NCBI GenBank assembly: GCA_041740355.1
Contig: JBGSMD010000063.1
Location: 1-64,000, forward strand
DNA from: Bdellovibrionota bacterium
Lineage (GTDB): Bacteria > Bdellovibrionota_C > UBA2361 > CALJRW01
Direction: 5' to 3'
Length of the DNA stretch: 64,000 nucleotides
Below, piece after piece: positions 1 through 64,000 of this stretch (within the stretch, counting starts at the first letter, position 1; each line of letters begins with the position of its first letter). The translations under genes and the position numbers were made by a program. The notes under the pieces are model-generated. The model was not told where the DNA came from. It was given only the letters and a program-made list of their open reading frames with translations, and ran no database searches.

Positions 1-140
1 GTTAGTAAATTGAATAGAGTCATTACGGCTAATGCAAATCTTGGTTTTATCCAAGTTTGCATAGCTAAAAACAACATTAATAGTGAGTTCAAGCAAAATC
101 GTTAATCATTTAAAGTAATTTATTTATTGGACTCACTATA
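1..140 (-). mobile_element. MITE-like element, truncated by the window edge; inverted copy of 15217-15387
   Basis: Manual alignment: 48-140 matches the reverse complement of 15217-15309 at 85/93 nt, and 1-44 matches the reverse complement of 15344-15387 at 41/44 nt. Ends in ...GACTCACTATA. Confidence 0.8.
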
Positions 141-145
141 AGATC

Positions 146-208
146 ATAGTCGCGACAAAAATCACAGCTATCTTTTAAATATTCGGAAATTTTTTTGTCA
201 TAACTATA
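146..208. repeat. Short terminal-inverted-repeat unit of the same TATAG family
   Basis: ATAGTCGCGACAAAAA ... TTTTTGTCATAACTATA imperfect inverted ends. The right end recurs near 15430-15445, 45290-45307 and 51520-51536. Confidence 0.65.
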
Positions 209-248
209 AAAGGATCAAATCCCCTCAAATTGGACAAAATCTTTTTCC

Positions 249-278
249 CCACCGCACTCCATGCTATGGTGTGACAGG
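249..278 (+). repeat. 30-nt REP-like unit (degenerate copy)
   Basis: CCACCGCACTCCATGCTATGGTGTGACAGG aligns without gaps to copies at 15311, 15388 and 27305. Confidence 0.55.
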
Positions 279-367
279 CAGATTTTGACTAAGAAACAAA
301 TTAGTTTTTTGCTCCTTAAATACATTTTTAAAGCACTTTTCCCTTCCACCTGAACGGATACAGCTGA

Positions 368-1372
368 TTAGCGAATGTGATTTAAATTTAATCCCGGCAC
401 AAATGATTCAACAGGCACGCGTTGATCAACAAAGACTGCTTTTAAATTGTTGACCATTGTTTCACCCATTCCCTTGGAAGACAGATCGCTGTAGCCTCCA
501 AGATGAGGCGTAATAATAACATTCTCTAAACTAAGGAGTGGATGCGCCGAATCAATTGGTTCACCTTCAACCACATCTGTCGCATAAACTTTAATCTTAC
601 CATTCTTAAGATGCTTAATAATAGCCGCATCTTCCACTAGCTCTCCTCGAGCTGCATTACTAATTATCACACCAGCTTTCATTAAGTGGCAAGCTTCTTC
701 ATTAATTAAATGATGGGTGAATTCATTATGGGAACAGTGTAACGAAATAAAATCTGATTGCTGATATAGGTCATTTAAGGAAGTGGGATGATATCCCAAG
801 GCTTGAATTTCTGTATTCGCAATATTTGGATCGTAAACTAAAACTTGAGCATCAAAACCACGATGTAAAATTTCTGCTGCCCGCTTACCAATATTTCCCA
901 AACCAATAATTCCAATCGTCTTACCAGTTATTTCAGTACCGATATAGTTAGCTCGTTTACTCCAATTGTTATTATGTGTTGCTCTGTCTCCTTGCGGTAT
1001 CCAGCGAGCAGCACTGATAAGTAAACCTACAGCATGCTCAGCGACGGAATTTCTTTCCACTGGTCCAGCAACCTTAGTTACGATGATTCCTTGCTTCTGC
1101 GCTGCAGCAATATCAATATTATTATACCCAATTCCATGTCGAGCAATGATTTTTAATTTTGGTAATTGTTCTAAAAGCTCTGCAGGATAATTAGGATTAG
1201 TACTCGCGATGATTCCATCAAACTCTCGAAGAATTGGAATGAATTCCACCGATTTAATTTCTTTACTAACTTTGATAATTTTAACTTCAGCAAACTTCTC
1301 TAAGGCAATTAAGTGTTCAGGGAAGACCTGGCCAAAACTACTGGAATTAACAATCGCAATAGAAACTTTCAT
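368..1372 (-). CDS. D-isomer-specific 2-hydroxyacid dehydrogenase (SerA/GhrB-like)
   Basis: RHGIGYNNID, GLGNIG NAD motif, NAARG and TPHLGG. The ATG at 1372 lies just after the zwf stop (the ORF track starts at 1390). Confidence 0.9.
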   Translation of the reverse strand: MKVSIAIVNSSSFGQVFPEHLIALEKFAEVKIIKVSKEIKSVEFIPILREFDGIIASTNPNYPAELLEQLPKLKIIARHGIGYNNIDIAAAQKQGIIVTKVAGPVERNSVAEHAVGLLISAARWIPQGDRATHNNNWSKRANYIGTEITGKTIGIIGLGNIGKRAAEILHRGFDAQVLVYDPNIANTEIQALGYHPTSLNDLYQQSDFISLHCSHNEFTHHLINEEACHLMKAGVIISNAARGELVEDAAIIKHLKNGKIKVYATDVVEGEPIDSAHPLLSLENVIITPHLGGYSDLSSKGMGETMVNNLKAVFVDQRVPVESFVPGLNLNHIR

Positions 1373-1374
1373 CT

Positions 1375-2856
1375 TCAAATTTTCTTCCAAGTGTTCATCA
1401 AATTTTCGACAAGTCGTCCTGCTTCCTCCGGGCCTTCCGAACCTGGCTGATAACTATATAAGGGAATAGTATTGTCATTTTCCCAAGCTTTTAAAATTGG
1501 ATCAAGCACGTCCCATGATTCTTCAACTTCATCATCTCTGATAAATAACGTTTGATCACCCCTTAAAATATCAAGAATTAAACGCTCATAGGCGTCAAAG
1601 ATTACCTCCGAGAATGATTCATCATACTCGAAATCCATTTCTACTGGTCTCATTTGCATATCTAACCCTGGAGGTTTGGAATTAAATTGAATTGAGATAC
1701 CTTCGTCAGGTTGAATTTGAAATGATAAAATATTAGGTGCAATCTGAAAATTTTTTAGATTCTTAAAAATAGCTGGGGGCGTTTTCTTAAAATAAACATT
1801 TATCTCAGAATGTCGTTTAGTAAGGCATTTTCCACTACGTAATAAAACAGGAACACCGTGCCAACGCCAGTTATCAATTTCCAATTTTAAGGCAACATAT
1901 GTTTCAGTCTTACTTTCGGTCTTCACTCCCGAGTGTTGCAAATAAGCCTCAATCGCTTTACCGTTTACTTCTCCTGCAAGATATTGACCTCTAATTACAT
2001 TGTCACGAATTGACTGTTCGTCAAAGCGCCTCAAAGAGCGAAGCACCTTAACTTTCTCATCCCTAATCGAACGAGAATCACCTAGCGTTGCTGGTGGCTC
2101 AATGCAAATCAGACTTAATAACTGAAAAAGATGGTTTTGAATCATATCCCGCAAACAACCAGACTGATCATAATATCCGGCACGCCCTGAGACATCTACT
2201 GATTCTGCCACAGTGATTTCAATCTGATCGATATACTTATGGTTCCAAATTGACTCAAAGATGGCATTTGTAAATCTAAAAAGTAAGATATTTTGAACTG
2301 TTTCCTTACCTAAATAATGATCAATCCGATAGATCTGTTGCTCATTAAGATATTTAGAGAAAACTCGATTTAGATTTTTAGCAGATGCCAAATCCTTTCC
2401 GATTGGTTTTTCAACTATCAAATCCGTACGATAACCTTGATTGTTATCAGAGATGAATCCATTCTCAGTTAACTTAATTAATATCTGCTCGTACAAATTA
2501 GGTGAAGTGGCTAGATAAAAGAAGTTATCTGCGGTCTCAGAGTTGACATTAAAAGAATCTAACTTCTCTCGCAATTTGATGTACGCGGAGATGTCATTCA
2601 CATCCATCGGAAAATAACTAATCTTGGGAGCAAACTTGAGCCACACAGCTTCGTCATAGTTGCTACTATTGGTTATAAAATAATCTTGTAAATTCTTGGC
2701 AAATTCCTCATCACTATAGCTAGTTCGAGAGATCCCAATGATCTTGAATTCCTCTGCTAGATGCCCATTTAGAAATAAATTATATAATGCCGGAAAAAGC
2801 TTCTTTAAAGCTAGGTCTCCATTAGCACCAAAGATGATAAAATTAGATTTACGCAT
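1375..2856 (-). CDS. zwf: Glucose-6-phosphate 1-dehydrogenase
   Basis: GANGDLA, EKPIG, RIDHYLGKE, RDMIQNH, NWRWHGVP motifs. Confidence 0.97.
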   Translation of the reverse strand: MRKSNFIIFGANGDLALKKLFPALYNLFLNGHLAEEFKIIGISRTSYSDEEFAKNLQDYFITNSSNYDEAVWLKFAPKISYFPMDVNDISAYIKLREKLDSFNVNSETADNFFYLATSPNLYEQILIKLTENGFISDNNQGYRTDLIVEKPIGKDLASAKNLNRVFSKYLNEQQIYRIDHYLGKETVQNILLFRFTNAIFESIWNHKYIDQIEITVAESVDVSGRAGYYDQSGCLRDMIQNHLFQLLSLICIEPPATLGDSRSIRDEKVKVLRSLRRFDEQSIRDNVIRGQYLAGEVNGKAIEAYLQHSGVKTESKTETYVALKLEIDNWRWHGVPVLLRSGKCLTKRHSEINVYFKKTPPAIFKNLKNFQIAPNILSFQIQPDEGISIQFNSKPPGLDMQMRPVEMDFEYDESFSEVIFDAYERLILDILRGDQTLFIRDDEVEESWDVLDPILKAWENDNTIPLYSYQPGSEGPEEAGRLVENLMNTWKKI

Positions 2857-2938
2857 TCAGAATACAAAATAGTTAATTGAGACGACTATAGCCAAAGTTC
2901 TTAGCTTTTACCAGTTTAAAGGCAAGACAAATCCAACC

Positions 2939-2968
2939 CTGTTTTTGCAAAAACTTTTGTAAAAACAG
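2939..2968. promoter_or_regulatory. Near-perfect inverted repeat in the divergent zwf/GH1 promoter region (operator or hairpin)
   Basis: CTGTTTTTGCAAAA-AC-TTTTGTAAAAACAG: 14-bp arms with one G/T mismatch. Confidence 0.4.
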
Positions 2969-3060
2969 ATCCTTAACATGCTTATAAGATCAGATTTCAC
3001 TTACTTACTAACAATAAATAACTGTACATTGAAGAAAATTGTGTAGTAGAAACATATCTA

Positions 3061-4428
3061 ATGATATTTCCTAAAGGCTTTCATTTTGGAGTGGCAGATG
3101 CTGACTTACAAGTTATCTCCGAAGATAAATGTTTAGCACTGGAGAATTCCGAGCCCAGTATGTGGCTTGCTTTTGCGAATCAAACAAATAAATGCTTCAA
3201 CTCTGACTCACCTGCCTTAGGGATAGATCGATACTCTAAATGGCCAGAAGATATTAATTTTTTAAAGAAACTGGGAGTCCAAGGCTATCGCACGTCAATC
3301 TCCATGTGTCGGACAATTAGAAGATCTGGAGAAATCAATCCGCAAGCAATTCAGTGGTATCAAAACTATTTACGAACCATTAAGAATCTAGGGATAAGCG
3401 TTGCAGCTACATTATATCACTGGGAGCTGCCAGAATATCTAGAGCAACAAGGTGGTTGGACTAGTAGAGCAACAGTTGACGTTTTCCTCCGACATGTAGA
3501 AGTAACTATATCCGAACTTGGTGAATATCTCGACTCAGTCATAATATTAAACGAACCTTGGTGCTCATCAATTCTCAGCTATTACTTGGGAATCCATGCC
3601 CCCGGCCATCAAGACTTAAGAGAAGCATTATTAGCAGCACACCATTTATTACTAGCACAAGCAGAGGCTGTTAAAATTATCAAAGGAATCTGCCCAAAAC
3701 TACATCTTAGTACAGCGCTTAATTTTGAAACTGCTTACTCCGCATCGACTAAAGCAGAGGACCTACAAGCTGCGAAAACTTCCGATGGCTATTTTAACCG
3801 TTGGTTCTTAGATCCGATCTTTAAAGGGTCATATCCCGCAGATATGTTAGAAATTTATGGTGATAAATTTTCAACAGCCTTGGCCAAAGAGGCAAAAAAC
3901 TTGCAAATTAACCAGGCTCTAGATTCACTGGGAATAAATTTTTACCTAGGCAGAGTTGTAAAGCATAATCCAAAAGAAGATTTAAAATTTTCATATATTT
4001 GGAATCCAGCAGGTCTAGTAAATGATCTGGGTTGGCCCATCTGTATACCACCCCATTACCCAAGTGGATTAGCTGATGGTTTACAACAAATTTATTACTC
4101 CTATAAAGACTTTGGGCTTAAATCCATTTATATTTCGGAAAACGGTACAGCGATCTACAACAGTCCTAGTGAGCAGACTGCCCCAGTTCCCGATGCCCGA
4201 AGAATTGCTTATCTTCAAGCCCACTTAGCACAAGTACAAACTGCAATCCTAAGAGGTGTACCCGTTACAGGATACTATGCCTGGACCTTGATGGATAATT
4301 ACGAATGGGCTGAAGGCTATCGAGACGAATCACGATTTGGATTAATCTACGTCAATCGCGAAACATTGGAACGAATACCAAAAGAAAGCTTTTACTGGTA
4401 TCAAAAATTAATTGAGCAGAACTCCTAA
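3061..4428 (+). CDS. Glycoside hydrolase family 1 (beta-glucosidase)
   Basis: TLYHW, NEP acid/base, ISENG nucleophile, DNYEWAEG and RFGL. Confidence 0.93.
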   Translation: MIFPKGFHFGVADADLQVISEDKCLALENSEPSMWLAFANQTNKCFNSDSPALGIDRYSKWPEDINFLKKLGVQGYRTSISMCRTIRRSGEINPQAIQWYQNYLRTIKNLGISVAATLYHWELPEYLEQQGGWTSRATVDVFLRHVEVTISELGEYLDSVIILNEPWCSSILSYYLGIHAPGHQDLREALLAAHHLLLAQAEAVKIIKGICPKLHLSTALNFETAYSASTKAEDLQAAKTSDGYFNRWFLDPIFKGSYPADMLEIYGDKFSTALAKEAKNLQINQALDSLGINFYLGRVVKHNPKEDLKFSYIWNPAGLVNDLGWPICIPPHYPSGLADGLQQIYYSYKDFGLKSIYISENGTAIYNSPSEQTAPVPDARRIAYLQAHLAQVQTAILRGVPVTGYYAWTLMDNYEWAEGYRDESRFGLIYVNRETLERIPKESFYWYQKLIEQNS

Positions 4429-4449
4429 GCATCTAAAATTAATATAATC

Positions 4450-6612
4450 ATGCAAAAAAATAAATTAACTACTAAACGCTATCAAATTGGTAATCCCTAT
4501 CCAACAGAGTCCGTAATACAAAAAATACCTCTGGAAAATTCAATAGAACAATTGAATGATTTCAAGATTCATCAATCAAAAGAACAAGTAAGTCTTCAAA
4601 GAAAGCTTTCTCCGGAAACAGCAATGTACGGCCTTGGTCAAAATATGGGGCCGATTAATCGTCGCGGAAGAAAATTTAGAATGTTTAACATGCAAGCACG
4701 ACCACAGACCCCTGACTGCTTTGCGGTCAATGGTCCCTATTCATTCTTAATCATTAAAGAGGCCGATACTTACCTAGGGATACTGATTGACTGTCCTTCA
4801 GAAATTAACTTTGATTGCGGTTTTAACAATCAAAAACTTCTAGATATAACGATTGAATCAAGCGATTTAGATATATATCTAATTAACTCCAGTCACTTAA
4901 AGGATGTACTACAAGAATATGTTCGCCTAACAGGCACAGCATATCTGCCACCGAAATGGGCTTTTGGATTTCAGCAATCTCGCTACAGTTACATGAACGC
5001 TGAAGAAGTTAAAACTATTGCCAATAAATTTCGCGAACTTAAAATTCCTTGTGATGCAATATACTTAGATATTGATTACATGGATGATTATAAAGTATTT
5101 ACAGTTGATCAAAAACCATTTCCAAACTTCAGCAGCTTTGTACAAGAAATTCAAGGACAAGGATTTAATATAATTCCAATCATAGACCCTGGTGTAAAAA
5201 TTGAATCAGGATATTCGGTTTATGAAGATGGAGTAAAGAATAATTACTTCTGTAAAGATGCGGAAGGAAATGATTACATTGCCGCCGTCTGGCCTGGCCT
5301 TCTGCACTTTCCTGATTTTTTACGAGAAGAAGTTCAGAATTGGTGGGGAGATCTTCATAAATTCTTTACCGACCTTGGTATTACAGCCTTCTGGAATGAC
5401 ATGAATGAGCCTGAGATTTTCTATTCTCCAGAGACAATCAAAAAACTTCAACAGACTGCTAGCGAAATGGACTATACGGCCTGGCGCGATCTAGATCCAA
5501 TTCATTACAAAATAAAAATGGATAGCTACATGTTAAATAGCGAAACTTATTATCCTGATTTTTTTCATCAGACGCCAGAAGGTCCCGTTGCTCATACGAA
5601 ATTACATAACATCTATGGCTTTAAAATGCTTCAAGCTGCCAGTGAGGGATTGCTTAAACTCAATCCCAATCAAAGATACTTTCTAATCTCTCGCAGTAGT
5701 ACAATTGGCGCTAATCGCCTCTCGGGTGTTTGGACTGGTGATAATCATAGTTGGTGGGAACATCTAAAATTGAATATCCAAATGGTAATCTCCTTAAATC
5801 TGTGTGGAGTACTTTACTGCGGTAGCGACATTGGTGGACATTGTGGAAATGCCGACGAGGAATTATTAATTCGTTGGACACAACTGGGAGCGTTTGTCCC
5901 ACTATTTAGGAACCACACAGAGAAAAGTTCCCGACAACAAGAACCTTGGGAGTATAATGTTCAAACAACTCAAATCCTAAAAGATACGATTACTCTCCGT
6001 TATGCCTTGATTGATTATCTTTATTCGGAGTTTCTAAAATCCAGATCAAGTCATCTTCCCTTTATTCGTGCGCTCTTTTTAGAATTCAATGACCCTAGCC
6101 TTGATGAAATAAATGACCAGTTTCTTTGTGGAAGTTCATTAATGGTAGCACCGGTGATTGAAGCTAATGCCAGATATAGAAATGTCTACTTACCGGAATG
6201 TAATTGGTTGTTCTGGTCAGCTAGTGCTTATAATCAAGATAATTTTCAAATTTTAAAATCCGGTACACATAGACTCGCCGTTAAGCTTTCTGAAGTTCCA
6301 GTCTTTGTTAAAGAAAATGAATTAATCCTTTTAACAGAACCAGAACAGTACCTTGGCGAGTTAGAAAAAAAGGAGGCTAGTCTTGTTGGTCTAGTGACTG
6401 GAACTGCTAATTTTAGTCTCTATTATGACTCTGGAAGTAAAATTAATGATAATCCCGGTATTCTTAATATTAAAATTAGAAGAAATGGTGCTTCCATTGA
6501 TCTTGAACACGATCTAATAATTGGAGATACTCCCATTACCTACCAAAAAATTTCCCTTAAGATCTTTAGTTTGAGTGGCGATTGCTTAAGAAGAGAAATC
6601 ACTCTAAAATAA
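4450..6612 (+). CDS. Glycoside hydrolase family 31 (alpha-glucosidase)
   Basis: PPKWAFG, DIDYM, WNDMNEP nucleophile, WTGDN acid/base, FRNH. Confidence 0.93.
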   Translation: MQKNKLTTKRYQIGNPYPTESVIQKIPLENSIEQLNDFKIHQSKEQVSLQRKLSPETAMYGLGQNMGPINRRGRKFRMFNMQARPQTPDCFAVNGPYSFLIIKEADTYLGILIDCPSEINFDCGFNNQKLLDITIESSDLDIYLINSSHLKDVLQEYVRLTGTAYLPPKWAFGFQQSRYSYMNAEEVKTIANKFRELKIPCDAIYLDIDYMDDYKVFTVDQKPFPNFSSFVQEIQGQGFNIIPIIDPGVKIESGYSVYEDGVKNNYFCKDAEGNDYIAAVWPGLLHFPDFLREEVQNWWGDLHKFFTDLGITAFWNDMNEPEIFYSPETIKKLQQTASEMDYTAWRDLDPIHYKIKMDSYMLNSETYYPDFFHQTPEGPVAHTKLHNIYGFKMLQAASEGLLKLNPNQRYFLISRSSTIGANRLSGVWTGDNHSWWEHLKLNIQMVISLNLCGVLYCGSDIGGHCGNADEELLIRWTQLGAFVPLFRNHTEKSSRQQEPWEYNVQTTQILKDTITLRYALIDYLYSEFLKSRSSHLPFIRALFLEFNDPSLDEINDQFLCGSSLMVAPVIEANARYRNVYLPECNWLFWSASAYNQDNFQILKSGTHRLAVKLSEVPVFVKENELILLTEPEQYLGELEKKEASLVGLVTGTANFSLYYDSGSKINDNPGILNIKIRRNGASIDLEHDLIIGDTPITYQKISLKIFSLSGDCLRREITLK

Positions 6613-6639
6613 CTAAGCATTTGAATTTATTAGTTCTTC

Positions 6640-7509
6640 ATGACACTACTCCATGCTCCCGCAATCGATCCTGCTGTCCAACAAGTACTAAATCTAATTC
6701 CAGCAACTGGCAATATTTTAATTGTGTTGGATAAAGACGGAACTTTAGATCCTTTAGTTGCCGAACGTAATGCGGCGCGCGTCCCAAAAAAAACAGTGGA
6801 ATCAATCCTTGAACTTTCTAAATTACCTGATGTAGAAATAATTATTATTAGTGGGCGTGGCGTTCAAGATTTAAAAGAGCTTGTGGGTCCATTACCTATT
6901 GAATACTGGGGATTGCATGGGGCAGAAAATGGCCGTGGGGACTCTAGCAAAAGCACCCTTGCCGTCTCTGCACAAGTTAAAGAACAAGTTGCTCAAGCAA
7001 TTTCTGCGATAGAAAATGATTCGCGTTTAGCCTATCTAGAAAAAACTTATGGAGTTCCAGTTTCGGAAATGATCGAGAAGAAAGAAATTGCTGGTTCTTT
7101 ACTCGGAGTTGCTGTGCACTTTAGAACCATAATTGAAAAAGCAGGTCAAGAAAATTACTACCAAATTGAAGAAATTATTAAGGCTGTTGTTACTGATGCT
7201 TCCAAGGATTTGAATAGTATTACAATCCAACCTGGCAATTGTGTTTTTGAAATCAAACCTCAAGGCATTACCAAAGGAACCGCAGTTGAGGCAATCTTAG
7301 CCCGAGGAAAAGAGTATGCCAAAGTTATTGTTGGAGGGGATGACAGCACAGATTTATATATGATGAATAGCGCTGTAGAATTATTGGGAGACAAGGCAAT
7401 TCCTGTGGTGGTCGGATGTCGTATTCGCCATCCACTGGGGATGGATTTGGACACTCCTTCTCAAATGGGGGAACTTTTAGAAGCCATTGCCAAAAAGCGA
7501 AGTGTATAG
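6640..7509 (+). CDS. otsB: Trehalose-6-phosphate phosphatase (HAD IIB)
   Basis: LDKDGTL motif I, ISGR, GLHGAE, EIKP..TKG, GDDSTD. Confidence 0.85.
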   Translation: MTLLHAPAIDPAVQQVLNLIPATGNILIVLDKDGTLDPLVAERNAARVPKKTVESILELSKLPDVEIIIISGRGVQDLKELVGPLPIEYWGLHGAENGRGDSSKSTLAVSAQVKEQVAQAISAIENDSRLAYLEKTYGVPVSEMIEKKEIAGSLLGVAVHFRTIIEKAGQENYYQIEEIIKAVVTDASKDLNSITIQPGNCVFEIKPQGITKGTAVEAILARGKEYAKVIVGGDDSTDLYMMNSAVELLGDKAIPVVVGCRIRHPLGMDLDTPSQMGELLEAIAKKRSV

Positions 7510-7547
7510 CAAACGCACCTTTAAGTGCGCTCGCTTCGATTAAATTC

Positions 7548-10520
7548 TTAATTTGCAAAAATTGACTGCAAAGTTTTGATATCTAAATCTTTAGTTTCCA
7601 ACACCTGGATCTTGGCCTTCTTTAAACTACCATCTTTAGAAATACCAACTGCCGGCATGCCTGCTTTTAAGATTGCTTCAACTCCAGCCATAGCATCTTC
7701 AACCCCAACACAACAGTTTAGTGGAACTTGTAAAGCCTCAGCTGCCATCAGGAAAACTTCTGGGTCAGGCTTACTGACTTCTACCTTACTAGCATCAACA
7801 ATATGATCTATTAGATGGGAAACTTGAAGACCGTTGATTACCGTAGTCGCATTTTTACTGGCAGATGCTACACCAACTTTAATGCCAGCTTCTTTTAGTG
7901 AAGTAAGAAGTTTTTCAACTCCCGGAAATAAATCTTTTGGTGAAATTTCTTTGATTAACTCTAAGTAGTAATCATTTTTACTTTTAGCTAAAGCTTCTTT
8001 CTCCGCTAATGGTAAACTTTTTCCACCACGCTGAAGAATAAGATCTAAGGACTCCATTCGACCCACACCTTTTAATTCTTCATTGAACTCGCGGTCAAAA
8101 TGGATTTCTAATTGATCGGCTAACTTTTTCCATCCTAAGAAATGATATTCAGCCGTATCAGTTAAAACACCATCAAGATCAAAAATTACAGCTTTTAGTT
8201 CAGACTTAACCGAAACTGTCACAGTTTCTCCTGGCTTAACAATTAAATCCTGATAAAAATGTTTAAGTTTTAATGCTGTTTCACCAGCATTGGTGTAACT
8301 AACTTGATTAGCATCAACCTTAACTTTTAATGGGTTATTGCTAAACTTTAACGAGAATGTGAATGACTTCCAAGCTTCTGGACAGCGCGGAGCAAAATGC
8401 AACTTACCTTGATAAACTCTCATTCCACCAAAACCAGCAATGATTCCATGCCACGTTCCAGCTAAGGCTGCCATATGCAATCCATCCTTGGTGTTACCAT
8501 GAATGTTATCTAGATCTAAACGAACATTTTGTTGAAAAAACTCATAAGCTTCAGCATTAAGTCCTAATTCACTGGCAACAATTCCATAGATTGAAAAAGA
8601 CAACGACGAATCATGTGTCGTTAATGGCTCGTAATAATGATAATTACGAAGCTTCTCTGCAGGAGTAAACTGATCGCCAAGCAAATAAAATGCTAAGACT
8701 AGATCTGCTTGCTTTAGAACCTGATGACGATAAATATTTAAATAGTGATAGTGAAGTAACAAGGGGTGCTTATCGTCTGGAGTTCCGTCAAAATCCCACA
8801 CTGGGCGATCTAAGAATCCATCATCCTGACCAATTAAGCCCTTAGCGCGATCGTAATGAACATACATCTCGCTAGCAGCCTTCTGCCAAAGTTCAATTTC
8901 GGACTGATCAAAAGATAATTTCTTAGCGAGTTCTTGCCAGGCCTTTGGATTTGTTTTTTCCAACAATCCAATTGCTTCAATTGCAAACTCCAAGTTCTTC
9001 TTAGCCAATAAATTTGTATAAGTATTATTATCAACACATGCAGTATACTCATCTGGACCTGTTACCATATGAATACAGAAGCCACGCTCTTTAGAAAAAT
9101 GTCCTAGACTTAACCAGAAACGAGCAACTTCAATTGTCATCTCGAGTCCTGCTTTGGCTAAGAATCCATAATCAGCCGTTGCTTCAAAATATCTTTGTAA
9201 ACAAAAAATGATATCACCATTAATATGAAACTGTGCAGTGCCAGCAGGGAAAAATGCTGAGGCCTCTTCACCATTAATTGTTCTCCAAGGATAGAGTGCT
9301 CCTTTATGGTGCATCTCCTTGGCTCTAGCTTTAGCAACTGGAAGCTGTGAGTAACGTTGCTCTAACAAGGCCTTACTAATTTCTGGCATTGTATACATGA
9401 AGAATGGTGAAATATAGGCTTCTGTATCCCAGAAGTAATGTCCTTCATAGCCTTCTCCAGAAAGTCCCTTTGGACCAACATTGGTGCGTCCATTTTTTCC
9501 TACGTGCTGTAGTAGGTGAAACATATTGAAGCGAATACCTTCTTGAACTAAATCATCACCTTCAATATTTATATCAACAGTTTCCCAAAAATTAACTAGG
9601 TAAGCTTCCTGCTCTTTAGCTAAAGAATCAAAGCCAATGTTCTTAGCTTCTGATCCAATAGCTTTGGACATTTGGTAAAGTTTATCGGCTGAGTCTAGAT
9701 AAGACGGTGGCGCAACGTAAGTGATAAATCGCTCAAAGGTATATTCCTGCCCTGCGGCTATATTAAAATTAATATCAGTTACACAATTCATCCCCTCATG
9801 ATCAACATGCTGCGTACAAGTAGAAGTAATACTTGTTGGTAAGTTTAGGTAAACAGAGCAAGCTAATGGGAGTGCTGTTGATGATGTTTGTACAAGTAAG
9901 GACATCCTCCCATCAGAAGCTTCCGCATTAAGTAATGAATAAACACAGCCAGTCAGAGCGCTTCCCACTCGCGGATCATTAACTGAAACAATATTGGTAA
10001 CTTTTCCGTTTAAGATCGCTTGAAGATCTATAACACCACTAAAATTCTTAGGAGTAATTGTAAATTTTTCAGCAATAATATTTTCCCTAGTAAAACTAGC
10101 AAATCGCTGACAACTAACCACAAGTTCCTGACCACCAGAATACTTATATGTAGTCTTGCGACCTGACTGACCTGTTTTAAAATCAAGCGTACGATCGTTT
10201 TTGAAAATTACTGGACTTTCTTCTTGGCCATCAATCAGAATTTTCAAGGCCGTGGCGTCAGGAATGTTTAGCATCGTCTGAGTTTTCATGGCATAGCCAT
10301 ACCCACCATCTTCATAATGGATTGGGCGAGACTCGTAGTACCCATTAATATACGTACCACGAACGCTTTGATGAGATCCACCAACTAGCTCATCCAGATG
10401 CCCACGGATTCCAAGAAAACCATTAGCAACCGAATATAATGTCTCTTTTAATTTTTCTGATTCTGGAGAGTAATTATTGTCAGAAATTGACCATGAACAA
10501 GGAAGATTTTGAGAGGACAT
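7548..10520 (-). CDS. GH65 disaccharide (trehalose/maltose-type) phosphorylase fused to a C-terminal beta-phosphoglucomutase
   Basis: KGLSGEGYEGHYFWDTE, GPDEY, KQAD and HDSSLS. The C-terminus has FDLDGVLTDTAEYH, KPDPEVFL and EDA. Confidence 0.93.
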   Translation of the reverse strand: MSSQNLPCSWSISDNNYSPESEKLKETLYSVANGFLGIRGHLDELVGGSHQSVRGTYINGYYESRPIHYEDGGYGYAMKTQTMLNIPDATALKILIDGQEESPVIFKNDRTLDFKTGQSGRKTTYKYSGGQELVVSCQRFASFTRENIIAEKFTITPKNFSGVIDLQAILNGKVTNIVSVNDPRVGSALTGCVYSLLNAEASDGRMSLLVQTSSTALPLACSVYLNLPTSITSTCTQHVDHEGMNCVTDINFNIAAGQEYTFERFITYVAPPSYLDSADKLYQMSKAIGSEAKNIGFDSLAKEQEAYLVNFWETVDINIEGDDLVQEGIRFNMFHLLQHVGKNGRTNVGPKGLSGEGYEGHYFWDTEAYISPFFMYTMPEISKALLEQRYSQLPVAKARAKEMHHKGALYPWRTINGEEASAFFPAGTAQFHINGDIIFCLQRYFEATADYGFLAKAGLEMTIEVARFWLSLGHFSKERGFCIHMVTGPDEYTACVDNNTYTNLLAKKNLEFAIEAIGLLEKTNPKAWQELAKKLSFDQSEIELWQKAASEMYVHYDRAKGLIGQDDGFLDRPVWDFDGTPDDKHPLLLHYHYLNIYRHQVLKQADLVLAFYLLGDQFTPAEKLRNYHYYEPLTTHDSSLSFSIYGIVASELGLNAEAYEFFQQNVRLDLDNIHGNTKDGLHMAALAGTWHGIIAGFGGMRVYQGKLHFAPRCPEAWKSFTFSLKFSNNPLKVKVDANQVSYTNAGETALKLKHFYQDLIVKPGETVTVSVKSELKAVIFDLDGVLTDTAEYHFLGWKKLADQLEIHFDREFNEELKGVGRMESLDLILQRGGKSLPLAEKEALAKSKNDYYLELIKEISPKDLFPGVEKLLTSLKEAGIKVGVASASKNATTVINGLQVSHLIDHIVDASKVEVSKPDPEVFLMAAEALQVPLNCCVGVEDAMAGVEAILKAGMPAVGISKDGSLKKAKIQVLETKDLDIKTLQSIFAN

Positions 10521-10765
10521 AAATTCTTAAAATTAACAAAATTATAATTGGGGACTGGTTTTAGTAATCCTGCGCTTTAATGCAACTAATCTTTTTTGGC
10601 AGCAAAAGTTTTTCAAGATTTAACTTTAAAATGCTTTTTACAACGAATTAGCAGTCAAAACATAACATGAAAAATAAGGGGTAGGCAAACCGTCGATCGA
10701 ATAAAAATAAGTCTCTCGGATGCAATGAAAACAATTTTAAAATAATATCGAAAGTCCTAAAAATG

Positions 10766-13321
10766 CTAGTGTTTCTTATGCTTTTGGTCCAATAAGCGAA
10801 GGGTTTCAACAACATCATCAAGTGTTGCTAATCGAAAATTTGATCCCGTTCCAATGCTAGGCATGTCCTCAACTAAGATTGTTGTTCCACCAAGTTCCTT
10901 GGCTACATGCATTGTTCCCGGTGCAGGATGAGCTTCGATTAACAGGTGTGCGATCTCCGGGGAATTATTACCATGTTTTAGTGCCGAAAAAACTTCTCTT
11001 AAAGACTGAGAAGCAAAGTCTCCATAAGGAACAAGTTCAAAATTAGATTCCCCGTTGAATATTTTAAAATCATTCTCATAGCCACCACGCTTTAGTTGAT
11101 TAACAATCATTTCTCGGATTCTTCCAATTAATTCAGGATTGTTTTCACGATAATGGATGGTTAAAGCTCCGCCCTTTTTTTGAATTTCGATCGTACCTCT
11201 AGCGACACTTGAGCTAAATACTCCTTCCTCAAAAATACTTGCCAATGTGTTAATATTTGCTTCTAAATCACGATTGGCCGATAGCCTGACGACAGAAACA
11301 TCTCTTGGCAAATCCTCATGCCAATAGTCTAATCCGTGTAATCCAATAATTCCAGACAATGTAATATTTTGTTCTCCAAAAGCACGGCGTATTTGCTGAA
11401 CTTCACGACCAGAGACAATTCCAACTTTCAAACCAAGACGATCTTGTAAAGTTCGAAGTGCCTCGATAGCATTTATGTCAAAATGAATTTTTGAGCGATC
11501 CGGATTATACCGTGACAAGACACCATCTAATCCAAGGAAAATAATTGAATTGTGATCGAACCCTGCTAATTCATGGCTTACTAATCCGTCAGGTGTAATA
11601 AACTTTGTTGTACTAGTTACTACTGTGTCAGAGCTCTTCTGACGAAAACTATTTGCTTCGGAAGCAGTGTAAGCATCTTCGATTCGTCTGTTCAACCACC
11701 CTTGCACCGTATGATCCTTAGTAAAGTAATCAATTATATCTTGATTGGTTCTAAACCTAGCATTGTAATGATCTGCATCTCGACTCGCTAATTGAGACAT
11801 CATGTATGTTTCAATTAATGTTTCAACAATTTCTGAAGGTCGCCGTCCATCAAAAGTAATAACAGGCATATGATCTGACGCTCCAGCACCTCTACTAACT
11901 AAATGAAAAAGATGAGGCGCCGCAAATAAGAACTCCGGAGCAACTAAGGCAAACCCGTCAGCGATTGAGGATGTAATAAAAGCACCACTGCCCGGTCTTA
12001 GCTCTAAAGATCGAGCAAGTCCAAAGGCTTCTTTCTGATCTAAATTTTCAGGAAGTAACCAGACAGGTTTCCAGCCCTCAGTACCAAAACGCTGATTAAT
12101 ATTAGTTACAACTCGATCTAATAGTTCATGAAACTCATGGTAGCCAGGCACCTCTTCTCTTGTCGGAGCTGCAACCAGCGCAACACCAACCTTGCCAACT
12201 AAAGAAGGATAATCGGTTAATAATAAGTCGAGTGCTTGAACTAATTCAACAGCCCCTTTGGTGTAATCATAACGAGCAACACTAAGTGTGATAAAGGCAT
12301 CGGGTCCAAAATAAGAATCAAAAAAATCTTTATATTTAAGAACCGCTAGATTGGCCTCTTCACTATGAGCCAGTGTTACAATCTTTTCAGGATTGATACT
12401 GATTGGGTGCTCCCTTAAAAAAACTATCCGGCCATCCTTGGCAAATACAACTTTTGCCTCAGCATCAATTTGATATCCGTGTGCCTCATATTTATTGAGT
12501 AAGGCTTCAACATCACGTCCTCGATGAACTCCAATTACATCTGCGCCAAGCATTCCATCAAGAAGTGCTATCCGTTTGTCCTCCGAAAAATTATTGATGA
12601 ATGGCTCGTTAGGACCAATTGGAATGTGAGACATAAAACTAATTGGAGGGACAGGAAGGCCTCTAACTAGGATCTCCGCTCTGATCGCCGCAGAATCAAG
12701 CATTTTTTGATAATCTTCAACTAAAATTACGAAGGGGGCCTCAGGATTGCTAAGATAGTCAGCTTCGTATCGGGCTACAACTTGCAAGACTGTCTGGGCC
12801 GAAACCGCTTTGATTGCTTGCCATTGCTCGACCCCTAATTCCTTAAAGTTGGGCAGCCCCAAATGACCAATAGCATTGTGGGCTTCCGGCCAAAAGCTAG
12901 CATTATTTGCATCATACATCTGAGCATAAATGTTTCGCGGCAAACGGGTTCCCTCAAGATCAAAAGGGAGAGCCAATTCAGGGTTTGTTTTAAGATGTTG
13001 ATTGATCTTATAAATACTAGCATCGCCTCGTCCCGGCGCTTTTTCGGCACAAATAACTCGAATTTGCATAGTATCATCACTAGCAAGATCGTTTAACGCC
13101 GAGACCACACCTCCACCGCCACGCTTTAAATTAACTACAAGGTCAGGATTTAAATAATCAACTTTAGCACTAACAGGTTGGGCCTGAACATCAACAATGA
13201 CATGAAGACCTTTGGGGAGAGTAGTATTGCTTAACGGAGATTGAACTTGTTGTTCTTGGGGTTTAAGATATTTTTCTACTTTCGGATCCACCGAAATTCC
13301 GTGGAGTGTGTAATTACGCAT
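10766..13321 (-). CDS. Divergent trehalose-6-phosphate synthase (GT20) fused to a degenerate TPP-like HAD domain
   Basis: GGGGVVSAL, FWPEAH, EDYQ, HIP, RYDYTKG, APTR, DGFALVAPE. The C-terminal domain has FLGLDGVL, VSGR and GLHGLD. Confidence 0.8.
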   Translation of the reverse strand: MRNYTLHGISVDPKVEKYLKPQEQQVQSPLSNTTLPKGLHVIVDVQAQPVSAKVDYLNPDLVVNLKRGGGGVVSALNDLASDDTMQIRVICAEKAPGRGDASIYKINQHLKTNPELALPFDLEGTRLPRNIYAQMYDANNASFWPEAHNAIGHLGLPNFKELGVEQWQAIKAVSAQTVLQVVARYEADYLSNPEAPFVILVEDYQKMLDSAAIRAEILVRGLPVPPISFMSHIPIGPNEPFINNFSEDKRIALLDGMLGADVIGVHRGRDVEALLNKYEAHGYQIDAEAKVVFAKDGRIVFLREHPISINPEKIVTLAHSEEANLAVLKYKDFFDSYFGPDAFITLSVARYDYTKGAVELVQALDLLLTDYPSLVGKVGVALVAAPTREEVPGYHEFHELLDRVVTNINQRFGTEGWKPVWLLPENLDQKEAFGLARSLELRPGSGAFITSSIADGFALVAPEFLFAAPHLFHLVSRGAGASDHMPVITFDGRRPSEIVETLIETYMMSQLASRDADHYNARFRTNQDIIDYFTKDHTVQGWLNRRIEDAYTASEANSFRQKSSDTVVTSTTKFITPDGLVSHELAGFDHNSIIFLGLDGVLSRYNPDRSKIHFDINAIEALRTLQDRLGLKVGIVSGREVQQIRRAFGEQNITLSGIIGLHGLDYWHEDLPRDVSVVRLSANRDLEANINTLASIFEEGVFSSSVARGTIEIQKKGGALTIHYRENNPELIGRIREMIVNQLKRGGYENDFKIFNGESNFELVPYGDFASQSLREVFSALKHGNNSPEIAHLLIEAHPAPGTMHVAKELGGTTILVEDMPSIGTGSNFRLATLDDVVETLRLLDQKHKKH

Positions 13322-13626
13322 AACAACAACTATCTTTACAAACTATAAAGCTTGGGATTTTATACATAGAGTTATACAACTAAGCAAGGATAGTGTGTCG
13401 CACAATAGTAAATAATTCTTTAGTTATTTAAATATTTTAGTTTAAATAAACTTAAATTATTATATGCAATTTAAATATAGACTTCTGCCAATTAAGCTTT
13501 AAATTGATTAGATTAACACTTAGTTTTGCGAGATTAAGAAACTAGTTCTTTCGTTGGTTAGCTTTGAAGTTAATTAAAAACCGACTAAGCATTCTAGTGC
13601 AACATACTTACGATAACGAAAATAGA

Positions 13627-14985
13627 CTAAAGCTCCTCCACTCCATTAGCTGCACCAATCATCGGCACTGAAATTTTACCAGTTTTAACTTCCAAGGGTG
13701 TCATTAAGTTAAGAAAAATCTTTTGATCTATATTACTAGCTAAAGAATCTACCCTTACTTTTAAAGTATTCCAGAAGATAGGTACTTCTCGGGAAAGTCT
13801 AGAATCAAGTGCGATGTTTAAACAATCTTTTGTTCCAACTAAGTTGGCAATCGATCCATAGGCCACAACAGAACATAGCTCCGCGCCTCGAACCAACAAC
13901 TCAGTGGCTAATGTTCCTAATAAATTAAGAACATTTGTTGTGTAGACTCGGCGATCGCTCCGACGATTTAAAAAGAATTCTAAATCAGAATTTACTAACG
14001 AGAGATCACGACTACGATACTCATACCATCTATCAGCTCCCATATTCATCAGACTATTTGCCAGTGGCTTAAGTTCAGCAATTTCTTCCGACAAGACAAG
14101 GATATACTGACAAAAAATCTTTGGTAAAAAGTTCCCCACGGAAAGATGTTCTATAGTTAATGCTTTTTGCTGATCATCAATACAATCCGCTACAGTTCTT
14201 ATATTACAATCATTTAAATAAAATCGGCCGCCAATTTCGGAATTGCAAATCATTTGATTATCGCTAGTGCCTAGCCCTAGCTCTTTCTCTGACTTTAAAA
14301 TGGTGGCATTTAATCCAGTGGATGCAACCATCCCAGAATCAGCATTTGCCAGCGCCTTCATAGTTAAAGGAGTATCATTAGCTATTAAAAAACTTTTGAT
14401 AGGGATGTTTCGCTTACGAAGGGACTCCACGATTTCGATACCAAGATCTCGGCCATTTGTAAGTGCCTGAGTAAACCACTCGCCTTTGGTATACTCTTCA
14501 ATTTGAGTAACTAATCCACTAATCCCAGTACCAATCCATGGTTTATTCTCCATGGCATTAGACCAAACTAAACCACAACCCGTCACTGCGTCACGGGGAA
14601 TACCAGAAGTAACTAAACTTCGCTCGACTTGATTACCTAACATCTTACAGAATGCCGTGAAGGGATTGTCTTTTAAAGCGACTTCCAGCATTTCCAAATT
14701 TTTATTTTCAAATAATAATCGCCATTCAGTTGAAGCTCCATTACTTATTTTTACAGCCGCTTTTGTTGAGGTTCCTCCGATATCAATTGTTAGGATACAA
14801 GAACGACTGGTTCGCTGTTTGTTAGCAGAAAGATAACTGGGCAAGGCCTCAAATGCTGGCTTTAAATTTTGTCCAGCATTGGCATTGGCTAATTTAGCGT
14901 ACTCATAAAGTGAGTTTAGATTTTCACGCGTGGAATAAAAATTTAAGTTATTAAGACAAGACTGAATTTGATTATTTTCCTTCAT
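13627..14985 (-). CDS. Hexokinase-family sugar kinase
   Basis: ALPSY, DIGGT, NDT, STGLNA and NSEIG follow the order of hexokinase motifs (MLPSY, DLGGT, NDT, GTGTNA, NTEWG). Confidence 0.75.
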   Translation of the reverse strand: MKENNQIQSCLNNLNFYSTRENLNSLYEYAKLANANAGQNLKPAFEALPSYLSANKQRTSRSCILTIDIGGTSTKAAVKISNGASTEWRLLFENKNLEMLEVALKDNPFTAFCKMLGNQVERSLVTSGIPRDAVTGCGLVWSNAMENKPWIGTGISGLVTQIEEYTKGEWFTQALTNGRDLGIEIVESLRKRNIPIKSFLIANDTPLTMKALANADSGMVASTGLNATILKSEKELGLGTSDNQMICNSEIGGRFYLNDCNIRTVADCIDDQQKALTIEHLSVGNFLPKIFCQYILVLSEEIAELKPLANSLMNMGADRWYEYRSRDLSLVNSDLEFFLNRRSDRRVYTTNVLNLLGTLATELLVRGAELCSVVAYGSIANLVGTKDCLNIALDSRLSREVPIFWNTLKVRVDSLASNIDQKIFLNLMTPLEVKTGKISVPMIGAANGVEEL

Positions 14986-15310
14986 ATTGCTCCCAAATCT
15001 GCATTCTTAACTTTTATCGAATGCAAAACATTATCAGAACGAACACGCCTGACGACTTAGTCCAAAACTTGCCCAGTCCAGTTTATACTCATAATAGCAC
15101 CATCTGTAAAAGGCTAGAAAAACTCGTCTATCCAAAACTCAGATTAAATTTTGTATGATAAAAACAGGTAAAATACTGGAACATTATTACTAATATGCTA
15201 AGGTAGTTTTGCTATTTATAGTGAGTCTAAAAAATAAATTACTTTAAAACACTAACGATTTTGCTTGGACTCACTATTTATGTTGTTTTTAACTATGCAA
15301 ACTTGGATAT

Positions 15311-15340
15311 CCGCCATAGCTTTTGCTTTGGCGCGACAGG
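15311..15340 (+). repeat. 30-nt REP-like palindrome
   Basis: CCGCCATAGC-TTTT-GCTTTGGCG-CGACAGG; absent from the homologous copy at 1-140. Confidence 0.8.
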
Positions 15341-15387
15341 TATCCAAGATTTGCAATAGCCGTAATGACTTTGTTCAATTTACTAAC

Positions 15388-15417
15388 CGGCCTTCGCTGA
15401 AGCTTCGGCTAGGCAGG
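15388..15417 (+). repeat. 30-nt REP-like palindrome
   Basis: CGGCCTTCGC-TGAA-GCTTCGGCTAGGCAGG, lying in the loop of AATTTACT...AGTAAATT. Confidence 0.75.
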
Positions 15418-15460
15418 CAGTAAATTATTTTTTGTCATCACTATATATAAGCAAAGCGAT

Positions 15461-16795
15461 ATGATTATTATGAAATTTGGAGGAAGCTCCGTTGGTACGG
15501 CTGAGCGCATCAGATCTGTAAATAAGATTATTGCCAACTACCTATCAGAAAAACCTATTATCGTTTGCTCAGCTATGGGCAAAACCACCGATCTATTATT
15601 ACTTGCTGGTCAAAAAGCATTACTAGAAGGCGTCGTCGATTGTCAGGAAATCAAATCTAATCACCTACAAGCTTGTGAAGAATTAATAATAAATCCTGAA
15701 GTGATTCAGGAATTATTATCAGAATTGGAACAACTACTAAATGGAATTAAACAGATTAGAGAAATATCCCCACGAACAAAAGACTACCTTGTTTCATTTG
15801 GGGAGCGCCTAGCAGTTCGAGTCATAGCAACAAGCTTTAATCAGGAAGGACTCAAAGCACAGTTTTTTGATTCTTGGGAAATTGGAATCAAAACAAATAA
15901 TAAATTTATGGAAGCAAGCCTACTACCTGAGGCTGATCAAGAAATTAATCAAAAACTTGGCTTTCTAAAAACTGATTATCAATTCACTCCGGTCATTACT
16001 GGATTTATTGGACAAGCTCCTTGTGGATCAATCACAACTTTTGGTCGAGGTGGTAGTGATTTAACTTCCAGTATAATTGGCGCCGCTTTAGATGTTAAAG
16101 AAATTCAAGTCTGGAAGGACGTTGATGGTTTAATGACCGCCGATCCACGTAAGGTTCCCAATGCAATTCCAGTTAATAAAGTCAGCTTCGAAGAAGCTTC
16201 CGAACTTTCCTACTTTGGAGCAAAAGTTCTCCACCCGCTTTCGATGATGCCCGCTAAAGAGAAAGGAATTACTGTCCGTGTAAAAAATTCCTATAATCCT
16301 GAAGCCCTTGGTACTATTATTACCGCCGAAACTGATTACTCATTAGGCCCAGTGAAATCAATCACCAGTAAAAATGACATTATATTAATCGATATTGTCT
16401 CTTCCAAATTATTGGGAGCCGTAGGTTTTGTATCAAAGGTTTTTAATGCTTTCGAAAAATATGATATCTCTGTCGATGTACTAGCAAGCAGCGAAGTCAG
16501 TATTTCATTAACTGTCGACAAGCAAGACAATCTCGAAAAACTAGTGTCCGAGCTTTCAGAATTTGCCTCAGTCAATGTTCTTCATAATCATTCTATTGTT
16601 AGTTTAATTTGTAATGCCCAAAATTCTTCCTTAATTCTAAGTGATTTATTCTTAGCCTTATCAAAGGAAAAATTAAATCCAAAGATGCTTTCTCAGGGCG
16701 CTTCAAAATTAAATATCAGTTTAGTATTTGATCAAGCGGAAGCGGATCGGGCCTTAAACATTGCCCATAATTCACTTTTAAACTTAAGAAATTAA
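15461..16795 (+). CDS. lysC: Aspartate kinase (monofunctional, ACT domains)
   Basis: KFGGSS, SFGE, GRGGSD, KDVDG, FGAKVLHP. Confidence 0.95.
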   Translation: MIIMKFGGSSVGTAERIRSVNKIIANYLSEKPIIVCSAMGKTTDLLLLAGQKALLEGVVDCQEIKSNHLQACEELIINPEVIQELLSELEQLLNGIKQIREISPRTKDYLVSFGERLAVRVIATSFNQEGLKAQFFDSWEIGIKTNNKFMEASLLPEADQEINQKLGFLKTDYQFTPVITGFIGQAPCGSITTFGRGGSDLTSSIIGAALDVKEIQVWKDVDGLMTADPRKVPNAIPVNKVSFEEASELSYFGAKVLHPLSMMPAKEKGITVRVKNSYNPEALGTIITAETDYSLGPVKSITSKNDIILIDIVSSKLLGAVGFVSKVFNAFEKYDISVDVLASSEVSISLTVDKQDNLEKLVSELSEFASVNVLHNHSIVSLICNAQNSSLILSDLFLALSKEKLNPKMLSQGASKLNISLVFDQAEADRALNIAHNSLLNLRN

Positions 16796-17551
16796 ATGAC
16801 TAAGATTGCAATAGTTGGTTATGGAAAGATGGGGCAGGTAATCGCAAGAATTGCAAAGGAACGTGGCCATCAAATAGTAATTATCGATCCTCATCATTCT
16901 GGAGCAGAGTTTAAGGATGTTACTGCTGAGTCGATGATCGGTGTTCAAGTTGGAATTGAATTTACTAATCCTGAAGTTGTTATTAGTAATATCAACAAGT
17001 TTAATACACTACAAATTCCCTTAGTAGTAGGGACAACTGGTTGGTATCATGAAATTGATCTAATAAAACAACAAGTAGTTACAGCCAAAAACGCCTTAAT
17101 CTACGCATCTAATTTTTCAGTCGGGGTAAATGTTTTCTTTAAAGTAGTAGAAGCTGCGGCTCGGATTATTAATAAATTTCCAGAATTTGATATCTCTGGA
17201 TTAGATATTCACCATAATAAAAAAGTAGATAGTCCCTCAGGAACAGCGATGACAGCGGCCCAAATTTTAATTGATAATATTGGTCGAAAAAGCTCTGCTG
17301 TCTATGAGAAACTAGATCGTGCTCCGAAGTCCCATGAGATTCATTTCGCAAGTCTAAGGTCAGGAAATGTTCCTGGGACACATCAAATCTTCTTGGATTC
17401 TCCAGCAGAAAGTGTAAATATTGAAGTCGTTGCACGTAATCGTGAGGGCTATGCCCTAGGGTCAATAATAGCTGCAGAATGGCTTTATGATAAAATTGGC
17501 TTTTTCAAATTTGAAGATTTAATTGATCAAATTATAGATAATGAAAACTAA
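16796..17551 (+). CDS. dapB: 4-hydroxy-tetrahydrodipicolinate reductase
   Basis: GYGKMG, VGTTG, SNFSVG, HHNKKVDSPSGTA. Confidence 0.95.
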   Translation: MTKIAIVGYGKMGQVIARIAKERGHQIVIIDPHHSGAEFKDVTAESMIGVQVGIEFTNPEVVISNINKFNTLQIPLVVGTTGWYHEIDLIKQQVVTAKNALIYASNFSVGVNVFFKVVEAAARIINKFPEFDISGLDIHHNKKVDSPSGTAMTAAQILIDNIGRKSSAVYEKLDRAPKSHEIHFASLRSGNVPGTHQIFLDSPAESVNIEVVARNREGYALGSIIAAEWLYDKIGFFKFEDLIDQIIDNEN

Positions 17552-18431
17552 AGGACTATATACCGCCCTCGTAACTCCGCTTAATCTGGACGGCAGTCTT
17601 GACCTCGCTGGACTAACGGAAAATATTGAATTCCAAATCGCTGCTGGTGTTGATGGAATTATCCCACTTGGGACAACTGGTGAATCTCCAACGATGGATG
17701 ACTCAGAAAAAATTGCTGTAATTAAAGCATCAATAAAAATTGCTAAAGGAAAAATTCCGGTGATGGTTGGAGCAACAAGTAACTCCACTGCAGTTACTAT
17801 CGCTAACTGCAAAATAGCCAAAGAACTTGGCGCTGACTCAGTCTTAATTGCTACTCCCTACTATAATAAACCCACTCAAGACGGCATCTATCAACATTTT
17901 AAAGCAATCACGTCCGCCATCGACTTACCAATCATGGTTTATAATGTCCCTGGTCGCTCTGGAGTTAATATTGAAACAGCTACTGTTAAAAAAATTGTGA
18001 CAACACTTCCCAACATTACCTCGATCAAAGAAGCATCGGGAAACATTAACCAAATTGGAGATGTTATTAATCAAATCCAAAATACAACTTCTAATTTTAG
18101 CGTAATGTCAGGAGATGACGCACTTACACTTCCCTTGATGGCCTTGGGAGGACTTGGAATTGTATCTGTAGTTTCTAATTTAGTTCCAAAACAGATTAAA
18201 CAAATGGTGGATCTTGCTCTGACTGGTGACTTCTCTGCAGCTTCTAAACTCCATTTTCAGCTTCTTCCATTATTTCAAACAGCTTTTATTGAATCAAATC
18301 CGATTCCAATCAAAGCAATGATGGATTTAGCAAAAATGAAAGCTGGGCCATGTCGCTTACCACTTACGCAATTAACTCCTGCTAGTCAGGAAATCATCCA
18401 AAACACTTTACGCAACTCAGGTATTATCTAA
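17541..18431 (+). CDS. dapA: 4-hydroxy-tetrahydrodipicolinate synthase
   Basis: GTTGESPT, PYYNKP, YNVPGR, IKEASG, SGDD, NPIPIK. Confidence 0.96.
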   Translation: MKTKGLYTALVTPLNLDGSLDLAGLTENIEFQIAAGVDGIIPLGTTGESPTMDDSEKIAVIKASIKIAKGKIPVMVGATSNSTAVTIANCKIAKELGADSVLIATPYYNKPTQDGIYQHFKAITSAIDLPIMVYNVPGRSGVNIETATVKKIVTTLPNITSIKEASGNINQIGDVINQIQNTTSNFSVMSGDDALTLPLMALGGLGIVSVVSNLVPKQIKQMVDLALTGDFSAASKLHFQLLPLFQTAFIESNPIPIKAMMDLAKMKAGPCRLPLTQLTPASQEIIQNTLRNSGII

Positions 18432-19646
18432 ATGTATCAAAGCAAAACAAACTTCTTGGAACTTGCCCAAAAATACGGATCTCCACTCTACGTATATGAA
18501 CTTGACCAAGTTCAGAAACGTTATGAAGAATTAAAGACTGGCATCAATTACTCCCAGCTTAAAGTTCATTATGCGATGAAGGCGAACTATAACGTTCCCT
18601 TACTAAAGTTCATTAATTCACTGGGTGTTGGAATTGACGCCGTTAGTCCGGGTGAAATCTATTTGGCTTTAAAAGCAGGAGTCGCCAAAGAAAATATTAT
18701 CTTCACAGCGAACAACTTAACAAACGAAGAAATTAAAGAAGCTCAAGGTTTAGGAGTATTATTTAACCTAGGATCGCTTTCTGAAATTAAACGTTACGGC
18801 GAGCTTTTTCCAAATCAAAACATTTGCATACGAGTTAATCCCGATGTTATTGCCGGAAGCCACGCAAAAATCCAGACTGGCGGACCTCTAAGCAAGTTTG
18901 GGATTTTGTTGGAACACCTAGGACAAGCTTTGGAAATCTGCCAGCAATTTAATCTGACTGTAATTGGAATTCACAAGCACACAGGTTCTGGTATTAAAGA
19001 TCAAGAAAAATATTTACAAGCAGTTGATAATCTTTTGCAAATTGTTACTCCTGAAAATTTTCCAAGTTTAGAATTTGTTGATTTGGGTGGTGGTCTTTTT
19101 GTCCCCTACCATCCCGATGAAAAGGAAATTGACTATTCTAAATTTGCCCCTAGAGTATTGGCAAAAGTTTTAGAAACTAATAAATTATTTGGAAAAGAAC
19201 TAAAACTTTACTTTGAACCTGGCAAATTCTTAATTGCTGAAGCTGGGCACTTAATTATCCAAGTTAATACAATTAAAGATAACAACGGGCACTTAATCGC
19301 TGGAACAAATTCTGGCTTTAATCACCTAGCACGTCCTGTGATGTATGACGCTTACCATCACATCGAAAACTTAAGTAATCCAAATGGTGTTACTAAAACT
19401 TATGATATCGTTGGTAACATCTGTGAGACTGGGGATAATTTTGCCTCCTCTCGTCCAATCGCAGAAATTCGCGAAGGAGACTTTTTAGTGATTCATAATG
19501 GTGGTGCCTACTGCTATTCCATGGGAAGTGTTTACAATTTGCGAACCCTACCGGCCGAAGTTTGCACAATCAATGGCGAGGTTACTTACCATCGCCCACG
19601 AGAAACAAACCAAGATTTTGTAAATAAACTTTATGCCACATACTAA
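18432..19646 (+). CDS. lysA: Diaminopimelate decarboxylase
   Basis: YAMKAN PLP lysine, SKFG, HTGS, DLGGG, EPGK, GNICE, GAY. Confidence 0.95.
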   Translation: MYQSKTNFLELAQKYGSPLYVYELDQVQKRYEELKTGINYSQLKVHYAMKANYNVPLLKFINSLGVGIDAVSPGEIYLALKAGVAKENIIFTANNLTNEEIKEAQGLGVLFNLGSLSEIKRYGELFPNQNICIRVNPDVIAGSHAKIQTGGPLSKFGILLEHLGQALEICQQFNLTVIGIHKHTGSGIKDQEKYLQAVDNLLQIVTPENFPSLEFVDLGGGLFVPYHPDEKEIDYSKFAPRVLAKVLETNKLFGKELKLYFEPGKFLIAEAGHLIIQVNTIKDNNGHLIAGTNSGFNHLARPVMYDAYHHIENLSNPNGVTKTYDIVGNICETGDNFASSRPIAEIREGDFLVIHNGGAYCYSMGSVYNLRTLPAEVCTINGEVTYHRPRETNQDFVNKLYATY

Positions 19647-20481
19647 AATCCCCTTCACTAAAATGCATGGCTTGGGTAATAATTACATTTACCTAAACTG
19701 CTTAGATTCAATTCCAGAAAATCCTGAAATACTGGCAGTCAAAATGTCCGATCGAAATTTCGGAATTGGTAGTGATGGAATAGTACTAATACTGCCAAGT
19801 GATCAAGCTGACTTTCAAATGAGAATGTTTAACTCCGATGGATCTGAGGCGCAGATGTGTGGTAATGCAGTTCGCTGTGTAGCTAAATACTTGTATGACA
19901 AATCAATTACTGCGCTAACAACTATTAACTTAGAAACTAAAGCGGGTATTAAAATTCTCAACTTAAAACTTACCAACAATATTGTAACAGAAGTAAGTGT
20001 TGACATGGGCAAGCCAATTCTGGAAGCTAAACTAATTCCCACTACTAGCCCTGAACCGAAGCTAATCAATTTTCCCTATGAATTTATGGGAGAGCAGTTT
20101 AAAATTAATGCTGTCTCCATGGGAAATCCCCACTTGGTTATTTTCGTACCTGAAATTTCCGATCGTTTAGTATTAGAATTAGGTCCCAAGATTGAACATC
20201 ACAAATTATTTCCAGAAAGAATTAATGTGGAATTTGCTCATGTGATTGATCGCGATAATGTTGAAATGCGCGTTTGGGAACGTGGTAGTGGAGAGACTCA
20301 AGCTTGTGGCACTGGTGCTTGTGCCGTTGCTGTTGCTGCAGCTCTGAATAATCTTACAAATCGAGAAATAACGATTAAACTATTAGGCGGAAATTTAGCA
20401 ATTAAATGGCTAGAGAATGATCATGTAATTATGACAGGACCGGCTGAATTTATCTGCGATGGCTTTTTTTATCTCCAGTAA
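19633..20481 (+). CDS. dapF: Diaminopimelate epimerase
   Basis: KMHGLGN, MCGNA, GNPH, ERGSGETQACGTG. Confidence 0.97.
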   Translation: MPHTKIPFTKMHGLGNNYIYLNCLDSIPENPEILAVKMSDRNFGIGSDGIVLILPSDQADFQMRMFNSDGSEAQMCGNAVRCVAKYLYDKSITALTTINLETKAGIKILNLKLTNNIVTEVSVDMGKPILEAKLIPTTSPEPKLINFPYEFMGEQFKINAVSMGNPHLVIFVPEISDRLVLELGPKIEHHKLFPERINVEFAHVIDRDNVEMRVWERGSGETQACGTGACAVAVAAALNNLTNREITIKLLGGNLAIKWLENDHVIMTGPAEFICDGFFYLQ

Positions 20482-20485
20482 AGAA

Positions 20486-21499
20486 TTAAGGTTGCAGGTA
20501 CCTAGTCTGCTTTACGGGAACAGCTCTTTGTTCCACAAGAATTTCTTTAGCCCTATTAGCTATTTTTTCGGCCACATTTAATGGCTGTTTTTTGGGCTGC
20601 CATTCGGGATCAAAATATTCTAAAGGTCGAGCATAACCTTCGATCATCAGGTCTACTGCTAGTCTTTCATGATCACTTCTTAAAAATTGATTCTTAACTC
20701 TATTTAATCCAGCAAAATAGACGGGCTTACCACTAGAGCAAGCTTCGCTACACATCGACATAGAATCCGCTGTTACAATTATCAAATCCGCCAATGAGAT
20801 CATTCCTAAATAGGGATTAAACTTGCTTGAGCTATAATCATAGGTATATTTTGAAACACTGCTAAGTTCCTGCAAAAATGCCTCCCATGTTTTTTCCCTA
20901 GTACGATGACTATTTGTTAAATAGAGTCCAATATCATGTGCTTTGGATATTTCATTTATCTGAGCACCAATACTTCTAGCAGCTTTAGTCTTAAACTTAC
21001 CTCCCCCTTTCTCATTTGTTAGTTGAATAGAGTCACCACCCATTAAAACAGCGGCTTTCATTCTTGTATCTAATTTGGGGAGATTGATTATGGAAGAATT
21101 AATCTTTTCTGGTGTGATAGTATTGGAAAGTCCTATTGTTTCCATAACATTTGGTAAGCTCAACCTCGGAGCATGTCGTGGATTAGCAATTAAATCAAAA
21201 TGAGAATGTAGTGAACCAGGATCTCTTAGATTAATTAGAAATGGCTTTTCTCCTATCGTCCTGCTGATCGCAATCATATGCTCTGTAGAGAATTGATAAG
21301 ATGCGATCAACAGTTCCGGTCTTTGTTGTCCTTGATCAAGATCAATAAATTCTAATACACTCGCATATTTTTCAATCTGATCATTGAAAATGATTCTTGG
21401 ATTAGTATCAAATTTATAAGCAACCCCTAAGCAGGCATTTAAATCCCCAACAAATCCTCTTTTTTGTATTACCCAAGCTCTCATGAATCTTAACTTCAA
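20486..21499 (-). CDS. ELM1/GtrOC1 (DUF1022)-like putative glycosyltransferase-fold protein
   Basis: FDLI..PRH, SHRT, NPYLG, VTADSMSMCSEACSSGKPV. Confidence 0.8.
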   Translation of the reverse strand: MKLRFMRAWVIQKRGFVGDLNACLGVAYKFDTNPRIIFNDQIEKYASVLEFIDLDQGQQRPELLIASYQFSTEHMIAISRTIGEKPFLINLRDPGSLHSHFDLIANPRHAPRLSLPNVMETIGLSNTITPEKINSSIINLPKLDTRMKAAVLMGGDSIQLTNEKGGGKFKTKAARSIGAQINEISKAHDIGLYLTNSHRTREKTWEAFLQELSSVSKYTYDYSSSKFNPYLGMISLADLIIVTADSMSMCSEACSSGKPVYFAGLNRVKNQFLRSDHERLAVDLMIEGYARPLEYFDPEWQPKKQPLNVAEKIANRAKEILVEQRAVPVKQTRYLQP

Positions 21500-21642
21500 C
21501 CATCACAAAATTTTGCAGGATTCTAAAGGATCTTACTTACTAAACAAGTAAATAAAGAAATAATTAAAAGAATATACTGGAATGTCTTTACAATTAAGTA
21601 GCAGAACACTAAATTATGTAGGATTTTTATCTTTATTACAAA

Positions 21643-22851
21643 ATGGTTAAACGCAATAAAAATATAGCAAAACTTCCGGCTGGTTATCTTTTCCCAGTAA
21701 TCGCCAAGAAACGCCGCGAATTTCAAGAAAAAAATCCGACCGCTAAGATTATCTCTTTGGGAATTGGTGATACTCCTGGCCCACTGCCAAAAAATATTAC
21801 AGCGGCTCTTGTTAAAGCGGCCGAAGGAATGGGGACTTCCGAAGGATACTCAGGTTATCCAGATTTAGGACTCCTAAAATTGCGTGAGCTGATTAACTTA
21901 AGATTCTATAATAACCAATTAGATCCAGATGAAATTTTAATTTCTGATGGTGCGAAATGTGATGTCGGAAGACTGCAAATGCTTTTTGGAGCAGATGTTA
22001 AGATTGCCGTGCAAGATCCAGTCTATCCAGCTTATGTAGATTCCAGTGTTGCCATGGGACAAACTGGTGAGTTTAATCCTGAGACTAAGCAATTCGGAGG
22101 CATTACATACTTGCCGTGTAATCCAGCAAATAATTTTTTTCCTGACTTAACTCCAGCTAAGAATTCAGATTTAATATTTATTTGCTCTCCAAATAATCCA
22201 ACAGGTGCTTGTGCAAATCGCCAACAATTAACTGAGTTAGTTGCTTTTGCCAAAGCAAATAAAGCAATCATCATGTACGATGCAGCCTACAGCGTCTTTA
22301 TTCAAGATCCTGAATTACCGAAATCTATTTTTGAAATCCCTGGAGCTAAAGAAGTTGCTATTGAAATGCACTCCTTCTCTAAGTCGGCTAGCTTTACAGG
22401 AGTTCGCTTGGGTTGGACGGTTGTTCCTAAAGAATTAAAATTTGAAGATGGATCTTCCGTACTAAATGATTGGGTCAGACTTACCAATACAATCTATAAC
22501 GGTACCTCGCACATCACTCAACTAGGTGGAATCGGAGTATTAGAAGATGCCGGCTGGGCAGAAGTCCAAGAAATGACATCTGAGTTTTTAGAGAATGCCC
22601 GTTTAATTAAAGAAGCTTTAGTTAAAAAAGATGTGGAAGTTTATGCTGGAGAAAACGCTCCTTACCTTTGGGCGAAAATCCCGGGAAGAACTTCTTGGGA
22701 AACCTTTGATTACCTTCTAGAACAAGCTCAAATTGTTTGTACTCCAGGTTCAGGATTCGGAATAGCTGGCGAAGGCTTTGTTCGCTTTAGTGCGTTTGGT
22801 AAAAGAGCGGATATCTTGGAAGCAATTACAAGATTAGAGAAATTTTTATAA
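21643..22851 (+). CDS. dapL: LL-diaminopimelate aminotransferase
   Basis: [41 protein letters not shown]. Confidence 0.96.
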   Translation: MVKRNKNIAKLPAGYLFPVIAKKRREFQEKNPTAKIISLGIGDTPGPLPKNITAALVKAAEGMGTSEGYSGYPDLGLLKLRELINLRFYNNQLDPDEILISDGAKCDVGRLQMLFGADVKIAVQDPVYPAYVDSSVAMGQTGEFNPETKQFGGITYLPCNPANNFFPDLTPAKNSDLIFICSPNNPTGACANRQQLTELVAFAKANKAIIMYDAAYSVFIQDPELPKSIFEIPGAKEVAIEMHSFSKSASFTGVRLGWTVVPKELKFEDGSSVLNDWVRLTNTIYNGTSHITQLGGIGVLEDAGWAEVQEMTSEFLENARLIKEALVKKDVEVYAGENAPYLWAKIPGRTSWETFDYLLEQAQIVCTPGSGFGIAGEGFVRFSAFGKRADILEAITRLEKFL

Positions 22852-22861
22852 ATTTCTAATA

Positions 22862-22890
22862 TCCTGAACGTAGAAAAGCTACGTTCCGGA
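22862..22890. terminator. Hairpin after dapL (possible terminator)
   Basis: GAACGTAG-AAAAG-CTACGTTC 8-bp stem; no good U-tract. Confidence 0.35.
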
Positions 22891-23078
22891 AGTAAAACAA
22901 AACATCCTATCCAGCTAGAATTACAGCAGAAAAATACTTTTCTAAGCAAAATTAATAAATTAGACTTTTGAGTTAGTTCTTAATAAATGCTAATATTCCC
23001 GTAAATCAAGTTCAGCTAAGGATGACACTCCTCAAATGCTGGATCAAATAGATGTGAATAACATCATCAACAACCAAA

Positions 23079-23861
23079 ATGACAATGAAAAAAGAACTAA
23101 GTATCTACGCCTACTACATCGGTAAGCAAGTAGATTTAAAAGACTTTAAAAAGGAAAAGATCTTAGCGAGAGATCCATTATTTATCGATCTCAATAAAGA
23201 ACGACTTGTTGCGGTATTCCGCTACGGAGTAGTCGTGATGTTTAATTGCCCAGAAGATCTGAAAGATTATATTAATGACAAATTAATACCAGAAGACTTA
23301 GGGGATAAGCCAATCTTGTTAACAGAGAAATCTATTCTAGTAATTGATCCCGAAGGTCAAGAAATTGCCACGGAAGACTTTATTCAAATTAAATCAGAGA
23401 GCACTGAAAAGCTTCAGCTAATCGCCGAGGTCCTTGCCAGACATTTAGCCTTAGACTACTTCGAACAAACTGTAATCGACACATTTAGTAAGCTACAAAA
23501 CTTAATGAATAAGTTCGATCTGAAGGTAACAAACCGCTATAAATCAAATGAACTTTACGCCCTAATCGAAGATGCGCTAATTGATAAAAGTAAACTTCTG
23601 GGACTGATTCAATTAGGTGATAAGCCTGACTTAATTTGGGAATATCCCGAGCTGGAAAAATTCTATAACCACCTCGATAACCATTTTGAAGTTAGAGAGC
23701 GTTATAAAGTGTTATATGAAAAGCTAGAACTAATTGACTCCACCGCAAAGTCACTTTTGGAGGTAACAAATGTTCGTCATAGTATTAGATTAGAGTGGTA
23801 CATCGTGATTTTGATTGTTTTTGAAATTTGCTTGACCCTTTACGATAAAATCTTTGCTTAG
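23079..23861 (+). CDS. RMD1/DUF155 family protein
   Basis: VFRYGVVVMFN, DKPDLIWE, FEVRER and the C-terminal RLEWYIVILIVFEI helix. Confidence 0.88.
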   Translation: MTMKKELSIYAYYIGKQVDLKDFKKEKILARDPLFIDLNKERLVAVFRYGVVVMFNCPEDLKDYINDKLIPEDLGDKPILLTEKSILVIDPEGQEIATEDFIQIKSESTEKLQLIAEVLARHLALDYFEQTVIDTFSKLQNLMNKFDLKVTNRYKSNELYALIEDALIDKSKLLGLIQLGDKPDLIWEYPELEKFYNHLDNHFEVRERYKVLYEKLELIDSTAKSLLEVTNVRHSIRLEWYIVILIVFEICLTLYDKIFA

Positions 23862-23888
23862 CTACGGAAGATCTTGTAAAAAGATTTT

Positions 23889-25136
23889 GTGCTAAGTGAA
23901 AGTATTAAACTTGTAATTCCCGAAAACCCTGAGCAAGCGAAGAAGTTGGCAGCTGAAATTATTGATGGCGTTTTGCCAATAAGTCCAAGATTTAATCGTT
24001 TTGACTGGGAACAAAAAGTTGCCCTAACCTTTCAAAATTCAACTCGTCAAGCAACACCTGAAGAGCATCGCCTGATAGCTCAAGCTGAGAATTTCGTAAC
24101 AGCAGAATTTAAAAAGGCTAAAATCACAACTATTACTAAATGTTCTGGACTTCTAACAGAAGAATATGCCCAAAGTGAAGATAACGCCGATGTCGTAAAT
24201 AAAGATTATGGATCGGCACATCCAGAAATCAGAAGTATGTACTTAAATGACACTCATGTAGCAACTAATCCCGAACGTGCTGCTGGCACAATTGTTCATG
24301 AACTGACACATTTATCAGGAGCTATTAAATTAGGTGCGAAGACTTGGGTATCTTTTGGTTTGATCAATAGCGCTCAAGGTGAAACAAGATTTTTAATACT
24401 GGAAGAATTTGTTGCCGATCTAATGGAAATTAGGTTTCACAAAAGCCAAGGAGCAAAGGAAATAAAAGGAAACTATAAAATTAAAGTTACTCCTGAAGAT
24501 AGAAATCCAAAACTAACTTTATTAGCTATGCTATATGGGGAAATTTATCAACTACCAGCCTACCTTGAAGCTTGTAAAAAGAGGAAAACTTCCCGCCAAG
24601 ATTTCAGTTGGAATAAAATTCAACAATTAGAGAAGGAGTCTTTTAGATTTAGCTTGCAAGCAATATTTCCAAAGATTATTAATTTACCATCGGTCATATT
24701 AAAAACAAATACTCAGGATCTCCATTCCCCGTATGGAGTAGCAGTAAAAAGTATTTTAGATTTAATTCCTGAAATAAGTAGATGTTACTCAAGTAAAGGT
24801 GATACTCGAGTAAATTTTGAAAATAGAATGTTACATTTTCATCAAGCAGGAAATACTAAGGCTGCATTAAAGTATTTGTGTGGGGCCGTCGGTAAATCAA
24901 TTTTGTTACCATTAGCTTATTTCACTCCTAAAATCGATCCCAATGATTCCTTTGAAGTGATCGATAATTTACTGTTAAGAATGTATGTTGATGCTGGGCA
25001 GATTAAAGAAATTGCTGTACGAAACCAAGTCCGTACAGCAATTTCTTATTTAACAAATCACCGAGAAGATTTAAGAATTAGATGTAAAAATATTACACTC
25101 CCGAAACGCAGTACTGACCACCGTTCCGAGATCTAG
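23889..25136 (+). CDS. Hypothetical protein with HExxH zinc-peptidase-like motif
   Basis: 415-aa ORF; IVHELTH followed about 35 aa later by LEEFVAD. Confidence 0.6.
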   Translation: MLSESIKLVIPENPEQAKKLAAEIIDGVLPISPRFNRFDWEQKVALTFQNSTRQATPEEHRLIAQAENFVTAEFKKAKITTITKCSGLLTEEYAQSEDNADVVNKDYGSAHPEIRSMYLNDTHVATNPERAAGTIVHELTHLSGAIKLGAKTWVSFGLINSAQGETRFLILEEFVADLMEIRFHKSQGAKEIKGNYKIKVTPEDRNPKLTLLAMLYGEIYQLPAYLEACKKRKTSRQDFSWNKIQQLEKESFRFSLQAIFPKIINLPSVILKTNTQDLHSPYGVAVKSILDLIPEISRCYSSKGDTRVNFENRMLHFHQAGNTKAALKYLCGAVGKSILLPLAYFTPKIDPNDSFEVIDNLLLRMYVDAGQIKEIAVRNQVRTAISYLTNHREDLRIRCKNITLPKRSTDHRSEI

Positions 25137-25509
25137 AATCACGACAACCATTCTTACGCTCTTTGTCAGAACACTTGCTCCCTCTTAAACGAAAGCCTGA
25201 CTGACAACCATCAGGAGCTGGCTGATAAATCACTGGCGGTGGTGGAGGTCGGTTATATTGGTCTTGCTCTTGACGTTCACGTTCTCTTTCCAAACGCTCG
25301 CGTTCTTCTCTAAGCTGATCTCTTTCCCAACGAGCTCGATCTGCTTCTCGATCATAGTCATATCGAGAATCATAACGGGAGTCATACCTGTCGTAGCTAG
25401 AAGGACGATAAGTTCCTCCATTATCAGGGTAATAACCACTATTATTCTCCAAACAAGCAGATAGCAACAACGTGCAAAGAGCAATAAAAACAATATTTTT
25501 TAAACGCAT
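25093..25509 (-). CDS. Small lipoprotein with low-complexity repeats and a Cys-rich tail
   Basis: Lipobox LLSAC, YDSR repeats, (ER)n segment, poly-Pro, four C-terminal Cys. Confidence 0.75.
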   Translation of the reverse strand: MRLKNIVFIALCTLLLSACLENNSGYYPDNGGTYRPSSYDRYDSRYDSRYDYDREADRARWERDQLREERERLERERERQEQDQYNRPPPPPVIYQPAPDGCQSGFRLRGSKCSDKERKNGCRDSRSRNGGQYCVSGV

Positions 25510-25611
25510 ATTTTAACTAACAAAAGCAAAAAAAGGAATTATATGAATATATAATCGTCGGACAGTAAATTACAAGTAATTATTCACGAACCTTGGCAAT
25601 GTTCTTGACAA

Positions 25612-26217
25612 TTACTCCAGATTGAGAGATTTCTTCATCGCCAGAAGGGAAAGTTTTTGAAATTTTAGTTGATAAAACCTAATAATTGGATAAATCGGGA
25701 AGCACCAAATATAGTTTGGTCTCGAGATACTGCTAAGGTTAAAGTATACCTCCTGAGAATCTGGGTAATAATCTACCCTAAACCATTCTTTTCCAAATTC
25801 AATATGCCCCGCCAAGGTTGTATAGGCAAAACCAACTGAGGTCTTTTCTTGATCTTTACTTTGGATTATTTCAGATACAAAACTGGCGATTTTCACCCAT
25901 AGGCCCAAGGCCCTCGCCGTTACTACAATCACTGTGCCCAATTTAATAGAAGAAGTATTTGAGATTGCCTTGCAAAAAGGTGGCAGATTAAACATCTGTA
26001 AATCATAAACGGCTTGCAATGCTTGCTCTAAAACTTCAGGGCCTTTACCAAGCAGGACTTGTCTACTGTCGTTAACAAAGTAATTCTTATTGGCCTGCTC
26101 TAGTTTTTTACATGCTGAGTCTATTCCTTCTGCTTGTTGATTGGCAAAGCCAATCAAATCTTCTTTACTTGGATGACTAAAGGAATATAACTTGATCAGA
26201 TCAATTAGTGAATTCAT
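25612..26217 (-). CDS. DUF1990 family protein
   Basis: GFAYTTLAGHIEFGKEWF..V and SISRP. Confidence 0.8.
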   Translation of the reverse strand: MNSLIDLIKLYSFSHPSKEDLIGFANQQAEGIDSACKKLEQANKNYFVNDSRQVLLGKGPEVLEQALQAVYDLQMFNLPPFCKAISNTSSIKLGTVIVVTARALGLWVKIASFVSEIIQSKDQEKTSVGFAYTTLAGHIEFGKEWFRVDYYPDSQEVYFNLSSISRPNYIWCFPIYPIIRFYQLKFQKLSLLAMKKSLNLE

Positions 26218-27146
26218 TTTTCTAAGTCTTCAATCATATCTATAAAATTTGTGAATTGAAATTCAAAACCTTCACTAAGGAGCCGAGTAGGTAAAACACG
26301 TCGACTTTTGATAATAAGTTCTGTTTCTGTTCTAAGAAAGAATGCTCCAATTTCTAACATCCACTTAGTTGCCGGTAATCCAAAGGGAACTCCAAGTTTT
26401 TTTCGAATGATTTGCATCATCAGTTTATTAGTTAAGGGATTTGGTGCAGAAATATTATAAATTCCATTTGACTGATTATTTATTATAATCCACTCTAACG
26501 CACGGCAAAAATCATTCGAATGAATCCATGAGACATATTGCTTTCCATGACCCATCCGACCACCAAGCCCAAGCCCTACAAGTCGTTTTATAATTTGGTA
26601 GGCAGTTCCTGAGTCATTTCCAAAAACTATTGCCGTTCTTAAAAGTACTTTCCGAATATCTTGTGAGATACTTTCATTAAAAGCTTTCTCCCAAGCATTT
26701 GCTAGTTCTATCGAAAATTCATCTTTTGCATCAGGACTAGCAGCAATCTTGCCATTTTCAGAATGGCCCTCTCCGTAAGTATGCTCATAAAGTGTTGCTG
26801 TACTAGAATTTAACCAGACTTTTGGTTTATTCACACAATTAGCAATCGCCAGCCCTAAGATTTTCGTTGATAAAATTCTGGAATCAAGTAGAACTTGCCT
26901 ATTTTTTGCATGATAACGACAATCAACAGAACGTCCTGCTAAATTAATAACAGCCAAGGAATTTTCTAATTCTTGGCACCAGCTTCCTAAGCTTTTACCA
27001 TCCCATAATACTACAGTGGCATCTTCTGAATGAAATTCCTGACGACTCAAGATTACAACTTGATAACCATTATTTTTAAAATATTTGGCTAACTGCCGAC
27101 CTAAGAATCCACTCCCTCCAGGTATAATAATTCTTTGCATTGTCAT
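26214..27146 (-). CDS. YfcH/TIGR01777-like NAD-dependent epimerase family protein
   Basis: GGSGFLG, INLAGRSV, GKQYVSWIH, C-terminal DUF1731-like P.RL...GF.F. Confidence 0.9.
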   Translation of the reverse strand: MTMQRIIIPGGSGFLGRQLAKYFKNNGYQVVILSRQEFHSEDATVVLWDGKSLGSWCQELENSLAVINLAGRSVDCRYHAKNRQVLLDSRILSTKILGLAIANCVNKPKVWLNSSTATLYEHTYGEGHSENGKIAASPDAKDEFSIELANAWEKAFNESISQDIRKVLLRTAIVFGNDSGTAYQIIKRLVGLGLGGRMGHGKQYVSWIHSNDFCRALEWIIINNQSNGIYNISAPNPLTNKLMMQIIRKKLGVPFGLPATKWMLEIGAFFLRTETELIIKSRRVLPTRLLSEGFEFQFTNFIDMIEDLEK

Positions 27147-27170
27147 GATTTGTTCTCCTCTTTAAGTAAA

Positions 27171-27435
27171 CCCTCCGCAGATGAAATTTGCGGAGGGCGA
27201 GCGTAATCTTGGCTTTAGCCAAGTTACACCGTAAAAGACAAAACCTATACTCACCGCCGGTTTGCGTAGGGTTTAGTATTGTTCTCTACGGCAAAACCTG
27301 TCTTCCACCTTCGCTTAAGCTACGGCGGACAAGGCGACAGGATTTTACTCGCCGGGACTCGCTACACTCGCTCCCCCTTCGGGACACCTTTCTTTTCATT
27401 TTTTATCAAAAATGAAAAGCGGTGAGTATATCTGA
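27171..27435. repeat. Composite multi-hairpin interspersed repeat overlapping the TetR 3' end
   Basis: Hairpins CCCTCCGCA/TGCGGAGGG and CTTGGCT/AGCCAAG, a perfect 12-bp inverted repeat TATACTCACCGC (27246)/GCGGTGAGTATA (27419), and a REP unit at 27305. Shares words with 32915-33089 and 47149-47307. Confidence 0.75.
27305..27334 (+). repeat. 30-nt REP-like palindrome
   Basis: CCACCTTCGC-TTAA-GCTACGGCGGACAAGG inside a CCTGTC...GACAGG stem. Confidence 0.8.
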
Positions 27436-28109
27436 TTTAATGGCCACAAATCCTCCAAGAGCTTAATAGCTGTGCTTTGAACTTTATTAATTATCGGAAG
27501 ACGACCAACATTTAGTAGTAAGATCACTATTTTTAATGAGGCAGTTAGTAACAACTTCGAACGAACTTGTTTTTTTGAGGAATCAAAAGTCCAGAAAAAA
27601 ATCATACCCATTAAGAAAAACCAAAGAAAAACCGGTAGATGATTTTTAAAACTCGGATCATATTTTAAATTACTTCCCTCAATACATTTATTAATAATTT
27701 CAATTGAACGAGTTCTTAATTTTATTGTCTCAGGGCTAAAGGGTGAGTTTGGATTTTTAGGATCAACTCCATTTTGTACTAGAACAGCGACCATCTTTTG
27801 ATATGGCAAGAATTCAGTTAAGGTGTTCTGAATGTAACCTGTAAATCGAGTACTAAAATCCTTGCTACGAGTAATTTCCTCTGCCATTACTCGCTCTAGA
27901 GAACTTGTAGTCATTTCATAGAATTCTGCTACCAAATGATCTTTTGAACGGAAATAATAATAAGTTGTTCCTAAAGCAATTCCAGCATCACTAGCGATCT
28001 CTCTCATCGTAGTTTCCTGATAGCCATTTTTCCGAAAAAGGCCTAAGGCAGATTTATAAATCTTCTCTTTGGTTTCTTCAGATTTAATTAATTTTTGTCC
28101 AGTTTTCAT
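27396..28109 (-). CDS. TetR/AcrR family transcriptional regulator
   Basis: N-terminal HTH TTMREIASDAGIALGTTYYYFRSK; C-terminal SPFS..T..LR. Confidence 0.92.
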   Translation of the reverse strand: MKTGQKLIKSEETKEKIYKSALGLFRKNGYQETTMREIASDAGIALGTTYYYFRSKDHLVAEFYEMTTSSLERVMAEEITRSKDFSTRFTGYIQNTLTEFLPYQKMVAVLVQNGVDPKNPNSPFSPETIKLRTRSIEIINKCIEGSNLKYDPSFKNHLPVFLWFFLMGMIFFWTFDSSKKQVRSKLLLTASLKIVILLLNVGRLPIINKVQSTAIKLLEDLWPLNQIYSPLFIFDKK

Positions 28110-28495
28110 TTAGCAATACGATTTAAATACAATAACACACTGGAAATGTTATAGCGTTTTTCTGCTATATAGTTAAAGGCAGTATTCGTATATTTAAAAA
28201 ACTTAGGGCTACCTAAAATTAAACTTAAATTACGGTAATCAATCAGTGAATATAGGCAAAAAAGTTTTCCTTTAGAATCAAAGTAGACTTCTCTATTTGA
28301 AGTTACTACTATAAATCTTCCTGCTTTAAATTCATTGATTAGCTCAGGAAATTGTTCTCTAGCCTGACCTGTTTGAGATGCTAAAAATTTTATTGGGAAA
28401 AAACTGTTCTGGCCTTTTAGCCATTTAACGCATTGACGACAAAACTCACATTGGCCATCATACAGAACTGTAATATTAATAATCTTAGTTTTCAT
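28106..28495 (-). CDS. DCC1/DUF393 thiol-disulfide oxidoreductase-like protein
   Basis: VLYDGQCEFC DxxCxxC motif. Confidence 0.88.
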   Translation of the reverse strand: MKTKIINITVLYDGQCEFCRQCVKWLKGQNSFFPIKFLASQTGQAREQFPELINEFKAGRFIVVTSNREVYFDSKGKLFCLYSLIDYRNLSLILGSPKFFKYTNTAFNYIAEKRYNISSVLLYLNRIAK

Positions 28496-28517
28496 CTTTT
28501 CTCCTCTAATTAGTTCA

Positions 28518-28544
28518 GTCTGGGTAACGCTAAGTTACCCAGAC
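28518..28544. other. Perfect intergenic hairpin
   Basis: GTCTGGGTAAC-GCTAA-GTTACCCAGAC, an 11-bp stem between co-oriented genes. Confidence 0.6.
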
Positions 28545-28550
28545 CTTAAG

Positions 28551-28949
28551 TTAGATTTTATTTGGAAGTACTTGATCTGGCTCAACTGGTGGTTCAAACA
28601 TCTCTAGTAATCCACTTCTACGTAATCGATTGAACACATAGATATTAAAGAAATGCATTCCACCAAGAACAAGTAAAATAATCCCTATTTTTGAACTAAG
28701 TAGCTCAATAGCATCAGCGACTGTGACTGGACTATTCTTTGCTTTCAGGGTGATACATACATATCCTAAGTTAATCAGATAAAATCCTACGACCAATAAA
28801 TGATTAACAGAATCTGCCAAGCCTTCATTGTCTTTAAAAGCATTAACTAGAAACGCCCGCCCATGTTGCTGTAATGTTCTGGCTACCCAGATAGTAACTC
28901 CCAGACTAACAACGATATAGATTAAATATGTTACAACTAGCATTTGCAC
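28551..28949 (-). CDS. Conserved small membrane protein
   Basis: Three hydrophobic segments; LADSVNHLLVVGFYL and LG.MHFFN pattern. Confidence 0.8.
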   Translation of the reverse strand: MQMLVVTYLIYIVVSLGVTIWVARTLQQHGRAFLVNAFKDNEGLADSVNHLLVVGFYLINLGYVCITLKAKNSPVTVADAIELLSSKIGIILLVLGGMHFFNIYVFNRLRRSGLLEMFEPPVEPDQVLPNKI

Positions 28950-29046
28950 CTCCTACAACGAGATAAATTTAAAATACTTCAGCTAAAAACTTTTTTTGCT
29001 TAGTATCAGTTAATTTCTTAACTTACTTATAAAATACCACATAAAC

Positions 29047-29058
29047 TGAACGCGTTCA
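29047..29058. promoter_or_regulatory. Candidate TetR operator
   Basis: Perfect palindrome TGAACGCGTTCA about 100 nt upstream of the TetR-containing unit. Confidence 0.55.
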
Positions 29059-29122
29059 ATTAATTTAGTTAATACAAAAATACCTATTCTAATCTTTTCT
29101 TATCTCTAATAATTTTAATTAC

Positions 29123-30214
29123 TTACAAAAGCCCTTTGGTGCTTGGAAGTCCAATCTGCCCCGAACTAGTAACAGCTTGTTTGATAGCTTTGCCTAAGGC
29201 CTTAAAGGTTGCTTCTATTTTATGATGCTCGTTATCACCTTCGATTTTGATGTTTAAATTACACTTAGCACTATCAGAAAATGACTTGAAGAAGTGGGAG
29301 AACATCTCAGTAGGCATGTCACCAACTTTTTCTCTCTTAAATTCTGCTTGCCAGACTAGCCATGGGCGACCAGAAAAATCTAAGGCGACTTGAACCAAGG
29401 CATCATCCATTGGTAGTGTGAAACCGTAACGATTAATCCCACGCTTGGTACCGAGTGCTTGAATGATCGCTTCACCCAGTGCTAAGGCAGTATCTTCAAT
29501 CGTATGATGCTCATCTATTTCCAAATCACCAATCACATTAAGATTTAAATCAAATCCAGCGTGAAAGGCCAATTGTTGTAACATGTGATCAAAGAAACTC
29601 AGCCCAGTTTTAATTTGAGTCTGGCCCTGACCATCAAGGTTTAGCAAAATTGAAATCTTAGTTTCTTTAGTATCTCGCTGGAAATTTATATTTCGACCAC
29701 TTTGTAAGATAAAATCAGTAATTTTAGTCCAATCATTACTACAGAAAGTAGCATCTAAGGATTGTTCGGATCCCATATAAATGGATTTACTCTTAAGATT
29801 CTTCGCTAACTCCACATCAGTTAATCGATCTCCAATTACCCAAGAATTTGCTAAATCGTATTCTTTAGTTAGATATTTAGTTAGTAATCCCGTTCCCGGC
29901 TTACGCGTAGCAAGTTTTTGCTCCGGAAAAGAGCGATCAATTAAGATGTCAGCAAAACTAATACCCTCGCTTTCAAAAACCTCTAACATTAGTTTATGAG
30001 CAGGCCAGAAATCCGATTCTGGAAAACTAGCCGTCCCTAAGCCATCTTGATTAGTAATCATGACAAACTCAAAATCACTATATAGCGAAAGTTTTTTCAA
30101 AGAAGAAATTGCCTGTGGTAAAAATTTTAATTTATCTAAGCGATCAATCTGGAAGTTATCTTCTGGCTCCCAAATTAGAGTTCCATCTCGGTCAAAAAAA
30201 ATTACTTTTTTCAT
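29123..30214 (-). CDS. hisB: Bifunctional histidinol-phosphatase / imidazoleglycerol-phosphate dehydratase
   Basis: [22 protein letters not shown]; then FDHML, HHTIED, HHKIEA, PSTKG. Confidence 0.96.
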
Positions 30215-31254
30215 ATTTGCTCTAATCCTTTAATTAATCTTTGGTTTTCTTCTGCTGTACCGACAGATACTCTTAAACAATTATCGACTAAAGGATGTGG
30301 ACTAATTCGTCGGACAAGCAGGCCTTGAGATTTTAAAAACTCATAAGCCTTAACTGAATCCTCAACTTTTATCATCAAGAAATTGGCATCACTTGGATAT
30401 ACACGTAAAATTTTAGAATTATTCAGAAAAGCATTTTCTAAAATCTTTCTATCTTTCAATAATTGTAGAACTGAATTCCTTGTAAAATTTACATCTACAA
30501 ATGCTTCTTCCGCTCGCAGTTGCGTAAGAAGATTGATATTATAAGGCATCTTGATAGTATTTAAGATTTGGATAATTTCTGGAGAAGCAAAAGCCATTCC
30601 CAAACGCAAAGCAGCCAAGCCCCAAGCCTTGGAAAGGGTTTGTAATACAATCAAATTGTTGAAATTAGCTAATTCTGTGATTAGGCTTCTTTCTTCCGCA
30701 AAATCAATATACGCTTCATCGACAATGACGATTCCCGAAAAGCTATCGATTAACTCAATTAAATCAGATCGTTTAGCACAGTTACCTGTGGGATTATTTG
30801 GCGAGCAAAGAAAAAGGATTTTGGTTAAAGGAGAAAAAGATAATTTAATTGCCGGAATATCTAATTGAAAGTCAGGTAATAAATCTACTTTTACAACTTC
30901 TATATTATTTACAGAAGCAGCAACTGCATACATCCCAAAGGTTGGTGGTGTAATAATTACTTGATCCCGACCACCATTACAGAAAATTCGAATTAGCAAA
31001 TCAATAATTTCATCGCTACCATTTCCAATAAAAATTTGTTCTGTTGAAACTTCTTTTAATTTTGAGATTCGATGCTTCAATGCTTTTTGATAAGGATCCG
31101 GATAACGATTTAACTCTAACGAATCGGGACTTTTTGGGTTTTCATTGGCATCAAGTAAGATCATCCCTTGCCCAGATGCTTCTCCCCTTGCCGATTTATA
31201 AGGCACAACTTCAAGAATATGTGGATTTACAAGTTGCTTTAAATTAATCTTCAT
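30211..31254 (-). CDS. hisC: Histidinol-phosphate aminotransferase
   Basis: [44 protein letters not shown]. Confidence 0.95.
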
Positions 31255-32743
31255 AAAACATTAAATCTAAATTAGTAGCTAAACAGGCAAGGTCTTGATA
31301 ATTTACAACCTTAATTGGCGCATCTAAAAGCTGATAAAGTTTTCTAGATAATTGATTACACAAAATATCTACTAGTGGAAAGGCAAGTTTTGGATCAGGA
31401 ACTATTAATAATCGGGAGGTTCTCTTTACAGAATCTGAGATTGCTTCAAGTGGCAGTGGCCAAATCTGTTTTAAAATTAAAATTTCAGGCTCTAATGAGT
31501 CTGATGATTCTAAAAAACCTAAAACTTCTGAAGCCGCATTACCCCAGCTTAGAATGGTGAAATTCTCGCCTTGGCAAAACAGATGATCAAATTTATTTTG
31601 GAAATCTACTAGCGAGCTAGGACTATCAACAAAATTAATAACAATCCCTTCTGTATTCTGTTTAGAATTTTGTGGGGAAAGATAATCTAAAAGAAGCTTA
31701 GACTTTTGGGACCTCGAATATTCCAAAAGTAGATTAGTACTTATGTTAGTTAGGTCACTAGCCATAACTTGAACCGATAAATTAGAAATGAAATTTAATT
31801 GATTCAATTCTAATAAGTAGCGATCAAGCTTAGAAGAGCGAATCCTAATTTTTATTGAGGGCGACTTAGAAACAACGGCTGCTAAAACTTGAGCAGAAAG
31901 ATTCACAGCTGGGGAATCTCCGACTTCTATTATGCTAGAATCATTTTCTTCCAGAATTACTTTAGTTTGATCCGTAATCACTTCTAAAGTTTCTAAGATA
32001 TTAATTTTCCTTTGTTGATATGCTTCGTGAAGAACGATTAGTGGGTTGTAATTACTCTCGGCAAAGCTAGTTGGAATAAGTAAGTAATTTACGTTTGAAG
32101 TTGAATGGGTCAAAAGATCGAAAGCTTCCAAAAGATTAAAAGTACGAATCTGAGCAACAGCAGTGGAAGCTCCTGAAGTAAGCAATAATTTTTCTAAATC
32201 TTCGAATCGAATCTGTCGGTCATCATAAACAAGAAATGATGTTAAGTTCTGCTTGGCAATTTGGAATACTTGAGCAAGCTTTTGTATCTCAGCAAGGGTA
32301 GAATAATTAAATTCCGAAATTAATGTTAGTGGAGACTTCGTTAAACCTTCTAATACAGATATCTCCTGATTCTTAAGAGCATATAAATTTAAAAGTTTAT
32401 ATTGATGGTAGTGCGCTAACATCTCTTCTGTCGAACTCTCTCTCACTAATACATTACTTACAAATTCCTTAGCTGTTGAAAATTCAAGACGAAGAGTTTC
32501 TCCGAGTAGGTTCGGAATTAAACTAACAATTATGCTATTTGAAGAGCAGGCCAAGAGTCCCGAAAGTACAATTGCTTCTAGATAATTCACAGCGCTCTGC
32601 TCCAAATTGCTAGCAGATTTAATTTTGTTAATACGTGTGACTGCCTGATAAATTTTACTTAAAACAGTATAAGAATACTTATAAGGCTCGTAAACCGTGT
32701 ATTGGTAATCTGATTGTGGATTGAAGCTAACTGGTAATGTCAT
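31244..32743 (-). CDS. Highly divergent 2-oxoacid dehydrogenase E1 (alpha/beta fusion)-like protein
   Basis: C-terminus TILSWG...LKQIWPL..EAISDSVKRTSRLLIV...LDAPIKVV resembles the E1-beta/transketolase C-terminal domain. No GDG..NN TPP motif is present. Confidence 0.55.
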   Translation of the reverse strand: MTLPVSFNPQSDYQYTVYEPYKYSYTVLSKIYQAVTRINKIKSASNLEQSAVNYLEAIVLSGLLACSSNSIIVSLIPNLLGETLRLEFSTAKEFVSNVLVRESSTEEMLAHYHQYKLLNLYALKNQEISVLEGLTKSPLTLISEFNYSTLAEIQKLAQVFQIAKQNLTSFLVYDDRQIRFEDLEKLLLTSGASTAVAQIRTFNLLEAFDLLTHSTSNVNYLLIPTSFAESNYNPLIVLHEAYQQRKINILETLEVITDQTKVILEENDSSIIEVGDSPAVNLSAQVLAAVVSKSPSIKIRIRSSKLDRYLLELNQLNFISNLSVQVMASDLTNISTNLLLEYSRSQKSKLLLDYLSPQNSKQNTEGIVINFVDSPSSLVDFQNKFDHLFCQGENFTILSWGNAASEVLGFLESSDSLEPEILILKQIWPLPLEAISDSVKRTSRLLIVPDPKLAFPLVDILCNQLSRKLYQLLDAPIKVVNYQDLACLATNLDLMFYED

Positions 32744-32858
32744 GAAAATGCACTGTTAAATTGCTTTGTCGGTCTAGATCCTATACTATACGCCCGATGA
32801 TATAGCTTTTTTCAAAACTTTTAAAGTTGCTATTCTTAGCACCAAAATTTTTGAAAAG

Positions 32859-33089
32859 ATGTACTAGTCAAGTTAAAAAATTAATTTTTTAAAAATTCAG
32901 GCGACTAGTACATTAAGCACTCCGTGCTTCAGGCGACCCTTGGGGGTCGCTAAGGGTGAAATGTTTATAAAATAAACATTTCACCTGGGGAGAACAAATA
33001 TACTAAAACCCAAACAAACTAAAAATGGCGTAGGCATTTTACCAAGCTGTTCAAAATAAGTTAGTGGGTTTTAGTATATCTGAATCAGC
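32859..33089. repeat. Multi-hairpin interspersed repeat (five stems) upstream of rnc
   Basis: ATGTACTAGTC/GACTAGTACAT, AAGCAC/GTGCTT, GCGACCC/GGGTCGC, GGTGAAATGTTTAT/ATAAACATTTCACC, TATACTAAAACCCA/TGGGTTTTAGTATA. Confidence 0.8.
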
Positions 33090-33121
33090 AATTTTTTCTT
33101 TTGCATTCGATAAATTTAGAT

Positions 33122-33820
33122 ATGAATAATCCGCACCGTGCACGGTTACTTGGTGAATTACAGTACCGTCTAAACTACACATTTAAATCCCCTGAACTTT
33201 TAGAAGCAGCAATTACCCATCGCTCTGCAAAAAAATCTAACAAAGGACAAGATTACGAACAACTTGAGTTTATTGGTGATGCCGTCTTAGATTTAGCAGT
33301 TGCTCACCTCTTACTTAAAAATCATCCCAAAAAAAATGAAGGTGAATTATCTAAGATGCGTGCCGCCTTGGTTAACACTGAATCCTTAGCCCAAATATCA
33401 AGAGAATTATCTGTTGGCTTACTAATTAACATGAGCCAAAGTGAACAGAATAGTGGTGGTGCCGATAAAAATTCAATCCTAGCCGATGTTGTCGAAGCGC
33501 TGTTTGGTGCAATTTACTTTGAAGCTGGATTTAGCCGAACTTTTGAAGTTGTTAGACTAATCTTTGATGCACGGACACTCAAAGTGAAACCAAAAGATCC
33601 TAAAACTGAATTACAAGAGAAGCTTCATGCTCTCTCACTTCCCTCTCCAGAATATGTCGTGGAAGATTCCACTGGGCCAGACCACGCTCCAATTTTTTCA
33701 ACGGTAGTGAAAGTCAATGATGAAATTTGTGGACGAGGTTCTGGTAATTCCAAGAAAGCCTCGGAACAAGCGGCTGCCCTAGAAGCTTTAAAAAATATCG
33801 CGGAACAAAACAATGGATAA
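33122..33820 (+). CDS. rnc: Ribonuclease III
   Basis: THRS, EQLEFIGDAVL, NEGELS, ADVVEA, dsRBD DPKTELQE..GPDH. The ATG at 33122 was preferred over TTG at 33101. Confidence 0.96.
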   Translation: MNNPHRARLLGELQYRLNYTFKSPELLEAAITHRSAKKSNKGQDYEQLEFIGDAVLDLAVAHLLLKNHPKKNEGELSKMRAALVNTESLAQISRELSVGLLINMSQSEQNSGGADKNSILADVVEALFGAIYFEAGFSRTFEVVRLIFDARTLKVKPKDPKTELQEKLHALSLPSPEYVVEDSTGPDHAPIFSTVVKVNDEICGRGSGNSKKASEQAAALEALKNIAEQNNG

Positions 33821-35183
33821 TACTCAAAACACAATACCTTTAATCGCAATCGTTGGGCGCACTAATGTGGGCAAATCAACACTTTTTAACTTACTCTCCC
33901 ATCAAAATCTTGCTGTTGTTGCTGATCGCCCAGGTGTTACGAGAGATCGCAACTATGTTGTTTTAAACAACTATATCCGCCCCTTTTCTTTGGTTGATAC
34001 TGGTGGATTACTTGGTGAAGAAAATAATAAACTAGCTAATGCCGTTACCGAACAAACAGAAATCGCCATTCATGAAGCTGATTTAATTTTAGCAATCTTT
34101 GATGGAAAAAATGGAAGTCATCCCCTTGATTTAGAAGTAGTAGATCTACTTCGCCGCAGTAACAAGCCGGTCCTTTGGGTAGTTAATAAATGTGATGGTA
34201 AAGGTTATGAGACAAGAGCAACTGAATTTTATAATTTGGGACTAGAAGAGTTACATCTAATTAGTGCTGCCCATAATGATGGCATCCGTGATCTATTTAA
34301 AGCAATCTGGGACAAGCTATTTATCTTTGATCAGAAGGAACTAAAACCAGAAGAAGAAGACAACACAATTAAAGTAGCAATTTTGGGAAGACCTAATGCT
34401 GGTAAATCTACTTTAATCAACAAGCTTGTTGGTGAGCAACGGCAGATTACTTCCCCGATTGCAGGCACTACTAGAGATAGTGTTAACATCACTCTTACTC
34501 GCGATGGTCATGATTTTAAACTTATTGATACTGCGGGGCTTCGTAAGCAGCGAAACATTGGTAGCCAAACGATGGAGCAAATTTTCTCTTTTCGTACTCT
34601 AAAGTCACTTGCGGAATGTGATGTAGCAGTTCTAATGCTTGATGGAGAAGATGGAATACCCTCACATCAAGATGCCAAGATCGCTGATTTAATTCACCAA
34701 CGCGGCAAGGGTCTAGTAATTGTTGTTAATAAATGGGACGCCGTAGAGAAAGATCATCGTACTGTGAAAATCTACCAGGATGAGATTAAAAAGGTTTTAC
34801 AATTTTGTAGCTATGCTCCGATTGTCTTTACTTCGGCACTTACAGGGAAACGCTGTCCTTCGGTTCTGGAAGCGGTACAAAAAGTGTTTGAAGCAGGTAA
34901 ATTCCGTATAAAAACCAATGAAATTAATAACATCTTAGAAGCGGCTATCCAAAAAAACCCACCTCCAATCTATCGAGGACTCCCTGTAAAATTCTATTTT
35001 GCCACCCAAATTGACGGTAATCCTCCAACCTTTGTTTTATTTTTCAATAACCCTAAGCGAATTACTGAATCATATACCAGATATTTGAAGAATTATATTC
35101 GTGCCCAGCATCATTATGTAGGGTATGATATTAAAATCATTACAAGAAAACGTCGTAGTAAATACGAACAAGAGGGTAAGTAA
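33813..35183 (+). CDS. der: Ribosome biogenesis GTPase Der
   Basis: Two G domains (GRTNVGKS/DTGG/NKCD and GRPNAGKS/DTAG/NKWD) plus a KH-like C-terminus. Confidence 0.96.
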   Translation: MDNTQNTIPLIAIVGRTNVGKSTLFNLLSHQNLAVVADRPGVTRDRNYVVLNNYIRPFSLVDTGGLLGEENNKLANAVTEQTEIAIHEADLILAIFDGKNGSHPLDLEVVDLLRRSNKPVLWVVNKCDGKGYETRATEFYNLGLEELHLISAAHNDGIRDLFKAIWDKLFIFDQKELKPEEEDNTIKVAILGRPNAGKSTLINKLVGEQRQITSPIAGTTRDSVNITLTRDGHDFKLIDTAGLRKQRNIGSQTMEQIFSFRTLKSLAECDVAVLMLDGEDGIPSHQDAKIADLIHQRGKGLVIVVNKWDAVEKDHRTVKIYQDEIKKVLQFCSYAPIVFTSALTGKRCPSVLEAVQKVFEAGKFRIKTNEINNILEAAIQKNPPPIYRGLPVKFYFATQIDGNPPTFVLFFNNPKRITESYTRYLKNYIRAQHHYVGYDIKIITRKRRSKYEQEGK

Positions 35184-35213
35184 CCGTTAAACTCAAAAGT
35201 TCTGCGGTTATAA

Positions 35214-35357
35214 TATAGAAAGTCCAAAAAGTAATCTACTTAAGGAAATTACTTTGTGGGGCTTTTGTTACCCGAGGGATAATAAAATCATATAGTTATT
35301 ACTAAAGACAATTTACTCTATTTTATTAAGACGTAACTTATTTTTGGAATAACTATA
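35214..35357 (+). mobile_element. MITE-like element, TATAG family
   Basis: TATAGAAAGTCCAAAAAGTAAT...CTTATTTTTGGAATAACTATA; collinear homolog at 51389-51536. Confidence 0.78.
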
Positions 35358-35408
35358 AAAACTTATTCCTGACTTCGGCTACGGCTCATTGGACAGAATA
35401 AGTTAAGC

Positions 35409-38348
35409 ATGACTGCAAATAAAAGTTTGGAAAAAATTCGAGAGATTCTTAATGCTCACCCCATCGATGATTATGTTCGTCCGGTGACAGTTAAACGTCT
35501 TAAACATCACGATTTTCAGAAACACCAAAATGAACGAATTAAAGCAGCTAAAACCTTAGCTGATAATATTTACAACCTTTCTAATCTTGAAAGGGTAATT
35601 GATCCTCAAGCCTATCAAAGCACTTTCAAAAGAAACCTTGCTGGCCGAACATCAGAAGACAATCAATTTATTCTTAAATATGCTCAAAAATATTTTAAAG
35701 AACACTTTGGTGAAGCCATTAAAAGAAATGGAGAAAGTCCGGAATTACTAGAACAGATCGTAAAAAGAACCGGTAAAGATAGTCGTACGAAATTTGAGGC
35801 CGCCATCTCTGGTTTTAATGCTCCATTCCTAGCACAAGCAATCTATAAAATAGATCTCTCCGAAGTAAAAGCATTGAGTTCGATTCTTAGTGAACTGGAA
35901 TCATTAGATTCAGAACATTTAAAAGAACTTCAAGTCGAGCTTAAATTGCTTCATTACCTAGAGCTTGCAGAATTATCAATGAAATTTCTAGATCCCAACA
36001 GACCAGATTTAAGATGTTTACAACTCCTGTTACAAAACAAATCGTTGGTAGAAATTGAAAAAATTATCAAGGTGATCGAAGATAATTACCTCCTGAAGGA
36101 AGGAGAAGATACTCCCGGTTTCAATATTTGGTTAGAAAAAAACTTTTCAGGATATGATCTTCAAGCAATCAAGCAAATCTTAAATGGATTAAACCTTAAT
36201 TTTATTGCAGAACAAATCAATTGGATTTTTAACAATAGTGAGAACCTTTGGGTTGACTTTGCCGGATTACAAACACAAAAGCTAGGTACATTAATATTAC
36301 ACGTTGAGCATAATCAAGGAGAAACTTCCCGACTAAACCGTGAAATTCGCCTGCGTCCCTTTATCCAATCAATTACATACTTCTTGAGTGCCCGCCAATT
36401 TAATAATTTAAATCAAATCCTAGAAAAGAACTATGGATTTCATTTAACTCTAGATTTCTACCTCCCAGCTGAGACAACTACACCACTAAGTAATTATCTC
36501 AAATTAGAAAAAGCACTAACTAGCATTGAATACAATGCCTCCATGAAGATGGAAGTTTGTTACTCTGATTATCGAAACTCCCTATACAACTTAACAAAGC
36601 AAGATAGCTCTTTTGATGTGCATCAACCTTTTAATTTGACATTAGCCAAATTGCTTTTTCTCTACATGCTACCGGCAGATCAGCTTTACTTACTAAAAAA
36701 TTCCTGTTTATCTAATTCGAAAAGTACCCTGATAGATCTTTTGCAGAAGCGTGTCTTACGTAAAACAAATAAATCCGACTATTCAAGCTTAATTGAATTA
36801 TTGAATTCAGGACTTGCCCAAAAATTGACTGAATTTGATATAGAGTTTCATTTTGATCAAATTTCCGAAAGTGATTTGCTCATTACAAAGTTAAAGTATT
36901 TAGCTGATGTAGAAAAAAAATTAATTGTTCTGATTGAAAATTTTGACATTAGCCCCGAAGAAAAAGCTGTTCTTTTAATAAATGAACTACAGAAGCTAAA
37001 TTACAAAGAATTAGTCGACATTGATCGTTTATTTCATTTTAAAAACGATTCCAGCTTACTTTTAAAGATTAAGCCTTTAATTTCTCCTGCTGCATTCTTA
37101 AAAATTCAAATTATCCTTTGTGGCTTTAACCCCAAAATCGAAGCCAAAAATCTTCTTGAAAATCACAATTGGCAGTCCTTATTACAAAGAACACCTTTAG
37201 AGATTGCCTTACTCGATGGAGAATTAAAAAAGACCCAGGGCACATCTTTATTGGAGTTGTTAGAAAAACAATCAATTGAAGGCGTTCCAAATGAAGTTCT
37301 ACTAGCTCCAGCCTTTTTTCCATTAGCCAGTCAATTCAAACAAAAAATCTTAGATACACAAGCCTGGAGTAACCTAGAAACAGACTATGTTTACAATAAT
37401 TTTAGAAAATCTCCGACAAGACTACAAGCTTTAGAAACTGCCTATAATTACTTATTTAGCAATCAAGAGGTATCCCAAGAATCAAGCTTTGGCTCTTGGA
37501 GAAACAGCTTTATTATCCAAGTACAACAAAAAAATATTAATAAAATAGAGTATACTACATTGCTCTCACTAGCCGAAGGTATTCCAATTACCTTAATACC
37601 AGATATTTTTAAAATTACAGCAAACAGTGAATTGGGAATCGAGGATCTTCATGAATTAAATTTAATCCTCCGAACTTATCGTCCAAACCTTAAGATCATT
37701 AAAATGCTTTATTTGATTTACGATGGACAATTAAGTTTACGAGAAAGAATTTACAAGTTTAAAGTCTTACCGAGAGATGAGAACCTTAGTCTTTTACTGC
37801 TTGATGGATATGATCCTGAAAAATTAGCCAGGGCATTTATTGAACAATTTAAGTCCGCTAATAAACTATCAATTGAATCTCTCTTCAATCAACTTAGTCC
37901 TAAACATTCTAGTCTGATTCCAGTTAAAGATAACTGGAAAGAAGAGATGTATCATCAACTTAGAATTCGCTACGAAATTTTTTCGGGAAGACGACTGATC
38001 ACTGACATTATGTCATTAATTAAAGATGACTCCGAATTAGAAACTGTCCGTAAAATTTGTGATTTTCTATATGGAGAAATGTCTACTAAGTGTTTTGCCT
38101 TACATCAGGCGATTCAATCAACAAATGCCGATCCTAAATTGATTGTAAAAAAACTACAAAATTTTAAACCATCACAAGTAGAACAGATGGATCACCTCTA
38201 TCTTAGTTATTATGGATTAAGTTTACTTGATGAGTTGGTTAAATTCTTTCCTGATGACGAAGATGATCGCTTTGCCGAAGATCTATTCGGGCGAAGTCAG
38301 GACTGGGAAAACCAAAAACTTAAACTTAAACTTGATTCTGAAAGTTAA
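35409..38348 (+). CDS. Large helical-repeat protein with divergent annexin-like repeats
   Basis: 979 aa. Recurring G[FY][ND]xxxxA starts and L..RS/T..[EQ]...I...Y...YG..L...[IL] segments. Confidence 0.65.
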   Translation: MTANKSLEKIREILNAHPIDDYVRPVTVKRLKHHDFQKHQNERIKAAKTLADNIYNLSNLERVIDPQAYQSTFKRNLAGRTSEDNQFILKYAQKYFKEHFGEAIKRNGESPELLEQIVKRTGKDSRTKFEAAISGFNAPFLAQAIYKIDLSEVKALSSILSELESLDSEHLKELQVELKLLHYLELAELSMKFLDPNRPDLRCLQLLLQNKSLVEIEKIIKVIEDNYLLKEGEDTPGFNIWLEKNFSGYDLQAIKQILNGLNLNFIAEQINWIFNNSENLWVDFAGLQTQKLGTLILHVEHNQGETSRLNREIRLRPFIQSITYFLSARQFNNLNQILEKNYGFHLTLDFYLPAETTTPLSNYLKLEKALTSIEYNASMKMEVCYSDYRNSLYNLTKQDSSFDVHQPFNLTLAKLLFLYMLPADQLYLLKNSCLSNSKSTLIDLLQKRVLRKTNKSDYSSLIELLNSGLAQKLTEFDIEFHFDQISESDLLITKLKYLADVEKKLIVLIENFDISPEEKAVLLINELQKLNYKELVDIDRLFHFKNDSSLLLKIKPLISPAAFLKIQIILCGFNPKIEAKNLLENHNWQSLLQRTPLEIALLDGELKKTQGTSLLELLEKQSIEGVPNEVLLAPAFFPLASQFKQKILDTQAWSNLETDYVYNNFRKSPTRLQALETAYNYLFSNQEVSQESSFGSWRNSFIIQVQQKNINKIEYTTLLSLAEGIPITLIPDIFKITANSELGIEDLHELNLILRTYRPNLKIIKMLYLIYDGQLSLRERIYKFKVLPRDENLSLLLLDGYDPEKLARAFIEQFKSANKLSIESLFNQLSPKHSSLIPVKDNWKEEMYHQLRIRYEIFSGRRLITDIMSLIKDDSELETVRKICDFLYGEMSTKCFALHQAIQSTNADPKLIVKKLQNFKPSQVEQMDHLYLSYYGLSLLDELVKFFPDDEDDRFAEDLFGRSQDWENQKLKLKLDSES

Positions 38349-38498
38349 ATCCTAGATGAAGCGAGTTTGAAAATGGATTTACCTTAAGGAAATTATCTTT
38401 TGAGGCACGAGATTAGCATTTAATATTGATTTTGGTGAAACCAATATTTATCAGCGTTGCAAATCCTATCGTTTAGACATTAATCATGCTCTAAGGAT

Positions 38499-38525
38499 TA
38501 AATTTATTATAGATAATGTCGATAA
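38499..38525 (+). promoter_or_regulatory. Sigma28 (FliA)-like promoter
   Basis: TAAA-N15-GTCGATAA, 40 nt upstream of the 38566 ORF. Confidence 0.5.
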
Positions 38526-38565
38526 ACTCTTTTCATTTAGCTACAAATACCCTTAAAATGGCTTA

Positions 38566-38940
38566 TTGATGATCCATTATAAATACCACCAAAAAGCATT
38601 TTTTAGTCTTAGATTTTTTATCTATGTATTTTTTATTGGTTTTTTTGTGTACTGTGGTTTTTGGGTTGGTCGTTTCTATTATGACTACTACGCTATTCAT
38701 GATGCTGCAAGAAATATTTTTTTAGAAGCACATCGAAAGTCAGATGAGCAAATTCTTACTGCACTAAAAAAGACAATTAGTCTTCATGGTACGCCGATCT
38801 ATAATGAAGACATAAAAATAATTCGTAAGCCTGGCTTAATTAACTTGAAGATTGAGTATAGTGAATATCTCTTTATTGGCGAACTTCCCTTACATAAGTT
38901 TAATTTTTCAATTAATGAAACACGTCAGTTTAAAAAATGA
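38566..38940 (+). CDS. DUF4845-like / pilin-like single-TM protein
   Basis: N-terminal QKAFF plus a hydrophobic helix, YYDYY, and a small beta-rich C-terminus. Confidence 0.6.
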   Translation: MMIHYKYHQKAFFSLRFFIYVFFIGFFVYCGFWVGRFYYDYYAIHDAARNIFLEAHRKSDEQILTALKKTISLHGTPIYNEDIKIIRKPGLINLKIEYSEYLFIGELPLHKFNFSINETRQFKK

Positions 38941-40256
38941 TTTCTAATCATTTCTTGAAACTGATTGCCCCGATCTTCAAAATCTATAAATTGATCAAAG
39001 CTGGCAGCTCCTGGTGATAACAAGAACAATTGCTTTGTTGTAGATTTTAAGAGCCGAGCTTTCGTCCATGCTAGCTGAGTCGCCTCTATCAATTTCTCGG
39101 TGTAGAATTTGTTATTAACCGTTAACTCAGTAAAAACGGTTTTCCCAGTTATTGAATAACAAAAAACACTAATTTCAGGATGATTGTTTAGGTACTCAAT
39201 GATTAATTTCTGCGAAGTCCCTTTAGAATATCCCCCTACGAATAAACTGATTTGATAATTGGAATAGGCTTGTAAGGCAGCGATTACAGCTTCGGGTGCC
39301 GTGGAGATACTATCATCAACCGCTAGTAAGTTGTCTTGATCATAAAAAACTTCTAAACGATGAGGCAATCCTTGAAATGAATCAATAACGGATTGAATGG
39401 CAACTATTTGGTTTTTCCAGTTCAATCCAAATGAACTAGCTATATGTTCTAGAATTCCAACTGCTCCTTGCAAGGTTGCCTGCAAATGATCTGGGTAAAA
39501 ATAAGGATTATTAATTTTCAATTCACAGTTCTCTTCAAGTTTGATTATGTGATCCTTAATTAAATAATTAATTTGCTGATATTCCAAATCTGGACGTTCT
39601 TGATTTAAGAAGTTCGCCGTCTTTTGATTGAAGATAATAAACTGTTTGGCACCTTGGCTAATTCTTAATTTATCTTGATAATATTGAGATAAGGTCAAAT
39701 GCCAACTCAAATGTTCTGGGAAGATCGAAGTCAGTACGGCAACATTTGGTTCAATCTGTAAACTTGCCAGTTGGTAGCTAGATAATTCAATTACTGCTAC
39801 TTGGGCAACTTGATCAATTTGATCCATTAACGGTCGGCCAATGTTTCCAGCTAGTAAGACTTTAATTCCAATAGTCTCTAATAACTCTGCGAGTAATTTA
39901 CAAAAAGTACTTTTCCCTTTACTTCCTGTTACACAAATCTTAAATGACTGATGCTGGTCGAAGAATATTTGATTCGGAGAGAGAACCTTTGCTCCTTTAG
40001 CAAGAGCTTGCTGAATTTGCTCTTGGTAGAGGCTAACTCCGGGAGCCTTAAAAACAATATTATAAGCACTAATCGCACTAGATTCAATAAACCTACTAGG
40101 GAGGGGTAAGGGATCTTGAAACATCTTTTGATCACAATAAACGATCTCCGAAATTAACTTTTTATCAGCAAGATAATGAATCAAGGAAAGGTTTTCACGG
40201 CCTAGTCCATAGAAGCAAATTGAATGCTTATTTTTTATTAGTTCTAAGGTATTCAT
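38925..40256 (-). CDS. murD: UDP-MurNAc-L-Ala--glutamate ligase, MurD2 type
   Basis: GLGREN, APGVS, TGSKGKST (K where canonical MurD has N), GNIG, ELSSYQL, LPHRLE, DDSIST, LSPGAASFDQF; adjacent to murL. Confidence 0.9.
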   Translation of the reverse strand: MNTLELIKNKHSICFYGLGRENLSLIHYLADKKLISEIVYCDQKMFQDPLPLPSRFIESSAISAYNIVFKAPGVSLYQEQIQQALAKGAKVLSPNQIFFDQHQSFKICVTGSKGKSTFCKLLAELLETIGIKVLLAGNIGRPLMDQIDQVAQVAVIELSSYQLASLQIEPNVAVLTSIFPEHLSWHLTLSQYYQDKLRISQGAKQFIIFNQKTANFLNQERPDLEYQQINYLIKDHIIKLEENCELKINNPYFYPDHLQATLQGAVGILEHIASSFGLNWKNQIVAIQSVIDSFQGLPHRLEVFYDQDNLLAVDDSISTAPEAVIAALQAYSNYQISLFVGGYSKGTSQKLIIEYLNNHPEISVFCYSITGKTVFTELTVNNKFYTEKLIEATQLAWTKARLLKSTTKQLFLLSPGAASFDQFIDFEDRGNQFQEMIRNHFLN

Positions 40257-41544
40257 CTATGATAATTTTAAACTTTGCCGGAATTAAATGCTCCCCTTCA
40301 AAATTAAATAAATCTAATTCTGAAGCAGGTAAGATCTGTTCTGTAATTGCTTGAACAACAAATAAACTTAAAAACTTTTGCTTTGCTACTAAAATTCGAA
40401 ATAACTCGCGACACTCGGCATACTCCCCAACACACTCCCAGGGTTTATTCTCTAACAATCCAGTTAAACGTTGAAATTCAACTAAGAGTTGTTCTTCGTC
40501 AAGTAAATTTCTCCCAAATATTTGTAGTAATTTTCGCTCCTCTAAAAAAGGTGCCAAACAAAGAAATACAAAACAACACTTGGGACACTTACCACACCAC
40601 TTTCCTGCTTGGTCACTCGTTATTTTCTTGGACTGATTACAGCTCACAAAAACGTCTAGGTATTCCTGATGCCTAGCCAATTGTTTAGCAATAGCTGCTT
40701 CAGAAAACTGACGTAATAGTGAAAAATATTCTAAATCGGAACAAATCTGCGTTTTAATAAATTTATTAAACTGCTCTTCAAAGTGAAACGACTTGCTGTA
40801 TTGATGATTTACTGCAGTTCCTAAATATTCCAAATTTGCCTCATTAGCAGATCGCTCATTTCCTAAGACAAGGTACTTCTTCTTGTAAATCAAAGCTGCA
40901 ACTACACATACCGCACCTAAAATTGCAGAGAATGGCACATGACCATTTAATGCACCTTGCTGATTAAGTATTAATAATTGCGGATCAATCTTTCTATGAA
41001 TCTCAACTAAGGATAAATTCTTTAACTTAGCAATCTCTTGAACTTGCGGATTCACACCAAGCGTTAATAAGAGTGGAGTTTCCTCCTTGATGATTTCCAG
41101 ACATAACATGGAATCTTTTCCACCACCCATCGGCAGAATTATTCCAGAGGAAGAACAATTTTCATAAGCAGTTAAACTTGAGAAAGAAGACACTGGAAAA
41201 TTAATTTTACTTCGAAGGTCGAGTTGATTGCGATAAGCAAACTCTTGTAATCCTAAGAAAAAGGTTTGATTAAAAAACTCTGCTTGCGTAGAATTTAAAT
41301 GAAAATTCTGATATTTAATAATTTCCGGTATTCCAACTTTGTAATAACTAATACCAAGAATTATATGCAGATAAGTTAAGCTAGTGACTAGTGTCGAAAG
41401 ATCAAGTTCACTTGTTGAAATTTTTGGAAAACATATTTCCTCTTGAAACAAATATTTGTCTAAAGAAAAATTAAATTTCACCCTGAGCGAATCAGAGCTA
41501 ATCTCAGTTTGATAATCAAGATATGAAAAGGTTTTAAACTGCAA
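40228..41544 (-). CDS. murL: UDP-MurNAc-L-Ala-L-Glu epimerase
   Basis: GISYYK, GLQEFAYRN, GGGKDS PP-loop, NGHVPFS, NERSA, NHQYSKS, SCN, WCGKCPKC, KPWECVG. Confidence 0.9.
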   Translation of the reverse strand: MQFKTFSYLDYQTEISSDSLRVKFNFSLDKYLFQEEICFPKISTSELDLSTLVTSLTYLHIILGISYYKVGIPEIIKYQNFHLNSTQAEFFNQTFFLGLQEFAYRNQLDLRSKINFPVSSFSSLTAYENCSSSGIILPMGGGKDSMLCLEIIKEETPLLLTLGVNPQVQEIAKLKNLSLVEIHRKIDPQLLILNQQGALNGHVPFSAILGAVCVVAALIYKKKYLVLGNERSANEANLEYLGTAVNHQYSKSFHFEEQFNKFIKTQICSDLEYFSLLRQFSEAAIAKQLARHQEYLDVFVSCNQSKKITSDQAGKWCGKCPKCCFVFLCLAPFLEERKLLQIFGRNLLDEEQLLVEFQRLTGLLENKPWECVGEYAECRELFRILVAKQKFLSLFVVQAITEQILPASELDLFNFEGEHLIPAKFKIIIDEYLRTNKK

Positions 41545-41687
41545 AGTAATAGCTATTAATAGACCAAATAATTTTATGCTAAATCAGCAAGTATGTAAAA
41601 AACAACTACAGTCAGTATTTTCTGTTTCCGCCAACACTTGGAAGGCTACTTATATCCTTAAACAGTTAATTTTGGTAAAATCTAATT

Positions 41688-42506
41688 ATGTTCAAATATC
41701 CCGATTCAAGTGGAGGCATTATGCCCAAAAGCGCAACTTCTACGGATATTCAAAAAATTAGCGATCTCTTAACTCATTATGGAATAAAAACTTACGACGA
41801 TTTCAACTGCCGACAACCTCTATTGGGCAAAGCCTTGGGACTAGACCCACAAGAATCTTACAGTGTTAAAAAAACTATCGCCCGCCTAAGACTATTTCAA
41901 ATCGAACAAGGGATCCAGTTACTCTCCAATACACCAAAGGAATATTTATGCTCAATAATTTTCAATAGAGATAATTTCAATACCAATTACATCGATTCGC
42001 GAGCTTTAGGAAAAGACATTGCGAAAGAAAATCTAGTCATCATGGTCGAAGCTTACCTTCAAAAACATGAAATCACGAATCTAGATCAACTCACAAAAAT
42101 ACATACAAAACTATCCACTGCTTTGGGGCTTCCAAAAGAAGAACGCCGCTCGGGCAAGTCAATCTCGATAGCTTTACTGAAACTTTGCGCCGAAGCTAAT
42201 AACTACCTACTTCCACCTACATTACCAAGCGAATATAGCCCGATTAGTGACCGTTCAAAAAAACTAGCATCTTTTTATTTTGATCCGAATATATTGGGAC
42301 AATTTGCGGAAACAAACCGGGAATTAGCCTTAGTTAAGTATCTTTTGGCTTATCGAATCAATTTTATTTCTGATTTAAATAAAAAACATTCTGCGCTAGG
42401 GTTTTTCTTGGGCCTCTCGGTAGAAGACAGGCGGAATAGAGCCAAACTAGTTGTCGCTCTAAAAGAAAAGTTTAATAATATAGCAAAGCGTTTGGAATTA
42501 GAATAA
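41688..42506 (+). CDS. Hypothetical protein with three internal repeats
   Basis: Three copies of L..[YH].I....D[FQL].....L...LGL. Confidence 0.65.
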   Translation: MFKYPDSSGGIMPKSATSTDIQKISDLLTHYGIKTYDDFNCRQPLLGKALGLDPQESYSVKKTIARLRLFQIEQGIQLLSNTPKEYLCSIIFNRDNFNTNYIDSRALGKDIAKENLVIMVEAYLQKHEITNLDQLTKIHTKLSTALGLPKEERRSGKSISIALLKLCAEANNYLLPPTLPSEYSPISDRSKKLASFYFDPNILGQFAETNRELALVKYLLAYRINFISDLNKKHSALGFFLGLSVEDRRNRAKLVVALKEKFNNIAKRLELE

Positions 42507-42578
42507 GTACTAACTTATTCCTTTTCATATTAAGAATTTAAGGCTAGTTTATTGTAAATTATATTCATACCAACAGTA

Positions 42579-43307
42579 GTGTACTTAGAAATAGAATTTA
42601 AATTTTTCATTGCAAATCCCCAACCTTCTTTTCTTGATGATTTAAAAAGTTGTCCCCAAAACAATATACTTTCCCAACATCTTTTTAGTCTTGAGAAGAG
42701 TAAAGAGATTCTAGTTCCTAAAGCAATCGAGCTTAGCGGAGATCCTCAGCTAAATAATGTTGGAGGGGAACTAAAAGGTCGCGTTAGAAGCATCACCCAT
42801 AATGGATTAAAAAAATACATCCTCGGACTAAAAGGTCCAAAAAATGAAAAATTTAAAGAATTAGATATTGTTTCCAAACCTGAATTTGAAGTGGAAATGC
42901 CTGAGTCTGATTTTAGTCTTTTAAAATCCCAAGCAGATTACGGAAATATTGTTAAAAATAGAACAAATGTTCCCTGTTCGGTAAGATATCAAGATCAAAC
43001 ACATCAATTTATTGTAGAATTTGATAATATTTTGGAAGTAAATGGAACTTCTTTGAAATCAAATTTTTTAATAGCAGAAATAGAAATCCCAGAGATAAAT
43101 TCTACTCACCTAATTCAAGTAGTTCGATCTGGGGACATAACTCTACACTTCTCTAATAAAAGTTACGATTTTAGAAAGTTAAATCCAGTAGAGGTTGCTG
43201 TTAATTGCTTAGAAGATTATTCTGACTTAATGGCAAGTCGTAAATTAGTAAATAGTATCGGACCAGAGGGTCCAAGTGAACATTTAAAAAAATATTTTAA
43301 TGAATAA
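42579..43307 (+). CDS. CYTH-domain (triphosphate tunnel) protein
   Basis: N-terminal EIEFKF, then RVR, K..EFE, KNR, EFD, AEIE. Confidence 0.75.
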   Translation: MYLEIEFKFFIANPQPSFLDDLKSCPQNNILSQHLFSLEKSKEILVPKAIELSGDPQLNNVGGELKGRVRSITHNGLKKYILGLKGPKNEKFKELDIVSKPEFEVEMPESDFSLLKSQADYGNIVKNRTNVPCSVRYQDQTHQFIVEFDNILEVNGTSLKSNFLIAEIEIPEINSTHLIQVVRSGDITLHFSNKSYDFRKLNPVEVAVNCLEDYSDLMASRKLVNSIGPEGPSEHLKKYFNE

Positions 43308-44376
43308 GAATATAGAACTCCTAAATAAAGCGGGCCAATCTATTTGGTATGACAACCTCTCTAAAGACATTCTTGTAAATGGGACTCTTGCTTCCTTAAT
43401 TGCTGAAGGCCTAAGCGGATTAACTAGTAACCCAGCGATCTTTGAACAATCGATTGCTAAGACTAATACTTATCTCTCCGAAATATCTGAACTCAAAAAG
43501 AAAGGACTTCCCGCCTCAGAAATTTGCGATCAGTTGATGATCAGTGATGTCGCGAGTGCCGCTGATTTATTATTACCAACTTATCAAGCTTCTGGTGGAC
43601 TTGATGGATACGCAAGCTTAGAAGTTTCCCCACTCTTAGCTGATAACACTTTAGAAACAATTTTAGCTGCCAAAAATTTTTGGAAAAAATTGAATCGTCC
43701 GAATATAATGATTAAAGTTCCTGCTACTCCTGCTGGAATTTCGGCGATTGAAGATTTAATTGCCTTTGGAATAAACATTAACGTAACATTAATCTTCTCG
43801 CCCCAAATCTACAAAAATGTTATTAACGCCTATCTTGGTGGTCTAGAAAAGAGACTGGAACAGGGACTTGATATATCCAAAGTCCATTCCGTCGCCAGCT
43901 TTTTCATCTCGCGAGTAGATACTTGGTTTGAAAATCAACTAGCAAAAATCCCGACTCTTAATAATTTAGTTGGACAGGTGGGTATTGCCAATGGACTCAA
44001 AGCCTATCAAGTATTTACAGAGAACTTTAGTACTGACCAATACCTTGATTTACAAACAAAGGGTGCTAATGTTCAAAAAATCCTTTGGGCATCTACTGGT
44101 GTAAAGAATAAAACGCTAAATCCCTTACTTTATGTTCAAGAATTACCAACTAATATTAGCGTGGCGACTCACCCACCAGCTCTAATTGATACTATTTTAA
44201 AGGCCGATCAATTTAAATTAACACCAGCAACTTTTGATTTTGAAGATGTGTTTGAGCAATTGGCTAATGCTTCTATAAGCACGGATCAAATGTATCGAGA
44301 ACTGTTACTAGAGGGTGTTGATAAATTTAAAGACTCCTTTAACCAATTGATTCAAGCAATAGAAAAGGCTGCTTAG
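43300..44376 (+). CDS. tal: Transaldolase
   Basis: GQSIWYDN, TSNPAIF, SLEVSP, IMIKVPAT, NVTLIFS, ASFFISRVD, LWASTG. Confidence 0.95.
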   Translation: MNKNIELLNKAGQSIWYDNLSKDILVNGTLASLIAEGLSGLTSNPAIFEQSIAKTNTYLSEISELKKKGLPASEICDQLMISDVASAADLLLPTYQASGGLDGYASLEVSPLLADNTLETILAAKNFWKKLNRPNIMIKVPATPAGISAIEDLIAFGININVTLIFSPQIYKNVINAYLGGLEKRLEQGLDISKVHSVASFFISRVDTWFENQLAKIPTLNNLVGQVGIANGLKAYQVFTENFSTDQYLDLQTKGANVQKILWASTGVKNKTLNPLLYVQELPTNISVATHPPALIDTILKADQFKLTPATFDFEDVFEQLANASISTDQMYRELLLEGVDKFKDSFNQLIQAIEKAA

Positions 44377-44408
44377 GGATTCTAATGTTTTAAAATTGAG
44401 TCTTCAGA

Positions 44409-45227
44409 CTAAATAAATAGGAGTAAGCTAACAGCCATCACGCCCATCCCTGCCACTAAGCCATAAATGGCTAGGTGATGTTCCCCATACTCTTTTGCTG
44501 CCGGCAATAATTCATCTAAAGAAATAAAAATCATAATTCCGGCAACAACTGCAAAGAGTATCCCAATGAAACTTGGGTTTGCACCAATGTAGGGCATTAA
44601 AATCAGATAACAGAGTAGCGCGCCACAAGGCTCCGCCAATCCAGAGACAGTAGAATACCAAAATGCTTTCTTTCTGCTACCTGTTGCCTGATAAATTGGT
44701 ACAGAAACAGCAATACCTTCGGGAATATTATGGATGGCAATTGCCATAGCAATCATTAGTCCAACTTGAGGATTATCAAGAGTCGCAATAAAGGTCGCCA
44801 TGCCTTCAGGAAAGTTATGTAAACTAAGTGCTAAGGCACAAAATAACCCCATCCTCATTAGTCTTCTGGCTGGAGCAGTTGTATCAGTTAGCTCCTCAAC
44901 ACTATGAGGCTCATGAGGATTTTCCACATCAGGAATCAAACGATCAATAAATGCTGTTAGTAAAATACCAAAGAAAAATGCGATTACGGCATAATCAGAT
45001 CCCAACGACTTGCCATACTCCGCAATTAAAATATCCTTCCCTTTTACTAGTATCTCAGCGAAAGAGACATAAATCATCACCCCAGCAGAAAATCCGAGAG
45101 CAACGGACAAAAATCTTTTATTGGTAGAATTAGCAAGAAAGGCAATGGCACTACCGACTGAGGTACAGAGCCCTGCAAATAAAGTAACTAAAAAGGCGAA
45201 GGCAATTTGATTAAATGTATATTCCAT
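44409..45227 (-). CDS. zupT: ZIP family zinc transporter
   Basis: GFSAGVMIYVS, NPHE, HNFPEG, HNIPEG, LDELLP. Confidence 0.93.
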   Translation of the reverse strand: MEYTFNQIAFAFLVTLFAGLCTSVGSAIAFLANSTNKRFLSVALGFSAGVMIYVSFAEILVKGKDILIAEYGKSLGSDYAVIAFFFGILLTAFIDRLIPDVENPHEPHSVEELTDTTAPARRLMRMGLFCALALSLHNFPEGMATFIATLDNPQVGLMIAMAIAIHNIPEGIAVSVPIYQATGSRKKAFWYSTVSGLAEPCGALLCYLILMPYIGANPSFIGILFAVVAGIMIFISLDELLPAAKEYGEHHLAIYGLVAGMGVMAVSLLLFI

Positions 45228-45284
45228 ATTTTAGATTTAGACTTAATTGAAAGTTTTGTCAGGTGTATACTGGATAACATTGAA

Positions 45285-45425
45285 AATTACTTTTTGTCAT
45301 AACTATAAAATAAGTCGCCTAAGAGATATTAAGTGCGAAGCACTTGTAGCGACCCTAAGTGGCCGCTCAGGCGTAAATGCATATTTTATAGGCATTTTAT
45401 CTGGGGAAAACAAATATACTAAAAC
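45285..45425 (+). repeat. TATAG-family end followed by a multi-hairpin repeat copy
   Basis: AATTACTTTTTGTCATAACTATA, then AAGTGC/GCACTT, GCGACC/GGCCGC, AAATGC/GCATTT and CTGGGGAAAACAAATATACTAAAAC, collinear with 32915-33010. Confidence 0.75.
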
Positions 45426-45539
45426 ATCAAAGCAAATTTTGATTATTTGGCAAAAGATTTCTTTAAACATTTATGAACTACTAGCTTGGGGAGCCCCTCT
45501 TTTAATAACCTTAAAGTAGGATTGCTCAGTAAGCAAAAA

Positions 45540-47138
45540 TTATGACGCTAATTCTAACTCTAATGGCAAAAATAAATGCTGTTTCGGCGGACGCCCCACT
45601 GATAGTGCTAACATATTATCAATTAAATTTTGATGACTCCAGTTGCTTTGCTCTAGCATCACTTTTTTTACTTCTTTCGGGAAGGCTGCAAATTGTTGGT
45701 AGCAATAAGCACTTTCGCTTTGATACTCAGATGCTCGAAGATTTAAATCAATCACATTGTCAGTAGTTAAAGGACGAATACCATCAAATCGATATTTCCA
45801 AATATCTAGAAATTGTGGATGTTGGTCTTTTAAATATTCAGGAAATTGTTCGCGATGACTCTTGGAGAGTTCAACAAACATCACGCACTCTCTTAGATGG
45901 GAGTAAATTGTATGTTTCATCGTACCGATACGCAGGCTTGAGGCCGCAGCTAAGCTGACAGGAAAAGTTTCATCACTACAATTAATTGCTCTCACAACTG
46001 TTGTTAGCGATTGAAATGCGGATCCCAGTTCATCTCTAGCAATTGCAATATCAGAACTATTTAAGTTAGTGAGGACATGCATTTTTGCCTCATGACCTAA
46101 ACCCATATTCGGGTAGAGGATATTGGTTAACTGTGCTTGGATTTTAAAAACATCTTTAGCGCTTTGTAAAAAACGGACATCGCCAGATGTTTGTCCAACT
46201 TGAAATAAAGCAACCCCCATGGAGTTACAACAATCAACAAAGTTAGAGGCATTTTCTTTAATAATTCTGAATAATGGATTTCGTATTTGATCACTGGCAG
46301 GAAATAGTTGTCTCCTTAAATCTGTATCAAAGTTAAAAGGGCGAAGAGGAGCCAATAATGAGTAGATCTCAGGATAATCTTTCATTCCATGTTGTATAAA
46401 TAGCTCAATTCTGGAAGCGACCATAGTCTGTGATAAGCATGCTTGCAAAATTCTTGCATCAGGACTTATATCCAGCCTAAGTTTTTGATAGTACTGATCA
46501 AAAGGATCTAATGCTTGACAGGCAGTTAAATAATTTTTCTTTCGAAAACAATCATAAGCTAATTCAATTGCTTTTTTGAGCATTGGAATGAAGGGGGGAT
46601 TAATTAAATCTTTCAGTTTATCTAGTGAAAAATTAGCTGGCTTTTCAGTTTCAATATTTGTTGCAGGAAAAAGTCTCTTTAAGTCTTGAGCTAAATACTC
46701 CCGAACTAAAAACAAAGGATGGCTTTGAGGTACTTCCGCTGTCTTGGAAAGATAAAATTCAGTCTGATTAAAATATCCCTGATGATAGTTCACTTCTGCA
46801 AGTACTATATTGAAATCTCTTTTATTTTTTAAAGTTGAACATTCTAAACAGGCATGAGTCCAACTCTCAGCTTGTTCAAATTGGTTAAAAATAATTTTCA
46901 GTCTTATATAATTCACTAATGCTTCGCTTTTTTCATTAGGAATACTTTTAGTTATTTGGTCGATCTCTTTTCTTGTTAGGTTGGCATGCGGTTGAATTCC
47001 AAGCTCTAATTCTAAGAGAAACTTCTTTTCCCTTAAGTTATCAAGATCGGCATTAAGAATTGAAGTCCTAGGCAAAGCTGCACTGGAGATGGATGATGGG
47101 ATAATGATGGACTGACCGATGTTAACTTCTTCTGGCAT
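45540..47138 (-). CDS. Hypothetical helical (TPR-like) protein
   Basis: 532-aa ORF with TPR-like segments LAEVNYHQGYFNQTEFYL and MGVALFQVG. Confidence 0.65.
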   Translation of the reverse strand: MPEEVNIGQSIIIPSSISSAALPRTSILNADLDNLREKKFLLELELGIQPHANLTRKEIDQITKSIPNEKSEALVNYIRLKIIFNQFEQAESWTHACLECSTLKNKRDFNIVLAEVNYHQGYFNQTEFYLSKTAEVPQSHPLFLVREYLAQDLKRLFPATNIETEKPANFSLDKLKDLINPPFIPMLKKAIELAYDCFRKKNYLTACQALDPFDQYYQKLRLDISPDARILQACLSQTMVASRIELFIQHGMKDYPEIYSLLAPLRPFNFDTDLRRQLFPASDQIRNPLFRIIKENASNFVDCCNSMGVALFQVGQTSGDVRFLQSAKDVFKIQAQLTNILYPNMGLGHEAKMHVLTNLNSSDIAIARDELGSAFQSLTTVVRAINCSDETFPVSLAAASSLRIGTMKHTIYSHLRECVMFVELSKSHREQFPEYLKDQHPQFLDIWKYRFDGIRPLTTDNVIDLNLRASEYQSESAYCYQQFAAFPKEVKKVMLEQSNWSHQNLIDNMLALSVGRPPKQHLFLPLELELAS

Positions 47139-47148
47139 TTATCATTTA

Positions 47149-47307
47149 CTACAGTTAAACCCTCCATTGAACATTTTTGAAAATATCAAATATAATATAG
47201 GAGGGTTTGGTTTCTACGGCAAAAAATGGCTAGGCCATTATTTTGCTCGCTCACCATGATTCATTTTTTGTCAAAAATGAATCATGGTGGTTTTAAATTT
47301 ACTGTAG
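47149..47307. repeat. Multi-hairpin repeat copy
   Basis: Outer CTACAGT/ACTGTAG, AAACCCTCC/GGAGGGTTT, TCTACGGCAAAA...TTTTGCTCGC and CACCATGATTCATTTTT/AAAAATGAATCATGGTG; parallels 27268-27425. Confidence 0.7.
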
Positions 47308-47405
47308 TTGATTTTGTGCCTTACGCAAATGTTTTTTTGGGCTAGTAAGCCCTTGTTGAGCCAACAAGGGCAGATGTATCTAAATCAGCTAAATTTAGAA
47401 AAGTT

Positions 47406-47455
47406 TGGAGGAGAGTGAGGGATTCGAACCCCTAACGGGGTTTCCCGAATCGCCC
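47406..47455 (-). pseudogene. Degenerate 3' half of tRNA-Ser(GCT)
   Basis: 47406-47431 is identical to the 3' 26 nt of the tRNA at 47503. GTTTCCCG from the variable arm is also retained. Confidence 0.75.
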
Positions 47456-47502
47456 AAACTTTAACGGCAATAATTTTTTGCAAGCAAAAAATTAAACCTT
47501 AA

Positions 47503-47592
47503 TGGAGGAGAGTGAGGGATTCGAACCCTCGGTACAGTTTCCCGTACACTCGCTTAGCAGGCGAGTGCCTTCAGCCACTCGGCCAACTCTCC
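47503..47592 (-). tRNA. tRNA-Ser(GCT)
   Basis: Cloverleaf GGAGAGT/ACTCTCC, anticodon arm CTCGC-CTGCTAA-GCGAG, long variable arm, CCA encoded. Confidence 0.97.
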
Positions 47593-47646
47593 ATAGTTAT
47601 TATAGATTTTTAGTACTAAAAATCAGAAATTGTATTCCACAAAAAC

Positions 47647-47734
47647 TGGAGGAGAGGGACGGATTCGAACCCCCGAAGCCTTGCGACTTGCCGGTTTTCA
47701 AGACCGGTGCCTTCAACCACTCGGCCACCTCTCC
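47647..47734 (-). tRNA. tRNA-Ser(TGA), copy 1
   Basis: Anticodon arm CCGGT-CTTGAAA-ACCGG, long variable arm, CCA encoded. Confidence 0.95.
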
Positions 47735-47865
47735 TTATAATTAATTGTAGATTTTTTTGACTGATTAATCAGAAATTCTTATCTATGCCAATCTGCCCTG
47801 AATAATCTTTGTAAAATTATTCAGGAGTACCCACCTTTGTTTTTTACGTAAGCAAAAACCAAAAA

Positions 47866-47953
47866 TGGAGGAGAGGGACGGATTCGAACCCCCGAAGCCT
47901 TGCGACTTGCCGGTTTTCAAGACCGGTGCCTTCAACCACTCGGCCACCTCTCC
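47866..47953 (-). tRNA. tRNA-Ser(TGA), copy 2
   Basis: Identical 88-nt sequence to 47647-47734. Confidence 0.95.
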
Positions 47954-48080
47954 TCAGTTTGGTGAGTTGAAATTATAAAATAATCACTTTAAATGCAAGT
48001 ATTTCAGAAATTTAGCAGTAAAAAAGATCCGTTTTTTGCATTTATCCCTAAATTCTGTTAGAAATGCCAACCTGAATTGT

Positions 48081-48154
48081 GCGCTTTTAGCTCAGCTGGA
48101 TAGAGCGTCTGACTACGAATCAGAAGGTCGGTGGTTCGAATCCTCCAAGGCGCA
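48081..48154 (+). tRNA. tRNA-Arg(ACG)
   Basis: GCGCTTT/AAGGCGC acceptor stem, anticodon arm TCTGA-CTACGAA-TCAGA; CCA not encoded. Confidence 0.95.
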
Positions 48155-48177
48155 TTTTTTTATCTTCAATCTATCTA

Positions 48178-48253
48178 TTGGAGGATTCGAACCATAAAAA
48201 AACACTGCGAATCCTTTTTTCGAGAATCGAAAAAATCCTCCAAGGCGCATTTT
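48178..48253. repeat. Inverted plus direct copies of the tRNA-Arg 3' end
   Basis: 48178-48194 is the reverse complement of 48132-48148. 48234-48253 (AATCCTCCAAGGCGCATTTT) is a direct copy of the tRNA 3' end. Confidence 0.85.
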
Positions 48254-48554
48254 CAATCTTTCGCTGAATAAAGAAAATAATATTAACACTTAGACATCAC
48301 TTTGAAGGATATTTCTTAAAACTACTCTCCAGATTTGCTAGTTTTTGGCAATCAAGGATTATAGCTTTTAATAATTTGCTATCTTTTTACATTCACAATC
48401 GGCATATGAAGAAACTATCAATTATCTTAATATGTTGAATATTTAAAAATACTCATTCTTTGAAGAGTATAGTAAAATCAAGGATGAATTTCGAAAAAAC
48501 TTTTTCGGAATTCCTGTTAGGTTGACTATCTTTGTTGTTTTTAGGCATTCAATC

Positions 48555-50057
48555 CTAGTTTTCCCCTTTCGCTAGTTCTGCAGCAACAACTGGAGTTGCA
48601 AAAGAAGTACCCTCAATTGGATTAGGTTTTTTTCCGCGAATATTAACAAAAGTAGATCTATTTTGTTTTAGAATTAAAGCATTATGCGCCAACTTAATTC
48701 GTATATAATGATTATTAGAATTATTCTCTAAAGCATGTTTAATTGCTATCAAGTCGTAATGACCTTCTTTCAAACCAGCTTTTACTAAAACTTGAGTTAA
48801 TTCTTTTTCCGAAAGGGAAGCATTCTTAGATTGATCATTAATTTGTACAGTAAGCTCCGGTGGTACAACTTTAACTGCGTGCGCAGGTGTTGTCTGCATT
48901 CGCTTGCCAGTTATAATCCATATCTTTGGATTAGCTCCCTCCTCGAAAGCTACATAATAATCCTTATTGGAATACTTACTAGAAGGAATTAAATTTTCTG
49001 TACTTACTTCAGTAACGAGATCTGCACCGAACATTAAATCTGCTGGACGATAAATACCTGTTTTCAAATCAAGACTTTGGTACTGCTTGGCTAATTTTCG
49101 GAGTGTTTCTTGTTCGCAAGCTTGTTGTACTTTCTCCAAAAATTCATCTGGTACTGATGCTAATTCTAAGTATTTTCCCTTAGAGGTAGTTTTTGTCCAT
49201 CTTAGATGAGTTTCGTTATTATCCAACAAACTCATACCACCATTAACAATCTGTGGCTGAATACTAATAGGTCGCCATTCAGTGACCAAAGAATTATCCC
49301 CACTAGCTGGATGTTTTTCACCATGCGAATCCAAGCCACCGACAACTACTGTTCCCGTACCTAAAGTTAATAGATTCAAATAATCACGCCCCATGTTACC
49401 CGCGGCCACAACTGGAATAGTACCACTTCTGGCTAATGCTTCTAGCCTACGAACATTCTTAACTGTATTTGCAATATTGCCTGGAAAATCTGGCTCATTA
49501 TTCGGAAGTGCTTCCAATCGATCTAAGACTTTTGCACTAAGAGATTTAACATTGTCAGAAGTAACCTCCAGACCTATACGCTTGGATAATTCATGAAAAC
49601 TAAGGTAAATACTAATCGAAATATTAATCACCTTAGTGTCTTTTGGAATAGCCTTGATACTATCTACCCCACCATCGAGTGCTACAGCCTTAGCACCATT
49701 GATCTTAACGATGGTAGAGACAAGATCTCCGTGTGAAATATCAGGAAAAGAATCTTGATCCACATCCATCATGTGACTTTTATCTTTTTGAGAAGATTGA
49801 TTGAAGGAAAGTACTGGCGAAGTTTTAAAGTGATCAACGACTACGACTTTGGAGTTATTTGTTTTTTGTAAACCACAACTGCACATTAGAATGGAAGACA
49901 GCAACATTAGTCTTTGATTCAAGGGAGATGTTAGGGCAACGCTTGGTAGCAAGGGGCACTTTTCCAGCGGAGAGCTAGATAATTTGAAATTTATTTGCTT
50001 GCTTAAGTCAGAAATCACAATCGTTATGTTATTAAATATTAGAAACTGGCGAGGCAA
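48555..50057 (-). CDS. Subtilisin-like (S8) serine peptidase, probable lipoprotein, with a large insertion
   Basis: VVVVD (Asp), HGDLVS (His), VAAGN (oxyanion Asn), GTSFATP (Ser). A lipobox-like LMCSC suggests a later start. Confidence 0.8.
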   Translation of the reverse strand: MPRQFLIFNNITIVISDLSKQINFKLSSSPLEKCPLLPSVALTSPLNQRLMLLSSILMCSCGLQKTNNSKVVVVDHFKTSPVLSFNQSSQKDKSHMMDVDQDSFPDISHGDLVSTIVKINGAKAVALDGGVDSIKAIPKDTKVINISISIYLSFHELSKRIGLEVTSDNVKSLSAKVLDRLEALPNNEPDFPGNIANTVKNVRRLEALARSGTIPVVAAGNMGRDYLNLLTLGTGTVVVGGLDSHGEKHPASGDNSLVTEWRPISIQPQIVNGGMSLLDNNETHLRWTKTTSKGKYLELASVPDEFLEKVQQACEQETLRKLAKQYQSLDLKTGIYRPADLMFGADLVTEVSTENLIPSSKYSNKDYYVAFEEGANPKIWIITGKRMQTTPAHAVKVVPPELTVQINDQSKNASLSEKELTQVLVKAGLKEGHYDLIAIKHALENNSNNHYIRIKLAHNALILKQNRSTFVNIRGKKPNPIEGTSFATPVVAAELAKGEN

Positions 50058-50144
50058 ATTATACTTTATTTTACCTCTTAAGCTAGTCCTTCCATTTCTG
50101 TCTTTTTTAATTATTTTTAGATAAAACTAAATATTATTAAATCT

Positions 50145-50173
50145 TTGCATAAGCAACAATCTCGTCGTATACT
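50145..50173 (+). promoter_or_regulatory. Sigma70-like promoter
   Basis: TTGCAT-N17-TATACT upstream of 50228. Confidence 0.55.
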
Positions 50174-50227
50174 TTCGCGCCTAAGTTATAAAATTGTAAG
50201 CTAGTAATTTTCATCTCCAAATAATTA

Positions 50228-51139
50228 ATGTTCCCCGACAAACATCCCAGAAGTATTGATAATCAGTTAAAAACTGTTCCCCTGACAAATAATATTGCCA
50301 CCCATTCGCAGCTCGCACCAATTTGGAAAGAAGAAGATGTCGGTCTTCGGTATGATGTAATGAGTAGAATTCCTTGGTATGAAATGGTCAACCGACAGCT
50401 AATTTCCTTTGCTAAAATTGAAGAAGGTCACCGAGTAATTGATATTGGATGTGGGACAGCATCTGCCACTAGACTTATTGCCGAAGTTGTCGGTCCAAAC
50501 GGGGCCGTAATTGGAATTGATCCCTCCTCAGAAATGCTGGGACAGGCAAAAGCGAACTGCCAAGATTTTCCGCAAGTACGCTTTAGACAAGGTCTCGCCG
50601 AAAATTTAAGTACAACATTAGCAGATGTTAATTTTCGACCAGATCGAATAGTTGCTTTCAATGCTATCCACCTTGTTTCTGACGCTTGGAAAATGATCCT
50701 TTCCGCCTCAATTCAACTTCACGAAAATAGTATTTTCGCATTCTCGACAGCCTTTTCTAATCAAGCAGTTGATTCACGAGAAGAATTTCAAAAATTGAAA
50801 AAAGTATTCGATAAAATTACAAGCACAGCGAGAAAAGAGTATCCCCAAGAAATGGAAGGATTTAAAAAAAGGTCGACTGCCAGAATTTTAAATATTGCTC
50901 AATTATCGCACTCACTTGAAGCTGCCAGTCTTCATCAAATCAAAAAAGAATTAATACCAATAATTATCTCTAGCGATGACTTGGCTGTATTCCTAACAGT
51001 GCCTGGAGTAATCGATCAGATTCTACCAACTGCTATTCCAACTCTAGTCAGAAAGGCGCTAATCAAACATGCTATCATGGAAGCAGATGTTGAATCCTTT
51101 AATCGCAACTGGCTCTTGATGAGTGGTACTAAAAAATAA
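50228..51139 (+). CDS. Class I SAM-dependent methyltransferase
   Basis: VIDIGCGTA, VIGIDPSSEML, GLAE, FNAIH. Confidence 0.88.
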   Translation: MFPDKHPRSIDNQLKTVPLTNNIATHSQLAPIWKEEDVGLRYDVMSRIPWYEMVNRQLISFAKIEEGHRVIDIGCGTASATRLIAEVVGPNGAVIGIDPSSEMLGQAKANCQDFPQVRFRQGLAENLSTTLADVNFRPDRIVAFNAIHLVSDAWKMILSASIQLHENSIFAFSTAFSNQAVDSREEFQKLKKVFDKITSTARKEYPQEMEGFKKRSTARILNIAQLSHSLEAASLHQIKKELIPIIISSDDLAVFLTVPGVIDQILPTAIPTLVRKALIKHAIMEADVESFNRNWLLMSGTKK

Positions 51140-51388
51140 GCTGAGTTTAAAGCTAGACATTTGTTAAAAATTTTATCTCATTTTAACCTCCAGCTGATAG
51201 ATAAATAGACACAAATCATTATTTCCTCTGCAAAACACTTTTTTTGCTGATTTGGCTACTTTCTTCTATTGTATACAAGGCAACACTTAAAAATTACTTT
51301 TTTAATTCAAATCGCTTAGTAGATCTTAATAAGTAACTTTGAAGCGATTCCGAGGAGAGAGAGAGCGCTAAGTCTTTAGAATTTAATA

Positions 51389-51536
51389 TATAGAAAGTCC
51401 AAAAAGTAATTTACGTAAGAAAATTACTTTTTGGGGCGTTCTATCCCCCGCAAGCGTTATAAAATCATACGGTTATGACAAAAAAGCAAATTAATCTATA
51501 TACTTTTTACGTAATTTATTTTTTGTCATCACTATA
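51389..51536 (+). mobile_element. MITE-like element, TATAG family
   Basis: TATAGAAAGTCCAAAAAGTAAT...TTATTTTTTGTCATCACTATA; homolog of 35214-35357. Confidence 0.78.
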
Positions 51537-51539
51537 ATA

Positions 51540-51635
51540 CTGGAGAAAACAAATTTACTAAAATCCAAAATAAGAAAATACGATCAAGATTTTCTAAAGT
51601 AAAAGCAGTTAGGATTAAAGGATTTTAGTAGATCG
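51540..51635 (+). repeat. Partial multi-hairpin scaffold copy
   Basis: CTGGAGAAAACAAA-TTTACTAAAATCC...GGATTTTAGTAGATC parallels 32985-33080. Confidence 0.65.
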
Positions 51636-51646
51636 AGACAACCAGA

Positions 51647-52975
51647 TTGTACTTTGAATCGTCTACAAATAAACAATCAAAATCTCAATTTTACCGTCAG
51701 ATTTTTAAAGTGAAATTTAATAAAGAATCTATTCTCCAACTTATTCGTAAACCTAAGTTTATTTTTGCTAGTATTTTTTTAATAATAGTATTTCTATATT
51801 ATGGATATAGTTCTTCCCCCTCAGTAACTCTATTTAAAACAGCAGAAATCTCACGTGGAAATTTAATAATTTCGGTAAGTGCTACTGGTACTTTAGAGCC
51901 AGAAGAAGTAATTGATGTTGGCGCTCAAGTTGCTGGACAGATTATTAAATTTGGAACAGGCCTTGATGGCAAAACTGTCGACTATGGTTCAATCGTGGAG
52001 GCTGGTGCAGTTTTAGCACAAATTGATGATTCGGTTTATCAAGCAGAAGTCAGCTCGGCCGACGCACAACTAAAAAGAGCTTCGGCCGATCTGCTTCAAG
52101 CACAAGCAAAACAAAAATTATCTGAACAAGAATGGAAGCGGGCGCAGTTACTTGGACCATCTGATGCTTTAAGCAAATCAAGCTACCAAACCTATCAAGC
52201 CAATTTTGAAGTAGCCACAGCCAGTGTCACAGTTGGTGAGGCGGCAATTATTCAAGCTCAGGCAAGCCTGACAAAAGCAGAACGCAATTTAGGATTTACG
52301 ACAATTAAATCCCCAGTTAAGGGAGTAATTATAGATCGTCGTGTAAATATCGGACAAACTGTTGTTTCTAATTTGAATGCCCCAAGTCTTTTCTTACTAG
52401 CGAAAGATCTTAAAAAAATGCAACTCTGGATTGCTGTAAATGAAGCTGATATTGGGAAAATTACTCCTGGTCAGTTGGTTAACTTTACTGTTGATACTTT
52501 TCCCGAAGAACAGTTTGAGGGCATAGTCCGGAAGATTCGTTTAAATGCTAGTATGACTCAAAATGTTGTGACTTATGTTGTGGAAGTAGATACGGACAAT
52601 TCTAGTGGTCAACTCCTACCCTACCTTACTGCAAATGCTCAATTTCAAATTAGTAACCATCAGAATGTATTACTGATACCGAATTCGGCTCTCCGTTGGA
52701 CACCAAGAGAAGAATTAATTGCTTCAAAGTACTTGGAAGAATATTTAGCGTTCAAGAAGGACTCCCAGAGAAAAATTATCTGGACGACCGAGGGTAGTTT
52801 TGTTCGGCCAATTAAAGTGAAGTTTGTAGGTACTGATAATATCATGAGTGAAATTGAAGGAGCAGATCTAACTGAAGGAACAAAAATTGTAACTGGTGAA
52901 GAGATCCAAGATGACTCGATGCAAGCTGCCAGTAAAAATCCTTTTGCTCCACAAATGCCAAGTAGAAAAAGATAA
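51647..52975 (+). CDS. MacA-like efflux periplasmic adaptor subunit
   Basis: VSATGTLEP..VGAQVAG, IKSPVKGVII, NIGQTV, VNEADIG, FTVD. The true start may be downstream. Confidence 0.92.
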   Translation: MYFESSTNKQSKSQFYRQIFKVKFNKESILQLIRKPKFIFASIFLIIVFLYYGYSSSPSVTLFKTAEISRGNLIISVSATGTLEPEEVIDVGAQVAGQIIKFGTGLDGKTVDYGSIVEAGAVLAQIDDSVYQAEVSSADAQLKRASADLLQAQAKQKLSEQEWKRAQLLGPSDALSKSSYQTYQANFEVATASVTVGEAAIIQAQASLTKAERNLGFTTIKSPVKGVIIDRRVNIGQTVVSNLNAPSLFLLAKDLKKMQLWIAVNEADIGKITPGQLVNFTVDTFPEEQFEGIVRKIRLNASMTQNVVTYVVEVDTDNSSGQLLPYLTANAQFQISNHQNVLLIPNSALRWTPREELIASKYLEEYLAFKKDSQRKIIWTTEGSFVRPIKVKFVGTDNIMSEIEGADLTEGTKIVTGEEIQDDSMQAASKNPFAPQMPSRKR

Positions 52976-52986
52976 GTTGAGTCGCT

Positions 52987-53670
52987 ATGAGCCTAATTGA
53001 ATTAAAAGATATTCATAAAATCTATCAAATGGGCGAGATTGAGGTTCCGGTCTTAAGAGGATTATCATTAAATATCGATCAAGGTGAAATGGTTGCCTTG
53101 ATGGGCAGTTCGGGCTCTGGAAAAAGCACCTTAATGAATATTTTAGGATGCTTGGATCGGCCAACTTCGGGTAAGTATTGTTTAGATGGTGCAGATATTA
53201 CTGATTACTCCAATGATCAACGGGCTAATTTAAGAAATAAAAAAATTGGCTTTGTGTTTCAGAATTTTAATTTGCTTCCCAGAACAAGTGCTCTGGAAAA
53301 TGTAATTATGCCATTAGCCTACTCCGATGAAGTCATCTCGAAAGAAGAAGAAATTGAGAAAGCAAAAAAAATCCTAATTCGAGTGGGATTAGGCGATCGC
53401 TTAGATCACTACACTTCGCAACTCTCTGGTGGCCAACAACAGCGCGTTGCTATTGCCCGAGCATTGATTAATAACCCTCCGGTGCTATTTGCCGATGAAC
53501 CAACTGGAAACCTCGACTCTAAGACAACAGCTGAAGTTCTCGAAATGTTTAAGGAGCTTCATGAAAAAGACCGAATAACAATCATTATTGTAACTCACGA
53601 AGTAGAAGTCGCCTCACATACTGAAAAAATTATTCGTCTTAAAGATGGTCAAATTGAGGAGCAAGATTAA
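52987..53670 (+). CDS. MacB-like ABC transporter ATP-binding protein
   Basis: [26 protein letters not shown]. Confidence 0.95.
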
Positions 53671-55034
53671 TGAAGACTGCTCGTTTGCTTTTAACATCGA
53701 TGACGGGATTGCGCCGAAACCTACTTCGAGCAACGCTCACCACATTGGGAATTATGATTGGTGTAGCCGCAGTAATTGCCATGGTTGAGATTGGTCAAGG
53801 GTCAGCCAAGGTTGTGGCAAAAACAATTTCCTCCATGGGTTCTAACACCTTATTAATTATTCCTGGCACTGCGGCGAGTGGTGGTGTTAGCTTTGGAGCT
53901 GGAAGTGTCATGACCCTTACACCTCAGGACGCCGAAGCATTAATTCGCGAAGCAACAACACTTCGCGCTGTCGCACCGATCGTGAGGACCAGAGGACAAG
54001 TTGTTTATGGAAATAAGAACTGGGTTCCCTCTTCTGTCACGGGAACCACTCCAACCTATCTCCAAGTTCAAAACTGGGAAGGATTAACTGCTGGTGAAAT
54101 GTTTACAGAACAAGATGTTCGAAATGCTAGTAAGGTCTGTGTGATTGGCGCAACTATTGTAAAAGAATTATTTGATGGGGAATCTCCCATTGGCAAAGAC
54201 CTTCGGGTACAAAATGTAGCGCTAAAGGTTGTGGGAGTCTTAAGTAGTAAAGGTGCCAACATGATGGGTATGGACCAAGATGATATTATTCTTGCTCCTT
54301 GGACAACAATAAAATCAAGAATCTCAGGAACATCAACAGCCAATACAAGTCAGGCAACAGTATCTACTAATACAGTTAATTCGATTAGCAATCTTTACCC
54401 CTCCACTGGTCTTGCCCTTTATCCGGCTGTTTCTGAAAATCAAACTGCGAATACTCCCTTAACGACAAAGTTAATTAATATTGACCAAATTATGACTTCC
54501 GCAAAATCCGCAGAAGATATTCCTGTCGCAATAGATCAGATTAATGAAATTATTCGCAATCGTCATAATCTGCGGACCGGTGAGGAAAATGATTTTAGTG
54601 TTCGTGATATGAGTCAAATGATTAAAGCTATGACTTCCACTACTGCTCTGATGACAAAACTTCTTCTTTGCGTTGCTATGATTTCATTACTTGTGGGTGG
54701 AGTTGGAATCATGAATATTATGTTGGTTTCAGTAACAGAAAGAACTAGGGAGATTGGCCTAAGGATGGCAGTTGGAGCAAGAGCTAAAGATATTCTTCTG
54801 CAATTTTTAGCAGAGGCAATTGTTCTCTGTTTACTTGGTGGTGCAATTGGAATTGCCTTTGGAAGAATTATTTCTATTTTAATTACGACTTTTCTGCAAT
54901 GGCCAACACAAATGTCCGTGCCAGCAATCCTTGCTGCTGTAATAGTATCAGCTAGCGTTGGGATTATTTTTGGATTTTACCCAGCATGGAAAGCTTCTAA
55001 ATTAGATCCAATTGAGGCTTTAAGATATGAATAG
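53670..55034 (+). CDS. MacB/FtsX-like ABC permease
   Basis: LGIMIGVAAV, GGVGIMNIMLVSVTERTREIG, LDPIEALRYE. Confidence 0.95.
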   Translation: MKTARLLLTSMTGLRRNLLRATLTTLGIMIGVAAVIAMVEIGQGSAKVVAKTISSMGSNTLLIIPGTAASGGVSFGAGSVMTLTPQDAEALIREATTLRAVAPIVRTRGQVVYGNKNWVPSSVTGTTPTYLQVQNWEGLTAGEMFTEQDVRNASKVCVIGATIVKELFDGESPIGKDLRVQNVALKVVGVLSSKGANMMGMDQDDIILAPWTTIKSRISGTSTANTSQATVSTNTVNSISNLYPSTGLALYPAVSENQTANTPLTTKLINIDQIMTSAKSAEDIPVAIDQINEIIRNRHNLRTGEENDFSVRDMSQMIKAMTSTTALMTKLLLCVAMISLLVGGVGIMNIMLVSVTERTREIGLRMAVGARAKDILLQFLAEAIVLCLLGGAIGIAFGRIISILITTFLQWPTQMSVPAILAAVIVSASVGIIFGFYPAWKASKLDPIEALRYE

Positions 55035-56421
55035 ATTGTTATTACTTACTCTGATTTTCATTACCAGTTGTACCGTTGGTCCAAATTTTAAGTTACCAGA
55101 AATTTCTGAGTCTGACACTTGGGCAACAATATCTAACAATCAACTTTCACAAACAAACACGACACTAACTTTTCAACATAATTGGTGGGAAAGTTATCAC
55201 GATCCAATTTTAAGCTCTTTAATTAATCGAGCCAAAGATTCTAATTTAGATCTAAAACAAGCAGTATCTAAAATTAGACAAGCTAGGGCGTCTCGAACAA
55301 CGATAGCTTCCAGTCTTTTCCCAAGTATTAATTCATCAGCAACATTTCAAGAAAGTGATTCTGACTTTAATGCGACTTCTAATAATTCAGGTTTATTCCA
55401 AGCAGGACTAGATGCCTCCTGGGAGTTAGATATTTTTGGAGGGATCCGTCGTAATATTGAATCCGCTGATGCTGAAATTATTGTTCAAGTTGAGAATCGC
55501 AATGACTTGATTGTAACGCTGACTTCCGAAGTAGCACTTAACTATTTAAGCTTAAGAGGCTTTCAACAAGAGCTAGTAATTACAAATCTAAATTTAGCTG
55601 CTCAAAAAAAATCAGTTGATGTTACTGAAAAACTTTTTAATGCTGGATTTACTGGGAAATTAGATTATCTAAATGCTACGGCCCAACTAGCTACAACGGA
55701 GTCACAAGTCCCAAGCCTCGAAGCAAATATTCAAAAAACTATCTACACCCTTAGTGTTTTATTAGGATTAGAACCTGAAGTTTTAAATGCCGAACTTTTA
55801 CCACTTGGCACGATTCCTTCGGTTCCCGCAGAAATCGCAGTGGGACTTCCTTCTGAATTATTGAGACGTCGGCCTGACATTCGACAAGCTGAAGCAAGGC
55901 TTCATTCCGCAACTGCAAAAATTGGAGTAGCTGTTGCCGATCTATTTCCAAAGTTTACTTTAAATGGCTCAATAAATGTTCAGGCAAATTCCGCCTCTAA
56001 TCTAACGGCTGGAGATAATAGCTTTTGGTCTTTTGGGCCAGGAGTAAGTCTCCCTATTTTTAATGCTGGAAAATTAAGAGCAAATGTAAAAATTCAAGAA
56101 GAAATACAAGAACAAGCTTTAATTGAATATGAAAAAACTATTTTAAAAGCTCTTAAAGAAACTAATAGTGCATTAGTTGATTATCAACGAGAACAAGAGA
56201 GTCGTCTTACCTTGGAACAAGCAGTCAACGCTAATTTACAAGCAGTGGAGATAGCACAAGAACTCTATCGAACTGGACAAACCGATTTTCTAAACGTGCT
56301 TGTTACACAGAGATCACTATACTCTACGCAATCAGCTTTGATTCAAAGCACCAGGACCATTGCAACAAATTTAGTAGCTATTTATAAAGCCCTCGGTGGT
56401 GGCTGGGAAACGGGGAAATAA
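55027..56421 (+). CDS. Outer membrane efflux lipoprotein (NodT/TolC family)
   Basis: Lipobox TSC-TVGP, SWELDIFG, PSELLRRRPDI, YKALGGGW. Confidence 0.95.
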   Translation: MNRLLLLTLIFITSCTVGPNFKLPEISESDTWATISNNQLSQTNTTLTFQHNWWESYHDPILSSLINRAKDSNLDLKQAVSKIRQARASRTTIASSLFPSINSSATFQESDSDFNATSNNSGLFQAGLDASWELDIFGGIRRNIESADAEIIVQVENRNDLIVTLTSEVALNYLSLRGFQQELVITNLNLAAQKKSVDVTEKLFNAGFTGKLDYLNATAQLATTESQVPSLEANIQKTIYTLSVLLGLEPEVLNAELLPLGTIPSVPAEIAVGLPSELLRRRPDIRQAEARLHSATAKIGVAVADLFPKFTLNGSINVQANSASNLTAGDNSFWSFGPGVSLPIFNAGKLRANVKIQEEIQEQALIEYEKTILKALKETNSALVDYQREQESRLTLEQAVNANLQAVEIAQELYRTGQTDFLNVLVTQRSLYSTQSALIQSTRTIATNLVAIYKALGGGWETGK

Positions 56422-56491
56422 TTTTCTTTCCTTTTTGAATCTGAGGAAATAAACTACATTTTTTGCCTAGCTAACAAAGATTAAATTAAAA

Positions 56492-57463
56492 TTAATCTCT
56501 GGAAACAGAAATTACATTTCGTGGTAAATACTTAGATGTCCAAGAACGTGTGATCGGACTTCCGGCTGGACCTTCCGTCACTTCTAAAGTTATTTCAATA
56601 GCTCTTATTTCCTGCCATTGTTGACTAGACGTAAATGACGAGAAGATTGTTCCATCTTGCATCTCAACTCGAACCTGAAAATCGGTGATATTATTAGCAA
56701 TATTCATAAAGAAACTAGGGTCATTGGAATCCACTAACTGTAAGATGTTAGTTGTAGTATCGAGCTGAATTCTCCATTCTTCCAATAGGTAAACAGAAGC
56801 ATTAGCAGCTGAAAAATTATGTTGCCAGTTTCCACTACTGGCAGTCTTGAAAATACGGTATTGGTTGACCCCGGCAGATACTGACAAATTTTCTACGCTT
56901 TCAAAAGTTAAATATTCGCCAACAAGACTAGATGCGTCGAAAATATAGGCTTTTGCTTCTCCACTATCTTCGCCGGCTAAGTATGCCCCCCAAACATTAA
57001 AGTTATTGGCATTGACACTATGACCACAAGCCCCTGGCAATGGGGTCAGATTAGTGCTGACGTAAGAAAAGAATAAATTTCGGTCGGCACTAGTAGCTGT
57101 TAAATTTTGACATAATAATAAAACTTCTTCTAATAAATTTCTTCTTAAAGTTAAAACGTCTGGTGCTCCGCTAGCACCATTTTGTAATAGGAGTGCTGGG
57201 AAAACTGCTGGTAAATTTGCACCTAACAAACGTACCTCCGACGAAATCACGTCGAAAACTCCGCGTAATTCCTGATTGGCCCGAACATTCACTACGTCTT
57301 TGGCGTAAAGCTTTTTGAATGAAATAATTGAAGACAAAACTATCGAGCTGACCACTACTAAGATCGAGGTTGAAACTAAAATCTCGACTAAAGTCATCCC
57401 TTTAATTGAGTTTCGTGAGCACGCTTTCCACTTCATAAACTTCTTTACTATCATAAGTGACAA
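56492..57463 (-). CDS. Type IV minor pilin, PilW-like
   Basis: Prepilin site KG|MTLVEIL plus a hydrophobic helix; C-terminal PRN. The start is uncertain. Confidence 0.85.
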   Translation of the reverse strand: MSLMIVKKFMKWKACSRNSIKGMTLVEILVSTSILVVVSSIVLSSIISFKKLYAKDVVNVRANQELRGVFDVISSEVRLLGANLPAVFPALLLQNGASGAPDVLTLRRNLLEEVLLLCQNLTATSADRNLFFSYVSTNLTPLPGACGHSVNANNFNVWGAYLAGEDSGEAKAYIFDASSLVGEYLTFESVENLSVSAGVNQYRIFKTASSGNWQHNFSAANASVYLLEEWRIQLDTTTNILQLVDSNDPSFFMNIANNITDFQVRVEMQDGTIFSSFTSSQQWQEIRAIEITLEVTEGPAGSPITRSWTSKYLPRNVISVSRD

Positions 57464-57827
57464 CTACTTTTAAATGTCTTGTTTCGCTAGTTGCTGTTGG
57501 AGGGCAATATGTCATATTACTACAATAAGTTACCACAACTTGATAAGTCCTAGCACCAAAAGTGATATTGATCGGTGCGTTAGAGGTAACAGTTGAAGGC
57601 ATAGTTGTTGTATTCTCCAATCTCATTTGGTCAAAAACTTGTTGTGCCGCAATCTGAGCTTCTGATTTAATTTCACCCAGTCTTAACATACTATTTGCTT
57701 GCATTACAGAAGTACTAAAAGTTGCCGAAACAATTCCAATAATTATTAAAGCAACCAATACTTCAATTAAGCTAAATCCTGAAGCACTGTTAAAATTTCT
57801 CCCTAAAAACTTTTGTTTTAAATTCAT
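57402..57827 (-). CDS. Type IV minor pilin, PilV-like
   Basis: SG|FSLIEVLVAL prepilin motif. Confidence 0.88.
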   Translation of the reverse strand: MNLKQKFLGRNFNSASGFSLIEVLVALIIIGIVSATFSTSVMQANSMLRLGEIKSEAQIAAQQVFDQMRLENTTTMPSTVTSNAPINITFGARTYQVVVTYCSNMTYCPPTATSETRHLKVVVTYDSKEVYEVESVLTKLN

Positions 57828-57860
57828 AACAATTAATTAATTACGTTTAGGGCTGCTTCG

Positions 57861-58316
57861 TTATGAGGCAGAAATTCCTCCACCTAGAAAGATTTCAATC
57901 TTCTTAGTAAGTCCAGTCGTATCAGTAATATAAAATTCTTCATTATTTGGAAAACCACGAGAGTCAATACAAACTGACCAAGTGGTCGTGGTAAAAGTTG
58001 CCCCCACTGGTAAATCAAAGGTTAAACGTTGATCGTCGACCCAAGCATCTGCGGAATCACATGATTTGCGATAACTAGCAACAACCTGCGAATTACCGTT
58101 GGGAATAAGTTGATAAGCTACTAAATTAGCAATTGATTTAGCCTTAGCTAATTTATAAACACTAAGGACTTGATCCGTTGCAGATTGAGTTGGGGATACT
58201 AAATCTTTTAAATTCAAAACAGCGATCAACGATAAAATTCCAACTAGAGACATTACTACAAGAAGCTCGGCTACAGAAAATGCTTTAACTTGTAAAAATC
58301 TATCTAACATACTCAT
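57861..58316 (-). CDS. Type IV minor pilin, FimT/GspH-like
   Basis: KA|FSVAELLVV prepilin motif, DSRG, C-terminal LGG. Confidence 0.85.
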   Translation of the reverse strand: MSMLDRFLQVKAFSVAELLVVMSLVGILSLIAVLNLKDLVSPTQSATDQVLSVYKLAKAKSIANLVAYQLIPNGNSQVVASYRKSCDSADAWVDDQRLTFDLPVGATFTTTTWSVCIDSRGFPNNEEFYITDTTGLTKKIEIFLGGGISAS

Positions 58317-58318
58317 TT

Positions 58319-58345
58319 ATATCGGCCTAAAGCAGGATAACTTTA
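58319..58345 (-). promoter_or_regulatory. Sigma28 (FliA)-like promoter of the pilin operon
   Basis: Minus strand TAAA-GTTATCCTGCTTTAG(15)-GCCGATAT. Confidence 0.6.
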
Positions 58346-58531
58346 ATTTTTAGCCCTTAAGTGCGAAAACCACCTCGAACGTACTTTTTAAAAAATTACT
58401 TGGAATTACAATCAATTAAGATACTCTATAGTATGTTTTATTTGCTAAAAATAGCTTATTTTTCGCATACTCATACTAATTTAATCAACTTCATGATTTT
58501 TATCCAGAGAACGGGTGTCATTTGAGCGAAA

Positions 58532-59602
58532 CTAACCTTTTCCAGCAAGCGTACCACAGGCAGCACTAATATCAGCACCTCCCGAGTATCTTCTAACCAC
58601 AGGCTGTTTTAAGTAAATATTCAGAGAATCTCGAAATACATTCATTTCTTCCTCAGTTGGTCTCTGGTAACGATTTGTAGCATCCGTTACTTCAATTAAA
58701 TCCAATCTAACTTGGGTGTCACCAATTAACTCCCCCAAAGCTTTTGCATCCTCCTCGTAAATGTTTTCACCACTAATGCAGACATATGCGAGCATAATTC
58801 TTTCCTTACGCTTCAGGGAATAACGTCTAGCCGCCGCAATAATTTCTTTAATTGGTGTTCTTGCCGCAACTGGTACTAAGCGCTGGCGCTTTTCATCCGT
58901 TGATGCACCGATACTAATTGACAGTCGAAATGGTCGCTCTTCGTCTATAAAGCGATTAATCTTATCTAACACTCCAACAGTACTTATTGTGATCGCCTTG
59001 GAACTAATTGCATTTAGTACTGGATAGCAAAGTAGTTCAGCCGAACGGAGAACATTTTCATAATTTAAAAATGGCTCACCCATTCCCATAAATACAGCTC
59101 CCGTGACAGTGCGTCCAGAAGCTTCGGCAATCTTTCGTGCTTGTTGCAGTTGATCTACTATTTCCCAACTTTTTAAGTTTCGTTGTTTTGGCATTCTTGC
59201 CGTTGCACAGAATGTACAAGCCATAACACAACCAACTTGCGAGGAAAGACAAACAGTAACGGAATTTTCTTTATGTAATGGAATAATTACTGTTTCCACG
59301 TTTAGGTCATCAGTAGTCTTAAAAAGTAGTTTTTGAAAACCATCAAGCTCAGAGGTAACTATCTTCACTAATTGCAATGATGGTAATTTTTCTAACTCAG
59401 AGGCTCGCTGATTACTTATGATTCCAACCTTCGCCCATTCTTGGGGATCTAAATGATACCTACCAAGCACCGCGCCCAATAAACGTGCCCCATTTTTTTG
59501 ATTAATACCAAATTTTTCTAAATTTTCTAAAAAAATCTTAGGTGCGTAGTCACGAGGATCTAATAAGTTAGGATTATTATTAATTTTTAAAGCAGAAGAC
59601 AT
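58532..59602 (-). CDS. rlmN: RlmN-family radical SAM RNA methyltransferase
   Basis: SSQVGCVMACTFC, FMGMGEP, TISTVG, DISAACG; could be a paralogue. Confidence 0.8.
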   Translation of the reverse strand: MSSALKINNNPNLLDPRDYAPKIFLENLEKFGINQKNGARLLGAVLGRYHLDPQEWAKVGIISNQRASELEKLPSLQLVKIVTSELDGFQKLLFKTTDDLNVETVIIPLHKENSVTVCLSSQVGCVMACTFCATARMPKQRNLKSWEIVDQLQQARKIAEASGRTVTGAVFMGMGEPFLNYENVLRSAELLCYPVLNAISSKAITISTVGVLDKINRFIDEERPFRLSISIGASTDEKRQRLVPVAARTPIKEIIAAARRYSLKRKERIMLAYVCISGENIYEEDAKALGELIGDTQVRLDLIEVTDATNRYQRPTEEEMNVFRDSLNIYLKQPVVRRYSGGADISAACGTLAGKG

Positions 59603-59788
59603 AATTAATACTGAACAACTTCGATGAATTGATTAGCGCGACTTTGAATTTGTACTAGTCACTATTGATTGCAAATATTAAATTATAGGAACTTAGAGTT
59701 ACTGGCAAGCAAAGGGTGAACTTGAGTAAAATAAAAAACTTGGTATCCTCTGACAAGAGAGTTAATTTTGTTGTAAGTTGTTTGATTA

Positions 59789-61468
59789 ATGCCAAGTCCA
59801 GTTCCAAATAGTGGTTCCCCTGAAGATCGAGGCACAAACTCGGCTGAACCTACTAAGATCGAAACAAAAGAGATACAGCTTTATCCAACAGTCGTTAAGT
59901 TACAGATTCCGACAAATATTTTTGAAGCTAGTGCTTGGGGCAATATCGCTATTAATCACTTCAATTATGATACGACTGCCTGTGAGCTAATTCACAGAGC
60001 CGAAAGTCAATTGCCGGCACTGACAGAACTTGGTGAGCATTTTTATGAAGTAATTAACCGATCAACTTACCAATTAAACAATATTAACGACAAAGAATGG
60101 TTGCGTTTTTTAGCTGCTGGACCAAACACGTTATTAACAAATACCTCCAATCAAGATACTGTTAATCCTGTAGATGTTGCTTACGCAAATATATTATTCT
60201 CTGCTAGTTGTCTTTGCAAAGCAGACGCTGTCCAAGACCATAGCTCTAATATTTACCAACGTTGGCGAGAAGCTGGTTTTGTTACCTGTGCTCATGCCAT
60301 TATTCAACTACACGAGTCTGTGAGATTTGATTCGATAGTGGGCCCAATGCCTGTAGTACAACTGAAAGAGAAGTTATTGGCTTTAGAAAGTGAGCACCCT
60401 GGTAGATCGCTGCGCTTAGAGCGCGCGGTAGATGAACTGATTCAAAGTTTTGACACGAGTACTGACCACCTTGCTAATATTATCAAGGAGCATGGTACTA
60501 TTGGGGATAAAATCTTCTCACTATCATCAGAGACAGTTACAAAAAACTTTGAAATTACTCGTCAGAACCACCAAATTTTTGGAACACTACAAGATCAAAT
60601 TAGGGCTCAAACTACTCGGGACTCTTGGATTAATGCCGATGATCATCTGCCAAAGCTTGTGAATGCTGAAGGTGGACATTTATCATGTTTCCCTGATGCC
60701 ATCTTTCGAAGTGAGCACTTAAGAAAAGCCGCAATTGGGATGATTTGTGAAATCAATAAACAAGCAGATCAGATTATTTTGATGGGGACACGTTGGGTAG
60801 ATCCGCTAGTTAAATCTGATTTGCAAAAACGCTCCGCTCAGGATCTTGTTAATTTGATCCATTACTGGTTGGAAGATACAGATCCTAACATTACCTTAAA
60901 ATCACTCATGAACTTAACAGCAGAATCTGAATTGCTTAACGGTGTCTATACTTTTTTTAAACATTTAAAAAATAGTCATGCTAATTCTCGCGCCTCTCTC
61001 CAATTAAATATCAATCCAGATCTTACTAATCATTTTGACAAGGAAAAAGTTGTAATTATTGGTGATAATGAATGGACTAGTTTTTTTCATAATAATAAAT
61101 ATGTTTCGATTTATTTAACAAACACCAGTGCCGAAAATAAACTTGATTTCTCTCGTCCTATTAGCGAGAACTCTGGTGTTAGTTATGTTAAAGCTGCAGT
61201 TTATAATGTGGCAAATGAACCCGATCGGGGCTGTGGTGCCTGGAAAAGTTGCTATGTTTCTGGACCTGGACTTCATCAAGTAATTTCATCTGTTAAGTGG
61301 GAAAATTTTACCGAACAATTCCATCATTTTACACGCACAGGATCAATTCAAAAGGACCAGCCACATTCTGATCGCCTTCACAATCATTACGTTTTTATCC
61401 ATCATCATGAACCTGAACGGAAAAGAGTAGCCCGAATGCAACCTAAAAATCGCTTTGTAAACACCTAA
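59789..61468 (+). CDS. Hypothetical protein
   Basis: 559-aa ORF with no recognised motif and a Pro/Ser-rich N-terminus. Confidence 0.7.
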   Translation: MPSPVPNSGSPEDRGTNSAEPTKIETKEIQLYPTVVKLQIPTNIFEASAWGNIAINHFNYDTTACELIHRAESQLPALTELGEHFYEVINRSTYQLNNINDKEWLRFLAAGPNTLLTNTSNQDTVNPVDVAYANILFSASCLCKADAVQDHSSNIYQRWREAGFVTCAHAIIQLHESVRFDSIVGPMPVVQLKEKLLALESEHPGRSLRLERAVDELIQSFDTSTDHLANIIKEHGTIGDKIFSLSSETVTKNFEITRQNHQIFGTLQDQIRAQTTRDSWINADDHLPKLVNAEGGHLSCFPDAIFRSEHLRKAAIGMICEINKQADQIILMGTRWVDPLVKSDLQKRSAQDLVNLIHYWLEDTDPNITLKSLMNLTAESELLNGVYTFFKHLKNSHANSRASLQLNINPDLTNHFDKEKVVIIGDNEWTSFFHNNKYVSIYLTNTSAENKLDFSRPISENSGVSYVKAAVYNVANEPDRGCGAWKSCYVSGPGLHQVISSVKWENFTEQFHHFTRTGSIQKDQPHSDRLHNHYVFIHHHEPERKRVARMQPKNRFVNT

Positions 61469-61629
61469 CTGTTAATTAACAATATTTTAACCTAGTCCCT
61501 TAAGGGTAGCTTTAAGCCCTTTCACCATTGTACTAAACGAAATTAAAAACTAACTCTCAATGTCGTCTAGTATTTGGATGTCGATCGGGCTATTTTGAAA
61601 AACAACTCTAGATCGGATAAAGTCCTCTC

Positions 61630-62163
61630 GTGCCCAATCATAAGCTCCATCGTAATTTTAATATTATCCTGCTCTGTCCGATCGTGGTTGCTTGTCTTTA
61701 TTATTACCTACAGATTGATCTTCGGATGCTTGGAATACTAACACTTGCCTTTATCTATGCTACTTTTTTTGCGCACCCGGACTTGGACTTAGCGAACCAA
61801 ATTAAGCTTTTTTCTTTCACTGGAATATTTACCCTACCATTTAGGATTTTTTATGCTCCCTTCATTAAGCACCGTAGCAAAATCAGTCATAGTCTCCTCT
61901 GGGGAACTCCCAGCAGAATACTTGCTCTAGTACTTTTTGCTCTTCTAATAACTTTTCTCTATCTCTGCTATCAGAAACTTGGCTCTACTGGTCTTCATAA
62001 AAACGACTTGGCAACAATCTGGCAAAAGGTATTAATCATTGCCAAAGTCGCTGGTGTAAGTTCTTGGCAGCTGGCTATTCAACATCAAACTGAAATTTTC
62101 TTTGCTATAGCTGGGTTTTATTTAGCAGATCTAGGGCACTTGCTACTCGATAAATTACGATAG
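61630..62163 (+). CDS. DUF2227 family putative metal-binding membrane protein
   Basis: MP..K.H, HPDLD, HRSKISH, HLLLD. Confidence 0.85.
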   Translation: MPNHKLHRNFNIILLCPIVVACLYYYLQIDLRMLGILTLAFIYATFFAHPDLDLANQIKLFSFTGIFTLPFRIFYAPFIKHRSKISHSLLWGTPSRILALVLFALLITFLYLCYQKLGSTGLHKNDLATIWQKVLIIAKVAGVSSWQLAIQHQTEIFFAIAGFYLADLGHLLLDKLR

Positions 62164-62212
62164 TCAAAAAAAGATCTAGGAGATTCCAAAAAATAATGAT
62201 ACTTATATCAGA

Positions 62213-63148
62213 ATGCCGATTGCCTTTAGCCCGCAAACTGCTGGTTTTACTTATCCTGATGAATTCTTGGGGGCAAATCTACCGCGTCCAGCTTACCACT
62301 TAGAAGCGTCTGCTTTCCAGCCGCAACCAAGTCAAAATCAACAATCCTGTTGTCCAAGTTATATTTTTCAAAACATCCTTACTTTCGAATCCCTTCCTGC
62401 TATTGATTTAGAACAAGAACACAAGATTAGATTAATCGTGCCAACCGAAAAGATTACTTTCACAGGTCATCAATCTTATGGCCAAATTGAAATTATCGGA
62501 CAAGTTCATACTATTTATAATGAGGACACTCCAACCCTCAAGAAAATTGGAATCTGTCAGGAACAAGTCCTGCTTCATCTTCAAGCTAGAGCAACACAAA
62601 CAATTTTCGTTGAGGGACTTTGGAAAGATTTTCCCGCCCAGACCTACTCTCAAAGTCAATTTTCAGAATTTTGTTTCTACTTACTACCGAATGAGCATGC
62701 CAAAAATCATCAGCCACAAAACTTCAGCGGATTTATCAAAAACCTATTTCAGAACTTTCAGCCAGGTGCAGAATTTACTGAAGAACAAAAACTTTACTTG
62801 GGATTAATTGGAGCTCCTTATATTTACGCAATTTGTAATCCACAAGTTAGTTTAATGAAAACTATCTCATCTGAAGATGATTTGAGAATTCCTAAGCTGA
62901 TTGAACAGCATAAAAACAACTCAGAGACGGTTCATTTTTTACGTTTTGAATTACGAGAATACCTCGCGCTTCAAGAGGCAAAGAATTATCTAGAACGAAA
63001 CCCAGGGACTAGAGTTTCCATTGTCTACGGAAGCAGTCATGAGTTTCTCCCTCAGGCAGATAAGGTATTTCGTCAAAACACTCCAATAATTACCACCGTT
63101 AAATGGAGCTCGCTAGAAAACAAGCTAGGGTGGGACAATGCCGCCTAG
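62213..63148 (+). CDS. Hypothetical protein with ChaN/EreA/TIKI-like motif order
   Basis: IIGQVH, IFVEG, ELRE and IVYGSSH. Confidence 0.55.
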   Translation: MPIAFSPQTAGFTYPDEFLGANLPRPAYHLEASAFQPQPSQNQQSCCPSYIFQNILTFESLPAIDLEQEHKIRLIVPTEKITFTGHQSYGQIEIIGQVHTIYNEDTPTLKKIGICQEQVLLHLQARATQTIFVEGLWKDFPAQTYSQSQFSEFCFYLLPNEHAKNHQPQNFSGFIKNLFQNFQPGAEFTEEQKLYLGLIGAPYIYAICNPQVSLMKTISSEDDLRIPKLIEQHKNNSETVHFLRFELREYLALQEAKNYLERNPGTRVSIVYGSSHEFLPQADKVFRQNTPIITTVKWSSLENKLGWDNAA

Positions 63149-63181
63149 TTTTAAGTAATCCGTTAAAAGTGAATTTCAGCT

Positions 63182-63210
63182 GACAACCTTTCCGACACTC
63201 CAGTCGTCTA
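63182..63210 (+). promoter_or_regulatory. ECF-sigma-type promoter (likely autoregulatory)
   Basis: GACAAC-N17-CGTCTA directly upstream of the ECF sigma gene. Confidence 0.6.
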
Positions 63211-63228
63211 GTAAAATGAAGTCAATAC

Positions 63229-63690
63229 ATGAACTATAATCAACTGGTCGAAGAGCATTACGAAGCGGTATATAGATTTTGTTATTATTTTATGGGTTCT
63301 AAGCAAGATGCTGAAGACCTGACTCAAGAAGTCTTCATAAAAGCTAATAAAAAACTATCAACACTGCAATCAGAGTCCTCAGCTAAAAGCTGGTTACTTC
63401 AGATTGCCCGCAACAAGTGTATCGACCGGAAACGTTGGTGGAAAAGACTCTTTGCTTTAAAGGAGCAAGTTGGTGCAATCCAACTACAGAGCAGTCACTC
63501 TCCAGATATGAAAATCATGTTGGAGAAAGCACTGAACTTGCTTTCTGCTAGGCAAAAAGAAGTTTTCATTTGTAGACATTTTATGGACTACAGCACAGAA
63601 CAAACCGCGGAGCTTCTAGGAATTAATTCCGGGAGTGTAAAATCTCACCTGAGTCGCGCAATTGAAAAAATGAGTAAGGAATTGGAATAA
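63229..63690 (+). CDS. ECF RNA polymerase sigma factor
   Basis: DAEDLTQEVF, SWLLQIARN, region 4 LGINSGSVKSHLSRA. Confidence 0.95.
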   Translation: MNYNQLVEEHYEAVYRFCYYFMGSKQDAEDLTQEVFIKANKKLSTLQSESSAKSWLLQIARNKCIDRKRWWKRLFALKEQVGAIQLQSSHSPDMKIMLEKALNLLSARQKEVFICRHFMDYSTEQTAELLGINSGSVKSHLSRAIEKMSKELE

Positions 63691-63695
63691 ATTAG

Positions 63696-64000
63696 ATGGA
63701 TAATGAATTAAAAGAGATTTGGAAAAATCATTTAAGTCCGAAAAAGCTAGAGCAACTAGAAATAGAATTAGCTGACGTAAAACACATTACTGTTCCAGTA
63801 AATCTAAAAGTTAAACTTACTAACATTAAACGACCTAACTATTCTTTTCGCTATTCAGCTCTTGCACTTTCTGCGACTTGTATATTGATGTTGGTAATTT
63901 TTAATTTTAAACCTCAGGAAAATTATCAGGCAAGTTTAAGTTCCCCAAGAAACTCTTCGGAAAAAACAGAGCTTGATTCATTACTTAATTTCTATCTGGA
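63696..64000 (+). CDS. Putative anti-sigma factor (partial, runs off the window)
   Basis: ATG 5 nt after the sigma stop; open to the window end (MDNELKEIW...) with a single TM segment YSALALSATCILMLVIF. Confidence 0.65.
   Translation, partial: MDNELKEIWKNHLSPKKLEQLEIELADVKHITVPVNLKVKLTNIKRPNYSFRYSALALSATCILMLVIFNFKPQENYQASLSSPRNSSEKTELDSLLNFYL

Follow-up and report, generated by a model that had tools for sequence, protein, structure and literature searches.

A 31-nt hairpin unit with filled and empty sites, found mostly as single copies across bacterial phyla, with a small SLX1-like GIY-YIG nuclease as candidate partner

The spread of repeats shorter than 40 nt is a long-standing puzzle, and it is raised by a 64,000-nt stretch of DNA from a Bdellovibrionota bacterium (contig JBGSMD010000063.1; hereafter the window, G+C 36.9%), in which two copies of one repeat differ by a small insert in a hairpin loop. 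When the reverse complement of positions 1-141 is aligned with 15216-15387, the copies are 91% identical over 94 nt and 93% identical over 44 nt, and only one gap, of 31 nt, separates them, in the loop that the host hairpin GCAAA..TTGG / CCAAG..TTTGC forms. An earlier note on this DNA, which described copies about 91% identical with extra nucleotides in one hairpin loop, is borne out by this alignment, in which two of the three bases right after the gap differ between the copies.

The filled copy, which had been taken to end at 15387, is longer: it is a 229-nt MITE-like element (15217..15445) with TA at both ends and imperfect 26-nt terminal inverted repeats (15217-15242 and 15420-15445), it holds two units, here called A and B, and it ends 15 nt ahead of lysC (15461). 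Its terminal inverted repeats with TA ends and its lack of an ORF are features of IS630/Correia-type MITEs, and by likeness it may be one of these. The second host copy (1..140, reverse strand) is empty at site A and cannot be scored at site B, because the window edge falls at this second insertion site. Related elements, by rough alignment without a unit, are found at 51389..51536, which serves as an outgroup for site B, at 35214..35357, at 141..208 (a short element that has just the right-end module and lies directly against the empty host copy) and at 45282..45307 (a lone right end of the terminal-repeat family). A rough alignment of four related element ends shows the unit to be missing from the position of site B in all four.

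Among the 44 of 55 long ORFs scanned in the window, none belongs to a transposase or GIY-YIG family, and tblastn with two GIY-YIG proteins also found no GIY-YIG gene there. Searches of plasmid and phage sequences with the units, the host and pieces of GIY-YIG genes yielded no usable match. Rfam matches in the window are tRNAs only, plus two chance-level matches around the host, which itself has no match; a riboswitch ahead of lysC was therefore ruled out. No σ70 promoter or terminator consensus was found at 14980-15470. In all three complete elements (15217-15445, 35214-35357 and 51389-51536) the right end faces a downstream gene, namely lysC 15 nt away and the genes at 35409 and 51647, respectively, and the end of the element at 51389-51536 together with its flank spells TATAAT (51533-51538). 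Correia elements can supply promoters, and these terminal-repeat elements may do the same for the genes downstream. Another repeat family, partly palindromic and with a common 24-nt end, is present at 32912-33009, 45328-45425 and 51540-51563, and one of its ends directly follows the terminal-repeat element at 51536. Elsewhere, the window contains a glycoside hydrolase cluster (GH1, GH31, GH65) with trehalose-phosphate synthase and phosphatase domains (3061-13321).

Four units are present in the window at the places where they had been reported, and a pattern search gave three matches compared with none in 100 shuffles; with a pattern drawn from the four units, no others were found in the 64 kb at up to 4 mismatches. 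Unit A (15310..15340) fills the loop of the host hairpin 15297-15309 / 15341-15354, as seen in the gap relative to the 1-141 copy, the alignment and the fold. Unit B (15387..15417) lies in the loop of AATTTACT (15377-15384) / AGTAAATT (15419-15426), beside the right terminal repeat, and unit C (248..278), a diverged copy with a compensatory A:T pair in its stem by alignment, lies in the loop of CAAAATCT (235-242) / AGATTTTG (280-287). Unit D (27304..27333) occupies the loop of CCTGTC (27297-27302) / GACAGG (27336-27341). Units A, B and C are 31 nt long and D is a 30-nt variant without a bulged base, so the uniform length of exactly 30 nt claimed before does not hold. All four are on the same strand, as had been said, here the forward one, but this agreement (p = 0.125) carries no weight as evidence. 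Three had been placed within stem-loops; those placements stand, and the copy at 248, in the loop of its own flanking pair, must be added to them. The stems around the four units are perfect (8, 6, 8 and 6 bp), and with 4.0% of intergenic positions flanked by a stem of at least 6 bp, the chance of finding four of four in loops is 0.04^4 = 2.7e-6, a figure uncorrected for selection and for the two sites that share one element. The window units are diverged from the family consensus in the alignment. The left arm of unit A reads ATA where the family has TTC, making it a closer complement of its right arm, and this change is possibly a quasi-palindrome correction. The intergenic region around unit D (27147-27395) is crowded with other GC-rich palindromes, apparently several kinds of nested repeats.

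A scan of GTDB genomes for a pattern that was based on units A and B, which returns exact matches to that one pattern from a sample that may be non-random, yielded at least 121 loci with at least 125 distinct copies of the unit (individual loci are given L numbers). The 80 titled records among the matches listed include Verrucomicrobiota, Acidobacteriota, Desulfobacterota, Planctomycetota, Patescibacteria, Proteobacteria and Bdellovibrionota, and all 80 are metagenome-assembled or uncultured. The pattern left base 1 unconstrained, and in the listed copies the base preceding the match is T if position 27 is A (43/46) and C if position 27 is G (75/79). This covariation defines a unit of 31 nt, and it puts the start of unit A one base before the position 15311 originally proposed, base 1 being the partner of base 27. 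In the fold, a bulged stem of six pairs leads through an internal loop to a short inner stem, and 4 nt are left as an unpaired tail; the stem includes G-U-type pairs. Across 31 distinct rows of the alignment, 94% of cells pair, the 1:27 pair is UA in 17, CG in 13 and otherwise in 1, and covariation exceeds that of 500 of 500 shuffles, a result that kinship among sequences can give without structure. The alignment shows what appears to be a hairpin kept by compensatory change.

Two smaller classes have ends in common with the 31-nt unit: a 30-nt class without the bulge (5 copies, the one at 27304 and 4 in listed GTDB loci) and a class shortened to about 19 nt, with 7 copies. By the core pattern, 117/125 listed copies have no partner within 150 nt, which is an upper bound because looser partners were seen by eye (L114, L086), and 2/125 have an inverted partner matching that pattern within the same distance. 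In L018 (5082-5162), L034 (9968-10062), L044 (7518-7610) and L026, units are repeated head to tail, at periods of 31, 32 and 51 nt, or lie inside other units. The best explanation of the family is a non-coding element of 30-31 nt that spreads as a single copy.

When the flanks of all 125 listed sites were searched against the listed loci, an empty counterpart was found for 13: 12 with a 31-nt gap (L013, L015, L020, L030, L032, L041, L049, L050, L054, L055, L071 and L080) and one, in the gene for a Ser/Thr kinase (L016), with a net gain of 24 nt in frame. There is no target duplication at these sites; a 1-nt duplication of C is possible for the C class, and the T class speaks against it. Insert junctions are clean in L032 and L041, have changed bases in L013, L055 and the window pair, and overlap by microhomology in L016. 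These alignments show apparent insertion of the unit at unrelated sites with a net gain of 31 nt and without target duplication, and the unit is almost certainly mobile, as the description of it as a tiny mobile unit had implied.

Inserts in coding sequence indicate the direction of change. The translated unit accounts for 9-10 residues that are extra in Ffh (L068) and phosphoglucose isomerase (PGI; L033) relative to their PDB homologues, and two kinase paralogues on the L016 contig are without the unit insert. Since the Ffh and PGI inserts are missing from solved homologues, the filled state is the derived one. Among the loci no empty PGI allele was found, the PGI homologues there being too distant (29%), and the IleRS in L045, in which the unit translation lies within a gap-free alignment, was for that reason left out of the net insertions. 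Because the unit is 31 nt long, it can be kept in genes only when a junction trims it to a multiple of 3, and the net gain of 24 nt in the kinase is such a trimming seen at the DNA level. Two kinase genes from different genomes (L016, 10000-10030; L112, 116-628) have the unit translation in the same segment with differing flanking residues, which suggests that one tolerant spot was hit independently in each. Four loci, L019 (a Syntrophobacterales MAG), L094, L103 and L118, have one host repeat in common with the unit at an identical position in it, so filled hosts can spread too.

The reverse order of events, in which an ancestral filled copy became empty when its extruded hairpin was deleted, draws on the fact that hairpins delete during replication and on the presence of a single empty host copy in the window. 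It is extremely improbable: the unit boundaries have no direct repeat, the unit occupies many unrelated hosts, the related window elements are without it at site B, and homologues of Ffh, PGI and the kinase do not contain it. The ancestral filled form that the earlier note had set against its own reading thus finds little support, and insertion into empty sites remains the preferred account, with empty counterparts at 13/125 listed sites and a derived filled state in three proteins.

The earlier note had also supposed that the unit targets hairpin loops. For the loop tests L074 was dropped, as it overlaps L073; the 125 sites were reduced to 111 by dropping 13 with another unit within 30 nt and one at a contig edge, and to 108 independent sites by dropping L094, L103 and L118, which have the same host as L019. 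The loop enrichment predicted on that view is found with perfect stems, since 14/108 listed GTDB sites have a stem of at least 5 bp (5.9% in the null, p = 0.005), 6/108 one of at least 6 bp (2.3%, p = 0.04) and 4/108 one of at least 8 bp (0.6%, p = 0.005), but not in a folding-based test (17/111 sites versus 12.3%, p = 0.38), in which local folding energy equals that of nearby DNA. Outside the window, strict targeting of loops is therefore not supported as a rule, with no perfect 5-bp stem at 94/108 listed sites. The window, with four of four, is far above the rate at listed GTDB sites, and low G+C does not explain this, as 0/19 low-GC listed sites have a stem of at least 6 bp.

These counts also bear on the idea that the insertion machinery itself recognises hairpin loops, making the unit a dedicated parasite of stem-loop repeats. 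All four window units are in loops, stems of at least 8 bp are in excess at the listed sites, four of the five sites with stems of at least 7 bp have the unit at the exact 3' edge of the loop, and short relatives of the unit fill loops of tRNA duplicates (L072). Against this idea, which we consider quite improbable, are the many sites without a stem, the null folding test with equal local folding energy, and inserts in plain coding sequence. The notion of a parasite of other repeats fares better as regards hosts, for the unit often lands in other repeats: tandem-repeat context is enriched (14/111 sites versus 5.5%, p = 0.006), although a shared-14-mer test for sites within repeats was uninformative (62/111 compared with a 44% background), and hosts judged by eye include SRM-like repeats (L071, L080, L083, L106), repeats of the GGGGWSAS type (L012, L117; motif given in PMC3733652), other units (L026, L028) and the start of a RAYT-like gene (L013). 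No fixed target word was found in the flanks of the listed copies, which show only a preference for C, the base 3' of the insert in 89/125. Overall, hairpin loops and repeats are favoured as sites, with a 2- to 6-fold bias, but are not required.

A bias of this size could also be left by selection if insertion were near random and harmless inserts survived. All checkable coding inserts are in frame (the kinase at net +24, PGI and Ffh at 9-10 residues), so filtering is strong, and the window copies, being diverged from the consensus, are maybe old survivors. On the other side, the hosts are mostly dispensable repeats in which, we reason, an insert in a stem should cost little, and the preference for C at +1 means that site choice is not random. 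Such filtering is a possible but doubtful source of the excess, and it is compatible with the best explanation, a single-copy element with biased but unrestricted sites.

Genes near the units indicate what might move them. Among the 179 ORFs that adjoin units in L001-L080, two encode GIY-YIG proteins and one an ISL3 transposase. L114 holds part of a third such gene: there, the CCA end of tRNA-Pro is followed by a unit, then by inverted units and then by the start codon of the GIY-YIG gene. All three GIY-YIG genes found in 1.08 Mb of loci are 144-486 nt from a unit, compared with 9.6% of this DNA within 500 nt of one; the profile used was made from the three genes themselves, so distant members may be missed. 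The gene in L066 is SsnA-like and, having SRM-type flanks of its own, was left out of the count of partners although a unit lies 158 nt upstream, and the gene in L072 is flanked by the shorter 19-nt relatives of the unit, which leaves L114 as the only locus with the direct arrangement in DNA. The SLX1-like GIY-YIG gene of L072 sits amid tRNA-Gln duplicates (9060-9680) whose T-loop and anticodon loop are filled with stacks of about 19-nt unit relatives.

A further test drew on the habit of gene callers to extend small genes of the GIY-YIG type upstream. The L114 fragment, whose clade matches UPF0213 and SLX1 in the PDB, was compared with a representative protein library, and among the best 150 of 1667 matches there were 44 N-terminal extensions of at least 10 residues. 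A match to at least 6/7 residues of the unit translation was found in 8 of these 44, compared with 4/300 when the DNA ahead of ordinary genes was translated (p = 1e-5) and 0.65 expected in shuffles, and 6/8 are in the orientation seen in L114. An exact 6-residue test was weak, at 4/150 with a shuffle mean of 0.4 and a maximum of 3. The nearby genes and the 6/7-residue matches show a link, at the level of predicted genes, between the unit and a clade of small single-domain SLX1-like GIY-YIG genes. Of the two kinds of enzyme offered at the outset, the GIY-YIG nuclease has gained from the three nearby genes and the read-throughs, and the RAYT transposase is not supported, with 0/179 neighbours containing Y1_Tnp and a RAYT-like fragment that is itself a target. 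The likely partner is thus a small GIY-YIG nuclease of SLX1-like type rather than a RAYT. Other repeats associated with nucleases are also invaded by units, however, and proximity may therefore reflect targeting and not partnership.

A REP moved by a HUH tyrosine transposase (RAYT) through single-strand peel-and-paste would have the right chemistry, in that the absence of target duplication, the short-tagged hairpin and the preferred C 3' of the insert would all fit, and RAYT-like genes occur in 2 listed loci of the 121 sampled. The intact ones are 1.2 and 3.3 kb from a unit and none is among the adjoining ORFs, the RAYT-like fragment is broken by a unit, the unit has no GTAG tag, and its copies are mostly singlets as opposed to the reported doublet (PMC3116915, as available to us), all of which makes a RAYT origin improbable. 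An RNA route, in which a tRNA trailer or processed hairpin is reverse-transcribed and then inserted, finds some support in the G-U-type pairs of the stem and in the 3/21 tRNA genes of the listed loci that abut a unit exactly at the CCA end. These units start right after CCA of tRNA-Cys in L086 (225-330), tRNA-Ala in L088 (301-405) and tRNA-Pro in L114 (223-330), and an inverted partner follows in L086 and L114. This route appears very improbable, as no reverse transcriptase is among the 179 neighbours, inserts have no target duplication or tail, and tRNA 3' ends are also ordinary sites of DNA integration. In the window (47404-47434 and 47503-47953), a pair of almost identical tRNA-Ser(TGA) genes, separated by 219 nt, is found with a tRNA-Ser(GCT) and with a second copy of a tRNA 3' piece, at 47404, which suggests an old integration site, and repeats of a tRNA-Arg 3' end lie at 48080-48250.

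With the SLX1-like nuclease as preferred partner, a chain of events can be proposed. The nuclease, acting in trans, would recognise the unit hairpin on single-stranded DNA and cut beside it, by analogy with SsnA and its own repeat, and host repair would then take up the freed oligonucleotide or cut end wherever another site has a nick or gap. Capture by host repair would leave no duplication and would give occasional junction changes or overlap by microhomology. Loops and repeats would be hit or kept 2 to 6 times over chance because they are single-stranded, break-prone or insert-tolerant. GIY-YIG enzymes are hydrolases and are not known to carry out strand transfer. SsnA is described, in the part of the source available to us, as cutting just one strand, in single-stranded DNA, at a point a few bases upstream of its own hairpin (PMC11893778). 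We regard the chain of cutting in trans and capture by host repair as somewhat probable. The fuller statement, that a cross-phylum 31-nt single-stranded element spreads without transposase, integrase or reverse transcriptase, with excision by an SLX1-like GIY-YIG protein of 80-95 residues, insertion by host repair and a loop and repeat bias, is put forward tentatively.

Whatever its route, the unit family has clean single-copy filled and empty pairs, its boundary is fixed at 31 nt and its candidate enzyme is small, which makes its spread testable with one protein and a few oligonucleotides. Core proteins (Ffh, PGI) gain 8-10 residues from the unit and IleRS has residues replaced by it, with consequences for how genes of uncultured phyla are annotated and how their proteins evolve. 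If nuclease excision and host repair do move it, this would be a new route of transposition, a selfish role for prokaryotic SLX1-like proteins, and a further family, next to Ssn, of single-strand nucleases with sequence specificity; the L114 clade could also serve as a tool if its cuts in single-stranded DNA fall at a defined sequence.

No paper on a 31-nt repeat of this kind was found among the titles and openly available texts compared. The small dispersed repeats (SDR) of Nostoc, which Elhai is said to have described in 2008, are reportedly mobile and about 20-30 nt long; presumably their sequence and hosts differ from those of the unit. In contrast to SDR, the unit has no fixed target word, only a preference for C, and a candidate enzyme is in view. 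Precise insertion of SDR5 within the HIP1 palindrome is reported in the available portion of PMC4390886, and the Rickettsia palindromic elements resemble the unit as palindromes borne in frame by conserved proteins (PMC3733652, in part).

REP sequences provide closer parallels. According to the accessible text of PMC3733652, REPs with CGTC or GTAG tags are tagged palindromes of 20-40 nt, some lie in frame in genes, some occur as regular inserts within other palindromes (A. variabilis GTAG-15, T. roseum GTAG-23, H. neapolitanus CGTC-1), and CGTC repeats have no dedicated transposase. A CGTC REP has a CGTC/TGTC/CCTC tag, an 8-9-bp stem starting AT and a CCA tail (same text), whereas the unit, whose tag on the reverse strand is TGTC/TGCC, has a bulged stem starting (N)CGCC and no CCA tail; it also differs from GTAG REPs in having no terminal GTAG tag (alignment and base counts). 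The unit's sequence words were not found in four supplement files of PMC3733652, and, judged by their description, it is probably distinct from the 28 REP families there. The REPIN/RAYT system, as far as PMC3116915 was available, is likewise non-autonomous palindromic DNA in or beside other repeats and is moved in trans, but a REPIN is an inverted doublet whose singlets are read as remnants, whereas 117/125 listed units are singlets with clean boundaries and without a flanking RAYT.

The closest known systems are the SRM/NTS repeats and their Ssn nucleases, which, in the sections of PMC11893778 at hand, share with the unit an oriented hairpin of about 30 nt, a short unpaired tag and a wide distribution across phyla; like SRM/Ssn, the unit places a hairpin of the 20-50 nt class beside a small single-domain GIY-YIG gene. 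A degenerate SRM search pattern matches 0/125 listed units and nothing in the window, and unlike Ssn, the unit-linked nuclease is SLX1/UPF0213-like, the L072 protein being 28% identical to an Ssn-type protein and the L114 fragment unalignable with one. No link of prokaryotic SLX1-like genes to repeats was found in the available text of PMC1564403. Mobility of NTS-ssnA-NTS has been raised as a hypothesis (PMC11893778, same sections), and for the 31-nt unit, by comparison, filled and empty pairs of a single repeat are seen. The unit, judged by its sequence and gene neighbourhood, is therefore a system that would work like SRM/Ssn but is not a member of it.

Follow-up and report, generated by a model that had tools for sequence, protein, structure and literature searches.

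Introduction

The gene P0001 lies on the forward strand of contig JBGSMD010000063.1 of a Bdellovibrionota bacterium (assembly GCA_041740355.1; the window is the stretch of 64,000 nucleotides analysed here, positions 1 to 64,000 of this contig). Its product was proposed from the sequence to consist of divergent annexin-like repeats, which raises the question of whether a bacterial protein of this length belongs to the annexins, how its repeats are arranged, and what it may do in the cell. Annexins are regarded as a eukaryotic hallmark. Prokaryotic annexins are listed as a class "in abeyance" in the part of a 2024 review that deals with them (PMC10882027). The relevant parts of an earlier survey (Kodavali et al. 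2014, PMC3894181) describe 34 bacterial proteins with one to five repeats, most of which keep GxGTD and many of which carry toxin, protease, lipase or transmembrane parts as fusions; their distribution is given as patchy, mostly in aquatic bacteria including former Deltaproteobacteria, and no Bdellovibrio-like organism appears where the 17 species are named. A literature search joining annexin and Bdellovibrio returned nothing on bacterial annexins among the matches listed.

The gene and its product

The ORF given in the preliminary description was recovered at the same position and on the same strand (Table 1), every segment quoted there was present in the translation, and the three junctions likened to annexin repeat starts were located at residues 135 (GFNAPFLA), 572 (GFNPKIEA) and 800 (GYDPEKLA). 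The strand opposite the ORF is riddled with stop codons, and the gene is present in one copy in its source genome. The product has a mass of 114 kDa and a pI of 5.94 (pI is below 6.2 in 28/31 family members), with the net charge of individual units ranging from -5 to +4. No transmembrane segment was indicated by hydropathy (19-residue maximum anywhere 1.43) and, in agreement with the preliminary description, no signal peptide was found by the same measure (N-terminal 10-residue maximum 0.28); judged by hydropathy, P0001 would be cytoplasmic and soluble. Around the gene, promoter-like sites were fewer than in shuffled sequences; the upstream gap held none of them, and 3' of the stop codon no site resembled a terminator. 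The DNA sequencing runs that contain the source genome are hot-spring and biofilm metagenomes of a single study, and no RNA run was among the runs listed.

Table 1. Positions of the P0001 gene and of the segments of its product (window coordinates)
Feature	Residues	Position	Strand	Description
Whole gene P0001	979 aa + stop codon	35409..38348	+	very probably soluble, all-helical; ORF list and translation
N-terminal segment	1-39	35409..35525	+	one short helix and an unstructured stretch (model secondary structure)
U1	40-134	35526..35810	+	hhalign U1-U3 P 1.8e-6
U2	135-184	35811..35960	+	short, helices A-B-C only; GFNAPFLA start; helix map
U3	185-260	35961..36188	+	complete five-helix unit
U4	261-353	36189..36467	+	most degenerate unit; extra helices after helix A
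U5	354-468	36468..36812	+	lineage-specific insertion at about aa 373-405
Linker helix between halves	469-493	36813..36887	+	non-repeat
U6	494-572	36888..37124	+	closest of the units to a canonical annexin repeat
U7	573-639	37125..37325	+	GFNPKIEA start; A-B loop of two residues
U8	640-726	37326..37586	+	hhalign U8-U9 P 6.6e-7, 69 columns
U9	727-800	37587..37808	+	conserved LLLLDG at end; L796 invariant
U10	801-889	37809..38075	+	GYDPEKLA start; hhalign U10-U11 P 1.3e-5
U11	890-962	38076..38294	+	repeat unit
C-terminal tail	963-979 + stop	38295..38348	+	last part of the long helix at aa 950-978 (model)

Repeat units

For the repeat analysis, the family alignment was cut into 11 units, which were compared profile to profile with hhalign. 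Twenty-eight of the 55 unit pairs matched at P<1e-3 and 16/55 at P<1e-4, and each of the 11 units had at least one partner at P<=7.8e-5; with reversed targets, 0/110 comparisons reached P<1e-3 (best 0.0046). At the level of sequence profiles, P0001 is made of 11 mutually homologous units, beyond what chance would give. The preliminary description had counted about 10 divergent repeats: the repeats proved real under the reversed controls, but their number is 11. The N-terminal half consists of five units and the C-terminal half of six; between them lies a linker helix of 25 residues that matched none of the units in hhalign (all P>0.06).

In addition to the pairs given in Table 1, U2 was matched by U10 (P 7.2e-7) and U7 (P 2.3e-5), U3 by U11 (P 1.1e-6) and U6 (P 2.4e-6), U7 by U5 (P 2.2e-6) and U10 (P 2.1e-5), and U9 by U11 (P 2e-4), while U4 was aligned to U5 (P 7.8e-5) with the register kept across helices B-C-D. 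Units U2, U7 and U10 are alike, as are U3, U6 and U11; a simple block-duplication history was considered, the order of the units was inconsistent with it and no claim is made. The most conserved stretch of the family lies in U1 (NGESPE..QIVKRTG, with F96, G108 and R120 invariant), and the B-C loop of U10 is also conserved (IP..DNW..EMYHQ, with P838, N842 and W843 invariant). A KKIV[FIL]KK-type motif is present at the start of 9/15 homologues read from their loci and absent from P0001.

Annexin homology from sequence profiles

Searched as a single sequence against Pfam, NCBIfam and PDB, P0001 gave nothing or sub-threshold noise. The Pfam Annexin model (PF00191) did not match it even at E<=10, so that the cut-off of 25 bits was not reached, and had no match in the whole source genome at E<=1. 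The Pfam scan that had been suggested as a check was therefore negative for P0001 itself, and the cut-off was passed by 3/28 homologues (P0004 27.9 bits, P0009 27.0 bits and P0008 26.3 bits; P0004 shares 34% identity with P0001 over the full length); at E<=0.05 the model matched 11/28 homologues, on differing units.

A family profile was built from 31 full-length homologues and searched against PDB sequences. It gave 75 matches at E<=10, 71 of them at E<=0.001; the best 60 of the 75 were all annexins or annexin fusion constructs, with annexin VI at the top (E 2.7e-17). A profile of the N-terminal half (15 sequences) gave 78 matches at E<=1 (best E 6.1e-10), and 59 of the best 60 of these 78 were annexin-type. 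Within the family profile, the region over U2-U3 was matched with annexin A2 (E about 3e-5), U3 was aligned to an annexin VI repeat (second match, domain 6) and the stretch 540-652, which covers U7, was matched with annexin V; the best single stretch ran from helix C of U10 onward and was aligned with annexin VI (i-Evalue 2.6e-6). The profile also matched PF00191-positive repeats in large proteins of the same order (E 2.5e-8 to 3.6e-6). At profile level, the P0001 family is a remote member of the annexin superfamily.

The alternative of an ordinary alpha-helical solenoid of the HEAT, ARM or TPR kind, in which the annexin likeness would come from convergence or helical composition, appears largely refuted by these searches and is extremely improbable: the profile matches are almost all annexins and come from three separate regions and two different alignments, three homologues pass the Pfam Annexin threshold, the aligned stretches keep the register of the annexin A-loop-B-C-D-E pattern, the reversed controls were empty, and Pfam gave no HEAT, ARM or TPR match.

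In a protein atlas, the nearest cluster (score 0.83) is represented by a hypothetical protein of 1061 aa and has Pfam Annexin in 19% of its members, which is taken as a lead only.

Predicted structure

The AlphaFold model of full-length P0001 (pLDDT 87.6, pTM 0.79) contains 58 helices. Its best Foldseek matches in the PDB were to annexin VI (E 2.4e-5 and 1.3e-4), and annexin-type chains filled 39 of the 45 rows listed; a generic solenoid devoid of annexin similarity, which the preliminary description had named as the refuting outcome, was not seen. When 48,161 chains were searched without the Foldseek prefilter, annexin-type chains were the 8 best matches of the full model and the 7 best of the model of the N-terminal half. 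With Foldseek, the N-half model had no match at E<=1e-3; its pLDDT is low at residues 281-304 (U4).

In the predicted model, single units superpose on whole annexin repeats with 2.0-2.9 Å over 71-82 residues, for example U6 on domain 1 of annexin I (72/73 residues, 2.4 Å) and on repeat 2 of annexin V (72 residues, 2.0 Å), and U5 on an annexin repeat (71/73 residues, 2.4 Å). The units are accordingly modelled as five-helix repeats (A-E) of about 70 residues, with the exception of U2, which has three helices only, and of U4, which is irregular. Fits over two or more repeats gave rmsd values of 6.8-35 Å and TM scores, normalised to the annexin chain, of 0.13-0.29; because these multi-repeat superpositions fail, the four-repeat (tetrad) disc of annexins is not predicted for P0001. 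Where the full-length model was aligned structurally with eukaryotic annexins, the identity was 10-18%.

Eukaryotic annexins (A6, PDB 1m9i and 1avc; A1, A2, A4 and A5) are the best profile and fold matches of the family. They share with it a tandem array of five-helix repeats, each about 70 residues long and with the same sequence pattern, which runs from helix A through a loop into helix B and on to a helix C with a conserved Tyr and the motif '..Y...yG..L', and a soluble chain that has no signal peptide; they differ in having four or eight repeats instead of eleven, in their GxGT-(38)-D/E calcium sites, which are absent from P0001, and in the disc, which the model of P0001 does not predict, whereas in P0001 one unit is shortened (U2), others contain insertions (U4, U5) and the host is bacterial. 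Like the bacterial annexins described in the relevant parts of the 2014 survey, the family resembles annexin repeats distantly but significantly, and it differs from those proteins by its 11 repeats, by the lack of a calcium motif and by the lack of any further domain (PMC3894181). The annexin-like domain of astrotactin-2 (PDB 5j67), as characterized in the sections of its report that bear on it, is a single calcium-binding unit of a vertebrate membrane protein (PMC4892435), whereas P0001 has eleven units and no calcium motif. For the alpha-giardins of Giardia (PDB 2ii2, 3chj and 4evh) the matched chains are of about 300 residues, and beyond one repeat the rmsd rises to 16-27 Å with the full model and 6.8-12 Å with the N-half model.

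Calcium motif and membrane binding

P0001 contains no GxG[TS] motif, in agreement with the absence of a GxGT loop reported in the preliminary description, and of the single GxG[TS] motifs found in each of 8/31 family members none lies in an A-B loop. The canonical type II calcium site is formed by GxGT in the A-B loop and an acidic residue about 38 positions on. The A-B loops of P0001 read SNLERVID, KIDLSE, LDPNRPD, NFDIS, HN, DTQAWS, NSELG, SANKLS and STNAD, of which LDPNRPD in U3 stands at the place of the annexin GxGTDE. Judged from these loops, P0001 has lost, or never possessed, calcium sites of the GxGT type, and it may be calcium-independent. Sequence profiles and predicted structure agree in this way with the long, divergent annexin-type array without a canonical calcium loop that had been proposed; the function suggested with it, membrane binding or host interaction, is weakened because the pI is acidic and the calcium sites are lacking, so that the earlier interpretation as a whole is partly supported.

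By analogy with studied annexins, P0001 could be a stand-alone peripheral membrane protein, the array of which would line the cytoplasmic membrane at its inner leaflet and serve to organise, sense or repair it through contacts made without canonical calcium sites, by direct loops or other cation sites. The annexin ancestry, the high avidity expected from a long array and the invariant Trp of the U10 loop with its invariant neighbours speak for such a protein, as does the role of annexin repeats as membrane-binding modules in all studied cases treated in the relevant parts of two sources (PMC10882027, PMC12249911). Since GxGT loops are missing, the pI is acidic, no unit has a basic patch, no amphipathic or hydrophobic anchor is present and no conserved membrane-related genes are found nearby, this explanation is considered rather unlikely.

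Distribution and genomic surroundings

The distribution was analysed in a phylum sample of 124 genomes (91 of the source order and 33 from other orders). The family is present in 46-48 of the 91 genomes of the source order and in 0/33 genomes of the other orders; in one bacterial family of the order, 35/36 genomes are positive. A search of public genome contigs with a 7-sequence alignment returned a same-genus relative only. This previously unnamed family is mostly single-copy, with members of about 930-1100 residues, and occurs in a few bacterial families, all in one order whose members are uncultured and probably Bdellovibrionota-like. We describe P0001, with high confidence, as a soluble cytoplasmic all-helical protein of eleven tandem, homologous and very divergent annexin repeats from an unnamed one-order family.

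The gene is flanked by rnc/der and murD/murL, and this neighbourhood (rnc, der, a 124-aa ORF, murD/murL) is kept in the same genus only. The vertical single-copy distribution and the housekeeping surroundings point to a function within the cell and not to one aimed at a host. They weigh against an exported effector that would mimic host or prey annexins and act on a foreign membrane, as do the colinear occurrence of the gene, its presence in 35 of the 36 genomes mentioned above, the identity of only 10-18% to eukaryotic annexins and the lack of a PADLOC match for P0001 or its homologue in bacterial family f9. An effector would be in keeping with the eukaryote-like fold, with the absence of a signal peptide, which many effectors of specialised secretion systems also lack, and with canonical annexin repeats in giant proteins of 19/91 genomes of the order. 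A type IV coupling-protein-like gene (about 800 aa) lies 2-4 genes downstream in 4/10 distant loci, all from f9, and VirB4-like and coupling-protein genes are present in the source genome, but the coupling-protein gene there is solitary among glycosyltransferase genes, with no secretion cluster. An effector role is accordingly judged improbable.

Possible link to a tandem AAA+ ATPase

The gene adjoins a gene for a tandem AAA+ ATPase in 10 genomes, which belong to two bacterial families (f9 and f8). The two are adjacent on the same strand in 7/7 sampled genomes of f9 (27 bases apart at the single locus measured, L026) and adjacent in divergent orientation in 3/3 positive genomes of f8. The tandem form of the ATPase was found in 17/17 positive genomes of a 61-genome sample, a count that, like the others for co-occurrence, comes from related genomes and not from independent samples. 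In the source genome and its family the P0001 and ATPase genes do not lie together (here they are on contig 63 and contig 39), and in family f15 they are 124 kb apart or on separate contigs. At least 7 sampled genomes carry the tandem ATPase without a relative detected with P0001, and the family profile found nothing in 5 of them. At its N-terminus the ATPase lacks a folded domain of the sort that could point to an adaptor site, and it has no obvious docking domain. PADLOC gave generic AAA matches only; the nearest NCBIfam model (sub-threshold) is named 'MadB', and the literature on this name held nothing relevant.

The best explanation as a whole, which we consider somewhat probable, joins the established features (ORF, repeats, annexin homology, absence of the calcium motif, distribution and gene neighbourhood) to a scaffold that would work with this ATPase. 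As a mechanism, P0001 may tentatively be viewed as an elongated, calcium-independent intracellular scaffold, with the array serving as platform, adaptor or client of the conserved tandem AAA+ ATPase; this part is possible, though more doubtful than the description of the array itself, and the cellular location, the calcium independence, the ATPase partnership and any membrane role are inferred. Eukaryotic annexins are paired with AAA+-driven repair machinery. Array and ATPase might likewise constitute a bacterial membrane- or assembly-remodelling module, inherited vertically in a probably predatory lineage and devoid of calcium sites and disc, a reading that is speculative and quite unlikely.

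Significance

P0001 is the longest annexin-type array from bacteria seen so far. In the relevant parts of the sole survey found, no protein has more than five repeats (PMC3894181), which is consistent with the few repeats that the preliminary description had ascribed to bacterial annexins. It represents an annexin-type version without calcium sites and with a different predicted packing, in a lineage where such a protein is a near-universal single-copy gene and not a sporadic acquisition. If the ATPase link is real, it offers a testable entry to the role of annexin repeats in a cell without eukaryotic membranes; if the remodelling module were true, the order would be a reservoir of annexin-fold diversification and would bear on the bacterial origin of annexins. 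Because Pfam misses most family members, bacterial annexin-like proteins are probably under-counted. The sole name given to the family members in their sources is "hypothetical protein".

The gene and its product

A 979-aa protein of about 10 divergent annexin-like repeats had been placed at 35409–38348 of the window in the preliminary description. A clean ORF with an ATG start was found at exactly these coordinates, and the opposite strand was closed by many stops. The gene is present in one copy in the 3.27-Mb genome (74 contigs, 97% complete); its GC content is ~33% vs 34–39% over most of the window, and its DNA is found in metagenomes from hot springs. The product (P0001) has a pI of 5.94. 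By hydropathy, its N-terminus was not hydrophobic and no segment reached transmembrane level; the protein is probably cytoplasmic, and a role as an exported effector was considered improbable.

Among 15 homologues taken from genome loci, nine (L009, L010, L011, L013, L014, L015, L017, L019 and L020) carry at their start a basic, conserved KKIV[FIL]KK-type motif ahead of a variable low-complexity stretch; the motif might act as a peptide for docking or sorting. The N-terminus of P0001 is shorter and does not carry this motif.

Repeat architecture

Eleven units (U1–U11) were parsed from the helix map of the predicted model and from alignments. The family alignment was sliced by unit and all slices were compared with each other using hhalign, with earlier boundaries for U4 (261–372) and U5 (373–470). 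P < 1e-3 was obtained for 28 of 55 unit pairs and P < 1e-4 for 16, every unit had at least one partner at P ≤ 7.8e-5, and the unit alignments were in register. The linker did not match any unit. With reversed targets, none of 110 comparisons reached P < 1e-3 (best 0.0046). The repeats described previously were thus upheld, with their number corrected to eleven.

Coordinates of the repeat units and of genes discussed in the text (A–E, helices of one annexin repeat)
Feature	Location	Strand	Remark
Repeat-protein gene	window 35409-38348	+	979 aa
U1	residues 40-134		most conserved stretch of family here
U2	residues 135-184		helices A-C only
U3	residues 185-260		five helices, complete
U4	residues 261-353		irregular
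U5	residues 354-468		insertion ~373-405
Linker	residues 469-493		no repeat
U6	residues 494-572		most canonical unit
U7	residues 573-639		A-B loop of two residues
U8	residues 640-726		
U9	residues 727-800		
U10	residues 801-889		B-C loop conserved
U11	residues 890-962		
C-terminal helix	to residue 978		
124-aa ORF	window 38566-38940	+	directly downstream
murD-type ligase gene, overlapping MurL-like gene	window 38925-41544	-	
ORF, 272 aa	window 41688-42506		
ORF, 242 aa	window 42579-43307		
ORF, 532 aa	window 45540-47138		
tRNA cluster	window 47503-48155		four tRNAs
Tandem AAA+ ATPase	L026:3437-5734	+	
Tandem AAA+ ATPase	L040:13998-16334	-	own genome (G000), contig 39
Coupling-protein-like gene	L039:10701-13073		own genome, contig 39
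Coupling-protein-like gene	L026:10870-13272		
Giant annexin-repeat protein	L041:3063-7313		1416 aa
Giant annexin-repeat protein	L042:65-4228		1387 aa

Relationship to annexins

As a single query, P0001 gave sub-threshold noise in Pfam and nothing in NCBIfam or PDB sequences. A profile of 31 full-length family members (alignment A2) gave 75 matches to PDB sequences at E ≤ 10 (71 at E ≤ 0.001), the best 60 of which were all annexins or annexin-A2 fusion constructs, with annexin VI at the top (E 2.7e-17 and 6.2e-15). Annexins matched three separate regions (U2–U3, U6–U7 and U10–U11), in register with annexin helix A, the A-B loop, helix B, helix C with its Tyr, the "G..L" and helix D. A second, independent profile (A4), restricted to the N-terminal half and built from 15 sequences cut from genome loci, gave 78 PDB matches at E ≤ 1, the best (E 6.1e-10) in U5, where the family consensus keeps an "FDP..A..L" start; the best 60 of the 78 comprised 59 annexin-type proteins and one G-protein beta subunit. 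When members were scanned singly, Pfam Annexin (PF00191) was the sole recurrent family (7/31 at E ≤ 0.01; 11/28 at E ≤ 0.05), landing on differing units from member to member. Its curated 25-bit cut-off was exceeded by three homologues, P0001 not being among them. Other large proteins encoded in the same order contain genuine canonical annexin repeats, and these too were matched by the family profile.

The AlphaFold2 model computed with A2 was all-helical (pLDDT 87.6, pTM 0.79). In a Foldseek search of the PDB with the full model, the top matches were to annexin VI (E 2.4e-5 and 1.3e-4), and annexin-type chains made up 39 of the 45 matches listed; because this list depends on Foldseek, the model was also aligned without prefilter to 48,161 representative chains, where annexin-type chains ranked in the top 8 (full model) and top 7 (N-terminal half). 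When the N-terminal half was modelled separately with the shallower alignment A4 (pLDDT 72.3, pTM 0.66), Foldseek gave nothing at E ≤ 1e-3, its top rows nonetheless being annexins. The Pfam and structure searches proposed in the preliminary description both pointed to annexins, the Pfam scans through homologues of P0001. P0001 is very probably built of annexin repeats, and a non-annexin solenoid was given hardly any probability.

The predicted models depart from canonical annexins: fits spanning at least two repeats had an rmsd of 6.8–35 Å, and TM-scores normalized to the annexin chain were 0.13–0.29, roughly the value expected from a single repeat of four. The four-repeat disc is absent from the predicted model. 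The reported lack of a GxGT loop was borne out, with no GxG[TS] in the entire P0001 sequence; in eight family members this motif occurs at scattered positions outside A-B loops. Conservation is strongest outside calcium-type loops, in U1 (F96, G108, R120; "GESPE..QIVKRTG") and U9–U10 (L796, "LLLLDGYDP", P838, N842, W843, "NW..EMYHQ"). Judged by its sequence, the protein is unable to use the canonical calcium bridge; that it acts as a stand-alone membrane binder was considered unlikely.

Relatives and distribution

Among 5.8 billion proteins searched by word index, two close relatives were found (74% and 63% identity), and HMMER, run exhaustively against 1.84 billion cluster representatives, returned 41 proteins at E ≤ 1e-3, mostly colinear, of 930–1100 aa and 24–34% identical. 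Source-given names were found for 3 of 10 members looked up; all were "hypothetical protein", one from a "Deltaproteobacteria bacterium" MAG. This label and the single phylum label in a protein-atlas cluster (Bdellovibrionota) are indications of where the organism belongs. In the phylum sample, the family profile matched 48 of 124 genomes at E ≤ 1e-5 (two of these matches being partial, to other proteins), all belonging to the window's own order (91 genomes in the sample) and none among 33 from other orders. By taxonomic family, and leaving out the window's own genome, it was found in 35/36 (f9), 2/2 (f1), 3/4 (f8), 2/2 (f15) and 3/7 (f11) genomes.

Gene neighbourhood and proposed function

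The gene is preceded by rnc and der and followed by the 124-aa ORF and convergent murD/murL, an order conserved in the same genus only. Only one neighbour, a tandem AAA+ ATPase of ~750 aa, recurred among ten more distant loci (7/10). From coordinates, it adjoins the repeat-protein gene on the same strand in 7/7 sampled f9 genomes (gap of 27 bases in L026, the one locus measured) and in divergent orientation in 3/3 positive f8 genomes; in one f11 genome the distance is 7.8 kb, and in f1 and f15 the two genes are unlinked. The orthologue in the window's own genome is 58% identical. In a 61-genome sample, the tandem ATPase was present in 17/17 repeat-protein-positive genomes and, without a detectable repeat protein, in at least seven; most other genomes of the order had only a single-module form (~360–470 aa). 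The tandem form (~750–780 aa; 55–67% identity across the order) is an internal duplication of two near-identical ~320-aa modules after a low-complexity N-terminus; the closest model in NCBIfam, 'MadB family AAA-type ATPase', was far under cut-off.

This ATPase is the only conserved genomic association of the repeat protein. Since the protein is acidic, probably cytoplasmic, predicted to lack the canonical calcium bridge and associated with the ATPase, we tentatively favour a calcium-independent scaffold working with the tandem ATPase over the membrane-binder, effector and solenoid readings.

In four f9 loci, a type IV coupling-protein-like gene (~790–800 aa) is kept downstream of the repeat-protein gene, at a distance of two to four genes; in the window's own genome it is solitary amid glycosyltransferase genes, and no secretion cluster was found around it. 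The 124-aa ORF (68% identity in a same-genus genome) had no match in Pfam, NCBIfam or PADLOC. The MurL-like gene matched the MurL model at E 7e-111, under the model's cut-off; MurL is the UDP-MurNAc-L-Ala-L-Glu epimerase of Xanthomonadales, and by sequence the murD-type/MurL-like pair suggests the alternative L-Glu route of peptidoglycan synthesis. The 272-, 242- and 532-aa ORFs had no Pfam match and the first two no NCBIfam match. The tRNA cluster comprises Ser(gct), Ser(tga) in two copies separated by ~130 bases, and Arg(acg), the last in divergent orientation.

Annexin repeats in bacteria and in the order

Bacterial annexins were surveyed in 2014 (PMC3894181): 34 proteins from 17 species are listed, none with more than five repeats, most keeping GxGTD and many fused to other domains, and the authors caution that motifs of greater divergence could exist. 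No long calcium-site-free array was described in the literature searched on bacterial or prokaryotic annexins and on annexin with Bdellovibrio. PF00191 matches over the cut-off were found in 0/14 control genomes and in 19/91 genomes of the order (14/39 genera), in open frames of 245–4210 aa, and annexin repeats seem unusually abundant in this order. Some giant proteins of the order contain canonical, high-scoring PF00191 repeats, one with 5 stretches (197 bits) and another with 4 stretches (123 bits) fused to FHA domains.
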